Shown in pieces: positions 1 through 64,000 of a stretch of 64,000 nucleotides of DNA. The number at the start of each line of letters is the position of its first letter. The stretch's first letter is position 1. Source of the stretch: Takakia lepidozioides (Eukaryota > Plantae > Bryophyta); contig CM060734.1 of the NCBI GenBank assembly GCA_030704615.1, positions 28,024,001 through 28,088,000 of the forward strand, in the 5' to 3' direction. The notes beneath the pieces are model-generated. The model was not told the origin of the DNA, did no database searches, and saw only the letters and a program-made list of their open reading frames with translations. Both the position numbers and the translations under genes were made by a program.

Positions 1-2130
1 GTTGACGAGTCTGTGAAAGAGCTGCACGCATTGGCAGAAGAGAAGAGAAAGGAAAGACGTTTGTCCCTGCTGGCCAAAGTTGGCAAAGGAATCTGCTGCT
101 CTGGAAGAATCCAGGAAAGGCAGCTGAGATGGCACAAAGACGGTGGATGCAGCGTGCAGGCCCAATAGAAGGGATCGAAGAAGAGGACTCGCCAGCAAGG
201 AGCAGCTGTTGTGACACCCGCCAAAACGAAGAAGCAGAAAAGAAGCAGAAAAGCCTGTTCAGGAAGAGGGTGAGGAAGAGGACTCCGATGGAGACTTTGC
301 AACCAGCCCACCCCCCAAACGCAGGCTGCATCCCCTGTGCCCACGTGTCACGAGAATTGTGCACACGAGAGAATTGGCTCGGCAAAGAAAGAAGGCACTC
401 TTTCAACCCCAAGGGGGGAACCTTTCGAGCCGGTGGAAATGAAGAGGGCCGAAAGTGGCTCCCGAAACAGTTCCAGTGTGTAAATGAGAGTTTCTTGGCG
501 GCTTTAGATGGACGGGCAGCCAAGTTGGCATACATGAAGACCATGGAGGGTCTGAAGGGCAGAGCAAGATAGAAGGCGACTGCCGAAGAGCCTTTCGACA
601 CCCCAGGATTTCAGAATAGGTCTCGTTCTTTGAGAGGGTGTGTGCAACAAGGATTGTAGGGAGGGGCGATAAAATGCCAACGAAGTGGTCTGCGATATGA
701 TCATCTTGGAATTCCGGACGGAGAGCTTGTGGAAGGACTGCAAGTTTTGCCATCTTGGAACAGGTACTCGGAGGACTTTGGAAGAAAGGATTCGGGCTTG
801 CCCGCATGGTGTGGACGACAGAGGCTGGTGGTTGTCCTGGCGAGCAGAGGAAAAAAAAAACACCTCAGACAGGAATTGCGAAGTGGACCCGGCAAGAGCG
901 CCGTCCCGATTCGAAAAAAGAAAGTGGAGGAATGCACACTGGCACTCGTCCATTCATTTGCTTGGGTGTTTTCAAATGCGGTGCCGCATTCGGTTTCTAA
1001 TCGTTCCCCCCTGTGTATGCAGATGAAGCAGTTCGATGCATACTGCTTTGTGAAGGAGAACTCCACCTTTGCTTTCCGGAAGGAGGGAGGAAAGGTTGAC
1101 CCGAACTGCGACCCCCTCGATTACGACGTTCTGTTCAACAACGTTCCCAAGGAACTTCTCCCTCATAGCCTCACTTCAACGGAACCCCTGCGGTACTCAC
1201 GGACTCGGAGCCCTGCCTTCATTCAGACAATTATGGAGACATGCACAGACGTGGAGGGCACAGTGCTCGACCTCATCTGTGGGACAGGTATGCAGAATCT
1301 TGATCTATGCTGTTCTGCAAATTCTCGTTAGGATGTAGTTCGCAACATCTAAAGCGCCATGTGGTAATGTGTGGATGGCATTGTAACAGGTGCCTCAATG
1401 TGGGCTGGGCGGTTTTCCGACCGGAACCTCTTTGCCTACGAGGAGGATTCATCTGTGTGGGGATCCCATCTGGAAGGGGCTGCAACGGAATGTTAAGGCT
1501 CCCCAGACAGAGCGGAAGTCTCCTCGGATTCGTCGGAGTCCGAGGAAGACACAGTGGACATTGATGCGGAGGAGAACCCGGAATACGAGTGAGTGCAAAC
1601 ATTGTAAGTTTGCAAAGCCTTCTGGGTCATTTTTGTCAAACGAATTTCCCGACTGTGGTTCTCATTAGTCTCGTTGATGATTGTCATGTGCAGGATTGCA
1701 GGGTCTGGGTCGAAACATGTAGGGCCTACACTTCCTGCCAGGAAGAATGTCCCATTCTTTGCGAGGGCCGACTTCATGACGAGCCCGGTGAGGGACTACT
1801 CCCTTCCTAGTTATGCAGCTAAACTCGCAAATACAGCGATTAGAAGAAGTGAGAATCCCAGTAAACTAGAGCAGATTTTGGAGAGGGCTAGGGAGGACAG
1901 AAGGATAAGGAAAGAGTTGGCAGCAACTCAGACAGGTAGACGGGTACGAAAGTACATATGTGATTCAGCGGATGAGAGCGACGCAGACAGGGAGGAAGAG
2001 GACCCAACGGAGGTGAGATGGACAGTTCCGCAAGGGGAAGATGGGATTTTCGAAAAGCCTGGCCAACGAGCAGTCCGCTGGAGATGAGAAAGGCACTGAG
2101 GGGGTGGAGGCGGAGCAGGACAGTCTAGAA
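1..2130 (+). pseudogene. 3' exons of the ParB-like/amino-methyltransferase-like gene, copy 1, frameshifted
   Basis: CDMIIL(D)IPDG at ~692-723. SPAFIQTIMETCTDVEGTVLDLICGTG up to a GT donor at ~1288. Next exon after TAACAG (~1390) reads GASMWAGRFSDRNLFAYEED. Confidence 0.7.
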
Positions 2131-2299
2131 CAGGATGAGGATTCGGATGATTTTCAAGATTAATAGAATTTTAATGAAGTCTCTGTAAATGTAAATTCTC
2201 TTCCAGAGTGTATAAAGGAAATTATGCCCGACATTCGTGACCCCTCTCCAGTGTGCATTCCAGCCACACAATCGCCCAAACCACGACGCTCCCAAAATC

Positions 2300-2990
2300 A
2301 GGAATGGGGCACCGCATTTCCAAAACAGGGGAGGGACTAAATTTTCCATTTCAATGTTGGCATAGTAAAAAGTAATCGGCCGATTGGAAATGCGGTGCCG
2401 CATTTCCAAAATTTCCTTTGTCCACACGCCAGTTTTGGCCTCTCCCGCTCATTGCATGGATGCCACCACGCTTACAGAGGTCGAACAAGGAGGTCAAACA
2501 AGGAGGTCGAGATGGCGGAATTGAAAATGCGGTGCCGCATTTCCATATTGGGGATGGTCGTTGTTCGAACTGCAGGCCCATCAGCAAAAATTGGCACCGC
2601 ATTCCATTGTAAAAAAAAAAGTCGATGACGGACATGGAAATGCGGCGCCGCATTTCCAGAACGGACATCGCAATTTGTCCATTTGCAGACCCTCTCACGG
2701 AAATGTGGTAACGCATTCCATCGCGCTGGTCGGAAATGTCACACTTTTTGAAGTGTTGGACGGAAATGCGGCACCGCATTCCCTTGTCCAAAAAGAAGTT
2801 TCCATTGCCAAGCTGCAAATGCGTCGCCGCATTTGCAATGCCAACCTCGTTGTCTGTCCAATTTATAGACCCGTGTTGGTATTTCGTGTACCTGGACGGA
2901 AATGATGCACCGCATTTCATTGTCCGACACTGAAATGCGGTTCATACATTTCCATGTCGGCATGGAAATTCGGTGCCGCATTTCAATGTC
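2300..2990. repeat. Array of 22-bp palindrome GGAAATGCGGYRCCGCATTTCC (~10 copies)
   Basis: Copies visible at e.g. 2386, 2636, 2762, 2964. Confidence 0.9.
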
Positions 2991-3727
2991 CGACATGGCG
3001 TTACTCTGGTATATTCTTGACACGTGACTCACATACCGGTTACTCTGCTATATTCATCCGGACAGACACATTGTAGAAATGAGACATCAAATTGTAAACA
3101 GTGGGCCAATTCCGACAGTTATTCAACAGAATGAAACACAATCACACAGAAGTGAGGTACGATGGGTTTATTGATCGGACACGATGTCGGAGTACGCTCA
3201 ATGACAGCAGCTCCCGGATGGAGGAGGAGCAGCGCGGTGGCTGGAAAAAGTTCAGGCTAACGCTGCAATTCCTCACAAACACTCCAGGGCACATTTAAAT
3301 TTCCCCCCTATAGGATCCTGGACCGATGAAGATTGGCTGCTTCATGAATGTAGCCGTTTCAGTTTCCTACCCTGCCATGCAAACTATGGGCACTCACTGC
3401 CAGGTGGGCCGATAGCCACTGGACACGACGAAGTCCATCCCCTCTTCGATGTAAATGCGGCGCCGAATTTCCATCCGGGGGGATGGACTTCGGTGGCAGA
3501 TCTCAAACTATAACTTGTTGATGAGAAAGATGTATGGGTTCATCCACCGCCGGCGTGATGAACACGTTCCACCTCCGTCGGTGGGTACGTGGGACCCAGA
3601 TGCTCCATTATTGGAGGCCGGACTGCTCTTCCGCTTCGCATCATTTCCAAAATCTAAGGGCTTCGTAGCTGTCCGCAAGGTCATTGTCATCTGCATCCAA
3701 GTCGTCCTCAAGTCCTCCTTTGCAAGG

Positions 3728-4291
3728 ATGCCATGCTTCCGGAACCGGGACGACTGCCCATTTGGAGGCATCGATTATGCAATGTGTTCGGCCACATCGG
3801 GAGACATTGTTATCTGGTACACAGATTACAGAGAAGATACTGGTTCGATTGTGGAAACATTGGTGGCTTTTGAGTATATCCTAGGCCACTACGCCTTCGA
3901 GCGGGGTGACGATCTTGGTCTGAGGAGTCCGTGGCTCCTGCGCATCCTCGATTCCGATTTTCCCAGCTACGACGGTCACCCATGCAGAAGAAGGCGCACT
4001 GCTATGCTGTTGCGGTGGAACTGCTGCCACTGGACGTGGGTGGACTCCATCGGAGAGACCTATTCTCCTCAAGGAGTGCGCTCCTCTTCTCCATTGTATG
4101 GGGACATTCGCATTGGTGTGGACGACGAAAACGTGAAGATTTCCATATTCGATGGTGGTATGATTGAAGGGCAGGACATTGTGGTGAACATCACTAGGGG
4201 CGGTACAACGGCTGCAATCGACTTTACATGGAGGAGCCCCATGACTCATGAGCTAGTTCTGAGAGCAGTCGAAGTCCCATTGACAACGTGA
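3728..4291 (+). CDS. Small (~187 aa) cargo protein of unknown family, intact in this copy
   Basis: Open frame MPCFRNRDDCPFGGIDYAM...ELVLRAVEVPLTT. Homologous to 46692-47250 and paralogous to 45557-46138 (-). Confidence 0.65.
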   Translation: MPCFRNRDDCPFGGIDYAMCSATSGDIVIWYTDYREDTGSIVETLVAFEYILGHYAFERGDDLGLRSPWLLRILDSDFPSYDGHPCRRRRTAMLLRWNCCHWTWVDSIGETYSPQGVRSSSPLYGDIRIGVDDENVKISIFDGGMIEGQDIVVNITRGGTTAAIDFTWRSPMTHELVLRAVEVPLTT

Positions 4292-5329
4292 CTTGTATTC
4301 AGTAGGCACAGGGCTAAAGATTTGACTGCACAATCAGCACAGTAGACGTGCTTCAAATGCAATTCATGTGGATCAATAAAAACCTCATTGTGCCCTCTTT
4401 TTATTCTATTCTGTGTCCATCGTTCCCAGAATGCGTCATTGCTCATTTCGTTTGGGATTGGGAGTGTGGGTGGATTTTGCAAGTGGCTGGTAGGCTGAAA
4501 TGGGCCCCCATTGTACAGAGCAGTACCACCCTACCATTCGCGAAACATTGCCTTTCAATATATAATTCTAAATAACATTGCCGAACCTCCTTCATCGGGA
4601 GGTCGTTCTCCCCCTATGACCGTGGCACCCTAAACCCTATTCCCGCGGACACTCATTTCCGGAAAATAGTGCTGCTCATGTTTTTTTCCACACTTACGAC
4701 TCTGCTCATGGCTCATGCCGCTCATGGCTCATGGCTCATGAAATAGCAGCCCCCCATCACAGCCCACCACAGTCTAACATAGCATATCACAGCTCACCAC
4801 AGCTTGACACAGCCTGTCACAGCCCAACACAACCCACACAGGTTGCACAGTCCATAGGGTTAGTGACAGGTGGACGCGGGTTAACGTCATAAAAGTGGCC
4901 AGTGAGTGTAAAGGCAGTTTGGAAGTCAAACTTGGAGAATGTGCCACGCGGACAGAGGGAGACGGGAGAGTGTTGGAATTCAAACACGTGGCCTAAGGGG
5001 CAAAGCACTCCGCATTGCATGTACTGCAATAGCGGGCGCCATCATGCAAGAAGACAAGCAGGGCCGTCAAAGTACCTACCTGGTACATCAGCCGAAACTA
5101 ATTACGGGCCCATTAATGCGTCCAAAGAACAGGTCACGGAACCCTTTACGCGTCCGGCAAAGGGGGACCTTTGCCACATATGCAGTCCTAGTGGGCATTC
5201 CAAGTTGGAATGTGAACAGATGAGGGTAAAATTGAGAAGTTACCCAATGAGGCAAAGGCCAATTAGCAACGTGAATTTTATGCAAGTGGTTCCATTCAAG
5301 AAACAAGAACAAGAAATTAAAAAAGTTAT

Positions 5330-8300
5330 GAGCGGAAGAGTAGGGGTCGCTCCGGATAACCAGCGTCTCGACGGGAGGGGCAATCAAAGCTATAGCTTTG
5401 TAGCTATGGCGGATATCACAGACTATACGCTAGCTCTACTTCTTACGCAGTGGCGCAAGGACGGACGGGTTGAAAGTACATTCTCTCTCACTCACTATTT
5501 GCAAGCCCCACAGGCACTCACTTGCCTGTTCCATTCTGTGCCAACCATACTTTCATGCTTTAAGCCGTGCAAGCTTTCCTACAGCTATTCCAAACAAGGC
5601 CTTCTTGTTTGTCCAAGATGAAGAGAATTAGAGGGTCGGAGGATCTCAGGATGAAGAGCACGACGATTCTACAGAAGTAGACAATCGCTACACCGCAGGC
5701 AGTGCAGCTGTTGAAGGAGTTGAGATTGGAGGGGTTGCTACGCAAATAGTGGCCTTTGCATCATCTGGGGTTGATGATCCAATTCATCTAGAACTTTGAG
5801 CCTCGGACAGGAGTTACCCAGGTGAAGGGCGTAGATATAGAGGTTACTCCGCAGTACTTGCAACAACTGTTTGAATTGCCATCTGGTGCTGAGTATCCAG
5901 AGTTGAGGGAAATTGGCCAAATGCTGAGCATTCTCTTTGCCATGAAACAGAACCAACAATATCTTAGCAGATCTTTCACGGAGGAGGTGCTCAAAGCTTT
6001 GAGAGGGGAGGATGTAGCCTGGGCGGAGATGATGTATAGTGGTCTGGTGGAGGAGATGAAACGGTTACAAAATACTACTGCCAAGTCCGCGATCATTGTG
6101 TCTGGCCCAATTATTGCACAGATTATCTTTGATTCTTGCTTGCTTGATGCGCGAGAACGCAAACTAATGGGGGTGTTTGAGACAACCACAACTGCAGTTG
6201 AGGAGCAGGGCTCTTCACAAGGTGAAGGGGGGTTGGAGGGGCAGCGCCAGTCCAAGAGACAGAAGAGGGACACAACTATAGTGGCGGATCCACTGGCCAC
6301 AAGAAATCCACATGATGATGTTTCCATAGCTCCTGTATAGGATGAGGAGCAGCAGCACAGGGGGTTGTTGTTACTGGAAGCACGGCCTTCAGCAAGGGAG
6401 TCACCTCAGTACCACAGCCACCACAGCCAGTTGACCCGGTTGCCCCATGGGTAACTCAAATTGTACATGCTGTCACACCAGAGCCTCTTACTGTGGAGGG
6501 AGATGGGTTGGACATTCCCACTACAGAGCAAGTAGTGGCGGAAATTGAGAAGGGTGACCTTCTCTATGAAAACTCTGGCATGGTCGGAGAACCAATAGTA
6601 CCAAAGATGTAGAGTCTAACCAAGGAAATCCCTGATGTGCAAGTTTTGCCCAAACCTGTGGCGGAGGTTAAAGGGGTAGAGTGTAAGGGAACTGCAGCAC
6701 CTGTGGAGGATGAGGTTGCTCAGGAAGAAGATCCTGTGATCATGGCCTGACTGGTTTGTGAAACATCAAATTGTGGAGGATCAGGGAGAACAGCAGCAAG
6801 TTCTCCATGAAGACCCATAGCAGGCCATGCTTATGAGTTCCATAAGCATGACACTTAATTTGTTGGGCACCTATGTGAAGTCCCATGTTCCTTCCACACA
6901 ATTGGCAGCATTGAGGGAGGAGCTCAAGCAAGAGTTTGAGGCAAGAATTGCCACTGAGTGTGCAAATAAGGTGGATGTGGAGGCCAATCTTAAGTTGCAA
7001 AAAGAGTTGGAGGACACTCAATCTGCTCTACAGCTTGCGAAGGAAAACTTGATTGAAGCAGGTCTGGAGCATGAGAAGTTGCATGAAGTACATAAGCAAC
7101 AGCTATACCGATTGCAGGTGAAGCATGAAGGCAAATTGCAGGAAGTGAAGTTGCTTCATACAAAGTTGGAAGCAGTTCATCAGAAAATGACCATTCAATG
7201 GCCACACTAACAACTACTCTGGAGCTGACTGCATTAGAAGTTAAGAATCAAGCTGAGAGATGTTTAATGGTGGAGGCTGAGTCGGTGGAGTAGGTGAAAC
7301 TCATTGCTGACTTGAAGGCTACTATCGGTCGCAATGAGGATACCTTTCAATAGTACAGTCGGATTGATGCCCAGAAGGACAGGTACATCCTTGAGTTGTA
7401 GCAAACACTCACAACACGAAAGAATGAGCTTTCTGTGACTAACAAGGCATGGAAGGAAGCCAATAATTTGTTTGCTGCCTATGCAGCTCTGGTTGAACCT
7501 CATGCGAAGCGCATGGAGAGTTTACAGCAGCAGTTGGAAACATATAGACTCAAGGAGGAGTAGGATCTCCGTGGTGCTACACAAGACTTGGTGGATAGTC
7601 ATCTTTTGCAAGAGTGGTTAACACAAGGACCAACGTCAGGAGGGACAGTGGCGCCAATATCACAGCAACCACAGCAGGTTGCCACTGTTGATACCATGGC
7701 ACTGCAGCAATCTGAGGTTTGGGGGGATGCTTCTTTTAACCCACCTACTACTCCTGCTGCACTTGAGTACAATCGGGCTATGATTATGCCCTTCAACCAA
7801 ATTCCCATTGTTATGGATTTGGCTTGAAAAGAATTCAGTCCTCCAGAGTCTTTGGCACATTATTATTAGATCATGCGCATTTGGTTGCTAGTGACAACTC
7901 GGACTAAGGTTCTTCCGAATAACCGACCCATTGAAGATCACCATTTTGCATGGTACTGGTTTGAGGCAGGCACCATGCTGAAGGAATTAATTGCCTTCCA
8001 GATTGTTCATGGGTACATCTACACCAAGACCAAGGAGGTACCTAGTTTGGTCATGGGTTGTGGACTATACTATGCTGCTTGTTTCATTTCATGCTATCGC
8101 ATTGAGCAGCAAAAGATGCAGATGCGATTTCAGACTTATTCCAAGTCTGAGGATCATTGGGTGTTACCTTCAGTTCCATCCCATACATATCTGTATGATG
8201 TGAAGATCATGCTGGAGAAGGATTCCCAACTTCGTTCTTGGTTCAATTTTGCTTTAGAGAACTTGGCCAAATAAAACTTGGGTCTTGACCACATTTTTTC

Positions 8301-8776
8301 TAAGGGACATGAGGCCAAGAAATGGTTACACTGTTCCAATGTCATTGGCACACCCCTCACCTATACAGACAAGGAGCTATGGGAGTACACTAATTTTGCC
8401 CACAAGAGATTGATACAAGTTTTAAAGTTTAAGCTTCCAGACATGGCCACGTAGGATTCCTGAGACGCCACAGAAGGTCAAAACACCGAAAGGCCACCGG
8501 GGGGGAGATGATTTTGATACTACTGGTTCTATGGAGGAACCTTTTGACATGGCTGAGGACTATGCGATACAAATGGCAGAGAAGAAATGACGGGGATCTC
8601 CTATGCCTGAGAAGTTACCTCCTTATCAACCAAAGGAAGGGCAGTCATTTCCATTTGGTGGACAGTCATCTCCACCAGCCAGTGACAGGGCTCGGGCTCG
8701 CACACAGAGCCCTCCACGAGACTCTCACCGACAGAAGGGTGCTCGTTCACAAAGGTTTGCTGATCCTAAACAGTAA
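5330..8776 (+). pseudogene. Degraded extra ORF downstream of pol (coiled-coil plus unknown domains)
   Basis: Peptides EVTPQYLQQLFELPSG, MIMPFNQIPIV and KVLPNNRPIEDHHF match 20218-24165. Many in-frame stops. Confidence 0.8.
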
Positions 8777-8814
8777 ACCGTGAGGACACGGCTTTTTGAG
8801 AGGGGGAGGGATAA

Positions 8815-9656
8815 TGTTAGAGGGCTGTCTGGGACTTGGATAGTTTTACGGGTTCTGTGGGGTACCCTCAATTTTGCGCAGACTTACGGATGGTAGACTT
8901 AGACCAACACAGGCCTTAGGGGTGGTAGACAGGTTTACACAGTCAGTCACAGCCTTACACAGTTAGACACAGCTTGACACAGCCTGACACAGCTTGTCAC
9001 AGCCTTACACGGCCTATCACAGCCCGACACAGCCCGACACAGTCCGACACAGCCAGTCACAGCTCGGCATAGTCGCAGCCCGACACAGTTTGGCATAGCC
9101 CATCACAACATTCACAGGGAACGGTTATTATTGGCAGGGAATGACTGTGTGGGAACGACATCTGCAGAGGGAACATGCATTCTGTCTTGAATGACAGTTA
9201 GTTAGTTAGGCGGTTAGAAGAGCTTGCAGGTAGAATAGGTGGAGTAGCAACAGAGGGGGACACTTCTTGGATCACGACTTGGTCATCGGGGAGGGAAGGA
9301 CGATCTGGAGTAGGGGAATGAAGAGCGCAATGGGGGAGGAGACACGATCTGGTGATGCTTGATGAATGCAAGCTGTAGAGTTGTACTGTAGAACAGATTA
9401 GAGACACCATGGCTTCGGCCCGATATTTGATAGATATTAATCTGATACATACTTCATACTCACACTGTGTAGAGAGACCTGAGTGAAGCTATGGAATGAA
9501 TGGATGAGTGGATGGAACTTGGTAGGTTGCTAAAGCAATCTGATACTTAATTATAGACAATAAGGTAACTTGCTAACATGAATGCTTTATCTATGGGATT
9601 GGGAGTTCCCACTCTCGGATAGCGAGGCGTGGTGTTGAGTAAAAGCCCGCTCTACA
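8815..9656 (+). repeat. 3' LTR
   Basis: TG...CA ends, follows the PPT, similar to the LTRs at 12575 and 24204, contains a CACAGC-type repeat tract. Confidence 0.85.
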
Positions 9657-10915
9657 TTACTCTTTTCCACAACCTTGACCACACTTTTCAATTTCTCAAA
9701 CTCACCGGTACATGCATGACGACTCCATTGGTGACATGGATATGCGCCCTTTGTAGAAATGGTTCAATATCTTTCTTCTTCCTGTCTCTTCTGGCTCGGG
9801 AATTTTTTCAGGACTGGTGCTTCTTGGGAAGAGAAACTGACCCGAGGCACGTGTTTGTTCCTCTGGAAGCTCCTCTTGTGGTGTTGCAATGTCTTCGCCT
9901 TGTGAACTTGGACCGCCCTTCTGATTTGGAGGTACCACCGGTGTTCTTACTTTAGGGAGTCGTCGTATCTCTCTAATCTCGTGATGCGCCATTAATTGAT
10001 TCAACTATTCCAAGACCGCCTCCTCATCATCACAAATAATCTCAAGCAAATTGTTAGAAGGCAATGCAGTTGACCCCTGCTCCTTTTTCATCCTACAGTC
10101 CTGTTCGAAGTGTCCTAGTAGCTTACAAAGGGTGCATCTGATTCCACAATTTCTGTCCGGTGACCAAAGTGTTGATTGCATTTGCGCATTTCACCGGAGT
10201 CTTTTGTGTTGGACAGAACGCAGCCACATGACCCTCCTGCTGGAAGAGGTTACACAATCGGTTTCCACGAACTGGAGTCTAACTACCAGAACTTTCAGCG
10301 TATGCACCCTTCTTTTCAAAAAACTTGGTTAGCGTAACATTGAGAGCATCTAGGCGTTTATCAATTGGGCCAGTCACTAAGACCTCTTCTACGTCAAGTC
10401 TCCTTCCAAAGGTTTGAATGGTGTTTCCCCAATTTTGAACAGCCCCCTTTCCACTTGTATGGAGGTTTCGACCGCCTCATCTACACTCTGAAATCTGGTT
10501 CCTAGCATAAGCTTCATAATCTCATGCCTAAGACCCCCCATAAACCTTCGACGTTGCTTTAGCTCAGGGATCTATCCCTTCACAAAGAGCCTATTCAAAC
10601 GATCAAAGTAAGCCTGAACCCTCTGTTTTGGCTCCTGCTTAATTTCATCCATCTTCATCTTTAGTTCGGCCATATCCACGTGCCCAAATTTTGCCAACAT
10701 TGCTACTTGTAAATTGTCCCATCAACTGGCTTGGGGTTTTGACACCTAAACCAGTCATCAGCCTTTCCTTTGAGGTTTAACCTTGCTACCTTGAAGATCT
10801 TGTCATCCAACAGGTCCCTTACATCACCTGCCATCTGTAATTTCTCGATCCAGTCCATCACATCCTCGGACTCCCTACCTTGATATGGAGCATCTACTCC
10901 GTATGGACTTGCCAT
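9657..10915 (-). pseudogene. gag: Ty3/Gypsy gag fragment of a different family
   Basis: YQGRESEDVMDWIEKL...LNLKGKADDWF, KQEPKQRVQAYFDR and a CTLCKLLGHFEQDC zinc knuckle on the minus strand. Confidence 0.75.
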
Positions 10916-11356
10916 GTTGTTACACTATTAGTTTGGTTAGTGTTAAATGATGGGGTGTACACTGATACACTGATGTTTCTAAGCTTAATCGACAGACATC
11001 CGGTTACCATTCTGTATCAGTTCTTGTCTTCCACTCACGGTGACTCTTCTAGACATCGCGGATATCATTACCCAACTATAAGCTACTCGCGTCCACGGCA
11101 CCATCGTAACCCTATTCCCAACATGTATGACTTGTACACAGAGGTCTCCATTATGCGCTCTTGACGATTGATGGTAAAATGCCGGTCTCAGGTTGGCATA
11201 CGGTGATACATCTATACCATACAAAATTAGTACGTCTCCTACTTCTGGATGATCAGTAACTAGTGATTGATCTATACCTAGCATTCTTCACTAATCCTAC
11301 CAGTGCCTTACTATACCTCTCAGAGTGTTCTCATATGACAAGATCTATCGTTTCAC

Positions 11357-12391
11357 TGTTGAGCGGCTTTTACTCACCCATCCCTTCGCTATCTGAGGTG
11401 GAAACTCCAAGATAGAAGAGTTGGATATCTCTAAGTACTCCCCCCGCTCAGAACAATCAGTCATGACCTACAGCTAGTGTATCATGGGGGTGCTTCCCTA
11501 TATCTATTCCTTCTTGTATTCATGTTTAGTAAGTTACCTTACTGCCTAGGTTTAAGTATTAGATTGCTTCTGCAATCTACAATGTTCCATCTACTTAAGC
11601 ATTCATTCCACAGCTTCACTCAGATCTCTCTACACAGTGTAAATATGAAATAGGAATCATATTAATATCTATCAAGTATCAGGCCGAAGCCATGGTGTCT
11701 CTATTCTGCCTATAGTACACCTCTACAGCTTGCATGTATCAAGCATCAATAGATCGTCTCTCCTCCTCCGTGTTCTCTCCATCCCAGTGCTCCAAGATTG
11801 TGCTCTTCCCCCGTGATGCCAGAAGTCATCCAATAAGTGATGGATCCCCCCCATGTAGCAACTCTGCATAATGTATCTACAAGGTGTTCTAACCGCCTAA
11901 GTAACTAACTGCCAGCCAAGACAGTGGTAAGTACTGTCGTTCCCTTTGCTGTTGACGTTCCCACACACTCGTTCCCTGCCAATGATAACCACTCCCTGTG
12001 ACAAGCTGTGACTTGTGTGATGCTGTGACGGGCTGTATCAAGTTGTGTCGGGCTATGACTGACTGTGTCAGGCTGTGACTAACTGTATCGGGCTGTGACT
12101 GGCTGTGTCAGGCTGTGACTAATTGTGTCGGGCTGTGACTGGCTGTGTCAGACTGTGACTGGTTGTGTCGGCTGTGTGCTGTGTCAGACCATGTTAGGCT
12201 GTGTCGGGCTGTGACTGACTGTGACTGTGCCTGACTCTGGCTAACTGTGACAGGTTGTGATAGGTTGTATAAGCCTTTGACTGCTGACTATGTGAGCCTG
12301 TTACCACCCCTAAGGCCTGTGTTGGTTTGAGTCTACCACCCTTAAGTCTGCGCAAAATTAAGGGTACCCCACAGCCCGTAAAGCTATCTAA
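11357..12391 (-). repeat. 3' LTR of a minus-strand relative of the 12575 element; its PPT-proximal end is lost
   Basis: Begins TGTTGAGCGGCTTTTACTCACCC (reverse complement of the LTR end) and contains a GCTGTG repeat tract at 12000-12300. Confidence 0.8.
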
Positions 12392-12574
12392 GGATCTAGG
12401 ATCATTAAAAAAGTCCTTTGCGAACGAGCACCCTTTTGCTGGTGAGAGTCCCTCAGAGGGCTCTGTGTATGAGCCCGAGCCGTGTCTTTGGCTGGTGGAA
12501 ATGACTATCGACTAGATGGAGCTGACTGGCCTGTGTTAGGTTGATATGGTGGCAATTTCTTAGGCATAGGAGAT

Positions 12575-13584
12575 TGTTAGAGGACTGCTTGGGACTTAGA
12601 CGCTTTTACGGGATCTGTGGGGTACCCTTAATTTTTACACAGACTGAGACCAACAGGAGCCTTAGGGGTGACAGCAACAGGCTTTAGGGGGAAACACAGC
12701 CAACACAGCCCGTCGCAGTCCAACACAGCCCGTCACAGCCAAACACAGCCCGTCATAGCCCAACACAGTCGCACAGCCAATCACACAGCGCCGTTCACAA
12801 GCCCGACACAGTTGCACAGCCAGTCACAGCTCGACACAGCCCGACACAACCCAACACAGTCGCACAGCCAGTCACAACCCGTCATAGTTTCACACAACCA
12901 GTCACAGCTTGACACAGCTGTCACGACCATAGGGAACGGATAGCATGACAGAGAACGACTGTGGGGAACAACATCTGCGAATGGAACATGTTAGTTCACG
13001 GATGACGGTTAGTGAGGGAAACGGTTAGAACAACGGGTAGGAAGATAAAGCCAGGAGTGAGGACTGGAAAATGATCACTATGGGGGAAGAGATCACTTCT
13101 GGAAGGACTTTGGGGGGGGGAATCACAACTTGGAAATGAAGCGGAGAGCGCATCTCTGAGCAGAAAGAGGGAGAGCAGGGAGGAGGAGAAGAACGATCTG
13201 TTGATACTTGCTGAATGCAAGAAGTAGAGTTGTAATGTAGAGCAGAATAGAGACACCATGGCTTCAGCCTGATACTTGATAGATATTAATCTGATACATA
13301 CTTCATACTCACACCGTGTAGAGAGACCTAAGTGAAGTTGTGGAATGAATGGATGGAACTTGATAGATTTCTGAAACAAACTGATACTTAATTGCAGATA
13401 GTAAGGTAACTCGCTAACATGAATGCAGGAACCAGTACAAATAGGAAACACCCCCATGATACACTAGCTGTAGGTCATGACTGATTGTTCTGAGCGGGCT
13501 GAGTGCTTAGAGATTTCCAACTCTTCTATCTTGGAGTTCCCACCTCGGATAGCGAAGGGATGGGTGAGTAAAAGCCGCGCAACA
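12575..13584 (+). repeat. 5' LTR
   Basis: TGTTAGAGGACTGC...GCCGCGCAACA, matches 24204-25201. Confidence 0.95.
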
Positions 13585-13586
13585 TT

Positions 13587-13603
13587 TGGCGACCATACTG
13601 GGG
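13587..13603 (+). promoter_or_regulatory. Primer binding site, tRNA-Arg-like
   Basis: TGGCGACCATACTGGG, 2 nt after the LTR end; resembles the complement of plant tRNA-Arg 3' ends (recalled, not aligned). Confidence 0.7.
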
Positions 13604-16600
13604 AACTGGGTCATGAACAACCAGATGTGACAGGCATTTGGTGGGATCATGGTGGATGGAGAATTAAAGAATTTGATGTGAATCAAATTCCCTGTGAAAC
13701 TGAGAAGGAAAGATTGTCCAAACAATTCTTTCAAGGTTCTTGGAATTGCCAGACGGTTGTAAAGAAAACATTCTTAAGAGAGTGCATGATGCTGACCCTG
13801 AGTGGGGTCTGGAGAAAGGAGTGATAAAGATTTATCAGGTGGCCTGTAGAAGAAGAGCACGTTGGTTACCAACACTGGTTTATGTGATAGCATTGCTAGC
13901 CATTAAGCGAGTAGAGTTTGAAGGCTGGGAGGTTAGAAAAGTGAATGTTTATACTCATATGCATGAAGAGCTTGTACTGGTAAAGAATTGGATTCCAAAG
14001 GATATTTTTGTGGATCAAACTCACACCAAGAACAGCTTTCCAGACTTGTTTGCCATATGGTTATATGGTAACGGAGACTTCTAGTATAGCCAAGGGTGCA
14101 TTTAAGCTTGAAAGAATCCCAGGCATATACGAGAGATATTACTGAAGAGGTTTTGGTTATTGCCACATTAAAAGAAATGAAAGACATGGGACATGAGTGA
14201 TGAAAGAGAAGCTAGACGCCAGAGATATTCAGCAAAAGAGAAAGCTATCTGAAAGCTAATTATCCATATCTTTGGGAGAGAGGAATAGACATAGGGGAAT
14301 CATCTGGACCTCTCACACCATTAAGATCAGAGAGTACATCACCCATACAGGAAGAACTAGAGTTGGATGCCACTCCTTCTTTTCTTTGCAAGAAAGATTA
14401 AGGGAATTGGTACGGAAAGAAGATCAATCACAAGGTGAAAGATCTGAGGTACATCCCTGGATAAAAGATTTGACAGAAATCTTTGATAAGAGTTTGCATG
14501 GAACACCAAAAGCAGGAACCCCAGTTTCTGAAGCGGAAGGTGAAGAAGGAGGAGAGGATGTGGCAGAGCCAACGGAGAGTTCAGACTCTCCAACACCATT
14601 GCAGTTGAGTTACATGAGTGAAGAAGAAACCCAAGGGCAGAACTTGGAGGATGAAAATAGAGAGAAGAAATTGGAAGAGGAAGAGTATGAAGAAGTAGAC
14701 CCCACAGCTGAGGTTGAGACTACAACCAGGACATCCCAACCCGTTGGACCTGGATCAAGTGGCACTTGGATCACAGGCCAACGAAGGTGTCGGCTCAGGG
14801 GGATCAGGCGGGCTTCCTGGATCTGGTTCTGGGGGGACAGGGAGTGTGGAAGTAGTGCAACTGGAGCTGGGAATACTGTGAATATCGTGGGGCCAGTAGC
14901 AGGGAGTGCTCAAGGGCCACCACTTGGTGGAAGATCCACCGCAACAACAACAGGTCCTGAAGGACCAGCACCAGCAAGGGTGCAGCACCTGTCAGTGGGC
15001 AGAAGGTAGGGCCACAGATGGCGTTACAAACCAACATGGGCAAAACCACATTTTCCAATATATTCAGAAAAGGGGATCCCGATGTACACATTAGCCAATT
15101 TGAGCACATGTGTATAGTGAACAATGAGAATGGCGATGATGCCAAGATGAGATTGTTTCCTTGTTCACTTATCAAGAAAGCAAGTGAATGGTATGCAAGA
15201 TTCCCTGATAATCATTTCCTAACATGGAATGGCTTGAATACAGCATTCCGAATAGGTTCAGGACAAGTAAACTGAGGATGAAGTGTATGGAAGTTTACAA
15301 CAGTTAATGCAAAAAAAGCATGAAACTGTTGAGGAGTATATGGAAAAGATGGAATTGATGATGAAAAAGCTGGCTGTTGTACCAACACCAGGTTTACAGA
15401 AGACTTGGTTTGTGAGTGGACTAAGACCAGAGTTGCAAAGAAAGTGGATATGTTACCCCATAATACAGTGGAGGAGGCATTTGAAACTGCAAACAGAATT
15501 GAGCAATTGGGAATGCTCAAGAGAGAGAAAAGGGATGATGAGGACTCTGAGGATGAGTCAGATGAAGAAGAAGAGCAAGAACTAAAAAGGAAGAGTAAGA
15601 GAAAGGAGAAGTTGAAGAGGGATAACTATGAGAAAAGATTAGAAGAAATCTTGAAGAAGTATGCCACGGAGGCTGCAACACATTGGAGGAAGGGTGTTTG
15701 GTGTGCAAAGTGCCAAAATGAAGGCCATACCACCACTGAATGCCACATGAAGGAGAAACACTGTACTATCTATAAAATGGATAACCATTCTACTGAGAAT
15801 TGTTACTACAACAGAAGGACAGCTGCAAGAGAACCTAGGCAAGTAAGGGTGCATCAGGGTGCAGCCCCAGTCAAGAAGAAACAATGATCGGGACCACTAT
15901 GGTAGGTCTGGTGGTTATAACAATGGCATGGAAGGGAGAGGTAATTCAAGAGGGAATTACTAAGGAAATTCCAGAGGCAACTATCAGGGTAATCCAAGGG
16001 GGAATTATCAGCCCGGGAATCAGGATTACAGAAATTCTCCAAGAGCAGACCAAGGGCGAGGACCCAATGGTGAAGAACTGTGTTACTATTGTAATCAGCC
16101 AGGACATTGCAAGGCAGCCTGTTCATTCTGGATTAGACACCAGAATGAGATGAGTGCTCCTGTGAATGAGGGCCCAGTGGTGGCAGCTCACATGGTTAGG
16201 CCATGTGTTGTACCAGAAGTAAGTACAATGATAGTAACAAGAAGCAAAGCCAAACCAATACCTCCAGTAGTTGAGGAAGATGATGATAATGGAAATGGTA
16301 GTGATATGCCTGAAGATGATGAGGCTTGGAGAGATGAGAAGGAACTGCACAAAGAAGTGGCAGATACCATAAGGGAAATGCAGAAGAGTACTGATATTCC
16401 TGTGGCAGATTCCTCTGATTCTGATGGAGAAGAAGAAGTGAGTGAGGATGAAAGGAAGAAAGAAGCTGCAGACATGCAAAGTAATGAAGGGACTTTGGCT
16501 GAAGTAATATGCCAGACCAAAGCAGAGATTACCATTGGACAGCTATTGAGATACAAATTACCACAAAGAAATCTAGTAGATTACCTGCTACGAGAAGACC

Positions 16601-16716
16601 TCGAGGGGTCAGAGAGTATGACTGGAGAGGAGGACTGGATGAGGAGCATGAAGCTACCCTGTTTACTGCACACCCAGAGTGGGAGTAGGTTACAGAGATG
16701 CGGCTGGAAGGCCTAA
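13600..16716 (+). pseudogene. gag: gag region with long N-terminal extension, frameshifted
   Basis: DPDVHISQFE...KMRLFPCSL..ASEWY; Q..HETVEEY; zinc knuckles CAKCQNEGHTTTEC, CTIYKMDNHSTENC and CYYCNQPGH. Confidence 0.8.
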
Positions 16717-16879
16717 GTTGTTTAAGAGGTATCTGCTGTGGTGTAGTGTCAGCAACACCAATTGAAGAGGAAACCAGCAGTTACCCATCACATTTCTATG
16801 AAGAAAGAGAAGGAGAAATGGAAATCCTAGAGGAACCAGCCACTGTGAGTTTACAGGAGGAAGTGGTGACTGGTTGGAC

Positions 16880-19700
16880 AATCACAGCTGATGAGCAGGT
16901 GAGAGAAGTGAATGTGGGAACTAAAGAGGAACCAAGGATGGTGAAGGTAGGAGCTGATTTGGAGCCAGAATTCTTTGAAGAAGCTAAGAGTTTGTTCATC
17001 AAATACAGAGATGTATTTGCTTGGAACTACGAGGATCTAAAAGGGATACCACCTGAAGATTGTCAGCATAAGATTGAACTGGAACCAGGATCAGTACCAA
17101 TCAAGCAGGCAAGGTACAGAATGAATCCCAACAGAAGGTTGGAAAAGAGATCAAGAAATTGGCTGAGGCTAAGTTTATACCCAATAGAGTATACAACTTG
17201 GTTGTCATCCTTGTGATAGTTCCCAGAAGAATGGTAAACTAAGAGTTTGTGTGAACTACAAGAAGCTGAATGCTTGTACGAAGAAAGATCCTTTCCATTT
17301 GCCATTCACAGAAGCAGTATTGGACACTGTGGCAGGCCATGAGAGGTACTCATTCATGGATGGCTTCAGTGGTTATAATCAAGTGCAAGTGGCTGAAGAA
17401 GACCAAGGAAAGATAGCTTTCATCACAGACTGGGGTGCTTATGCATACAAAGTCATGCCCTTTGGACTTTGTAATGCACCAGCAACCTTTCAGAGAGTGA
17501 TAAGTGAATATTTCATGAGTATCTGGATGATTTCATGCAGGTGTTCTTGGATGATTTCAATGTGTACAGAGATGAGCACTTGCATAAATTGGAGTTATGT
17601 CTGGCCAGATGCAGGATGAGAGGTCTGGGCCTGAATCCAGAGAAGTGTACTTTCTGTGTGAACTCAGGGGTGTTTCTGGGACACATTGTGTGTAAGAGGG
17701 GACTTCTTGTGGATCCCAAGAAAATAGAGGCCATTAAAGCCTCTCCACCACCAGTGAATGTTAAGAGTCTAAGGAGATTCCTTGGGCAAACCAGTTATAT
17801 AGAAGATTTGTCAGACGGTATGCACAGATAGCAGCACCATTGAGCAAACTTCTGAAGAAAGATGCAAAGATGCAGTGTTGCATGGAACCTGAATGTCAAC
17901 AGGCTTTTGAGGAACTTACATTGTCAGTAACAACTACACCTGTGCTAATTAATCCTCACTGGCAGGAAATATTTCATGTCATTGTGATGCTTCTGGAGAG
18001 CACTAGGAGCAGTGTTAGCCCAAAATGTTACAGGAAGGATAGATTCACCTGTGTACTATGCTAGCCGATTGATGAACAATGCCAAAAGAAATTATAGCAC
18101 AACGGAAAGAGAAGCATTGGCAATGATCTATGCAGTGAAGAAATTCAGGCATTACCTGTTGGGCAAGAAGTTTATGTTCTATGTGGATCACAGGCTCTGA
18201 TATACCTGGTAAACAAACCTCTGATAAGCGGAAGAAGAATAGCAAGATGGTGATAATCTTGCACGAGTTCAAGTTCGAGGTTGTTTACAAGCCTGGGAGG
18301 CTGCATCTTGTGGCGGATCACTTGTCACGGTTATCAACAGGAGAACCAGCCACGGGAGTAGATGATCAATTACCAGATGCGAGTCTATTTGCAGTGGAGG
18401 TGCAGGGAAGTGCAGATGACTGGTTAGATTGGCAGTGGCCAATCAGATACTACCTTGCTCATGGTCAGTGCCCACCAAGTTTGGAAAGGAGCAGAGAAAG
18501 AATTGTTATAAAAGGCTCTTACCTTACACTATGGTAGGGAGGAAGCAGAATGTATAGCTAGGACCAGATGGAGTGCTGAAGCGATGCTTATACCACCATG
18601 AAGTTAATAAAGTTTTGGAGGAAGTTCATAAAGGAGTGGCAGGAGGTCATTTTGGAGAGAGAGAGACTACCAGTAGGAAGATACTACATGCAGGTTACTG
18701 GTGGCCTACTTTGTTCAAGATGTACACAAGTATTGTCAGAGTTATGATGAATGTCAGAGGCTAGGACCTTTGCAGAGATATGGGAAGATGGCTTTGCATC
18801 CTACAATGCCTACGGAACCATTTCAGAAATGGGGACTAGACTTTGTTGGACCAATTAACCCACCAGCCAAGAATAACAGAACAGGTACATAATTACAGCC
18901 ACTGATTATACTACGAAGTGGGTGGAAGCTAAAGCTTTGAGGGACAACACAGCCAAGTCCACAGCAAGGTTCCTGTATGAGAACATACTTACACGATTTG
19001 GCTGTCCCTTGGAATTTATCAGTGATCAGGGAAGTCACTTCATTAATGAGACCATTGAATTATTGACTAAAGAGTTCGATTGTGCATAGGAAGAGTACAA
19101 CATATTACCCACAGGGTAATGGGCAGGCAGAGGCTACCAACAAAATACTATGTACTATCTTGGCTAAGATAGTCAATGCAAACAGAACGGATTGGGATAC
19201 AAAGCTGCTGACAGCTTTGTGGTCATACGGGACTTCATATAAAGTCATCACTAAGTATACACCATTCCAATTGGTTTATGGTATGGAAGCTTTACTTCCA
19301 GTGGAATTCCTGTTACCTACCATGAGAACGGAATGGGAAAGAGAATGGAATTGCAAGATTCAATTAAGGTCAGGAAACATGAATTATACCATGTGGAAGA
19401 AGTACGTGCTGATGCAGCTGATAACATGACCGGAATTCAGATGAAGAGAAAGGAACAGTTTGATGAAGGCAAGATAAAGACTTTTAAGACGGGAGATTTG
19501 ATTCTCTGGTTGCAGAAGAAGGGAAAGATTAAAGCTTCTAAGCTTAAATCACCATGGAAAGGACCTTATGTCATACAGAAAATGTATGACAACAACACCG
19601 CCATGTTACAAACCATTAACAAAGAGATGCTGGGAAGAGTCAATGCCAATAAGTTGAAGGGGTACAGTGGTATCCATGACAAACCATTGCAGCATGATTT
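16880..19700 (+). pseudogene. pol: pol: reverse transcriptase, RNase H, integrase (frameshifted)
   Basis: YKKLN...MDGFSGYNQ...MPFGLCNAPATFQR...FLDD; YASR..NYSTTEREAL; GGHFG; WGLDFVGP; SDQGSHF; PQGNGQAE; WKGPY. Confidence 0.93.
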
Positions 19701-20217
19701 GCATGTTGAAACGCAAAAGCAGTCACGGGCTGCGCCAGTGATACCAACAGAGTATGGAGCACTTCTCGCTAGGCTGAGCGTATATAACGAGGGCGGGCAG
19801 TACAGGCGCGACACAACCTATCATAGCCCAGCACGGCGCGACACAGCCTATCACAGCTTACCACAATGCCACACAGCCTATCACAGCGTACCACGGTATG
19901 ACACAACCTGTCACAGCACAACATAGCCTTCTAGGGTTACACAATCCATAGGATCAGTGACAGGTGGACGTGGGTTAACATCCGGACAGTGGCCGGCGGA
20001 AAAGTGGACGAAGGCATGTGTAGAAATGGACATGTGGACGCCAGGGCGAGACACACAGCCGGACATGGATTGCAAAGGCGAGTGTCATCAGGGAAGAAGA
20101 TAAAATTGGCCGTCAAAGTACCTACCCGACACATTAACTTATTATGGGCCCATTAATGCATACGGGGAAAGGGTAACGGAACCCTTAAAAAGTACCGAAA
20201 AGCAAAATCCATGTCAA

Positions 20218-23200
20218 ATGTGTTATCCTAGTGGACAGTCCAGAGTGGAAAATCCATGGAAGGAAATGAAATCTAAAATCCAGTCACAGCAGTTACAGCC
20301 AATCAAAGGCCAGAAGCAGAATCAAGAAAATGGAGAAATTTTAAGCGCAAGAGTCGGCGTCGTTCCCAGTAACGGGCGTCACGATGGGACAGACCATCAA
20401 TGCTATAGCTTTGAAGCTATGGAGGAACTAACAGACTATACGCTCGCGATACTACTTACGCAGTGGCATGGGGATAGAAGAACAGAGAGTATCTTTTCTC
20501 TTAATCGATGCTTGCAAGCCCCGCAAGCTTACAAGAAATTACCCATAGCATTTTGTGGCAACCATACGTTTATGCTTTGTGCCCTGCAGGCAATTCTATT
20601 GTTACAGCCCAAACCTTTCTGTGGGTCTAGAATGAAGAGAGTGAGAGGAATGGAAGAAATCAGGGTGAAGAGCACCACAATCCTGCAAAAACAAACGATT
20701 GCTATTCCACAGGCGATACAGTTACTGAAGGAGCTGCGATTAGAAGGATTGCAAAGCAAAGATTGGACATTGCACCATAGACAGTACATGTTACAATTCT
20801 TGCAGAACTTTGAGCCTAGGACAGGAGCAACAACGGCGAAGGGAGTTGAATTAGAAATTACTCCCCTATACCTACAGCAATTGTTTGAATTGCCATCAGG
20901 TCAGGTGCATGTGGAGGAGCACAGGGCAAGACTGCAAATAGGGGACTTATTCCAAGAAGGGAGTTTCTTTAAAACTCAGGGTTATGCTTGTACCAAGGCC
21001 GTCTACCCAGGGCTAAGGGAGGTAGGCCAGGTATTGAACGTTCTGTTTGCCATGAAACAGAACCAACAGTATTTGAGCAGATCCTTCACAGAGGAAATAC
21101 TCAAAGCCCTGAGAGGAGAAGAGGTAGCATGGGCAGACATAATGTACAACGCACTGGTAGAGGAGATGAAAAGATACAGGGCACTGCCGCAAAGTTTCCT
21201 ATCATAGTGTCTGGCCCAATCATTGCTCAAATAATTCTTGATTCTTGCATACTTGATGCTCGGGAAAGAAAGGAGCTGGGAGTGTTTGAGGCCGAAACCA
21301 CTGCAATGGAAGAGCAAGGCTCTTCACACAGTGAGGGTGGACTGGCAGGGCAACCCCAGTCTAAGAGACAGAGGCGGGGAAAGACTGTGTGTGGCGGATC
21401 CACTGGCTTCACGGAAACCGCATGATAATGTTTCCCAAGCTCTTGTGCAGGAAGGGGCACAGCAGCACAAAGAGCTGCTATTATTGGAAGCAGGGCCTTC
21501 AGAGAGGGAAGAGGAAATTACTTTAGTATCACAGCCATCACAGCCAGATGATCGGCTTGTCACAGAGTTACCACAAGTTGTCCATGCAGTTCCACCAGAA
21601 ATAATTGATTTGGAGAAAGAAGGGTTAGATATCCCCACTACAGAACAGGTGGTGGCAGAAATTGAGAAGGGGGACGTTCTCTATGAAAATTTTGGTCTGG
21701 TCAGGGAAACAATGATTCCGGAGGTGCAGCGGTTGTCCAGGGGAAACCCTGCGGTGCATATAATACACACACCTGTGACGGAGGTACCACGGGTATAATG
21801 TCAAGACACTGCAGTACCTGTGACGGATGAAGTGGTTCAGGAAGAAAATCTGGTGGGGCAATAGCCTGAATGGTTAGTGAGGCATCACATTGTTGAGGAT
21901 CAGGGAGAACAGCAGCAAGATCACCATGATGACCCTCAACAGGCCATGCTTATGAGTTCCATAAGCAGGACACTTAATTTGTTGGGCACTTATGTCAAAT
22001 CCCATGTTCCAACTACCAATTGGCAGCTTTGAGGGAGGAACTCAGGAAGGAGTTTGAGGCTCGACTTGCCACTGAGTGTGCAAACAAGGTCGATGAGGAG
22101 GTCACTTTCAAGATACAGCAAGACTTAGAGAGTATAAAACCTGCTTTGCAATTGGCCAAGGAATAATTGATTGAGGCAGGCCTCGTGTAAGACCAGTTGC
22201 ACGAAGCACATAAGCAACAGCTATACCAAATGCAGGTGAAGCATGAAAGCAAGTTGCAAGAAGTGAATGCACTACATACGGAGTTGCAGACAGTGCATGA
22301 CAGGATGGCCATACAATGTGCTACACTCACAACTACGCTTGACCAAGCTACAATAGAAATTAACAGTCAAGCGGAAAGATGTACGAAGGCAGAGGCAGAG
22401 AATGTCGAGCAAGCGAAACTCATTGTCGATATGAAGAATACAATCTGTCGCAATGAGAATACCTTCAAGCAATACAGGTAGGTTGAAGCTGACCAAGAGA
22501 GGTACATCCTGGAATTGCAACAAACGCTCATGTCCAATAACAAGGCTTGGAAAGAAGCCAATAATCTGGCTGCTGCATATGCGAATTTGGTTGAACCTCA
22601 TGCGAAGTGCATGGAGGCTTTACAGCAGCAGATAGATGTGTACAGGCTCACAGAAGAGCAGACTCTCAGGGTGCCACAAGCAACTTGGTGGATAACCACC
22701 TTATGAAGGTCTGGTTAGCACAAGGGCCGGTGGAGGGCAAAGCACCACGAAAGCTCACCCAAAGCGAGATGAATGAGCTCAGACTGCAAGTGCAGAACAT
22801 TGCCACAACTACCATGGACAATGTCTATAGTAGGATAGCGGAGCTACAAGAGGATGTAGATGGCCTGCAGACTCAGGTAGAGGACCTGACATCAAATATT
22901 GAGAAGAGAGTCTTTGTACCTGAGGAGCAACTGATGGCTTCTTATTTACAAGCCAGAACTTTGGCTTTTCAGTCTTCTTCGCAGGGGGTGCAGGAGATGC
23001 CAATGGTACAAGAGACAGAGCCACCAACACCACAACAAGTTACTGTGCCAGTAGCTGACCTTGTTGTTACTACAGCCGCACCACGGCCACCACAGCCTGA
23101 GGTATGGGGGAATGCTGCTTTTAACCCACCTAAAACTCCTGCTGCACGGGAGTACAGTCGGGCTATGATTATGCCCTTCAACCAAATTCCCATTGTGTTG

Positions 23201-24165
23201 GATTTGGCTTGGAAGGAATTTAGTCCTCCGCAGTCGTTGGCACATTACTATCAAATCATGCGCATTTGGCTGCTAGTGGCAACTAGGACTAAAGTTCTTC
23301 CGAACAATCGACCAATTGAGGATCATCACTTTGCGCAGTACTGACATGAGGCAAGTACCATGTTGAAGGAATTATTGCCTTCCAAGTTGTACATGGATTC
23401 ATTTATACCAAGACCAAAGTGGTAACAAGTATTGTCATGGGCTGCGGGTTATACTACGCTACTTGTTTTCTGGTACGTTATCACATTGAGCAGCAGAAGA
23501 TGCAAACGCGCTTTCTGAGTTATTCCAGTGGGGATCATTGGGTCTTACCTTCAGTGCCACCTCATATGTACCTATATGAGGCAAAAGTTATGATGCAAAA
23601 GGATTCTCAGATTCGTTCATGGTTTCATGCGGCCTGGAACAATTTGTCAACACAGAAATTTGGGCCTGACGATATTTTCTTTAAGGGACCTGAGGCATGG
23701 AAATATTTGCACAATTCACAAGTCATTGGTACACCACTCACCTGGACAGACAAGGAGCTCAGGGTCTTCACCAATTTTGCAATTCAGCGCTTACAACAAG
23801 TTTTGCAATTTAAACTTCCAGACATGGTGGGACAACATTGTATGCCCCAGAGAATTCCAATTAGAGTTCGACCGTTAAAACACCTCAGGGGGGACGAGGA
23901 TTCTGATACAACTGTTTCTTCAGCAGACTCTTTTGACATGGCAGAGGACTATGCAATTCAGATGGCAGAGAAGAAGCGACGGGGGTCTCCTATGCCTGAA
24001 AGATTACCTCGATATCAGCCTCCAGAGGGACTGACATATCCAGGTAGTGTTCAATCATCTCCGTCAACCAGTGACAGACCTCGGGCTCGCACACAGAGTC
24101 CTTCACGAGACTCTCAATGTCAGAAGGGTGCTCGCTCACAAATGTTTGCTAATCCCCAACAGTAA
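20218..24165 (+). pseudogene. Extra sense-strand ORF between integrase and PPT (~1300 codons when rejoined)
   Basis: Chain of same-strand ORFs (329, 186, 94, 245, 248 aa) conserved at protein level in three copies in the window. Confidence 0.8.
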
Positions 24166-24186
24166 ACCATGAGGACACGGCTTTTT

Positions 24187-24200
24187 GAGAGGGGAAGGGG
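24187..24200 (+). promoter_or_regulatory. Polypurine tract
   Basis: GAGAGGGGAAGGGG, 3 nt before the 3' LTR. Confidence 0.85.
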
Positions 24201-24203
24201 TAA

Positions 24204-25201
24204 TGTTAGAGGACTGCTTGGGACTTAGACGCTTTTACGGGATCTGTGGGGTACCCTTAATTTTTACACAGACTGAGACCAACAAGAGCCTTAGGGGTGA
24301 CAGCAACAGGCTTTAGGGGGGAGAGACACAGCCAACACAGCCCGTCACAGCCAACACAAACCATCACAGCCACACAGCCAGTCACAGCCCAACACAGTCG
24401 CACAGCCAATCACAGCCCGACCCACACAGTCGCACAGGTCACAGCTCGACACAGCCCGACACAGCCCAACACAGTCGCACAGCCAGTCACAGCCCGTCAC
24501 AGTTTCACACAGCCAGTCACAGCTTGACACAGCTATCACGACCATAGGGAACGAATAGCAGGACAGGGAACGACTGTGGGGAACAACATCTGCGAATGGA
24601 ACATGTTAGTTCACGGATGACGGTTAGTGAGGGAAACAGTTAGAACAACGGGTAGGAAGATAAAGCCAGGAGCGAGGACTGGAAAATGATCACTTCTGGG
24701 GGAAGATGATCACTTCTGGAAGGACTTGGGGGGGGGGAATCACAACTTGGAAATGAAGCGGAGAGCGCATCTTTGAGCAGAAAGAGGGAGAGCAGGGAGG
24801 AGGAGAAGAACGATCTGTTGATACTTGCTGAATGCAAGAAGCAGAGTTGTAATGTAGAGCAGAATAGAGACACCATGGCTTCAGCCTGATACTTGATAGA
24901 TATTAATCTGATACATACTTCATACTCACACTGTGTAGAGAGACCTGAGTGAAGCTGTGGAATGAATGGATGGAACTTGATAGATTTCTGAAGCAAACTG
25001 ATACTTAATTGCAGATAGTAAGGTAACTCGCTAACATGAATGCGGGAACCAGTACAAATAGGAAACACCCCCATGATACACTAGCTGTAGGTCATGACTG
25101 ATTGTTCTGAGCGGGCTGAGTGCTTAGAGATTTCCAACTCTTCTATCTTGGAGTTTCCACCTCGGATAGCGAAGGGATGGGTGAGTAAAAGCCGCGCGAC
25201 A
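24204..25201 (+). repeat. 3' LTR
   Basis: TGTTAGAGG...GCCGCGCGACA followed by the TSD GAGAT. Confidence 0.95.
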
Positions 25202-25990
25202 GAGATCCCCGTCATTTCTTCTCCTCCATTTGTGTCACATAATCCTCAGCCATGTCAAAATTTCCCTCCAAAGAACCAGTGGTATTTGAATAATCTTCCC
25301 AGGGTTGGCCATGTTGTTTCCTGACCTTTTGTGGCTTCTCAGGAAGCTTGACTAGCATACAATGTATGCCCACCATGTCTAGAATCTTATATTGTAAGAC
25401 TTGTGTCAACCTCTTTCGGGCAAGATTAGTATATGCCCGCAGCTCTTCATCCGTATAGCTGAGTGGTGTGCCGATGACCTTGGAAAAGTGCAGCCACTTT
25501 CTGGCCTCATGCCCTTTTGGAAAAATGTGGTCAAGGCCCAAGTTTTTTTTTTTTAATTGCTCCAAAGCAAAAGAGAACCAATCATTAAGTTGTGTATCTC
25601 GCCGAAGCATGAGTTTCAGATACTTGTGGTCTGGAACTGGAGGTAATGTCCAATGCTCCCCATTGGAATAAGTCTAAAACCTCATCTGCATTTTCTACTG
25701 CTCAGTGTGGTAGCGTAAAACAAAGCAAGCAACATAATACATTCCATAGCCCATGACCAGACTAGGTACCTCCTTCGTCTTGGTATAGATGAATCCATGA
25801 ACGATCTGGAAGGCAATTAATTCCTTCAGCATGGTTCCTGCCTCAGACCAGTACTGTGCAAAATGGTGATCTTCAATGGGTCTGTCAGTTGGAAGAACCT
25901 TAGTCCGAGTTGCCACTGACAACCAAATGCGCATAATCTAGTAATAGTGTGCCAAAGACTCTGGAGGACTGAATTCTTTCCAAGCCATCT

Positions 25991-26395
25991 ATTTATTAAT
26001 TAACAATAAGCGATCTCACACATTTGAATTACCTGCTCATACTAACTACACTTCATGCCTTCCATTAATTTTTATATAATTTTTTATAGTGTACCTATTC
26101 CCGCGGACTTTCTACCGTGCCCCTATTCTCGCGGGTATTTGCCCCCAGACCTCTCGGCCCAAAGTCTGTAATCGGCAACGACTACATAGGTTCGGCAACT
26201 ACCGAACCTAATTTTGAGTAACCGAACCTACGGAATGTTGCACTTACTGATGGTGCACCTGCCCTTTTTCAACTTCAAAAGCTGTCGGAATTGCGGTTGA
26301 AAATCCAAATATCGAGGAATATTCCTTGGATATTCGGCTGCTCATGCTTAATTTTGCTCATGCTCATGCTCACCGCTCATGCAAAGTACACACCC
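25991..26395. mobile_element. Isolated terminus of a related Mutator-like family
   Basis: CCTATTCCCGCGG motif, GCTCATG repeats and end GCTCATGCAAAGTACACACCC; parallels the terminus at 4636-4755. Confidence 0.55.
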
Positions 26396-26399
26396 GCAA

Positions 26400-29344
26400 G
26401 AACTAAGCCTGTGTTATTGTATTAGAAGAAGCCCCAGCCTGTAATTTCCTATGCATACACAGGAAAAGTGAAAGCTTTATATGCAATGGTGACTGTAGGA
26501 GACTTCCAGGTCTTAGGACAAGTAGACACAGGGGCAATGCTCTCTGTGATATCAGCAAGCACAGTGAGGGACCTTGGTCTGAGGATTGTGGAATCCCAGG
26601 TGAATCATAGACCCCTACACTTGTCATCGATGTCAACTAAAAACCTCAAAAGCGAGAGAGAAAGACATAAAACAAAATGAACCCTAATCACCAAAAGCAC
26701 CTTGAGCGATTGGGGAAGAGAACTGGCTTATCTTCTTTAGGCGGGCGACCGCGAATATGGTCGCCCATTGCCATTCGTAAACGGACGACCGCCACTTCCT
26801 GCGACTCGCAACCACCCATTATCTTCTTTAGACGGGCGACCATTTAGACAGTCGCCCATTGTCATGCTTAAAAACTTGGCGATGCCAACGGCTGTCGCCC
26901 GTTGTGAAGGTGAAGCTGGAACACGTTGTGAGGGTGATGCGTAGTTCTCATTCGCTGCGTACGCCTTTGTAAAGGTATGACCCGAAATCCGTTGCCCAGT
27001 ATTTTGTTTCGGTGGGCGATTGCTAAATCGGCCGCCCATGGCCGGTGCGATGCAAGCTCAAGACATGGAGTCAATCATCCTAAAATGGCGGAGGGTGAGG
27101 ATTCCACACTAACAGAGACCAACAGATCAACAGAGATTGGGGGCTATAGGGCACAAAGATTGTGTGTGTTTGAGGCACTATTATGCAAGAGGTATTTCAT
27201 ATTTTCGAAGACAACATCATGCCCTTGATGCGAGAATATCAGTTATCCATGGTTTCTGGATCGACAACTGTCTTAGTCTTGCCCCCGATACACTTCTCAT
27301 TTCAAGCCTTGCGTTTGACACTATAGATAGTTCAGATTTGTGCCCGAGGGGGTGTAGGAGGTAGTGTGCCGACGCAAAATGGTTGTAACTACCTTAGACA
27401 TCTATTGTGGGGGAGCTGATGAATTGTTTGTCTTTCATCGTGGTGAACACTGACACTTACCATATGCTTCTGGGATTAGACTTCTTGAAGAAGTTCGGGG
27501 CTGTGGTGGACACTGAGGCAGAAACAATTCGGATACGCTATGGACGTGGCCCATTTTCCCTTGCATACAATCAATCAGCTACAGTCAGTAAAAGAGGAGG
27601 TGGAAGGAGAAATGCAGGATTGTGATGACACATTCTGGACAGATCATGAAGATGGTACAAGTGGGGGGGTAATGACCCTGACATTGGCCCACCAACACTT
27701 GGAATTATGGGAGGAAGAGGAGGAAGTTGATGAGGACTTCATGGACTCCTCGGAGGATTTTATGGAGGAGAATGATTCTGAGCCTGACACTAAGGAAGAG
27801 ACCGAAGAGAAAGCACTTGAAATGGAGATATACTCTGACCTTAGTGACATGGAAGGGATCATAGATGAAGTGAACTCGGGAGCAGATCTGTTTGAGGACC
27901 AAGGCATGGTAGAACTTCTGCAGGAGGAAGCCTATCGCAACATGGCCTCAGCAATCATTCAAGACGCTTATCAGAAAGCTTGGAATGGGGAACTTGGCAA
28001 CAACAACGTAGAAATTGAAGATGATTTTCATGATTGGAGCCAGACAGTTCTTGCTGAGGAAAGAAGTAACTTGAGAACATATCTTCATAGTGTGGGAAGG
28101 GAACAGGAAGAGTTAAGCTTGGCAGAGCAAGAGGAGATGCGGTGGACAAGCCTCAGAACCAAGATAAGGTAAATCCAGACCTGTCAAGCCAACGAAAGGA
28201 TCAGTTGGAGGTGGAGCTGAGAGACCACCAGGATTGCTTTGCATAAAGTAAGGCAGACCTGCAATTCTGTCATCAGGTTGAACATGTCATAGACACCCAA
28301 GGATTCCCTCCTTGTCGCAGTCGTGCTAGCATATTATCAGAGTGGGAAGAAAATGAAGTGCAAAAACAAATACAAACGTTGATTTCCCAAGGCAAGATGA
28401 GGGAGAGCAAATCTGAATGGTCTTGCCCTGTCACACTACCACCAAAGAAGGACGGTTCAAAGAGGTTTTGTGGGGACTTCAGACCTGTCAACAGGCTCAC
28501 AAGGAGAGATTCTTATCCCATGCCACTAATCCAGGATGTGTTGAACCAATTAGGGAAGGCCACATGGTTTTCAGCGCTGGATTTATAGAGTGGGTTCTGG
28601 AAAATTAAGATGGACCCCAATGATGTGAGCAAAACCGCCGTGATCACCAAGAATGGCCTATTCAAGTGGCTGGTTATGCCATTTGGACTGAAAAATGCCA
28701 CAACGACCTTTCAAAGGGCCATGAATACGATCCTTGCTGAAGAGATTAGGGACTGCGCCAAGGTGTTTGTTGATGATGTCAACATCCATAGCCTTGACTG
28801 GGAATCCCACCTCAATCACATCAAATGGGTACTAAGGAAGCTGCGGGGGTCAAACCTACGTCTGAATCCAGACAAGTGCACCTTTGGCAATAAGGAACTT
28901 GTGTTCCTTGGGCATGTGGTTTCTGGAGAAGGGGTTAAGCCAGATCCAGATAAGGTGGCTGCCATCGAAAGGTTCCCTTTGCCAAAGAATCCCACAGCCG
29001 TAAAGGTATACCTGGGAATGACCAACTACTATAGGATCTATGTGAAGGGTTATGCAGGGGTTGTTGTCCCTCTATTTAATCTTACCAAGAAGGACCTGAA
29101 GTTTCACTGGGGGGCTGAGGCGCAGAATGCCTTTGAAGGTCTTCAAGTAAAACTCATCATTGCCCCCATTCTAGCTAGACCAGATTTCTCTAGGCCCTTC
29201 GTGCTAGATGTAGACTAGTCCATAAAAGGGGTAGGTGCTATTCTTTCTCAGAAGGAATACAAAAGGGAAAGAGTGATTGCGTACGCCAGCAAAGTGCTCT
29301 CGGAGGCTCAACGAAAGTATCACCCAATGGAAGGTGAGTGCTAT
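26400..29344 (+). pseudogene. pol: Ty3/Gypsy pol fragment: aspartic protease (interrupted), acidic spacer, RT, start of RNase H
   Basis: QVDTGAMLSVIS; LLGLDFL; FCGDFRPVN; MPFGLKNA; FVDDV; AYASK..YHPMEGECY, cut by CACTAC at 29345. Confidence 0.9.
26615..27366. mobile_element. Probable CACTA-type non-coding fragment within the protease
   Basis: Interrupts the protease frame, has GGCGA...TCGCC inverted motifs and ends in GTAGTG; left end not resolved. Confidence 0.35.
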
Positions 29345-29389
29345 CACTACAGCAAATGGGGGGGTGGGGGGGGGGGGGGGGGGGGGGGG

Positions 29390-29950
29390 ACGACGAAGCC
29401 GCGCCCCCACGCCCGCGGGCGCCAACTCCGCCGGTGTTTTGCGACGCCGCGCCGTCGCAGCCAAACCCGCGGGTCGCCACCTGGCGCCGGGGCCAGGCGG
29501 CGATGCCTGGCCGTCGCACGGGTTGATGAAGGGCAAAAGGCAGCCCTTCCGTGCGACACCCAAGCGTCGCCCCCCAGCGAAGGGCAGAAGGCAACATTTC
29601 TGGCGACGGCCGATCGTCGCACGCCAAAAAAAAAAAACCCTGTCTTGCCCTTTATTTCATTGCAGCCCTTTCTTGCGACGCCAGGCCGTCGCATGGTGGC
29701 ATGAAGGGCAAAAGGCCCCTGCGACGGCCGGGCGTCGCGAACTGCCTGGCTGCCTTATTCTTGCAAAACAAAAAAACAGGTCACAGTTTGCGACGGCTGG
29801 CCGTTGCCGCTTTGCGACCCCGGCCTCATAAATCCATTCAAAAAACAGGTCGCAGTTGGCGACGGTTGGCCGTCGCCATTTGCAACCCCCAACCTCATAA
29901 ATCCTAAAAATCGCGTCGCAGGTGGTGACGCGTGGGGTCGCAGGCAGCGA
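29390..29950. repeat. CACTA subterminal inverted repeats (GCGACGNCCNGGCGTCGC-like, ~10 units)
   Basis: e.g. GCGACGGCCGGGCGTCGC at 29721 and GCGACGCCAGGCCGTCGC at 29675. Confidence 0.75.
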
Positions 29951-30278
29951 TGGCAGGGCTTTCTAGTTAGGTTTAGGGCCTTTGGGGGTTCTTAGTTTTT
30001 TTTTTTTTTTTTTTTTTTTTTTCATATGGTACTGGGTAGGGTGTTTGTTTTCTTATGGTTTAGCTTGTTATTGTGGACCTTCTTGTAGATTGTGACATTC
30101 ATTTTGATAATTCTCTTGATACCACATCTGTATGTATTGCTCCAACATATTCATTGCCTCTGCCTTCTTTCTTGAAAGACTACGAGCCACAGCCATATTT
30201 GATCAATCATAGAAATAACACATATATGCATGTACATGTACAATCAATCGAAGGATGGTCCAGTTCGGTGCGAGATTG

Positions 30279-32314
30279 TTATGTAGCTTTGATTTTGTGT
30301 CTAATCAACTTGAACATCATCATCCGGAGCTTCTTCATCCTCATCAAGCTGCAAGTCTTCTTGGTCATCGGAGTCATCGTCATAAATGGCCCGGCCCTCA
30401 AAAGCACCTCCGAATCATCCTCCACCTCGTTGTCAATGGCCGTGTCTTCGTCTCTTTCTCCAACATCCGTATCTTCTAGAGCTTCATCATATAGGGTCCA
30501 GGATGCATTGTCCGGGGCGTCATCATCCTCTTCTACCCCCTCTACCCAACCTCCATAATCAGCATCATTATGACCAGTCTCTCTGTCTACTGCAATTGCC
30601 TCACCCCATAGAGATCCGAGACCATGATAGATATGTCTTCCTCTTGGCTGAGCATGCACAACCACCTTCCAATTCCTCCCTTTGTTTGTCATCGGAGAAG
30701 AAAACTCCATGTCTGAAGGCCGTGAAAAAGGCTCATCGGAGGGACGATGAGTAGGGTTGAGCCTATCTGCATTGACGCGCATGAAACCACAATCATCTTG
30801 CACTAGTGTTGCGGATGGCCCCACAAGATGTGGCTAGAACCACCTTCCCTTGAAGAGAAGAGGCATGTACCTTATATACTGAAGTTGGAGTATGCTCTCA
30901 AGTTTGCTTATAGCACGTCGTGTATCTCCCTTGCCCCACACGAAGTCTTGCCAATATGTGGCACACAAGCCAGAATCAAAGGTTGTTTTGCGCTTCATAT
31001 CAAGAACACGAATGCGGAAATGACGACCGTGAACCCAAACCGCCGTGTATGAGGTCGCGAATTGAGAGGAGCCCCTTGCAATGTCTTGCACCAAATCTGA
31101 AACGACCTCTCCTTGAGCAATGACGTAATAAACTGAAGTCCGAAGCCACTGTTGGAATGAACTTAGAGGCTGCAATTCCATGGGCAAATTTTATGAAGGA
31201 ACATTCCGGCGGCCCGCTCCTCGTCGTGGGCGTCTAGTAACCGGCCTTGGATGGTTCCGCCTCCATGCAATCGTCTCCTCCTCTCGTTGCTGAACAAGAT
31301 TATTGTATCTTGCCTCCCACTCATGGATGGGGTGTTCTTCAGTATGAAGTCATGCGCTTCCTCAATCACCAAGGTCGGCAATTTTACCAATGTCCTTGTT
31401 CGTGCATCCTCCTCTTCCTTCCATATCCAAGGGGCTTCCTCATCCACCCTTGCCATGTACTCCGTGCAATAGAACATAGCTTCTTGCAACGTATACCCCT
31501 CTGCCATGCTACCCTCCGCCATTGTCTTACAAATCCTTTCAAAGTCTTCATATAATGCTCAAGAAGTACATCCACCGAGAATGAACGGGGCCGACAATCG
31601 AAGTCTCTTCCACTAAGTGCACTACCAAGTGCACTTGGATGTCAAAGAAGGAGGGCGGAAGGTGCATCTCCAACATACACATTACCTCCGCCGCCTCCTT
31701 CTTCATGCGTGGAAAATCTGCTTCTTCCAACTCTTTGGAGCAAATCCACCGGAACAAGCCTCCCAATCTATAGATTGTCTCACGAACCTCGGGAGTCAAT
31801 GTCCCACGTACTGCAATGGGCAAGATGTCTTGCAATAGATTGTGGTAGTCATGAGACTTCAAACCATGGATAATCATGCATTGTCCAAAGCAAGATGTCT
31901 CTCATCTGAAAAGATTGTGCCATAGGGTCAAGTGAAGCATCCAATGCCGGGACCCCCCTCCATAGCTCCTTAAGTTCATCAACAAGAGGTCGCAAGTACG
32001 TGTCCATGTTTGCCACTTGTTTTTTCCCTATGAGACATTCACATCATTGTTTTAATGCTCCACCAATATGCAAATTATACTACAAAATGAATTATACGTC
32101 TTACTCCATGATTATGTCACTCATCAATCTTGCATCCGAATTGCGTCAGAGATCAGAAGTTTAATGTAAAGTCTAAGGCAATAATAAACATGAAATGAGT
32201 ACACTCACCTGATACAATGGCAGCCAACATGATATGGCCTTTTTTAATTGAAAGATACGGAGGGATGTTATAATTCACCATGGTCACCGGCCAAGTGGAA
32301 TGACTACATGACTG
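30279..32314 (-). pseudogene. CACTA Tnp2/TnpD transposase, C-terminal part (end of Transposase_21, DUF4218-like, DUF4216-like)
   Basis: STWPVTMVNYNIPP; GLKSHDYH; PPSFFDIQVHLVVHL...GPVHSRWMY; EGSMAEGY; DEPF. Confidence 0.9.
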
Positions 32315-33191
32315 GACAGAGAGGTTTACTATTTCATGAGCAGAAACCACGAGCCATGAGCCATGAGCCGCATGAGCCGCATGAGCGGTGAGCCGAAGTC
32401 TAAGACACGCGGATTTCATGAGCAGACTCCTCCAAATTTGGAAATGCGGCAGATTAAACAAGTATTAAAATAATAGTTTTATATTTGACCTTGCCGTTTT
32501 TGGAAGTTACAGATCCTATAATGCGGCGAAGATATGTCGTCAGTAACAACTCCGCTCATGGTTTTTTAGATCCGCTCATGGAAATGAGTGACCGTGCAAT
32601 GAGAAATCCAGTATACCACGGCAAAAGGACGTCGCATACTGGCCTGTATAGAGTATTCCGCGGTTTTACATGCCTTAACATTGGAATGAAGCTGACCCTT
32701 TAACGCCCTCGGCAGCCAACCCTTAAATCGTGGAATGCCCTTGGGCAGTACTGAACCAATAGAGTCTGCACAATTCTATCATCTTCCAGTATTCGGCGGG
32801 AAAGTTTTGCAAGTGAACTAGGAAATGCGGTGCCACATTAGGGTTCGCACGTGCGAAATTTCTCGGCGGTTTGGTGTTGCTGACTGCCGCATCTACCAGT
32901 ACCTACGACGTTACTTGGAAATGCGGCGCCGCATTTCCTTGCCAGGGGTCGAATGAGGAAAGCAAAGTTTGGGAGAGCTGAAAAACATGAACCCTCCAAC
33001 ACACAAAAATACATGCACGTGGAAACACGAGTGAATGACATAGTATTATCGACGTTCGAGCAAAACAGGTTACTGGTAGGCAAGACATAAGTCGGACCTT
33101 TCTGTGGCCAGAGTCAGAGCTACTTGCAGCAGTACAGTTCTACTATCCGAAAAGGATGGGCGTACCATTGTGTTGGGACCGCAAGCCAAGG

Positions 33192-36100
33192 TCACTGGTC
33201 CCCTGGATCCATATTCAGAAGAGTGTGCACCTCTTGGGGGCTCAACCCTGGTGCATGTATGAAGTGATGAGTTGTGGAATTACACCGGAGTCTCTTTAGG
33301 TACACGTAGTACAGATGCTTGCAAAGGCAGTATGATGCCCCCTTGTTTGCCATGATCTGAAAGTCGGTGCAATTGCAGGTGGGTAATTCTGAAATGGTGA
33401 TGGTGTACACCTCATTGCGAACAGCTGAACCTGCCGTGGCCATCTGATACACACGCTCGAAGCCTGGTGGGGGCACTTCTGTCGAGCTCTGGATTGTACA
33501 GTTCATCCGAAGTGCATTCCCCATCCTCGTCTCATTCACTTTTGAGGGAGGTCGCCGCCTCTTCGGTTTCCCCAACGGTGTGTAGGATGCTTAGAGCTGT
33601 CGGGTCCCATTGTTCTTGCTCTCACATGGGTCGGTGGTGGAGGCTGTGGAAGCGGAAATGGTTGTCTGGGGGCGTTAGTGCGCTGCACCATCCGAAATCC
33701 TGCGGCGGTAAGGGCGTCGGCCTCAACCTGACTCAGATTGCAGCCTGGTTCCACCGGCCACACCGGGGGAGCCTCTGGCATTGTTTGTATGCCGTACTTG
33801 GGCTTTCCATACACGCAAATCATAATGTCGTGCCTGGAGAACCAGAACTGGGTGGTTGTCGCCTCCGCAAACTTTGCATGGACAAATCTTCCTATAAAAG
33901 TAGGAGCAGGGACAGCACCATCTGGATTCCTCCTTATCATCTCTAACAACGTTGCCGTGTATCCACTCGAATTGCGGAACACCTGCCTCAAACAACGGCT
34001 TTGTGCGAGCAATTCTCCACTGTGACGCAGACACAGTCGTCTCCACAATGGCTTGGCCATACTGCATAACAGCGGGCGGAATCTGGGGCAAGCGAGCCGT
34101 GGGAATTTCTCGCACGGAATCCCCGCTTGAAGGCGATGGCGATCTAGAATTTCTTGGGCTTCCACTGCTGGAAGACACATTGTGCGGCAACATGACGGGC
34201 CCTGGAGGTGCTGTCCGAATGTTCCTGTCGGATCTCCAGGAATCCTCTTCGCACCCGGTTTCCTCTTCAATCCTCCGCCTCACAGGGCGAGTACGGACGT
34301 CCCCCTCTAGGTGTTCACCTCTGCGGTGCAGAGGCGTCCCTTTGATCTTCTCTCGCAATGCTGTCGCCCATTTCAGTGGATTCTTCGACCTCGAAGCTGT
34401 TCGCACCAACAATTCTCCCTGTCCGGCCAAAGCCCCATTGATTCCCGCTCAGGAACTTGTAGTACGTGGCTTGCTGCATGATTGCTCTGTCGATGTCCTC
34501 CGTTGTGGCCGTCACTACGTCCGCCAGATGTGCGGCAGAAGACGCTCGCCAGGAGGAGTGCACTGATTCTGCCATATTCATGTTCGGCATGTCCATGTCG
34601 GAATCCAAACACCGCTCCTACAAGGACACAAACAATGATGAGGAACCAATGGAAAGGTCCGTAATAGAAAGACAATTGCACGAAAATGACAGCATCATAC
34701 CTCCCGCATGTACTGTCCGAACTGTCGATACCGGAAATGCCACCACCCCAACCAGCTGTGCAAGGCTCCCAGATTGGTTGTCTCCACTGCACCTGACGTG
34801 TTCCACCAAGCCTCGATGATAGCAAACTTAACCTCCGCGTCATCAAATGTGGGTGCATCCTTCCACGCCGTACAAAGGACACGGTGTTCAGCCTGGAATG
34901 AGCTAGCAACAATTTTGGTAGTGTAGTGGGATAGACTCTGCATCCAATGGAATCCACAGGATCTCTCTTTCCCCTCCATTGGAACATTGGGGTCCTCACC
35001 GTACACACGCGCACCGCTGCCCTGTTGGCCTGAGCGTTGTCTGCCTGAATCCCCTGAAATTGGGCTCTGGCAATCCCGCCCTTGCCATCTGCTCGTTTAT
35101 GCCCTCCCACAGATGCATCTCCGACTGTGTGTCCTCCCCTTTCATCTCGCAGATTGCAATCGTCATGAGCCTCTTGGAGTGATAGTCATAAACATGCGCA
35201 CCCATAGTCACCCACTGATGGTTTGTAATTCGCTTGATGTGATCAAACATCACCCAAGCATTCGACAGGTTTCCAGTTGTCATGCGAGTGACCAAGTCGA
35301 CCACTCCCAGGCCCACACGTCGACATTTTAAAAATGTAACAACGATCGGATTCGCTGCCTTGCCCTGGAAACCTGCTACCTTGGATGTAGTCATATCCAG
35401 TCATTCGTTTCACCTCCAGGATTGATGCATGTCCGACCCCCGGCCGAACTCCTGCTTGCAAGATACGATGTGATTCCGCACATTCGGACTACAAACGTGC
35501 GAGACGGACTCCAACAGGTCAAACATCTCCTTTTTCGTTCAAGGGCACTCGGTCTGAACCATCTTCAGACATGATTTTTCCAAGAGCAATCTTGTGGGCT
35601 GCCTTCAGCTGAATCTGCTTTGGTCTTGCTCCGGGGCTCAATTTCACCTCCTCTTTTATGATGTCGTGTGCTTCCTGCACAGCCTCACGCATGTTGCCTC
35701 TTGCCAAGGGGTGGCAGTGGACCCCAACGTGTATGCAAGCTCTAGTCAAGTCCGGGAGCAAATGGATAACGTAATATTGCTTGGCTCTGCACATGGACAT
35801 GCACGTCGGTGGTTCTTTGCAATGTGCGCACTTGAAAGTACCCGCAGGAGCTTGGCTGGAGACAATGAATGGATGATGCATTGTGCCAGTCCAATCCGTC
35901 TCGTTTCTCCGCCCTCCTTTGAAAGAAAAGTGGAAGCAGGCGGGATTCAGGCACCTCAGCTTCCCCGCACAGAGGACGTATCGTACACGAACCATCAGCA
36001 ATTTTCGTGCTACTGGTCTTCGTCACACACCAGGGGTGTCCGTCATGCTTTCGATCCATGTCTGTTAACATCCCTGAGGCTTTGTTTGAGGAAGTGACAG

Positions 36101-36650
36101 GTGGAAACTCGAAGATGACATTGCCATCGACTTCGGGAGGCAGATACGTTACCTTCCTGACTGGAAATTTGGCATAGTCGAGAGCAGCCAGCTCGGAGCG
36201 AGAACCATCGAGGTGATGTTGCCGTAGGAGCTGCACAATGGACCGGGTTGGAGTTATGCTCGAGAGTACTTGCGTAGCACCTGCAGAGACGTCCATGTCG
36301 GATTTGAACGACCGTGTGGAGGACATGGGGACCTCAATGCACTCATCTTCATCGTCGGAAATGTCGAATACGTCCACACGAGAAGCTATGGAGGGTCTTG
36401 ACGGTCCAGGTCGGGAATGATTATCGTTGCATACCTCTCTGTTGCAGTGGCCGCCTGTCGGTTTCCGGACTCCTTTGTGGATGGTGTGGGCAGCGACTGA
36501 TTCGGAAAGGGAATGGGCATTCCACAGCTCGGTATAGGATGGTGTCTGATGGGGGTACGTGCCCATTCGATTCCGCAACCTCCGTCGTTACCTAGCACGA
36601 CAATGGTCTCGTCAACCTGTCCAGGAACATCCTTCCTTTCTTCTTCCAAG
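33192..36650 (-). pseudogene. Mutator-like DDE transposase with N-terminal Cys/His zinc-binding region and C-terminal SWIM finger (intron ~34610-34700; frameshifts)
   Basis: WVMFDH (D1), ADNAQAN (D2), CGFH (CxxH), NMAESVH (E); SWIM TCNCTDF...CKHLYYVY; N-terminal C-x4-C...HxGxHxHP. Confidence 0.8.
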
Positions 36651-37149
36651 TAAACTGTGCCCGGTTTGAGCTTGAATTAGAACAAAGGTAAGTTTCAGTC
36701 ACTCTGCAAAGTCCTCCCTCGTTTGGGATCCAGGCTCTCCCAAGTTGCGGAGGACAGCAAACTATAGCGTAGGAATTCGGAGCCATCGAACCAACCGAAG
36801 TTGGCAAGTGCGAGGTTCAGTATAGCGACAGACGAAGGCTCACAGGCACCATGCAGTCCATCGACGATTGGAAGTCGCACATTGAAGTGGAAAGTATAGT
36901 TTCAGCTACATGCATGAAGGTGGGAGGTGTGATTCCATAGCCAGTAAGTTAGACAATGATGGCCGATCGGCGACGAAATAACATCTCCTGACAGTTTCTC
37001 CTGAGGGTGGATCCAGCAGTATTCTCGGTACGACAGGAGCGTTCGCACTGACAAGTGCCAGGACTGTTAGTTAAAACGGTCAGACAACCTAGTTGTGCTC
37101 ATCAAGACTGGCCGCAATTCTGTTGTTTCGGAACAATGCAACCATTCAG

Positions 37150-38700
37150 GTTCAACATGCGGAAATGAGGTTTCAGATTTCCGTCCGGAGTGATTCTTTC
37201 GATTGCTGCTGACGGAAATACGGAGCCGCATTTCCGTATTGCGTCTTGGCAGAGCGACGGAAATGCGGCACCGAATTTCCGTCCGGGGGAAACCTTACAC
37301 TCTCCAGACGGAAATGCGGTAACGCATTCCATCCAGCAAGCACGGTATGTGAAGTGGAACGGAAATGCGGTACCGCATTTCCGTTCTGATTGAGAATCAT
37401 GAACAAAGGGAAAGAAATGCGGCCCGCATTTCCGTCCGAGTCGCACGACATTCCATAACGGAAATGCGGCGCCGCGTCCGAGTCGCTTTTCCGACATTCC
37501 AGAACGGAAATGCGGCACGCATTTCCGCTGAGACCTTCAAACTCTCCAGAACGGAAATGCGGTACTGCATTTCCGTTCTGATTGAGAATTATGAACAACG
37601 GGAATAGAAATGCGGCACCGCATTTCCGTCCGAGTGGCACTTTCCGACATTCCAGAACGGAAATGCGGCGCCGCATTTCCGTTTTGTATCTGATGCATGG
37701 AGCCGAGTGCAATTCCGATCGCTGAGACAGCGCAATTCCGACCGCTTCAGACGACTATCCAGAACGGAAATGAGGTACGCATTTCCGTCTGACTGTAAAT
37801 CAACCATCGGACTGAAATGCGGCACACATTTCCATCCAGTCGCAAACAAGCTGAAACGGAAATGCGGCACCGCATTTCCGTTGATGAGAATTTGAGAATG
37901 GAATCCGTTGAATCGTGAAATTCGGAACTGAAATGTGTACAGCATTTCCGTCGGAGTCGCACCTTCGACATTCAAAACGGAAATACGGCGCCGCATTTCC
38001 GTTTTGTATGTGAGGCTAGAGCTTTGGAACGAAAATGCGGCACCGCATTTCCGGTCAGACTTAATACTGACAAAACGGAAATTTTCGTTCTGACTGAAAT
38101 CGTCAGCAGAACAGGCGATCGCACTTCCGACATTCTAGAACGGAAATGCGGCGCCGCATTTTCCGTTTTGTATATGAGGCCTGAGCTGTGGACGGAAATT
38201 CGATGCCGCATTTCCCATGTGAGACCTTCAAACTTTCCAGAGACCGGAAATGCGGCACCGCATTTCCTCTATACTTTCCGAACGGAAATGTGGCACGGCA
38301 TTTCCGTTCATCAACGAAGGTATGTGAAGGGGGAACGGAAATGCGGTACCGCATTTCCGTTCAGATTGAAAATCATGAACCACGGGAACTGAAATGCTGT
38401 GCCGCATTTCCGTCCGGATCGCACGTTTCGACATTCCAGAACGGAAATGCGGCGCCGCATTTCCCTTTTGTATCTCATACATGGAGCTGTGGGACGGAAA
38501 TGCGGCACCGTATTTCCGTTCAACAACTAAGGTATGTGAAGGTGGAACGGAAATGCGGTGCCGCATTTTCTTCCAACAAGCACGGATGTGTAGCTTCGTG
38601 ATGGTACTTAACGGAAATGCGGCGCCGCATTCGCATTTCAACTCCAACTCCAAATTTGAACACGTGGAGCAACGGAATTGCGGCACATGTCTGCACTCTA
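37150..38700. repeat. Dense array of the 22-bp palindrome (roughly 25-30 copies, ~50 bp spacing)
   Basis: Read directly, e.g. 37361 GGAAATGCGGTACCGCATTTCC and 37659 GGAAATGCGGCGCCGCATTTCC. Confidence 0.95.
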
Positions 38701-39043
38701 TCTGACTGAAGTGGCATGAGGCGGCGCGGCCTGACCGTTGGATAATGATGTTTGTTTTTTTCGGACGGCAGGCGTATCCTGAACGATTCGAATTTCGTAA
38801 TGACGCAAAGTCCACGAGGAGACACTTTCCTCAACCCTTTCGAACCCAAGTGCTGCATCACCGCCGTTTCATCTGCTTTTGTCGTGTCTCCTCAGTCACC
38901 TCTCTCGCGCCTTTCCATCTGCACTCTTCGCCCCTTTTCCCTGTCTCTGTTCTTCTTATGCTCGAACCTGAGAGGGAGGGAGTGCGTGCACCAGAGAAGA
39001 GACATCGTCGCAAGCTCCGAAAATTGTACTTCGGACGTAGGCA

Positions 39044-42000
39044 ATGCCGAAGGGGAGGAAGCAGATGCGTCTACAGGAGAGAATTGCCATCTCGCAGCAT
39101 CAGGCCACGCAGGCAACCCAGCCACCAGTGAGAGCTCCGTGCTATCGGGATTCGCCAGCTGATCGAGCACCGAAACCCGCCTCATTTTTCTTCTGCAATT
39201 CTTAGACTGTATGCTAGGAGACTTGACTGCAGAAGATGTTTGCATGCCTAACCGGAAAGGTGGACGTGCTGAGGGATCGCAGGAATCCGAAAGAGCCGCA
39301 GGCAGAGTCCGTGGAGCTAGCTGCAGCACGCACACCCCGATCGAGCGCTCTTCCTGCCGGGCCTAGCCCTGTGCGTTTCAAAGACGCGGCTTCCAAGGCC
39401 AAGTCTTTGCAGTTCAAAAGCCCCAGAGAGCGACTCGCTTCAAAGGTCATGGAGAATCGCCAGCAGGGGTCTAGCCCTTCTCCAGCAAAGATGAAGAAGA
39501 AGCAGCCCGTCCTTCAACTTGTTTCTGAACCGGACCAGGCCGTTTCACAGGCGAATGCAGATTCAATTGCAGCAGACACCTTCACCTGCAAGAATGAGGA
39601 GCACAAGGCAATCAGGGGAGGGCGGAGCAGTCTCCCGAAACCGATTCCACGAGCTGAAGCCCAGTTCGATTCCAACCTGCTTTGCGAAGCCTGCTGCAAG
39701 CCGGGATCGAGTGGTAGGGACCGGGAGGGTGCTGCCTCTCAACGTTCTCAGCAAAACCTGACCACAGTTGAGGAAGACCTGACCACTGAAGGCCCGGAGG
39801 AGGCCTCTGCAATTGCACAATTGTCCGCAAAGATTCCCCAGAGTGCAGCTCCAGTTGGGATGCTCCAGCTGCTCAGCCCTGCCGGCAACCAGCAGAAATG
39901 TCTCCGAGAGAATTCCAAAGTGCAGCGGATACAATGTTGGAGGAGACACATAGTAGCATTGGCAGAGTTCTGGGCAGCAGGGTATTCCAGCGGACTCTTC
40001 GAATCCCACTCTGTCGCATGGTCTCCCTTCCCATCGTCAGGCAGGCACTTCCCGGAGATGTGGATAAGCTCAAGTTCGCATTTCGAGAAGGGTACCGTCT
40101 AGGTTCGCCAGCCTTCTACGTTTCCCTTGAGAATGAGGACGGCGAATCTCGTGGACCCACTGCGGAGGAATTGTCAACATGGGATACCCACTGGCACACT
40201 CGCAACGACGAATTCGAGGCAACCCTGAAGGGTGATCCCGACTTCGGCCATATGTCGGGTAAAATGTTCTTTGTGTGGGACGGGAATCACCGACTTCTCG
40301 CCTGGTGGGAGTACATCAAGCAGAACCATGCCAAGCACATTGGCTGGCATTACATGGTGGAGTGTGTCATCCTCAAGGTGAAGGCGGCAGACTCCTCCCT
40401 GCTCAAGAATGCCATGGCGGACCTCAACTCGTAAGATACTCATACCCTCCCAAGCACGTTCGAAATGCGGTGCCGCATTTCGGTTTCCAATCTGTTTTGT
40501 TTCCGTGCTTCCGTGGACTGAACTGGAGAGTGTGCCTTGCAGGGTCACTGAAAATGCGTACGTGCATACCCACATGGCACATATGCTGTACAGGGTGAGG
40601 AAAACTGGTCTCACTGATCCGCAATGTTTGCGGAAAATGCTGGAGCCCGAGCTCATTCAGAAAGCCGTGGCAAAAACTGACCGGACATGGTATCGTCTCA
40701 CTATGGATGGAATGGTGGAGGTGATATACGAAGTAAGTCGTCCTCCCATTCCCTCTGCTCATCCTTCCCAATTTCCGGTAATCTTTCCACATGAATCGAA
40801 TGTAACGCTTCTGCATGTTTTTGTTGGCAGTCAAACATCAAGCTGGATTTGGCCCATGCCAAACGCTTCTTCATGGAAAGTGAGGGGCAGGTCAAAACGT
40901 TGCAGTCATTGACTGAGCACTTGAAGGAAGCCGGGGTCAAGTCCAGAACGAAATACAAGTCAAAGCTTGTGAAGCTGGTGGCCATTGCAGATCCGGCACT
41001 TGGAAAGGACTTCATCCCCGAGATTGCAAAACACTATTCTCGGGCCATGCAGCCGACCATGCAGTTGGAGAAACTGCATCACCTCTCAACGGCATGTGTT
41101 GAAGCGAAAGAGAAGGTGATGTTTCAATTCACTGAAGTTCCTTCCTAGCAATAGCCACTCTTCTTCCTGCTCTGACATTGGATCGGAAATGGCAGACACG
41201 GTGGCTGTCGATCTGGAATGCATCGGAGAGTATAAGGACAATGTGGTCTTTTCCACTCGAAGTTTCCGACCCTGCAGTGGATGTGTGGCTCAACCGCATG
41301 ACTTGGTGGTTCCAGGTAATTCAAGGTACTTCCCCAGATTTGCTTTTCTGAAATGAATTCCCTGAACTGCTACGTGACAATGCATGTGGGAATCGCAGGT
41401 AATGACGAATGCGAAGGAGCAAGTCGTAATGCATACAAATTCGTTCGGCTTGTACGTCAAATGGGATGGAACACAGACATTGGAAGACTACGTGACACGT
41501 TTCAGATGTGCTTACAAGGACAACCTCTTCGCCAGGGAGCTACAGACAGCAAGAAGGAGCGTGGAGTTTACACATCAGGAGGGAGCGGGAAAAGCTGCAA
41601 TGCGAATTGTTTACAGGTGAAGCCCAGCTGTCCTTGTATGCAAAGCCTGGTAATGAGGTTTGTCTGGGAAATGCGGCACCGCATTCGCATTTTATGTTTT
41701 CGGTTGCACTCTGCAGTACGTTGGTCTCAACTTTTGCTCACGCATGCTGACTGCCCTGCAGGTATATGAAATACGTGCTTCTTCAGACAGGGGCCCTGGC
41801 TCAAGAGCCCCCGTTCTTCATGGCTTGGACCGTGGCGGGCCCAAGCTGTGTCTACACACCCGAGCTGCAGAAACAATGGCATGCCGCGCATCTGGTTGGA
41901 TGCCCGTGGTACCTGGACATGTCTGGCGGAATTGTTGACGAGTCTGAGAAAGATCTGCACGCGAAAGCAGAAGAGAAGAGAAAGGAAAGACGTGTCCCTG

Positions 42001-44083
42001 CTCGGCCAGAGTCGGCAAAGGAAGCTGCTGCTCTGGAACAATCCAGAAAGGCAGCTGAGATGGCACAGAAAACGGTGGATGCAGCTGTGCAGGCTCAACA
42101 GAAGGGGTCGAAGAAGCGGACTCGCCAGCAAGGAGCAGCAGTTGTGACACCCAAGAAAACGAAGAAGCAGAAACAGATAGTGCAGGTAGAGGGTGAGGAA
42201 GAGGACTCCGATGGAGACTTTGCAACCAGCCCACCCCCCGAGACGCAGCCGAAATCCCCTGTGCCCACCGTTGTCACGAGAGGGACGAGAACTGGCTCGG
42301 CAAAGAAGGCACTCTTCAACCCCCCGGGGGGGCACCCTTTCGAGCCGGTGGAAATGAAGAGGCCGAAAGTGGATCCCGATACAGTAGTCCAGTGTGTGTG
42401 AATGAGAGTTTCTTGGCGGCTTTGGATGGACGGGCAGCCAAGTTGGCATACATGAAGACCATGGAGGGTCTGAAGGGCAGAGCACTGAAGAAGGCGGCTG
42501 CCGAAGAGCCTTCCGACACCCCCGGGTTTCTGAAGATGGTCTCGTTCTTTGAGAGGGTGTGTGCAGACAAGGATTGCAGGAGGGGCGGAAATGCCACCGA
42601 TTGGTCTTGCGATATGATCATCTTGGATATTCCGACGGAGAGCCTGTGGAAGGACTGCAAGCTTTGCCATCTTGGAACAGGTACTCCGAGGACTTTTGGA
42701 AGAAAGGATTCGGGCTCGCCCGCATGGTGTTGGACGACAGAGGCTGTGTGGTTGTCCTGGCGAGCAGGGCAAAAACACGCAGACAGGAATTGCGAAGTGG
42801 ACCCGCAAGAGCGCCGTCCCAATTCTGAAAAAAAGAAGTGGACGTGCATCAACACATTGGGCCTTCGGTCGAAGGAAAGAAGGTAATTACGACCTTGGCA
42901 AACGTCCTTTCATTTTCTTAGGAGTCTTGAAAATGCGGTGCCGCATCGATTTCTAATCGTTCCCCACTGTGTATGCAGACGAAGCAGTTCGATGCATACT
43001 GCTTTGAAGGAGAACTCCACCTTTGCTTTCCGGAAGGAGGATTGTGGGTGACACCGAACTGCGACCCCATCGATTACGACGTCCTATTCAACAACGTTCC
43101 CACGGAACTTCTCCCTCATAGCCACTTCAACTGAACCCCTACGGTTATTCACGCACTCGGAGCCCTGCCTTCATTCAGACAATTATGGAGACATGCACTG
43201 ACGTGGAGGGCACAGTGCTCGACCTCATCTGTGGGACAGGTAATGCATAATCTTGTTGTATGTTTTTTCTGCAAACTCTTGTTATGCTTTCATTCGCAAC
43301 ATCTGAAGGCCATTTCATAATGTGGGGATGGCATTGTAACAGGTGCCCTCAATGTGGGCTGGGCGGGTTTTCCGACTGGCACCTCTTTGCCTACGAGGAG
43401 GACACAGCGTCTGGGGATCCCATCTGGAAGGGCTGCAACGGAATGTGAAGGCTCCCATCGAAGTCAAAGACTCCTCGGATTCGTCAGAGCGGAGGAAGAA
43501 CAGTGGACATTGATGCCGAGGAGAACCCGGAATAAGAGTGAGTGCAAACATTGTAAGTTTGCAAAGCCTTCTGGGTGATTTTTTGTCAAACGCATTTCCG
43601 GACTGTGGTTCTCATTGGTCTCTATGGTTATTGTTATATGCAGGATTGGAGGATCCGGGTCGAAACATGTAAGGCCTACACTTCCTGCCAGGAAGAGTCT
43701 CGTTCTTTGCGAGGGCCGACTTCATGACGAGCCCGGTGAAGGACTACTCCCTTCCTAGTTATGCAGCGAAACTCGCAAATACAACGATTAGACGATGTGA
43801 ATCCCAGTAAAGTAGAGCAGATTTTGGAGAGGGCTAGGGAGGACAGAAGGATAAGGAAATAGTTAGCAACAGCTGAGGCAGGTGGCGGGTGCGAAAGTTT
43901 CATATTGATTCACGGATGAGAGCGATGCAGACAGGGAGGACGACGAGCCAACGGAGGAGATGTCGGTTCCGCAAGGTGAAGATGGGATTTTTGAAAGCCT
44001 GGCCAACGACCAGTCCGCTGGAGATGAGAAAGGGAATGACGGGGTGGAGCGGAGCAGGACAGTCAAGAACAGGCCGACAGTAG
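39044..44083 (+). CDS. Multi-exon gene: low-complexity N-terminus, ParB/Srx-like domain, linker, beta-class N6A/N4C DNA methyltransferase-like domain, acidic tail (frameshifts present)
   Basis: FFVWDGNHRLLAW at ~40267-40305; CDMIILDIP ~42608-42634; RMVLDDRG; SPAFIQTIMETCTDVEGTVLDLICGT|GASMWAG..LFAYEED. Apparent GT-AG introns at ~39128-39217, 40431-40542, 40733-40830, 41116-41196, 41316-41398, 41617-41761, 42883-42978, 43240-43342, 43539-43643. Confidence 0.7.
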
Positions 44084-44235
44084 TGTGATTTTCAAGATTA
44101 ATACAATTTTAATGACTCTCTGTACATTTAATTCAATTCCAGAGTATATAAATGGAATTCTCCCCGTCCTTCATGTCCCCTCTCCATGTGCTTCTAAACG
44201 ACAACATCGTCCAAACCTGGTCCCTCCCAAAATCA

Positions 44236-45290
44236 GAAATGCGGCACCGCATTTCAATGTCTGAACGGAAATGTGGCAACAGCAAAAACCTCATTTGGAA
44301 ATGCGCACCGCATTTCCAAAACCGAAGCAGAACAAATTTCCGATTCATGTTTGGACATCAGAAACTGTTCGGACAAACGGAAATGCGGAAATGCGTGCCG
44401 CATTTCCGTTTCCGACACGGCACTTTTTTGCCGATTGGCAGCTCCTTCCATGGATGTAAATCGAAATGCGGAGGTCGAACATGGAAATCGGTGCCACATT
44501 AACCTTTTGGAGATGGACATTTTTTCCAACTGCAGACCCATCGACGTTCTTGGGCTCCCCAATTCCATGATGCTAGACGGGAATGCAACACCGCATTCCA
44601 TTGTCCAATAAGAAATTTCGATGACGTACATGGAAATGCGGCGCCGCATTTCCAAAGGGACATCGTTGTTTGCCCAATTCCAGACCCTTTGATGGAAATG
44701 CGGCACCGCATTCCATCGTCCTATAAAAACTTACATTGTCCTATAAAAACTTTCAATTGCCCAAAATGGGAAATGCGGCGCCGCATTTCCAAAACAGACA
44801 TCGTTGTTTGTCCAATTCCAGACCCGTTGGGCATTCCGTCTTGATGTGACGGAAATACGGCACCGCATTCCATTGTCCGATTCGATATTTTGATGATAGA
44901 CATGGAAATGCGGTGCCGCATTTCCAGAACGGACATCGTTGTTTGTCCAATTCCAGACCCTTCGACGGAAATGCGGCACCGCATTCCAGTGTGCTCTCCG
45001 GAAATGCTGTGCCGCATTTCATTGTCCGGTACGAAATTTCGATGACAGACATGGAAATGCGGTGCCGCATTTCAAGTATGGACATGGACAAGCATTAGCG
45101 ACTGGACATGCTTGGATAGTTCAAGGTCGAATATGGAATGCGGCGCCGCATTTCAAATTCGAAGTATGGTAATGCCATGTTAGGAAATGAAATGTTGTAC
45201 AACATTTCCGTTACGAACAACGGAGGAAAGGGAGCTGCCAGAAATCGCTTCATGGAGAAAATGGAATGCGGTGGCGAATTTCCGAGCTTC
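44236..45290. repeat. Second array of the same palindrome (~15-20 copies)
   Basis: e.g. 44632, 44769, 44904, 45053. Confidence 0.92.
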
Positions 45291-45556
45291 GGCGTGTACA
45301 TGTTTCCTACAACTCATACTTGGATTTTCTTCACCTCAGGACTGTGATATCGCTGACTCTGGTAAATTCATATGGACAGACACATTGTAGAAATGAGACC
45401 TCAAATTGTAAACAATGGGCCAATTACGGCAGTTCTTGAACACGATGAAACACAAGCACACAGAAGTGAGGTACGATGGGTTGTTTTTTGATCGAACACG
45501 GTGTCTCACATTTAGCAGCTCCAGACAAATCTAAGCCCTTCCTCCTTCTACGAGTG

Positions 45557-46138
45557 TCACCAAGTCGACGGAACTTCGATAGCCCTCAAAACTAGCTCAT
45601 TACTGATGCGGCATCTCGAGGTAAACTGCAATGCGGTCGATCTGGTGCCCTTGGTGGAGCTGACGACAATGTCATACCCATCAATCATACCACCATCATA
45701 CATCGACAAGGCCACTATGGGCCTCCTGTGCCCGTGCGATTCGTCTTCGCAACTCAGCCGAATGTCTCCATACACTGGAAAAGCGGAGTGAACTCCACGA
45801 ATATAGTTTTTCCCCGGTGCCGTCCTCCCTGGTCCACTGGCAGCAGTTCCAGCGCCAAAGTGAGGCCGTGCGTGATCTGTCCGGCATCCCATTCCACCTT
45901 GGTATATCGAGGTCAACAATTTTCAGGACCCACGGACCGCATTGACCCTCGCCCTCACCTCGCTCAAAGCGGTAATAGCCCTCCAGATACTCCATTGCGC
46001 GCGCAAAGACTCCCGCTTGATTCCAGATGCGTCTGTGAAAAGTGAAAGCCAGACAATGATGTCTCCTGATTGTGGTTTGAACATAGCATAATCGTTGCCA
46101 TGATAAGGGCAGTCAGCAGGATTTTGGCGGCACGGCAT
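45557..46138 (-). pseudogene. Unknown small protein, paralog A (frameshifted)
   Basis: MPCRQNPADCPYHGNDYAM..SGDIIVW...RWNCCQW...YGDIRL...DGGMIDGYDIVV...ELVLRAIEVP. Confidence 0.65.
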
Positions 46139-46691
46139 CCCTGAAAAAGAGTAGCGCAGTACGCTCAATGACAGCAGCTCCCGATGGAGGAGGTAGCAGC
46201 GCGATGGCTGGAAGAAATTCAAGCAAACGCTGCAATTCGTCACAAATACTCCAGGGCACATTTAAATTTCCCCCTACAGGAACCTGCAGGGATGAAGATT
46301 GGCTCATCCATGGATGTAGCCGATTCAGTTTCCTTCCCTCCATGCAAACTATGGGCAGTAAGTGCCAGGTGGGCCTATAGCCACTCGAGACGACGAAGTC
46401 CATCCCCCCCTTCGATGTAAATGCGGCGCCGAATTTCCATCCGGGGGATGGACTTCGGTGGCAGATTTCAAACTATACCCCGTGGATGAGAAAGAGGTAT
46501 CGATTCATCCACCGCTGGCTTGTTGAACATGTTACACGATGATTGGTGGTACTTGTGACCCAGATGGTCCATTATTGGAGCCCGCACTGCTCTTCCGCTT
46601 CTCATCATTTCGAAAATCTAAGGGCTTCGTTGCTGTCCGCAAGGTGATTTTCATCGGCATCAAACACGTCCTCAGGTCCTCCTTTGCAAGG

Positions 46692-47250
46692 ATGCCGTGC
46701 TTCCGGAACCGGGACGACTGCCCTTATGGAGGCATCGATTATGCAATGTATTCGGCCACATCGGAGACACGTTATCTGGTACACACAGATTACACAGAAG
46801 ATACTGGTTCGAATGTGGAAACATTGGCCGCTTTTGCGTATCTCCCGGCCAGTCGCTGCGAGCGGGGTGACGATCTTGGTCTGAGGAGGTCCGTGGCTCT
46901 CCTTCGCATCCTTGTTCCATTTTCCCAGCTACGACGGTCACCCATGCAGAAGAATGCGCACTGCTATGCTGTTGCGGTGGAACTGCTGCCAGTGGACGTG
47001 GGTGGACTCCATCGGAGAGACTTAATACTCCTGAAGGAGTGCGCTCATCTTCTCCATTGTATGGGGACATTCGCATTGGTTGGACGGCGAAAACGTGAAG
47101 CTTTCCATATTTCGATGGTGGTATGATTGAAGGGCAGGACATTGTGGTGAACATCACAGGGGCGGTACAACTGCTGCAATCCGTTTACCCTGGAGGAGCC
47201 CGAAACTCATTAGCTAGTTGTGAGAGCAGTCAGAAGTCCCATTGACAAAA
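46692..47250 (+). pseudogene. Unknown small protein, paralog B (frameshifted copy of 3728-4291)
   Basis: MPCFRNRDDCPYGGIDYAM...; close nucleotide similarity to 3728-4291. Confidence 0.65.
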
Positions 47251-47727
47251 CGTTCTTGTATTCAGAAGGCACAGGGCTAAAGATTTGTTTGCACAATCAG
47301 CACAGTAGACGTGCTTCAAATGCAATCTGTGGATCAATAAAAACCCCATTGTGCCCTCTTTTTTGTTCTATTCTGTAATCCATCGTTCCCAAATGCATCA
47401 TTCCTCATGTTTCATTTGGGATTGGGAGTGTGGGTGGATTTAAATTGCAAGTGGCTGGTAGGATGAAATGGGCCCCCATTGTACAGATCATACACCCTAA
47501 CATTCGCGAAACATTGCCTTTCAATATGTAATTCTAAAAAACATTGCCGAACCTCCTCATCCGGGAGGTCCTTCTCCCCCTATGACCGTGACACCCTAAA
47601 CCCTGATTCCCCGCGAGCACTCTTTCCGGAAAATATCCTGCTCATGTTTTTTTCTTTTTTTCGAACACTTACGGACTCTCTGCTCATGTCTTCATGGCTC
47701 ATGGCTCATGAAATAGCAGCCCCCCCT

Positions 47728-48890
47728 GACAGAGAATGGGTTGACCCCATCCGAGGAGAAGCCGAGGTGGACATGTCGTGGCCTCCAAGAGAAAATGCCA
47801 CATCTCTTCAATATGCCTCCATGCTTGTGAATCTTGTGGCCCCCGCACACCTTTCCCCGTGGGCTCCGATGCGAGGCGTGCCATCTCATGAGTCTGGCCA
47901 ATTCAGGGCTTCGGTATTGTGCCCTCAATCGCGGGATGATCGGAAAGTAATGCATTTTCTAGGATAATACGCCACGCCCCCCCCCCCAACATGTATCATC
48001 CCCTTAGCACACATAATACAACACCCTTATGCCTTTCCCTTTATGCGCCTCTCCCTCATTTGGGTGTGAATGGGTCAAAACCGAAAACGCGAACGTCGCT
48101 CCTTCCATAGCTTCACTCACTCTTTCTTCCAAAACCCAATCAGATCTTGCATGAGTACTACTCTCTAAACCCTAACTTTGTGGAATACACTTTACATAAC
48201 ATTGAGAAGATTAAGAAAGTAATCTCCATGCGATGGGGAATGACGCTTATACCTTGCGTGGTACTTTTTTCCCTTGGACATCATCCCAATATCGGTCTTT
48301 CTTGCACTTGTTGGGCACTTGGTGAGATACGAATCCTCTCCGTAGGATAGGGTTTTTATCACATGGACCTGCATGAAAAATCTTATAGCCCATCCCCACA
48401 TCAGTCCAAGACTTCGCGCGCCTCTTTCCGCGACCGGTGGCATCTTGGGTTTCAAGTGTGGAGCAAGGATATAGTCTGCAATAGTTCGCATTATGGCAGA
48501 CATCCCAACATTACTTATGCCAAATCGAATTTGGAAGATTGAGCAAAGTAAAATTGTTGAAAGTCGACTCACTTTCGTCGCCTCTTCGTACAAGGGAGTT
48601 CTCGGCCTCCCTCTCCATGTCATTTGAGGGGGCCATTTCAGGATCATCGATTGGCCGGTTTCCCTCTTCATGGGATGCATCATGCCCACATGATGCATTA
48701 AGAGATCCTCCATGGCTTGCACATCCTCCTGGTTAATTCCATGCTCATTGTTTGTTGTCACTGTCACTGTCATCATCGTTGGTACCGCTGGTTGCGGCGT
48801 CTCACCCACGGCTCGCCGCCTCTGTCCCTTGGTTTGTTTTTTGGACTGGGGTTGCCAAGAGAAAGACCGGGAAGGGCTTTTCCCCGTCCT
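47728..48890 (-). pseudogene. CACTA Tnp2/TnpD transposase, N-terminal part
   Basis: TPLYE; HACP; KCP; MHYFPIIPRLRAQY...MRWH; DSQAWRH; RHVHLGFSSDGVNPF. Confidence 0.88.
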
Positions 48891-49892
48891 GATACGAACA
48901 AATGACATAGGGGACATATTAATTTAATGTGTCATTGCAACCATACACTTCATTATAAGCGAATGCAAACAACATCCTTCAATGTGTGTGTGCATCAAAT
49001 ATGTCATTCAATAATTACATGTATGTGCGCACGTACACGCATGCAAAGTTTCAAACCCAATCATTTGCCCCCCCCAATGACGCATTCACCCTATCAACCA
49101 ATTTTTGTTTATTAATGGGAAAGAAAATCTCTCATGCCATTGCACCCAACAAACGGATGTGGCTCAACTCCATTTTTTCCTACATGTGCTTAAATATGTG
49201 TGCAAACAACCTGTACAAAAATAAATTAATTAAATTTAAAAAAAATCTCCCAAACGACGCACTCACCCTTGCACCCTTTTGAATTAAAACGAATTTAAAT
49301 GATTTAAAATAAATATTTGCATTAGAATTATATGATTGCGGTTTTTGAGGGGCGTAATGATTTTATTTTAGCTCTATTTTGATTTGGTGACATTGGCTTT
49401 GCACCACTACATCCATGAAAAAATGGGACAAAAAAAAATGGAAAAAAATAAGTGTGTTTCTAGGTCACTTTTGCATAACCTCTATGAAGAATGCATGAAG
49501 TTGAGATAATTCACTTTGGAGTGCAAATGAGAGAACAAAATCTGGTTATGGGTCCAAATGACTTTTGTTTACACTCCAATTTTTTGCAAGCACATTGCAT
49601 ATGCTATCATTAAGCATATGGCTTGAAATGGATAAAAAAAAAAAATCGTCGCAGGCGAAACACAATTTTCCGTCTCTATGACATGTAGCAGCTCTGCGTT
49701 CAACACTAGAATGACCCATTGAATCAACTTGGTTCAAGCTCAGTATTGGTCCACATGTGCATAGGTATGTTTAGATCACATATGCAAAGTTGCAACCCCC
49801 ACGAGCAACAAGAAATGTTTTTACAATCAATCGATTGAATCGGATGTATACAAAGTAGAATATCTACAATGCCCATCTACGCGATCCCTGTC

Positions 49893-50765
49893 TCAAAGGA
49901 ACCTATTTCTATCATACAACATCCCACTCACGTTGTAATCGGAGGTCATCATCCCGGAGAACTCGTATGATGCAAATAGTTCGCTGCCAGCCCTAATAGT
50001 TCTACTAGCACATGTCATCACAAACATGTGCATCCCCTCACAGTATACTGACGTATGACCACAAAAGCTCTCATGCGCATCGCTTCGCTCGTCCATACTA
50101 CATTGATTTTCCTAGGATGACCAAAATAACTATTGACCAGCCAGCAACATTGCCGAAGATGTCGGGGTCACACCATCACAAATCTGATCTCAATGGGAGA
50201 CAACCCCCGTCTACGTACATCCTGTCCGTTGACACACAAAATGTAGGGTAGGATGTATGGGGCTTCGAGGCGTAATGTACGGAACTCTCCGCGGAGGTGT
50301 AGTATGGACCGTAGTAGGGAACAAGTCCACCATGCTGTTTCTCCGAAGAGGAACCACAATATCATTGACTGTGAATAAACCCCGACCCATAGCAGGGTCC
50401 CTTAAGCGGCTCTCACAACATATACCGTCCCCCCAATACTCGAACTCCACATTTTCTCGCGGGATGGGTTGGTAGGGTCGAGATGATTCCCCCAACAACG
50501 AGGCTTACGGTCCTCAGTAACATAGTCCTATCCGCTTCCCATCGGGGGCGAGGATCCGGCTCAGGCCGCCCAAGCCGAGTGGGAGGAACCCTAGGGCGAA
50601 GCCGACCCCTCAAGGGGTTCGGAGGCACATGCACGTGGAGTGGAGGTGGAGGTGTGGTGGTGGTGGAGGTGGAGGTGGTACTGCTGGTGGAGGAGATAAA
50701 GTGGAGGTGGTTGAGGATGTAATGTTGGAGGTGCAGCCAGGGGTACAACGTCCGGATAGGCAAGA

Positions 50766-50796
<31 letters not shown>

Positions 50797-51200
50797 GGTG
50801 GAGGTGGCCTGCTCGTCGCCGCCCATAACCCTATGACCCTATGATCACCTGATACCCCTCGACCCTACGCATGTCATCTACTGCTGTGGGGGACCAACTG
50901 GTCACATCGGGCACATGCTCTGGCACAAATTCTGGCAGTAGACCCGCGCGAAATGCCTCCTATGCAATGTGATTGAGAGCTTGGGCATCAAGTCGTGGCT
51001 GCATGTGCGTAGTGAACAACGCATCAATACATATGTCGTAATTTTGATTCATGTATGCTTACCAATCATACTATATTATTAGATAAACCTAAATGTACCT
51101 TAAATGAATGTTAATGAGAGGGGTGGGAAAAACACTCACCTTTGCCGCATCCGCAATCAGGTTTGGGCCTCATGGAGGCGGATATGGAGCCCTGTCCTTT
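49893..51200 (-). pseudogene. SET-domain protein with Pro-rich N-terminal region (frameshifted)
   Basis: MGRGLFTVNDI (~50390); DPDIFGNVAG(W)VNS..HP..NV (~50105-50170, across a 1-nt shift); ASRTIRAGSELFASY (~49965-50010). Confidence 0.65.
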
Positions 51201-51821
51201 CTTAGATACAGACATCTCTGGGAGGATCAGAGCAGGCTCGGGGCATGATATGGCGTGAGTTGGCCATTAGACTACAGCCGGATCATCCTATGGATGGCTC
51301 AGTGATGCGAGCCAAGGCCATTGTGACAGATGCGGTCTCTTACGATGTCCTCGTTGGTGGGGCAGTGTTATATCCCATGGGCTTCACCCTGGATTTTTGG
51401 GAGGAGTCAGCATCCTACAGGCCTGGATGGCACTCAGGGGATGGTCGTCGTGTACAACTCCCTGTGACATTCATTGGGGGTGTTGCTGCTGCCCAGCGGA
51501 GCAAGATGCCAACACTAGCAGCCTTTACAACTGCAGTTAGTTGGCCTGGAGAGTTGCTGGAGCAGGCCAATGCCCATGCAGAGGAATGTGCACCTCTTAT
51601 AAGCAGGATGACATCATGGTACAGCGGAGTTGTCCGCCATGGTTGCTCACACTCCATTGTGGGGTACGAGCAAGGATTTGCAGCAGGCTGCTGATAGACA
51701 GATGCAACAAGCCTGGGTAGAGGCCTTCGTACCGTCAGGAGAGGAGGAGAGTGCGGTGAATGCACCAGGACCCCCTTAGTTGTTGCCATTGGACACCACA
51801 CCTCTTGTGTGGCAGTGCCTG

Positions 51822-52800
51822 GATGAAGGCATATGCCTTCTGGACTTGTTTGGCGGGATCAACATTGGATTGGCTGCAGTGCTGTAGGTAGGTGTACGAG
51901 TTTGACGTTACCTATATGTGGAGAGGGATGAGACTGCACGACGCATCTCACTGCGCCATGTTGCTTAGTTGGTGCAGCAGTACCCTGATTTGTTGCCAGT
52001 GTCTGCAGTTCGTGGATACCAACAAGCCTTGCCAGCAGACATCTCATTGCTGGGGGCGCATGATTTGGAGCGGGTTGGCCCTATTCACTTAGTAGTGGCA
52101 GGTTGGCCCTGCCAAGGGCTTTCATCAGCTGGGTATGGCAATGGGTTACAAGACTCAAGGTCACGCCTGTTTTGGGAGATGTTGAGGGTCCTGCGCTATT
52201 TACAGCTTCAGCAGACAGACTCTGCGGCATATATCTTGGAGAATGTGCCATTGATGGGTGATTCTCGGGCCAAGGTGATGGCCAGTGTACATCAAGTGCG
52301 GTCTTGGCTTGGGTCAGCAGTGTTGCTAGATGCAGCTGCAGTGGGGTCATGGGCTCATCGCCCACGACTATGGTGGACCAACTTGATGCCACCTGCATTG
52401 CTCAAGCGTGCATTTGATGGGGTGCAGCGGCCACCAAACCTGACGGTGGATAACATTTTGGACATAGGAAGGCAGTCTTAGCGTGTGAGACATGATGACC
52501 GATCACCTTTGGCAGTGGTCAATAAGGTGGGTCACCCACGAGTCGCATTGCCTACACTACTCAGTTTTCTAGGATCCCATGCTTTTCGGGATGGTGGACC
52601 TGGCCTCTTGTGGGATAGCCAGTTGCACCAATTAGTGGAGCCCAATGCTGACGAGCGCGAGCGGGCGATGGGTTTTACCACTGGTACCACGGCGGTGCCA
52701 TCTATTTCTGAGGCATCACGTCGTCAGGTGTTGGGGCAAGCAATGGATCTCAATTGCTTGATCTGGATTATCAGCTTGGCTATGGCTGAGCAGCGCCGAG
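51822..52800 (+). pseudogene. C5-cytosine DNA methyltransferase domain (DNMT3/bacterial-like) within pol
   Basis: Motif I LLDLFGGI, II YVERD, IV VAGWPCQGLS, VI ILENV, VIII HRPRLWWTN, IX-X ERERAMGF...RRQVLGQAM; a few TAG/TGA stops. Confidence 0.9.
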
Positions 52801-53047
52801 TACGGAGTACACTTCCCTTGATGGTCTCCCTGCCTACCGAGACGGTACAAGCAGCGAGTGGGGGCGAACAGGTGAGGACCACGAGGTGCAGGCCGTATCC
52901 ATGGCACACGTGGGAGGTGTTCGAGGTTCAAAAGGAGTTGGCAGCCAAGGCGGCCGTGATGGATGAGGTTGGGGATTTTTCTCGGGTTGAGGAGGTCCTC
53001 AAGGATGGGATGATGGGGCAGGAGAAAGACGACGTATACGGCGGTTC

Positions 53048-55800
53048 TTGAGGGCTTATAGGAACTGTTTTGCCTTCAGTTTGAAGGACTTGGGAGCACT
53101 GAAGGGTCAAGAGATTCGCATTGAATTGGCCACTGACACGCCAATCTTTCGGAGACCCTATAGATACAGTGACATGGAGAGGTCCTTGATTCAGATGAGG
53201 ACTCAGGACCTCTGGGAGGCTGGTTTGGTGGAGCTATCTGGTGGAGAGTATGCTTCAGCCATAGTGATGCCAGCCAAGAAGGATGTCTATGGCAATTGGA
53301 TGGAGAGACGTATGTGCGGTGATTACCGGCCTGTAAATCGTTAGACCAAGTCCGATAGGTATGCCATGCCGACACCAGAGGAGATCTTTGATGCCATTGG
53401 GCATGCCAAGGTCTTTAGCACTTTGGATTTACGATCCGGATATCACCAGTTGCCGATCAAGGAGGTGGATAAGCAGAAGACGGCATTCTGGGGGATCAAT
53501 GAGCACGGGAAGGATTGCCTATACCAGTGGCGGTTCTTACCATTTGGGCTTAAGAACGCTCCTGCAGAGTTTCAGAGAGTCATGGACAGGATTCTAGCAG
53601 GGGTGGAGTTTGCTTGGTGCTACATAGATGACATCATCATCTTTAGTGCTACCTTGGAGGAGCATGAGAGACACCTTCAGGTGGTATTTGAGCGCTTGAG
53701 GGCACACGAACTGAAGTTACATCCGAGGAAGTGCAAGTTTTTCCACAACCAGATTGAGTATCTGGGTCACATGATATATCCTGGAGGATTGGGGGTACAG
53801 CAGACTAAGGTAGAGGCCATTGCACAGATTCCACGCCCCACGGATGTGAGCCAAGTTCGAGCTTTCATGGGGTTGGCAAACTATTATAGACGATTTGTCA
53901 AGGGATTTAGTGCCATTGCAAAGGCTCTAACCAAGCTGACCAAGGTGGACCAGGAGTGGCAGTGGGAAGATGAGCAAGAACAAGCTTTCCAAGAGCTCAA
54001 GGCGAGGTTGACCTCGGCGCCCATCTTGAGACGACTTATCAGGGGGCGTCATTTTCAGCTGCATACAGATTAGAGCATGTTGGGGCTTGGAGCGGTGCTC
54101 ACACAGGTGGATGATGAGGGAAGAGAGTTCATAGTGGCTTATGCCAGTCGCTTGAACAACGCTGCAGAGGCTAAGTATAGCTCATATGAGGGAGAGTGCT
54201 TAGCTGCAGTGTGGGTCGTGGCACACTTCAGGTGCTATCTATATGATAATCTCTTCACCCTTGTCACGGATCACCAGCCACTCAAGTGGTTGATGGAGTC
54301 AGACAAGCTTACAGGGAAGCTTGCACGGTGGGCACTCATACTTCAAGAGTATGACTTTCAGGTTGTGCATCGACCGGGTTTGGTCAATCGGGATGCGGAT
54401 GGGTTGAGTCGCAATCCATGCACGAGCCAGTAGGATCACATTGGAGCTCGGTGGCATCGTGAGACGGACAAGGAGATGGTGCCCGGATGGCATGCATCTG
54501 CATTTCTGTGTATCTTGGCAGCAGAAGGTCAGGTTGGACCTACAACAGGGATGACTGTAGACCGAGTGTCTGAGGACCCTGAGGCCAGCAATGAGCAAGG
54601 TGGCGCCAAAGATATACATGAGGATTCAGCTGTGTTGGACTATCTCTGCACTGGGGGCACACCTGCTCCGAGTGTGGGAAGATGGTCGAGTGAGGATTGT
54701 GCCTCACCCAACCCAACGGGCACAGTTAGTGCGGCATGCCCATGAGGAGTTGGGGCATTTTGGGGTGCGACGCACTCATAGTCTACTGCAGGGGCAGTAT
54801 TGGTGGCGTGGTATGCACACAGAGGTGCAATAATTTGTGGTTAGGTGCATGGTGTGTGACAGGGTGCGTTCTTCATTCAACGCCCCTACTCCACAATTGC
54901 ACCCTCTTCCGATCATGGGATTGGGCTACAGGTGGAGTCTTGACTTCGCAGGGCCGTTGCCACTGACCATGCGCCACAACAAGTACGTGTTGGTGATGGT
55001 GGAGCACTTCTCCAAGTGGATCGAGTTGGTTCCATTGCCTGATAAGGCTAGTGAGGGAGCTGCGTATGCATTCTTGGATTGTGTACTTAGCCGATTCGGT
55101 GCTCCAGCTGAGGTATTCACGGACCAAGGGAGAGAGTTCTTGGGGGAGTTTCAGGCGTTGTGTGACAAGGCCTTGGTAGACCACCGCACCACTTCTCGGG
55201 ATCATCCTGAGGCCGATGGCTTGGCAGAGAGGGTTGTTCAGACAGTGAAGAGGGGTTTGCGCAAGTATGGCTTGCAGAAGGGACACCTAGGAGATTGGGA
55301 CCTTCATTTAGCTTGGTTAGCCATGGGCTACAGGTTCAGCAAGCAAGCATCACTTGCCTCCTTCTCACCATACTTTCTTCTCTTTGGCCGAGAGCCGGAT
55401 TTGCCTGCATCCATTCGTAGAGAAGCTGCTACAGTTCTCAACCTTGACGATCCGGATATGTGGGCACGTGCATGTGATCAGCGTGCAAAGTTGTTCAAGA
55501 AAGTCATGCCCATGGCTTTCGAGAACATTGTCATTGCACAACATCGTGATACGTTGAGGTATGCTACCATACGTGGTGGGGGCTATTGTCTTGGGGTTCG
55601 GAGATTTAACCCTGGTGACTATGTTTATCTGCAGCAGACTGCTCCTACGACCTTGGATGTGACTGCAGGACGTACTATTTTGAGGGTTCGAGAGGTGTTG
55701 CCCTCAGGAGTCCTGATCTTGGAGGGTCGGGATGGCATGATTTGGAAGGACCATGTGCGTAATTACACGCCATGTCACCTTTCAAATGTTGATGGAAGGG
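53048..55800 (+). pseudogene. pol: RT, RNase H and integrase
   Basis: MCGDYRPVN; LDLRSGYHQ; PFGLKNAPAEFQR; YIDD; YSSYEGECLA; TDHQPL; HEELGH..CMVC; LDFAGP; TDQGREF; GLAER. Confidence 0.95.
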
Positions 55801-55838
55801 TTGACCCAAACCTGGCAGTGGTACCTGCAAGTTTGAGG

Positions 55839-55976
55839 TGCATGTTGTGTGGGTCTGCTAGAGGGGCCATGCTGGTGTGTGATCAAAGCTCTAGAGGTTA
55901 GCATATGGGATGCTTGACTCCACCTCTTGAGATGGTTCCTGATAGGGATTGGTTATGTTTGCATTGCATTGGATAG
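55839..55976 (+). other. PHD finger at the integrase C-terminus (degenerate)
   Basis: CMLC...MLVCDQS.RG*HMGCLTPPLEMVPDRDWLCLHC (C4HC3 pattern, one Cys lost, one stop). Confidence 0.85.
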
Positions 55977-56233
55977 TGGGAGTGGATACAACCATGGAAG
56001 GCTAACAAGAAATGCAAGGCCAAGCTACTAGGAGACCAACACACGAGATCCTGACTCAAGTTCACAGATTGTAAGACGGCGACTAACGATGGGGTTGCTC
56101 TTGTACCCGGCCTCTTGGTCTATAGAGTTTGAATACAATAGGGACAGTGATAGAGGACTTAGTACGGCTGTGGCTATTACATCTTGTAGCTATCTGGAGT
56201 TAGAGGGACCTAACCACCAGCTAGGGGGGCGAT

Positions 56234-56774
56234 TGTGGTAGACTACTTTATTGTGCATATATGTGTGGTGTGGTTTGGACAACGATGTAGTTGTGTAACG
56301 ATATGTATGTGCACAATAGCTGTCAAGTTAAATAAACACAGTGAGAAACTAACAAGAATAAATCTAGTTATTTATATTTAACACTTGGAATTAGTTCAAG
56401 TGTTAAGTCAGGTGTCAAGTTTAGCTTGACACCTGAACCATCTTATCTTCACGAGCTCGTCAGTCGTGCGGCTCATCTCTCTCGAGTTGAGTCTGCACGA
56501 CCGAGCTCCTTCACTGCTTAGAATCTGAGTGTGCTTATGAAGGGAGAATAGGATGTTGTGGGGGTGGAGTCCCCATAGCTTGGGGTGCCCCTAGCTCGAC
56601 TCTTAGTTTAACGAGTGATGGTGTTGCATTTCGTTTTTCGGTGTCAACAGTGTGATTTTAGTTTCCTATCTATTGTGACAGACTACTTTATTGTGCATAC
56701 ATGTGTGGTGTGGTTTGGACAGCGATGTAGTTGTGTAGCGATACGTATGCGCACGACAACTTTCATCTATAACA
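56234..56774 (+). repeat. Putative 3' LTR with ~80-bp internal direct repeat
   Basis: TGTGGTAG...CTATAACA; 56240-56316 is repeated at 56680-56756. Confidence 0.55.
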
Positions 56775-56789
56775 GAGGAGTCACCAAAG

Positions 56790-57245
56790 AATGAGGAATT
56801 ACCTCCATAGGGGTTATGACACTGGCATCATATCTATAATTTTTCCATCCATGCCGGATGAAAAATACCAGGATTTGAATTCGTTTTATTCCCCCTTTAT
56901 GCTTTTTTTTTCCGTACTGGATGAGGCTTTCTCTTAAGGGATGACGAATTACCTGTTAGGATGAAAAACCGTTGCCTTGGATGATGTATACTACTTTTTC
57001 ATCCTGCTGATGGACCTCATCCAAATAAATGAACCTATTTATTTTTTCATCTGGACCGGATGAAAAAAGCAACTTATGATGGCCATGGAGATTTTTTAAA
57101 TTACCCTTAATTATTGCTAATTAAGGAGTGAAACCCTAACTCCTACCCTATAATCTACTGTTTAAACCTAGCTAACGGATGACATCCGTCGGGTTTTTAA
57201 GAGAAAGGATATTGATTATTCATCCTCCGGATGAAAAATCGGGCT
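56790..57245. repeat. Dispersed GGATGAAAAA/TTTTCATCC motifs, probable DNA-transposon subterminal region
   Basis: About 10 motif copies in both orientations in AT-rich DNA, upstream of the second Mutator-like transposase. Confidence 0.5.
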
Positions 57246-57739
57246 CTGCCCTAGGGTGTCTCTCCCGCTGTCAGCTGCATTCCTCGTGCTGCTGAGCTCG
57301 CGAGTTATGGCGTCTGAGCTCTGCTGCTACCCTGTCTGTTGCTTCATGCCAGACGAGCTCCTGGGGATGCGCAATGGCGGCGTCTTGTCTCTTCTCACAG
57401 GCGGGAGAACCCGCTGTGATGAGATCGTCCCTTTCCCTCCTCTGGCTTTTATGTTTCGCAGCGGCGCTTTGGTGGGGAAGTATATCGCTCCCTCTCCCTT
57501 CTTAGACCTAGCATTTGCATGCTTCGCTTCTCCTTTGCTGTGCTGGAGGTGGCGTGTTGGTGGCGATGGCGCAGTGTTACCTTCCCCAATCGCTCAAAGT
57601 GCTTTTGGCAATTAGGGTTCCTTGTTGCTTAAATAAAGCAATGGCGAAGGTGATGGTCGGCACCGATCATCACTTTTGCCTTGATACATATTCTTTCCTG
57701 CCTCGCTGACTTCCTGAATCTGCTGAAATAAGACACCAA

Positions 57740-58258
57740 CTACAGTCTTCTGTAAAGCGATGATCGGTGGCGATCATCGCTTTTCCCACATCGGGGGACT
57801 ATCAGTAAAGAGGGAGAAGTGCGTTTGAGAGAACTTACGGATCCCTTCGCCTTCTTTGGCTTCGTGGCTGCATCGCTCGGATCGTCCTCTGCAGCTTTCC
57901 TCTTCCCTTTTTCATCGGTCTGAACATAAGAAAAAACAATGTATTGATCCCACATGGAATGGAAAACATCAAGACTAATGATAACAGTATTATGCGGATA
58001 TTGAATGATCACCATTTCTGTCTGATGTAGGGTTTGCTGACTTCCTCCCGGTATGGCGTCCACTACTCCTTCTTCTGTTGTGTTGTCTTCGTGCATGAAC
58101 TCGGCTGACACTGTTTGGTTACCTACGCTCACTGCTCCAGCCGTCGCTGCGACTGCGGCGACCTCACTCTCACTTCCTACATGCTCTTCTGCTTGATCTG
58201 TCTCCAAGTTCACATGTTGCCTAAGTGCTGCACCATCTTGCATGCGACGCCTCGTCAT
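57740..58258 (-). other. Possible small low-complexity gene (acidic, then KGKRK/PKKAK basic), with likely intron ~57921-58010
   Basis: Open frame with plausible composition and splice sites; no recognised domain. Confidence 0.3.
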
Positions 58259-59107
58259 TTGCTCTCTTGATCTCAGCCTCTCTCTAACCGATGTAAAATA
58301 CAATGATTTCCTCCTCTTCCGAACCGAACAAGGAACCCTCTCCAGCTTGACTTCCTCTCTTCCTCTAAGAAACAAGAATGATGAACAGACTCGCTTTCTT
58401 CCGGGGTCCCTTCGTTTTGGAAGTGTCCCTGGAACCGTTCGATTCCCTCTTGCGTGTCCAATACTTGAACGTACGTGATAGTGAAAATAGCATAACCTAT
58501 TTGACAGCTGTTCCTTTGCGCAGTTGTTTTGGGTTCTTGGCGTGTGCAAACATAAATTTGACATGTGTCTTTTTTGTGACGGCTTCATTAATATCACCGT
58601 TGGACGTCATGGATGAGAATTCTCAAAGTACTTGCCATGAGGCCTACTTAGGATTTAACGGAATATGCGTATGTGGAGAGTTATGGGCCCAGGGATTGCA
58701 TGATCTTGAAACCATCCACATGATTTGACATACTGGATATAGTCATGGCCTGACAAATGAACTAATTACTTCAATTCTCTTCCCATTATCCCTGCATGGG
58801 ATCCTCAGGCTGTCTTCAAGGAAGTTGGCGGGTTTTGATTGTTTTGGGGAGACCCCCACAACTAGATGGATTATCTGTCAGCATTGCTCAGAAGACAATA
58901 CAGACTGCATGTCACATACGTTAATTTGACGGTGACTTGTCAGGAATCGTCCCACATTGATTAGATGGAATATCATAATATGCACAATCTTCAAGGAACG
59001 GGTGCTTCCGCCTCATTTCATGTGCAACCAGTGTGTTGCATAGCTGAATCATCTGATTTCGCAAAGGAGCAGCTGAGGAAAGAGAACCCCCCGCTCGGGG
59101 ACGTAAC

Positions 59108-62063
59108 ATGGCTTCCTCCGAAGCAGAGTTTTATTCTGACGACAAACCAGTGCCTTTCTCCAAAGAAGCACTTGACAATGGATTCGCGATTGTGACGGAA
59201 CATGTCCTGGCTACCCGGTTTGAACTTTTGAATGGGTCCATCTTCTTGGAGAAAGAGGTGTACGATTTCGACGGGAAGTTGTTGAAATACTCTTTTCAAA
59301 ATCGTGATGAGACGGCTCATGTGAGCCAGTGGAGAGTGCGCCCTGGTAGATACAGAGTACTTGGAGAGCCTCGGAGAAAGTCCCTTGGATCATATGTGAC
59401 GCCTGGGACTGTTGCTTCAGTCGTTGAAGACAAAAAAGAGGTAGTGGTGAAAAAAAAAGAAACGTGCTCAACTCCAATCGTTGAGCTTTCGGATTCGTCC
59501 GATGATGACGTTAGTGAAATTCCAACTCCAGTCCTTTGTACTGTAGTTGTGGAAGCAGATGAAGAAGACATTTGTAGTGTCATTCCAAAACTACGGGCGA
59601 AGGAATGGTAGGTTTCAAAAGTGAGTTGCGGGGAATTGATTGGGAAGCTTTGAAGTAGGTGCTTGCGAAGTTCCTGCCAGAGACTTTTGATGGGGATATC
59701 CTGCCTCCTCCTCCGTGAGTTGGAGGTATAACAAGCCTGATGCACGGAATGGACAAGAAACACGACGGGCACCCATGGTGCAGAACAAAAACATCCAATA
59801 TTCAAAATGAGGACAAGCTTGTTTTCATGAGAAACAGTTTGCAATGGACACCTTAGGTGTGATAATTTGAATTGCAGACACTTTCTTCAGTCTGGGGTTC
59901 ACAATCAAAGCGAGTGGGAGGGTCTCGCGGAAAATCCATTTAAGCCTGGGACTGCTCCTCCAGCGGAAACCACTTTCGTTTGCAAATTCTGCAAACTAGT
60001 ACCAACCTGCCTGGTGCTGTGTGGAGCAAGAATGTACTATGTTGTCCACCATTTGAAAACCATGACAAGAGCTTGTGTGCATTTTGGTTTCCATAATTGC
60101 AGTTTGTGACATGCAATCCGAGGATACGGAATCCTAGAAGCTCATGTGGAATTCCCTTGTACGTGTTATGGGCTGCCATGGGGTGCCATCTCCAAATTTC
60201 GCTGGTTTTATGGCAGATAGTGCTCAGGCAAATTTCAATGCAGTTCGAATTGTCTTCGGATCAGGCGACCCAAAAGTGCCAATGTCGGGAAGAGAGCGTA
60301 CATGTCTATTCCATTGGACACAATCTTTGGAGAAACATACAAAATCGGACATCAAACCAAAGATGCAGACACAGCACCGTAAATTGTGCAAAGAGTACAA
60401 AGATGCTAGAACAATGAAGGAGGCGGACACTTTGTTCTAGACAATTCGTGCTTGGTGGTTCTCTTCTGGAGTTGCATCGCTTGAGAGTATGAGAGCATTG
60501 GAAGATTGGCCGGCGTTTTGGCACTTCTGGTACAAACAGTGGGGAGCAGCCATGACAATGGTGCGAGGCTTGTATTGCTAGTTTTATTCATACATTTACT
60601 TTCCAAATTTTGCTCTCTTTACTTTCTTTATGTTGTTCCCTGTGCACTGTTCTGAAGTGTGGTTCTGCTCTTTGCAGAACATGTCCATTGAGGAAATGGC
60701 GGACATGCCATCTTGCAATTTGGCAGAGACTGTGCACAATGCATGGTTGCAACAGTCTGGGAAACGAGGTCGGGATTTGTATGTGGCAACAACAGATGAT
60801 CTGATACGTGCCTTGCAACAACAAACCAGATACCGTGATTTCTTGCGAGGAGGGGCTGGTGGCAAGGGTCCGGACAAACAGGAGTTGATGTTGCGTGCTG
60901 CAAACAGATCTAGGGATCCAAGCAAGATAGCATGGGCGGTGAGCATGTATGCCCAGGGAACGCCACTTGTTTCTAGAGTTCCACATCTTGAAGGGGAGGA
61001 GAGATTCGGCTCATGTAAGAGGAAATTGAACACCCCACCTGGTTCGGATTCCGATTCGCACAGGGCAGACCGTGATAACTTCTCGAAGCCTCGTGTTCCC
61101 CTGCATGGCAGATCCATGTTCGGAACCTCCATTCTGGAGGAACCTCCGACTTGACGGCATGCTCCAGCATCTAACAGTGCCACTGAAATGGTGCAGGAGA
61201 GAAACTACCCCCTTGATGTGCTGGAGTCCGCATGCCCCGACCACGTTTGGCACATAGAACGCACAAGTGCAGGGTCTCGTGTGAAATGTACAGCGATCAG
61301 GGCAACTAATTTCAAGAAGTGCACTTCATCTATATCCAGAGGCGGTGCCCAGACTCCTGCTCCGACTTTCACGGGTTTGATGCGTCCATACGGCCAACCA
61401 GAAGCAAAGAACCACAAGTTATGGTTCTGCGCAGATGATTGTGGTAGATGTGTGCATGGAACTGTGCGTCCTTCCGTGGTGATGAAGCCAGCTCCTCCAA
61501 CCGTTTGGCCAGTCAAGGTGGGAACACATCTCACAAGTCAGGAGATTGCAATGCTGGAGGAGGCAGGCTTTTCCCTTGCGAGACAACCCCTACTGCATAC
61601 ATGTGTTTCTACTTCTGCGTCCTCTCGGGTCCCCCCGACAAATCCTCACTTGTGGCCAACCAAACGAGATGGAAAGCTGGTTCGGCATTTCTTTCCAACC
61701 GCTGAACACTTCGGCAAAGTGGAGTCCGCAAGAATGCTCCAAGTTCGTGTTGCAAGCACCACGGAAGTGCCCGATCCAGGATATGGTCGGGTGTACACAA
61801 TGATCACTTCGACATCTGCTGTTCATGACAGGGCATACGACATCACGGTTTTCAATTTTCCCAATTGCACATGTCCTGATTTTGTGAATATGCTATCAAC
61901 CAGTTTAGGCAAGAGAGGTAAATTCATACCCTGCAAACATTTGTATTTCGTATTTTTTAAGAGGATGGTTTGCGATCCCAAACGTGACAACTTCGTTCAC
62001 CAGGCCACTCTGAGTTTCAACGAGGTCGATACTCTATTGCAGCGGGATACAACACATAGGTAG
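59108..62063 (+). pseudogene. Second, divergent Mutator-like transposase with SWIM finger; internal deletion and stops
   Basis: MDKKHDGHPWC; FMADSAQANF; CLFHW; CNLAETVH; SWIM CTCPDF...CKHLYFVF; intron ~60561-60678; clear homology to 33192-36650. Confidence 0.82.
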
Positions 62064-62069
62064 CATCAA

Positions 62070-63600
62070 CTATGCCATGTGGTATATGGACGATCATGCT
62101 ATAAAATGTGCAATTTGCAACATTGTCATGGAAATTCAATTCAAATCAATTCGTTTGCAACATCGTCGGCGGTGCAATGATACTCGTTTCCTCACCAAAG
62201 ATGCCTTGAGAGCATGTCGAATTGTTGGTGCCAGTGCTATGAGTTGGGCAAATGTAATGTTTGCCTGAATGTGGCACAAGCCTTCCATTAGATTATATGA
62301 CTCCAACTCGTCGGTGAAGCGCATGGTGGAATGCATTCTCCTTTTGGGAAGCTTCTCAGGTGCTACCGGTCGATGGGTCGGACTCTTTGCTCTAGATGTC
62401 AAAGGTGGCCGGGAAATGGTTGGCCGGACTGCCGAAGATTCGGTCTCTGCAAATCTTCTCCTTGGGATGGATATCCTCTTCCTCCCTGAGTACAGTTTCC
62501 GCCACCTTCCGTGCGTCTGACTTCATGACTTTAAAGTTCAGATCCTCCTGTTCCGATGCCACATACCCAGGGCCTTTCCCTAGTGTATCTCGTTGCTGTC
62601 GGGTCATTACTGCATAGCTACCTTCCTCGGGGCTAGCTTGCGTAGTTTGAGTGGCGCCGAGCTCACTTGCAATCCAATTTACTTGGTGCTGCGTCTCCTA
62701 TTGACGGGACGAATGACCTGGATGTACGTTGGTCTGCTGCTGGGGTGGCGCTGAAGTGGACGCCTCCCTGCACCCTTACATCCCGAGGGGGAGACCACGT
62801 ATTAGAAGAACCTTGGGCTATCTGAGCCGCAGGATTTGAATAGGTCGCTCGGGAATTCTGTCCCGTAGCTGCATTGCCTCCAGAATATGATGGGCCTGCC
62901 TGATCTGCCCTAGGCCGTTGCGCTATCTGCGTTGGAGTAGCAAAATACATGCTATGATGTTGTGGTAGATGGTTGGGTGGTTCAGTGGTATACTGATTCG
63001 GGAAGGGTGCTCGCTGCCCTTCCAAATTCCTCTCTGTTTGTTGAATGGTGGTTGGCGTAGGCTAGTCCACTTGTCTATGAGGACATTTGTCCAAGGGGTG
63101 ACCTCGTTGGCCGCAATGCAAACACACAATATCACTCCAACAATTTTCAGTTGGGTGAGTGGTTCTTCCGCATTTTTGACAACCTCTCCGGGATTGATTG
63201 AATTGCCTTTTTGGCCTATCTTGATAAGTTGGGTTCCGGCTTACCTGCCTCTCCCGAGTGGGATAAGGACAGTGTTGAGACGCATGTCCCGAGTTGTTGC
63301 AATTGGAACACCATACCTTGGTCAGGTTGGGGCCGGACTCTCCAACTGGAGCCGCATCTTGATACCCCACATAGCTGGTAATCTGCTGACCAATGGAGCT
63401 CATGCGGTCGCCCATTGTTTCAATGGTCTTGATGAGAGAAGTGACTTGTGCCTCTAGATGGCCCACTCGCAAATCGGACTGCCCGCTTGAATGTGCCTGT
63501 GAGTTGGTAGGAACAGCATTCGTGTATTGCGGCACCGTTGGCGCTACTACTGGTGTTGGGGACGTTGCTAGGGCATAGGGTCTCGCGGAGGGAAAGAGCC
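62070..63600 (-). pseudogene. gag: Ty3/Gypsy gag fragment with three CCHC knuckles
   Basis: CSNCNNSGHASQHC, CQKCGRTTHPTENC, CLHCGQRGHPLDKC; AVMTRQQ; ANITFAQLIALAP. Confidence 0.8.
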
Positions 63601-64000
63601 AGCTGGTAGTCCAACTCCATCCCCCAGCATGGAAATTCGGCGCTGAATCTCCATCCTAGGGGGTTGGATGAAAAGTTCTCAGGGGGAGAGAAAGCCAGCT
63701 AGCGGCTCAACTCCATCCCCCAGCATGGAAATTCGGCGCCGAATTTCCATCCTAGGCGGTGGGATAAAAAGTTCTTGGGGGGGACAGAGCTAGCTGGCGG
63801 CTCAACTTCATCCCCCAAATATAAATTTGGCGCCGAATTTCCATACGGGCGGGTGGATGAAAGCTTGTCAAGGGGAGAGAAAGCCAGTAGGGAGCCCAAC
63901 TTCATTCCCTTGGATGGAAATTCGGCGCCTAATTTCCATCCTAGGTGGTTGGATGAAAAGTTAGCGGGGGGAGAGAGAGCCAACTTGCGGCTCAACTCCA
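63600..64000. repeat. ~95-bp tandem repeat centred on palindrome GGAAATTCGGCGCCGAATTTCC (runs off the window end)
   Basis: Units centred at ~63631, 63727, 63823, 63916. Confidence 0.85.

Follow-up and report, generated by a model that had tools for sequence, protein, structure and literature searches.

We found that the gene at positions 39044 to about 44088 of the window (the whole 64,000-nucleotide stretch of Takakia lepidozioides DNA analysed here) belongs, as a spliced accessory gene, to a DNA transposon of 15.4 kb, likely of Mutator type. In our preferred reading, to which we give a probability of roughly 0.45, its product binds the transposon's own 22-bp palindromes, protects the element or switches it on, and does not work as a methyltransferase.

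Gene structure and domain composition

Nine GT-AG introns of 78–145 nt each could be placed in the gene, which fits the intron-rich structure proposed in the original prediction. Its parts are as follows.

39044..44088, + strand: gene with a ParB/Srx fold, a helical middle and a beta-class amino-methyltransferase-like domain; 10 exons and 9 introns, frameshifted (splice placement, homologue comparison)
39982..40430, + strand: ParB/sulfiredoxin-fold domain (VR, DGNHR and DxN motifs), with a phase-2 intron at its end that recurs across the family (predicted fold, structure comparison, family alignment)
40543..41980, + strand: candidate DNA-binding middle region, also conserved in Ceratodon P0191 (tblastn and phmmer)
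42605..43409, + strand: beta-class amino-methyltransferase-like domain with motifs IV (DIPD, 42626-42636), VI, X, I (split by an intron) and II (homologue comparison)

Every motif quoted in the original prediction was located on the + strand where it had been placed: the VRQ...WDGNHRLLAW exon, CDMIILDIP (42608-42633), RMVLDDRGCVVV, RSPAFIQTIMETCT, LFAYEED and GTVLDLICGTG (motif I), the last interrupted, as predicted, by the GT-AG intron 43240-43342. One contig of run X11, which is RNA by prediction only, skipped introns 41116-41195 and 41316-41398 exactly. Contigs of two probable RNA runs covered the gene in short pieces, none bridging both domains, which are too short to bear on a single transcript. 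Full-length gene models with both domains were found in Ceratodon and Riccia, and the Ceratodon homologue (P0191, 1147 aa) is collinear with the window gene.

The N-terminal domain was predicted to adopt a ParB/Srx fold (AF2, pLDDT 93.5). A VIA structure search with this model returned 13 of 48,161 chains at Z of at least 2, led by KorB (Z 8.1, rmsd 2.5, 90 aligned), PadC (7.7), Srx (7.0) and SerK (6.8); we class the top 12 chains as having the ParB/Srx fold. The best Foldseek match was Noc (E = 5.6e-3), with none at or below 1e-3. The family's ParB-fold domain contains a GxxR motif and an upstream arginine, and its conserved residues in alignment A2 (upstream R, 86/102; G, 100/115; R, 92/113; N, 71/82) fall at the positions of the ParB nucleotide pocket; the GxxR motif and the upstream arginine correspond to ParB boxes. 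Pfam ParB_N (PF02195) matched none of 116 family members at E ≤ 0.1, among the 25 families listed out of 28, and did not match the window exon. The window gene's own pieces also gave no match to PF02195 or PF01555 at E ≤ 0.05, or to Pfam and PHROGs; its domain assignments come by way of homologues and a fold. Both domain calls of the original prediction were supported.

Searches with the ParB exon gave no relatives among viral contigs, phages or PDB sequences. The ParB part had no match in phage or plasmid records, and no donor of either kind emerged. Atlas linked the ParB exon to fungal DUF3723 (0.93, 31% of members) and the middle region to the same family (0.77). We treat the DUF3723 connection as a lead only; a literature search found no paper containing both terms. 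The middle region gave no Pfam match and nothing above 0.82 in Atlas, and these searches identified no HTH or other DNA-binding fold in it.

The methylase-like domain was recognized through homologues, in agreement with the predicted beta-class assignment. Ceratodon P0191 matched PF01555 with 30.4 bits against a cut-off of 26.7 (model positions 2-217), and P0166 and P0172 also passed this cut-off. Alignment of the window's methylase-like part to the Ceratodon homologue scored 96, against a mean of 29 and a maximum of 50 in 1000 shuffles. The motifs follow the beta order IV, VI, X, I, II that had been proposed, with IV before X-I-II. The methylase-domain model of Riccia P0154 was too poor to use (pLDDT 36); the top 10 Foldseek rows were all beta-class enzymes but at E of at least 0.016, and the best VIA Z was 6.0, to unrelated folds.

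The canonical catalytic motif IV, (D/N/S)PP(Y/F/W), is absent. The two window copies of the gene carry one indel each around this motif and together read DIPD, which bears out a caveat raised in the original prediction. Across the family the motif is D/N-x-P-x, with PP in 0 of 12 motif types. Its first (D/N) and third (P) residues are retained in the moss, liverwort and fern proteins and in most members from metagenomes. The fourth is free to vary (D, E, R, G, S, T, I, F or W) and is aromatic in three of the 12 types (Ceratodon DTPF, the KAG0631975.1 type, Adiantum DVPF and L058 DIPW). In most members motif I does not follow FxGxG (DLICGTG, DCHAMTG, DWNASTG, DLSPFIG); the window's DLICGTG and YEED retain GxG and the acid, and moss-like members lack the glycines. 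Acidic motif II is present in the window, Ceratodon, L005 and Riccia. The methylase-like domain is under purifying selection: dN/dS over 115 codons was 0.21 (p = 0.005, Fisher), against 0.75 and 1.13 when the frame was shifted and 0.75 for the linker. Such selection is equally compatible with an active enzyme.

The host transposon and its palindrome arrays

The transposon carriage suggested in the original prediction was borne out by a complete element with a target duplication and empty-site contigs.

32315..32322: GACAGAGA, the target-site duplication at the left end; extended by the next outer base it is 9 bp long with a single mismatch (empty-site joint)
32323..47727: high-copy DNA transposon of 15,405 bp, complete and likely Mutator-like (empty-site contigs, X3 depth, shared terminal core CTATTTCATGAGC)
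32323..32400, + strand: left terminus, imperfect terminal inverted repeat and short GAGCCAT-type subterminal repeats (sequence)
33192..36590, − strand: transposase gene, frameshifted, with a zinc-finger-like N-terminal part, a D...D...CxxH...E core and a C-terminal SWIM finger; an intron probably lies at 34700-34618, and the position of the start codon is uncertain (translation)
37214..38634: array of 21 copies of the 22-bp palindrome GGAAATGCGG-YR-CCGCATTTCC between the two divergent genes (sequence match)
40463, 41669 and 42931: three palindrome copies in introns of the ParB–methylase-like gene (sequence match)
44235..45283: second array, 10 palindrome copies, downstream of the gene (sequence match)
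45550..46170, − strand: putative reading frame C1, a paralogue of C2 in inverted orientation; no Pfam match (sequence comparison)
46500..47250, + strand: putative reading frame C2, also in the left copy (sequence comparison)
47660..47727, + strand: right terminus, ending in GCTCATGAAATAGCAGCCCCCCC (sequence)
47728..47735: right target-site duplication GACAGAGA (empty-site joint)
1..4755, + strand: right part of a second element copy, truncated at the edge of the window, with methylase-like exons, palindromes, C2 and right terminus (85-89% identity, same terminus)

The element ends were set by the 8-bp target duplication together with empty-site contigs of runs X6 and X11, which join 32314 to 47728, skipping 15,413 nt, with eight letters fitting either side. 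Summed contig depth in X3 was mostly 1,000-9,400 inside the element versus 170-490 in flanking bins. The element is high-copy and apparently recently mobile; the second gene copy, at 1-2320, is 85% identical and spans the 3′ half of the gene. Mutator elements (MULEs) have terminal inverted repeats and produce target duplications of 8-10 bp, usually 9; here the duplication is 8 bp exact, or 9 bp with one mismatch, and the terminal inverted repeat is short and imperfect. The SWIM match of the transposase was weak (E = 0.11 here, 0.0038 in a related gene at 59600-62060), its frameshifted pieces matched neither PF10551 nor KDZ, and its core, with motifs read by eye, is presumably the Mutator pattern. 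The transposase is head-to-head with the ParB–methylase-like gene, and a transposase lay upstream on the opposite strand at 5 of the 12 family loci with at least 4 kb upstream, with none seen at the other seven.

We also considered a CACTA-type element and rejected it, because the DUF4218 gene at 31166-31901 lies beyond the target duplication; that gene is part of an interrupted element. The original prediction did not include the transposase, the ends of the element, the arrays of palindromes or the algal precedent in the literature.

The palindrome had 49 matches in the window, 37 of them in the full element, 11 in the second copy and one elsewhere. None fell in the exons of the ParB–methylase-like gene or in the transposase. 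In addition to the arrays and introns, palindromes occur near the left end and, at 63631-63916, beside a related transposase. Observed/expected CpG was 1.47 in the array and 0.63 in the window as a whole, a difference to which the CG within the motif contributes. In L029, a distant member of the family, the ParB gene is surrounded by 17 copies of another 22-bp palindrome, and L052 has a ~136-bp tandem array around its own; these two were clear among the 13 loci examined, and most AT-rich loci lacked a clear motif array.

The family is large, with 496 clusters, and one intron is common to 63 of 66 family loci. Twenty clusters were named, 17 of them from the 150 listed; the named members are from moss, liverwort and fern, with no algal sequence among the 20. 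With the window exon as query, a word-indexed search of longer proteins retained none of 533 candidates, whereas HMMER did detect relatives. Many metagenome loci of the family are broken. A search of the openly accessible literature found the family undescribed in land plants.

Binding protein, enzyme or passenger

In the preferred reading, a dimer would load at palindromes through the middle region while the ParB-fold domain bound nucleotide, and the methylase-like fold would grip or flip bases. We propose little or no methyl transfer because motif IV has Asp here in place of the aromatic residue that stacks on the base. By occupying the shared promoter, the introns and the flanks, the protein may counter silencing through host 5mC in the way that VANC acts for VANDAL elements, which are Mutator-like.

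The main rival to this non-catalytic reading is that the amino-methyltransferase is active despite its non-canonical D-x-P-x motif and is guided by the ParB-fold half, an enzyme whose 4mC or 6mA self-mark on CG-rich palindromes would block host 5mC or license transposition. The retained D/N and P of motif IV, the acidic motif II, the aromatic residue in three members, the P0191 score above the PF01555 cut-off, the dN/dS of 0.21 and the CpG-rich array (in part an effect of the CG in the motif) all argue for activity. However, the freely variable fourth position and the loss of FxGxG in most members argue against it, and we consider such an enzyme rather unlikely. A broader proposal is about equally doubtful: that an old and large Mutator-like family of mosses, liverworts and ferns encodes a nucleotide-gated ParB-like clamp that loads on subfamily-specific parS-like palindromes and spreads, with a rebuilt amino-methyltransferase writing 4mC or 6mA (or shielding cytosines) on the element's own DNA as an anti-silencing self-mark, possibly a second land-plant source of 4mC.

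The palindromes could instead be transposase sites. ParB-type proteins bridge DNA, and the product might be a structural, MURB-like second factor in transposition that bridges or compacts element DNA, with the palindromes bound mainly by the transposase. The head-to-head order across hosts, the palindromes near the left end and beside the related transposase, and a 2026 preprint whose abstract reports that the AtMu1 transposase alone activates cognate copies are consistent with this somewhat less probable idea. However, most palindromes are internal (promoter region, introns and downstream of the gene), the termini carry a different repeat, and the retained methylase-like fold would be left unexplained. 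A decayed passenger gene without present function seems improbable. Both window copies are frameshifted, with 76 gap events in 2249 aligned bases, and broken loci are common in metagenomes. Yet the window indels at 42392, 42633, 43004 and 43346, which are the same shifts that homology required, are absent from other copies (at 42633, X1 contigs (30) and X6 carry an extra G), and the differences, mostly single-base (55 of 76 gaps) and transversion-rich (75 transitions, 121 transversions), resemble residual long-read errors. The low dN/dS, the spliced contig and the intact target duplication also argue against decay.

The molecular detail of how transposons evade silencing by DNA methylation is known for few systems. 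This element is a complete, bounded and apparently recently mobile land-plant case with a sharp candidate target, the 22-bp palindrome; the L029-type subfamily, with its different palindrome, offers a specificity control, and the model moss Ceratodon has intact-looking homologues. The results also urge caution: in non-seed plants, genes that look like amino-methyltransferases may be carried by transposons and have altered active sites, and need not be 4mC writers of the host.

Comparison with known systems

The methylase-like domain shares its motif order, IV-VI-X-I-II, with CcrM, M1.HpyAVI and M.BceJIV (PF01555), and the N-terminal domain shares the ParB/Srx fold and GxxR motif with the ParB, Noc and KorB CTPases. 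CTP-hydrolysing ParB has GERR where the window domain has GNHR. Sequence matches to bacterial and phage beta-class enzymes were weak and confined to the methylase part (best E = 7e-5, in phages).

Eukaryotic 4mC writers are described for rotifers (N4CMT; PMC8885841, PMC10406627) and Marchantia (DN4MT1; bioRxiv 10.1101/2021.02.12.428880). Like these, the window family has a prokaryotic-type beta-class amino-methyltransferase fold in a eukaryote; N4CMT and DN4MT1 are host genes that retain SPPY and lack a ParB domain, whereas the window family is transposon-borne and lacks SPPY/DPPY. In rotifer N4CMT the SPPY tyrosine is reported to stack on the target base, and SPPY-to-APPA mutation abolishes activity (PMC8885841, PMC10406627).

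Arabidopsis VANC, an anti-silencing protein of VANDAL transposons, is described as binding dense motifs in introns and intergenic DNA (PMC5735166). Both systems pair a transposon-encoded accessory protein with a family-specific motif dense in non-coding DNA (introns, intergenic and terminal). The likeness concerns motif layout; VANC motifs are 9 bp and arrayed in one orientation, and those of the window are 22-bp palindromes.

The closest precedents described in these sources are algal. The Ectocarpus transposon Sola1-1_Ec32 encodes an accessory protein with ParB-like and N4C/N6A methyltransferase domains (PMC12477816); there, as here, both domains lie in one protein of about 1100 aa on the strand opposite the transposase of a large DNA transposon. 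Sola1-1_Ec32 belongs to the Sola-1 superfamily of a brown alga, whereas the window family is from land plants and has a SWIM/Mutator-like transposase; the description of the Ectocarpus protein mentions no degenerate active site (PMC12477816). In Bostrychia, Plavaka elements carry PAG2 and PAG3, with homologues in Chondrus Mutator elements, and inverted repeats in tandem arrays lie next to a ParB-like protein (bioRxiv 10.1101/2025.02.11.637652). The window element similarly has a ParB-like protein beside arrayed repeats and a PF01555 domain in the same element. As presented there, the Bostrychia genes are separate (ParB with a 2OG oxygenase, methylase with SET), in contrast to the single ParB–methylase-like protein of the window. 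Self-binding was proposed for both Ectocarpus Sola1-1 and Bostrychia PAG3, and self-modification was hypothesized with no experimental test described in the passages on these genes (PMC12477816; bioRxiv 10.1101/2025.02.11.637652). The window element makes this self-modification hypothesis directly testable. Accessory genes combining ParB and a methylase had thus been published before, from transposons of algae, and the arrangement now extends to mosses, liverworts and ferns.

A bounded element and its gene

The feature is real, and all the motifs quoted in the original prediction, which described a ParB/Srx-like domain fused to a methyltransferase-like domain, were found at their positions in the window. 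The gene runs from the ATG at 39044 to about 44088 (plus strand) with nine GT–AG introns of 78–145 nt, placed manually and checked by script. Introns 4 and 5 were precisely absent from one contig of X11, a sequencing run classed as RNA by automatic guess. A Pfam scan of 145 window pieces returned no ParB or methylase family match from the gene.

A second gene copy (1–2320) is 85% identical. The two copies differed by 196 substitutions (75 transitions, 121 transversions) and 76 gap events (55 single-base gaps) over 2,249 aligned bases; by contrast, two presumed paired LTRs in the window showed 9 transitions, 1 transversion and 3 gaps in 502. Read-supported indels at 42392, 42633, 43004 and 43346 were the frame changes demanded by homology. 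We infer that the frameshifts stem from uncorrected long-read errors, the repeat being present in many copies; the two window copies may instead be genuinely decayed.

Contigs from runs X6 and X11 joined 32314 to 47728, with eight letters fitting either side, and this empty site fixes the insertion at 15,405 bp. The target duplication flanking the element is GACAGAGA. Both of its ends carry CTATTTCATGAGC, as an inverted repeat, and the left copy, a partial second copy of the element at 1–4755, terminates likewise. A minus-strand transposase, with D, D, CxxH, E and SWIM motifs, is arranged head-to-head with the gene. Because Pfam supported SWIM alone, and weakly, we regard the element as likely, not proven, to be Mutator-like. 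Of the 12 metagenome loci that extend 4 kb or more upstream, 5 show this transposase–gene arrangement (L052, L073 weakly, L074, L079/L080). Two mutually divergent paralogous reading frames occupy the element's right part (45550–47250), with no Pfam match and no match among the 80 metagenome loci.

Other elements in the window
4758–25990: nested LTR-like repeats with CACAG-type tandem units of 10 bp
17188–17616 and 28247–29700: RT fragments
30500–32314 (minus strand) and from 47728: element resembling CACTA/EnSpm (DUF4218, E = 7e-18), the insertion target of the 15.4-kb element
51800–55900 (plus strand): Ty3/gypsy pol in which RT, RNase H and integrase are preceded by a C5 DNA methyltransferase domain (PF00145, E = 2e-11) that has PCQ and ENV motifs
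59600–62060 (plus strand): second SWIM transposase, 35–45% identical to the element's
63587–64000: ~95-bp repeat with a variant of the element's 22-bp palindrome

The second SWIM transposase and the repeat that follows it may represent a sister subfamily. The gypsy pol resembles KnitGypsy-Dnmt3 of Klebsormidium, as described in PMC5890265, and, should the host be a land plant, would extend that family.

Domains, relatives and motif IV

The predicted structure of the ParB exon was confident (pLDDT 93.5). A structure search with this model gave Z ≥ 2 for only 13 of 48,161 chains, led by KorB (8.1) and followed by PadC, sulfiredoxin and SerK; Foldseek recovered the same fold, but more weakly than the 1e-3 line. 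HMMER matched the exon to 496 clusters (E ≤ 1e-3; 1.84 billion representatives). We looked up 20 clusters, 17 of them among the 150 of the 496 that were listed; those named were Riccia sorocarpa, Adiantum nelumboides, A. capillus-veneris and Ceratodon purpureus, and the remainder were metagenome or assembly ORFs. In a 60-row ParB-domain tree, midpoint-rooted and silent on origin, the window grouped with Ceratodon and metagenome/assembly sequences, separate from Riccia and Adiantum (95/97). Atlas features weakly linked both window 39931–40431 and 382–730 of the Ceratodon protein P0191 to fungal DUF3723 proteins, which we take to be genes of Starship elements.

Both domains lie within single gene models in Ceratodon (P0191, 1,147 aa) and Riccia (P0153, 1,207 aa). 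The window exons were collinear with P0191 over the ParB domain, the middle region and the methylase-like end (phmmer E = 1.6e-87 in a set of four sequences), and the methylase part scored 96 against a shuffle maximum of 50. In 66 of the 80 metagenome loci, a set that contains near-duplicates, the match extended to the end of the exon, and 63 of these had a GT donor at the identical phase-2 position. A methylase-like stretch followed in 12 of the 13 loci with at least 3.3 kb downstream (8 of 9 distinct).

The methylase-like assignment comes from profile matches of homologues. P0191 exceeded the PF01555 cut-off (model positions 2–217), P0153 fell under it (E = 5e-5), and PHROG methyltransferase families matched three of four Riccia proteins tried. 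The model of the domain itself was poor (pLDDT 36); its ten best Foldseek rows were all beta-class enzymes, all non-significant, and a VIA structure search with it gave no support for the assignment. DIPD at motif IV, as originally predicted, was borne out by reading both window copies combined, each with one indel there; the missing G is present in other copies, in read contigs. In N4CMT the tyrosine of this motif stacks against the base, and activity is lost on changing SPPY to APPA.

Motif IV across the family
Window: DIPD
Ceratodon: DTPF
Riccia: D[LM][PS][ST] in 18 of 25 rows (6 blank, 1 misaligned)
Adiantum: DVPF, DFPI
Metagenome loci: DYPE, DIPE, DVPR, NIPR, DIPW, NIPG, NVPS

Palindrome arrays and possible roles

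The element contains 37 copies of a 22-bp palindrome. Of these, 21 separate the transposase from the ParB gene, 10 are downstream of the latter and 3 in its introns, 2 are near the left end and 1 is between the paralogous frames. None of the 37 lies in the gene's exons or the transposase. Locus L029 has a different 22-bp palindrome, with 17 copies around its ParB gene; a clear array was not found in most of the 13 metagenome loci examined. In locus L052, 51-bp units are repeated in tandem within the 5′ region of the transposase (4952–5357), and another tandem repeat, of ~136 bp and containing an 18-bp palindrome, lies upstream of the ParB gene (7500–8240). A contig from run X12 (depth 49.7) connects segments of the intergenic array (window 36977–38574) across large skips and reads as a shortened form of the array or as a non-autonomous derivative.

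Our leading reading, held at a probability of roughly 0.45, is that the gene encodes a self-binding accessory protein whose methylase fold is largely non-catalytic, and that this protein keeps its own element unsilenced or active. Such a protein would bind its own element, may use a nucleotide and could affect 5mC over the element. The palindromes could alternatively be bound by the transposase, with the protein a structural helper of transposition, which we consider unlikely. An active, non-canonical 4mC or 6mA writer is slightly less doubtful. Least probable by some way is a dead passenger gene. The methylase-like domain is conserved between the window copies despite its altered motif IV: dN/dS is 0.21 (P = 0.005) over 115 codons free of gaps, compared with 0.75 in the linker and with 0.75 and 1.13 when the frame is shifted. 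Frames were set manually, and codons lying 4 nt or less from a gap were excluded.

Comparison with known systems

Our literature search, with subscription papers mostly outside its coverage, found no land-plant account of this ParB–methylase-like transposon family. In the brown alga Ectocarpus, the transposon Sola1-1_Ec32 encodes an accessory protein with ParB-like and N4C/N6A methyltransferase parts (PMC12477816). A Bostrychia preprint (bioRxiv 10.1101/2025.02.11.637652) describes a ParB-like accessory gene adjoined by inverted-repeat arrays, with homologues in Chondrus Mutator elements, and Iyer et al. 2016 describe ParB-HTH fused to enzymes from another methylase group. The palindromes are placed much as VANC motifs are in VANDAL introns and intergenic DNA. 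The novel features are the occurrence in land plants, a probably Mutator-like host, the fully bounded element, the subfamily-specific palindromes and an altered yet conserved active site.

Follow-up and report, generated by a model that had tools for sequence, protein, structure and literature searches.

The window, by which we mean the whole 64,000-nucleotide stretch of Takakia lepidozioides DNA analyzed here, holds the dead remnant of a Gypsy-type retrotransposon in which a cytosine-5 DNA methyltransferase (DNMT) domain lies between the protease and the reverse transcriptase (RT). Comparison with relatives indicates that this DNMT is stably carried by one Gypsy lineage, from liverworts and mosses to chlorophytes. 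We predict, with a probability of about one in two, that the enzyme is packaged in the particle, where its target is newly made cDNA of the element itself. Features lie on the plus strand unless stated otherwise, and published work is cited as far as its text was accessible.

Organization and decay of the window copy

The C5 cytosine DNMT3-type domain spans 51828..52790 in one frame without an intron and matches Pfam DNA_methylase (E 2e-11). Its motifs lie at 51843 (I), 51921 (II), 52101-52118 (IV, PCQ), 52239 (VI, ENV), 52356 (VIII), 52653 (IX), and 52731 (X). This canonical linear order from I to X, with the catalytic Cys present, fits the PF00145 motif set, and the motifs and the Pfam match bear out the initial annotation, which had described a full, intronless motif series with an intact catalytic Cys. 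It had not noted that this copy is dead, as is evident from four in-frame stops within the domain (51885, 51903, 51966, and 52479), truncation at the 5' end, further stops, and gaps. The CpG observed/expected ratio is 0.50 within the DNMT and 0.63 across the window, a depletion that does not separate methylation by the element from methylation by the host.

Upstream, the C-terminal remnant of an aspartic protease (51160..51586) was detected by tblastn with Marchantia and other relatives. Its catalytic motif is missing and its frame changes near 51206-51222. The copy is cut at approximately 51158, inside the protease, and gag is absent; 29 contigs of run X1 continue with other letters before 51158, leaving loose ends. 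Downstream of the DNMT, the tail of the first reading frame (52791..53023) was recognized by homology to ORF1 tails. Compared to contigs of runs X6 and X9, approximately 160 nt are missing from the window at 53019-53023, and the native ORF1/ORF2 junction is therefore absent. The X6 joint at this gap replaces one letter by 162, while X9 gives pieces; the phase differs by contig: X9 would add 160 letters and X6 would add 161, one of them in phase and the other out of phase.

The second frame comprises a Gypsy-type RT (53057..53776; Pfam RVT_1, E 1.4e-32; stop at 53342), an RNase H (53963..54430; RT_RNaseH, E 2.3e-31; stops at 54071 and 54431), and a DDE integrase with a zinc-binding domain (54669..55560, core 54927-55208; rve, E 3.9e-13; Integrase_H2C2, E 9.4e-06). 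Pfam, tblastn, and the RT tree agree on the Gypsy order of these three domains. A DIRS or tyrosine-recombinase element was ruled out by the rve and Integrase_H2C2 matches, which denote a DDE integrase and not a tyrosine recombinase. The RT-integrase frame ends in a PHD finger (55818..55973; stop at 55899) with 67% identity over 52 amino acids to the PHD finger of a Calypogeia relative, itself a Pfam PHD match (E 7e-09); the 27-amino acid window piece alone gave no Pfam match. The initial annotation had placed the DNMT inside pol and colinear with it. Its order and its position between protease and RT stand, whereas a continuous pol does not: the DNMT and RT frames differ in the window, and the DNMT of relatives comes last in frame one.

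At 79 places in 51780-53260 the majority of the X1 depth disagrees with the window. The window has T or A where X1 has C or G at 46 of these places, and the reverse applies at 15. Such an excess of C/G to T/A changes is expected from the decay of methylated DNA.

The 3' end shows a repeat plan of the B-A-B type. A purine-rich tract (56223..56233) directly precedes terminal repeat B (56234..56325; 92 nt with TG...CA ends), followed by segment A (56326..56673; 348 nt, examined by blastn and within the coverage by element contigs) and by a second terminal repeat, B' (56674..56765), identical to B at 81 of 92 nt. B' is likely the 3' end of the element. The tract is likely a plus-strand primer site, to judge from its position and its recurrence in loci L004 and L023; the plan tract-B-A-B is also found in L004, and L023 has a similar tract and B. 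Within the window, blastn revealed no second copy of segment A, the 5' end of the element being lost. In a chlorophyte-type relative (L004, 9030-9909; L005, 571-1460), the end likewise consists of purine tract-B-A-B; its segment A runs into the internal region, and no obvious tRNA primer site was seen there by eye. Priming may be independent of tRNA. As a separate observation, five identical letters flank B' (56669-56673 and 56766-56770; chance approximately 1e-3), which resembles a target duplication around B' alone.

Copies of the element

The element family is multi-copy, with many divergent copies in the contig runs. In run X1, 54,898 contigs fell on 49500-58000, with a likeness spread over 80-100%. 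Their depth is high only from approximately 51200 to 56883, beyond which it drops from >2e5 to 2e4; contig depth in these runs is not equivalent to copy number. At three of the four window stops, 92-99% of the X1 and X2 depth disagrees with the window; the 40 differences listed, out of 156, do not include the fourth. A 5,009-nt contig from a second organism covers the element from the DNMT through the PHD finger at approximately 90-95%.

The X1 depth amounts to 0.46-0.54 million in the DNMT bins and to 0.93-1.2 million in RT and integrase. This halving may reflect divergence or derivatives that lack the DNMT, between which contig depth cannot discriminate. Contigs of run X9, taken as RNA only by guess, cover parts of the element without 52056-52623.

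Enzyme type and conservation

The enzyme was typed with the open relative P0007. A phmmer search against the PDB returned DNMT3A as the best match (6e-12) and DNMT3B/3C next, with DRM-type enzymes lower (1e-8 to 2e-4) and bacterial enzymes no better than 3.5e-4. The predicted structure of P0007 (pLDDT 88.7, pTM 0.90) matched DNMT3A/3B best in a fold search (E 4e-19, TM 0.84 by target), and all 34 fold matches listed were DNMT3. An Atlas search with P0007 placed a Streptophyta-dominated DNMT cluster first (0.96) with two phage clusters at an equal score, and thus leaves the origins unranked. Taken from the sequence and the modeled fold of P0007, the element enzyme is a C5 methyltransferase of the DNMT3 type. 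A host plant DNMT3 was rejected as its identity: no DUF3444 was found in the window or in 12 relatives or pieces scanned, and retroelement domains flank the DNMT. Similarly, a DRM was rejected on account of motifs that run linearly from I to X and are not rearranged.

Among the 116 stored relatives, which include cluster members and are not independent rows, the catalytic Cys is present in 103 of the 107 that cover the site, the remaining four being gaps. The Glu of ENV is kept in 108 of 109, and the motif VIII Arg pair in 102 and 103 of 107, respectively. Between the window and the Sphagnum-subclade locus L001, DNMT comparison gave a pN of 0.28 and a pS of 0.72, hence a dN/dS of approximately 0.15, a rough value because pS is near saturation. 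Four other DNMT pairs gave 0.15-0.27 and one was saturated. These ratios indicate that purifying selection has kept the DNMT in the lineage. Glu or Ser replaces the Pro before the catalytic Cys in 20 stored proteins of the algal type, including P0056-P0063, P0065-P0070, and P0182.

These data bear on whether the domain acts on DNA at all. It might bind or modify the RNA of the element, or serve in the particle as a non-catalytic binder of nucleic acid; the Pro replacement in algal-type relatives would suit such a role, as would the related KnitGypsy-Dnmt3 protein of Klebsormidium nitens, which showed no DNA activity in yeast (PMC5890265). We consider this distinctly unlikely, given the near invariance of the Cys, ENV, and motif VIII and given that the nearest solved relatives are the DNA enzymes DNMT3A/3B, with DNMT2 far lower.

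Relatives and phylogeny

Protein searches yielded 38 and 52 relatives. Named organisms among them are Marchantia polymorpha, Calypogeia fissa, two Sphagnum species, and Haematococcus lacustris, so that the extension to land plants foreseen in the initial annotation is borne out by named matches in Marchantia, Calypogeia, and Sphagnum. No named relative from ferns, lycophytes, or seed plants was retrieved, which is weak evidence, as annotated proteomes often mask transposons. A search of viral contigs gave 53 pattern matches, none of which was confirmed. The order protease-DNMT-RT is common to the window and its Marchantia, Calypogeia, and Sphagnum relatives. Identity to the window amounts to 69-73% for the full-length DNMT domains of Marchantia and Calypogeia, against 62-77% for the RT.

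A quick DNMT tree with 77 rows places the window in a 28-row clade with a support of 100, which holds all Marchantia, Calypogeia, and Sphagnum rows; the window branches outside each of their subclades, and a second tree agrees. A 121-row tree of RT-RNase H, from which 21 sequences were left out as too short and for which a 41-row IQ-TREE run served as a check, contains an 89-row clade (support 100) with every row that bears a DNMT or a PHD finger. This clade includes Klebsormidium nitens, Closterium, Coleochaete, and Haematococcus. Neither domain is seen in the remaining 32 RT rows (Solanum, Ulmus, Tanacetum, Chara, ants, and others). The trees cover the element sequences, without host DNMT3 or DRM and without the K. 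nitens DNMT, and both give the window the same neighbors. Judged by the two trees alone, the host is likely a land plant and, with better than even odds, a bryophyte. A relation of the window element to the Klebsormidium-type retrotransposon DNMTs is supported. In the RT tree, K. nitens P0108 belongs to the clade at a support of 100; this protein shows no DNMT.

Two domain orders occur. The DNMT precedes the RT in the window, liverworts, Sphagnum, and Closterium, while the order RT-RNase H-DNMT-integrase-PHD is found in Haematococcus lacustris, L002-L012, and P0060-P0072. The second order fits 11 of 22 metagenome loci, one of which (L005) is a single frame of 3329 codons. Ten of the 22 (L013-L022) matched DNMTs only weakly, showed no retroelement domains, and were excluded; of these, L019 alone was included in a tree. 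The trees conflict or do not decide on whether the order with the DNMT after RNase H is nested in the pre-RT order or sister to it.

That a host DNMT3 retrocopy was captured only once, or that the DNMT is a chance neighbor without a role in the element, is extremely improbable and largely refuted. The window DNMT is a pseudogene, as such a capture might be, and in 64 of the 89 RT-clade rows no DNMT is seen within the predicted protein; most of these, including both K. nitens proteins, are RT-frame products that are unable to show an upstream frame. The remaining 25 carry it. Moreover, the position is shared in Marchantia, Calypogeia, Sphagnum, Closterium, and further relatives, the DNMT and RT trees concur on the neighbors of the window, selection has acted on the domain, and 12 relatives or pieces are free of the DUF3444 of host DNMT3 (PMC6453930). 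The single insertion that the initial annotation had weighed against its own proposal thus fails, as the DNMT recurs across the RT lineage, both in copies and in relatives.

Frame junction and predicted readthrough

Two loci span the junction between the DNMT frame and the RT, and both have an in-frame TAG there. Locus L023 looks intact and is 50% (DNMT) and 69% (RT) identical to the window. Its Gag-protease-DNMT frame ends in TAG, followed by CAATCA, and the RT frame continues in phase as a second frame of 1047 codons with RT, RNase H, integrase, and PHD finger. The locus (1-9285) is a circular contig in a genome titled uncultured cyanobacterium, likely a eukaryotic contamination. In L001, which is decayed, TAG CAACCC follows 79 codons past the DNMT with the RT in phase, matching five of the six CARYYA letters. 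A stop followed by CARYYA is the readthrough consensus in plants and tobacco mosaic virus (PMC5397192, PMC2194720), and its chance occurrence after a given stop is 0.0012.

Proteins of the window clade are compatible with this arrangement: ten end 74-82 amino acids past the DNMT and two at 58. The rest stop earlier or are gene models in which DNMT and RT are fused across a shortened junction, likely owing to predicted introns. Deeper relatives such as P0056 and P0057 have a single ORF. From the two loci, we predict that RT and integrase are likely made via readthrough of the TAG. The differing phases that the X9 and X6 contigs imply across the deleted junction of the window speak against it; as described for Tca2, an in-frame stop can also be bypassed by other means (PMC2194720, PMC5397192). 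Because the DNMT ends the Gag-protease frame before a TAG with CARYYA or nearly so, it is likely made at the level of Gag.

Proposed role of the DNMT

In the mechanism that we favor, most ribosomes would stop after Gag-protease-DNMT, and occasional readthrough of the TAG would add RT-integrase-PHD. Synthesis at the Gag level would thus load many DNMT copies into each particle. The protease would free the DNMT, which would methylate cytosines, likely at CG, on the cDNA before or during integration. New insertions would arrive marked like host repeat DNA, and histone marks would guide integration via the PHD finger. Other retrotransposon DNMT3 domains perform de novo CG methylation in yeast, and the cDNA hypothesis has been raised for them as well (PMC5890265). 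With the Klebsormidium domain, yeast DNA stayed unmethylated, a result that its authors call inconclusive (PMC5890265).

Alternatively, the enzyme might act on chromosomal DNA, at the insertion site or on older copies, and so damp the activity of its own family; it would then travel with the integration complex or be free in the nucleus. The same conservation and dN/dS data agree with this, as does the PHD finger on the integrase, and effects on insertion-site chromatin and a benefit to the host have been discussed (PMC5890265). The placement of the DNMT on the Gag-containing frame favors loading into particles instead, and we regard a chromosomal target as somewhat unlikely. The chlorophyte-type order RNase H-DNMT-integrase fits cDNA and chromosomal targets alike. 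Returning to methylation of the cDNA, the complete scheme would be an old Gypsy clade of green plants with an active DNMT3 in two positions, tRNA-free B-A-B replication, DNMT loading at the Gag level by readthrough in land plants, and pre-methylated insertions; this combination is advanced tentatively, as a possibility short of even odds.

Comparison with known systems

As the initial annotation had stated, retrotransposon-borne DNMTs have been reported before, in Symbiodinium and Klebsormidium (PMC5890265). The closest known system is KnitGypsy-Dnmt3 of Klebsormidium nitens (de Mendoza et al., 2018; PMC5890265). Shared features are a Gypsy set with integrase, an intronless and unrearranged Dnmt3-type DNMT under purifying selection, a 3' end with DIRS-like B-A-B repeats, and the presence of two K. 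nitens RTs in the RT clade of the window. The repeat plan of KnitGypsy-Dnmt3 is A-coding-B-A-B, whereas the window retains B-A-B at the 3' end and has lost the 5' end. Furthermore, a single ORF of KnitGypsy-Dnmt3 encodes DNMT, RT, and RNase H, while in the two relatives that span the junction the DNMT ends the Gag-protease frame before an in-frame stop, although readthrough would still join the two. As the shared ORF is absent from these loci, we classify the window element as a close variant and not as a strict member. Its relatives extend the hosts to liverworts, peat moss, Closterium, Coleochaete (RT frame only), and, with the second order, the chlorophyte Haematococcus.

SymbioDIRS-Dnmt3 of Symbiodinium likewise has a Dnmt3-type domain on a retrotransposon polyprotein and split repeats, but combines them with a tyrosine recombinase and a DIRS RT instead of a DDE integrase and a Gypsy RT. 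Its de novo CG methylation was observed in yeast (PMC5890265); the function of the present enzyme is predicted from sequence. EpiLTRs (bioRxiv 10.64898/2026.05.21.726589) likewise combine an LTR element with a cytosine methyltransferase and a domain that reads chromatin. In their case the DNMT groups as sister to DNMT4 and is accompanied by an adenine methyltransferase and a chromodomain, in contrast to DNMT3 and PHD in the window type. Tobacco mosaic virus, Tca2, SIRE1, and MuLV share an in-frame stop between frames (PMC2194720, PMC5397192); the stop seen here follows protease and DNMT, not gag alone, does not precede env, and in L023 has the form TAG-CARYYA. Among host enzymes, PpDNMT3a/b have a DNMT3-type catalytic domain but carry DUF3444, and DRM motifs are rearranged, unlike the linear order of the window type (PMC6453930).

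The 2018 survey included Physcomitrella and Selaginella and, in its accessible text, not Marchantia (PMC5890265). The accessible text of later papers of that group refers to "streptophytes", and that of the EpiLTR preprint (10.64898/2026.05.21.726589) to "streptophytes (Gypsy-DNMT3)", in both cases with no land plant named. Further papers (10.1101/363937, PMC11982613, PMC11244446, PMC9940879, PMC6673714, 10.1101/2023.01.30.526367) bear on the element, in their accessible parts, solely through PHD fingers in algal Gypsy elements. The kind of element is already known (PMC5890265), and its range into land plants and chlorophytes appears new: no Gypsy-DNMT3 of a land plant or chlorophyte was found in the literature outside the supplements of the 2018 main paper, PMC12344493, and the 2026 preprint, which may hold one.

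Why a transposon carries a silencing enzyme has been a question since 2018, when a single alga, whose domain could not be demonstrated to be active, was the plant-side example. That relatives extend from chlorophytes to land plants speaks against a capture specific to Klebsormidium. As Marchantia is a genetic model with methylation mutants and has relatives with intact-looking frames, the question becomes testable, and the likely readthrough junction predicts DNMT in amounts similar to those of Gag. As a caution, DNMT gene counts in bryophytes include transposon copies.

Other features of the window

Among 82 frames scanned with Pfam, no host gene was found in the window; 72 of these frames gave retroelement or weak matches only. 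Degenerate 10-nt and 53-nt repeat arrays and a duplicated element spaced by 15 kb occur at 4758-24998, 37357-38547, and 44198-45094. Two more decayed Gypsy elements are located at 17242-19300 and 28217-29341, neither with a DNMT match beside it. Frames with a SWIM zinc finger (60582-62063) probably represent a decayed DNA transposon, an Atlas search with the SWIM frame yielding no informative taxon, and a gag-like zinc knuckle on the minus strand (63062-63655) adjoins them.
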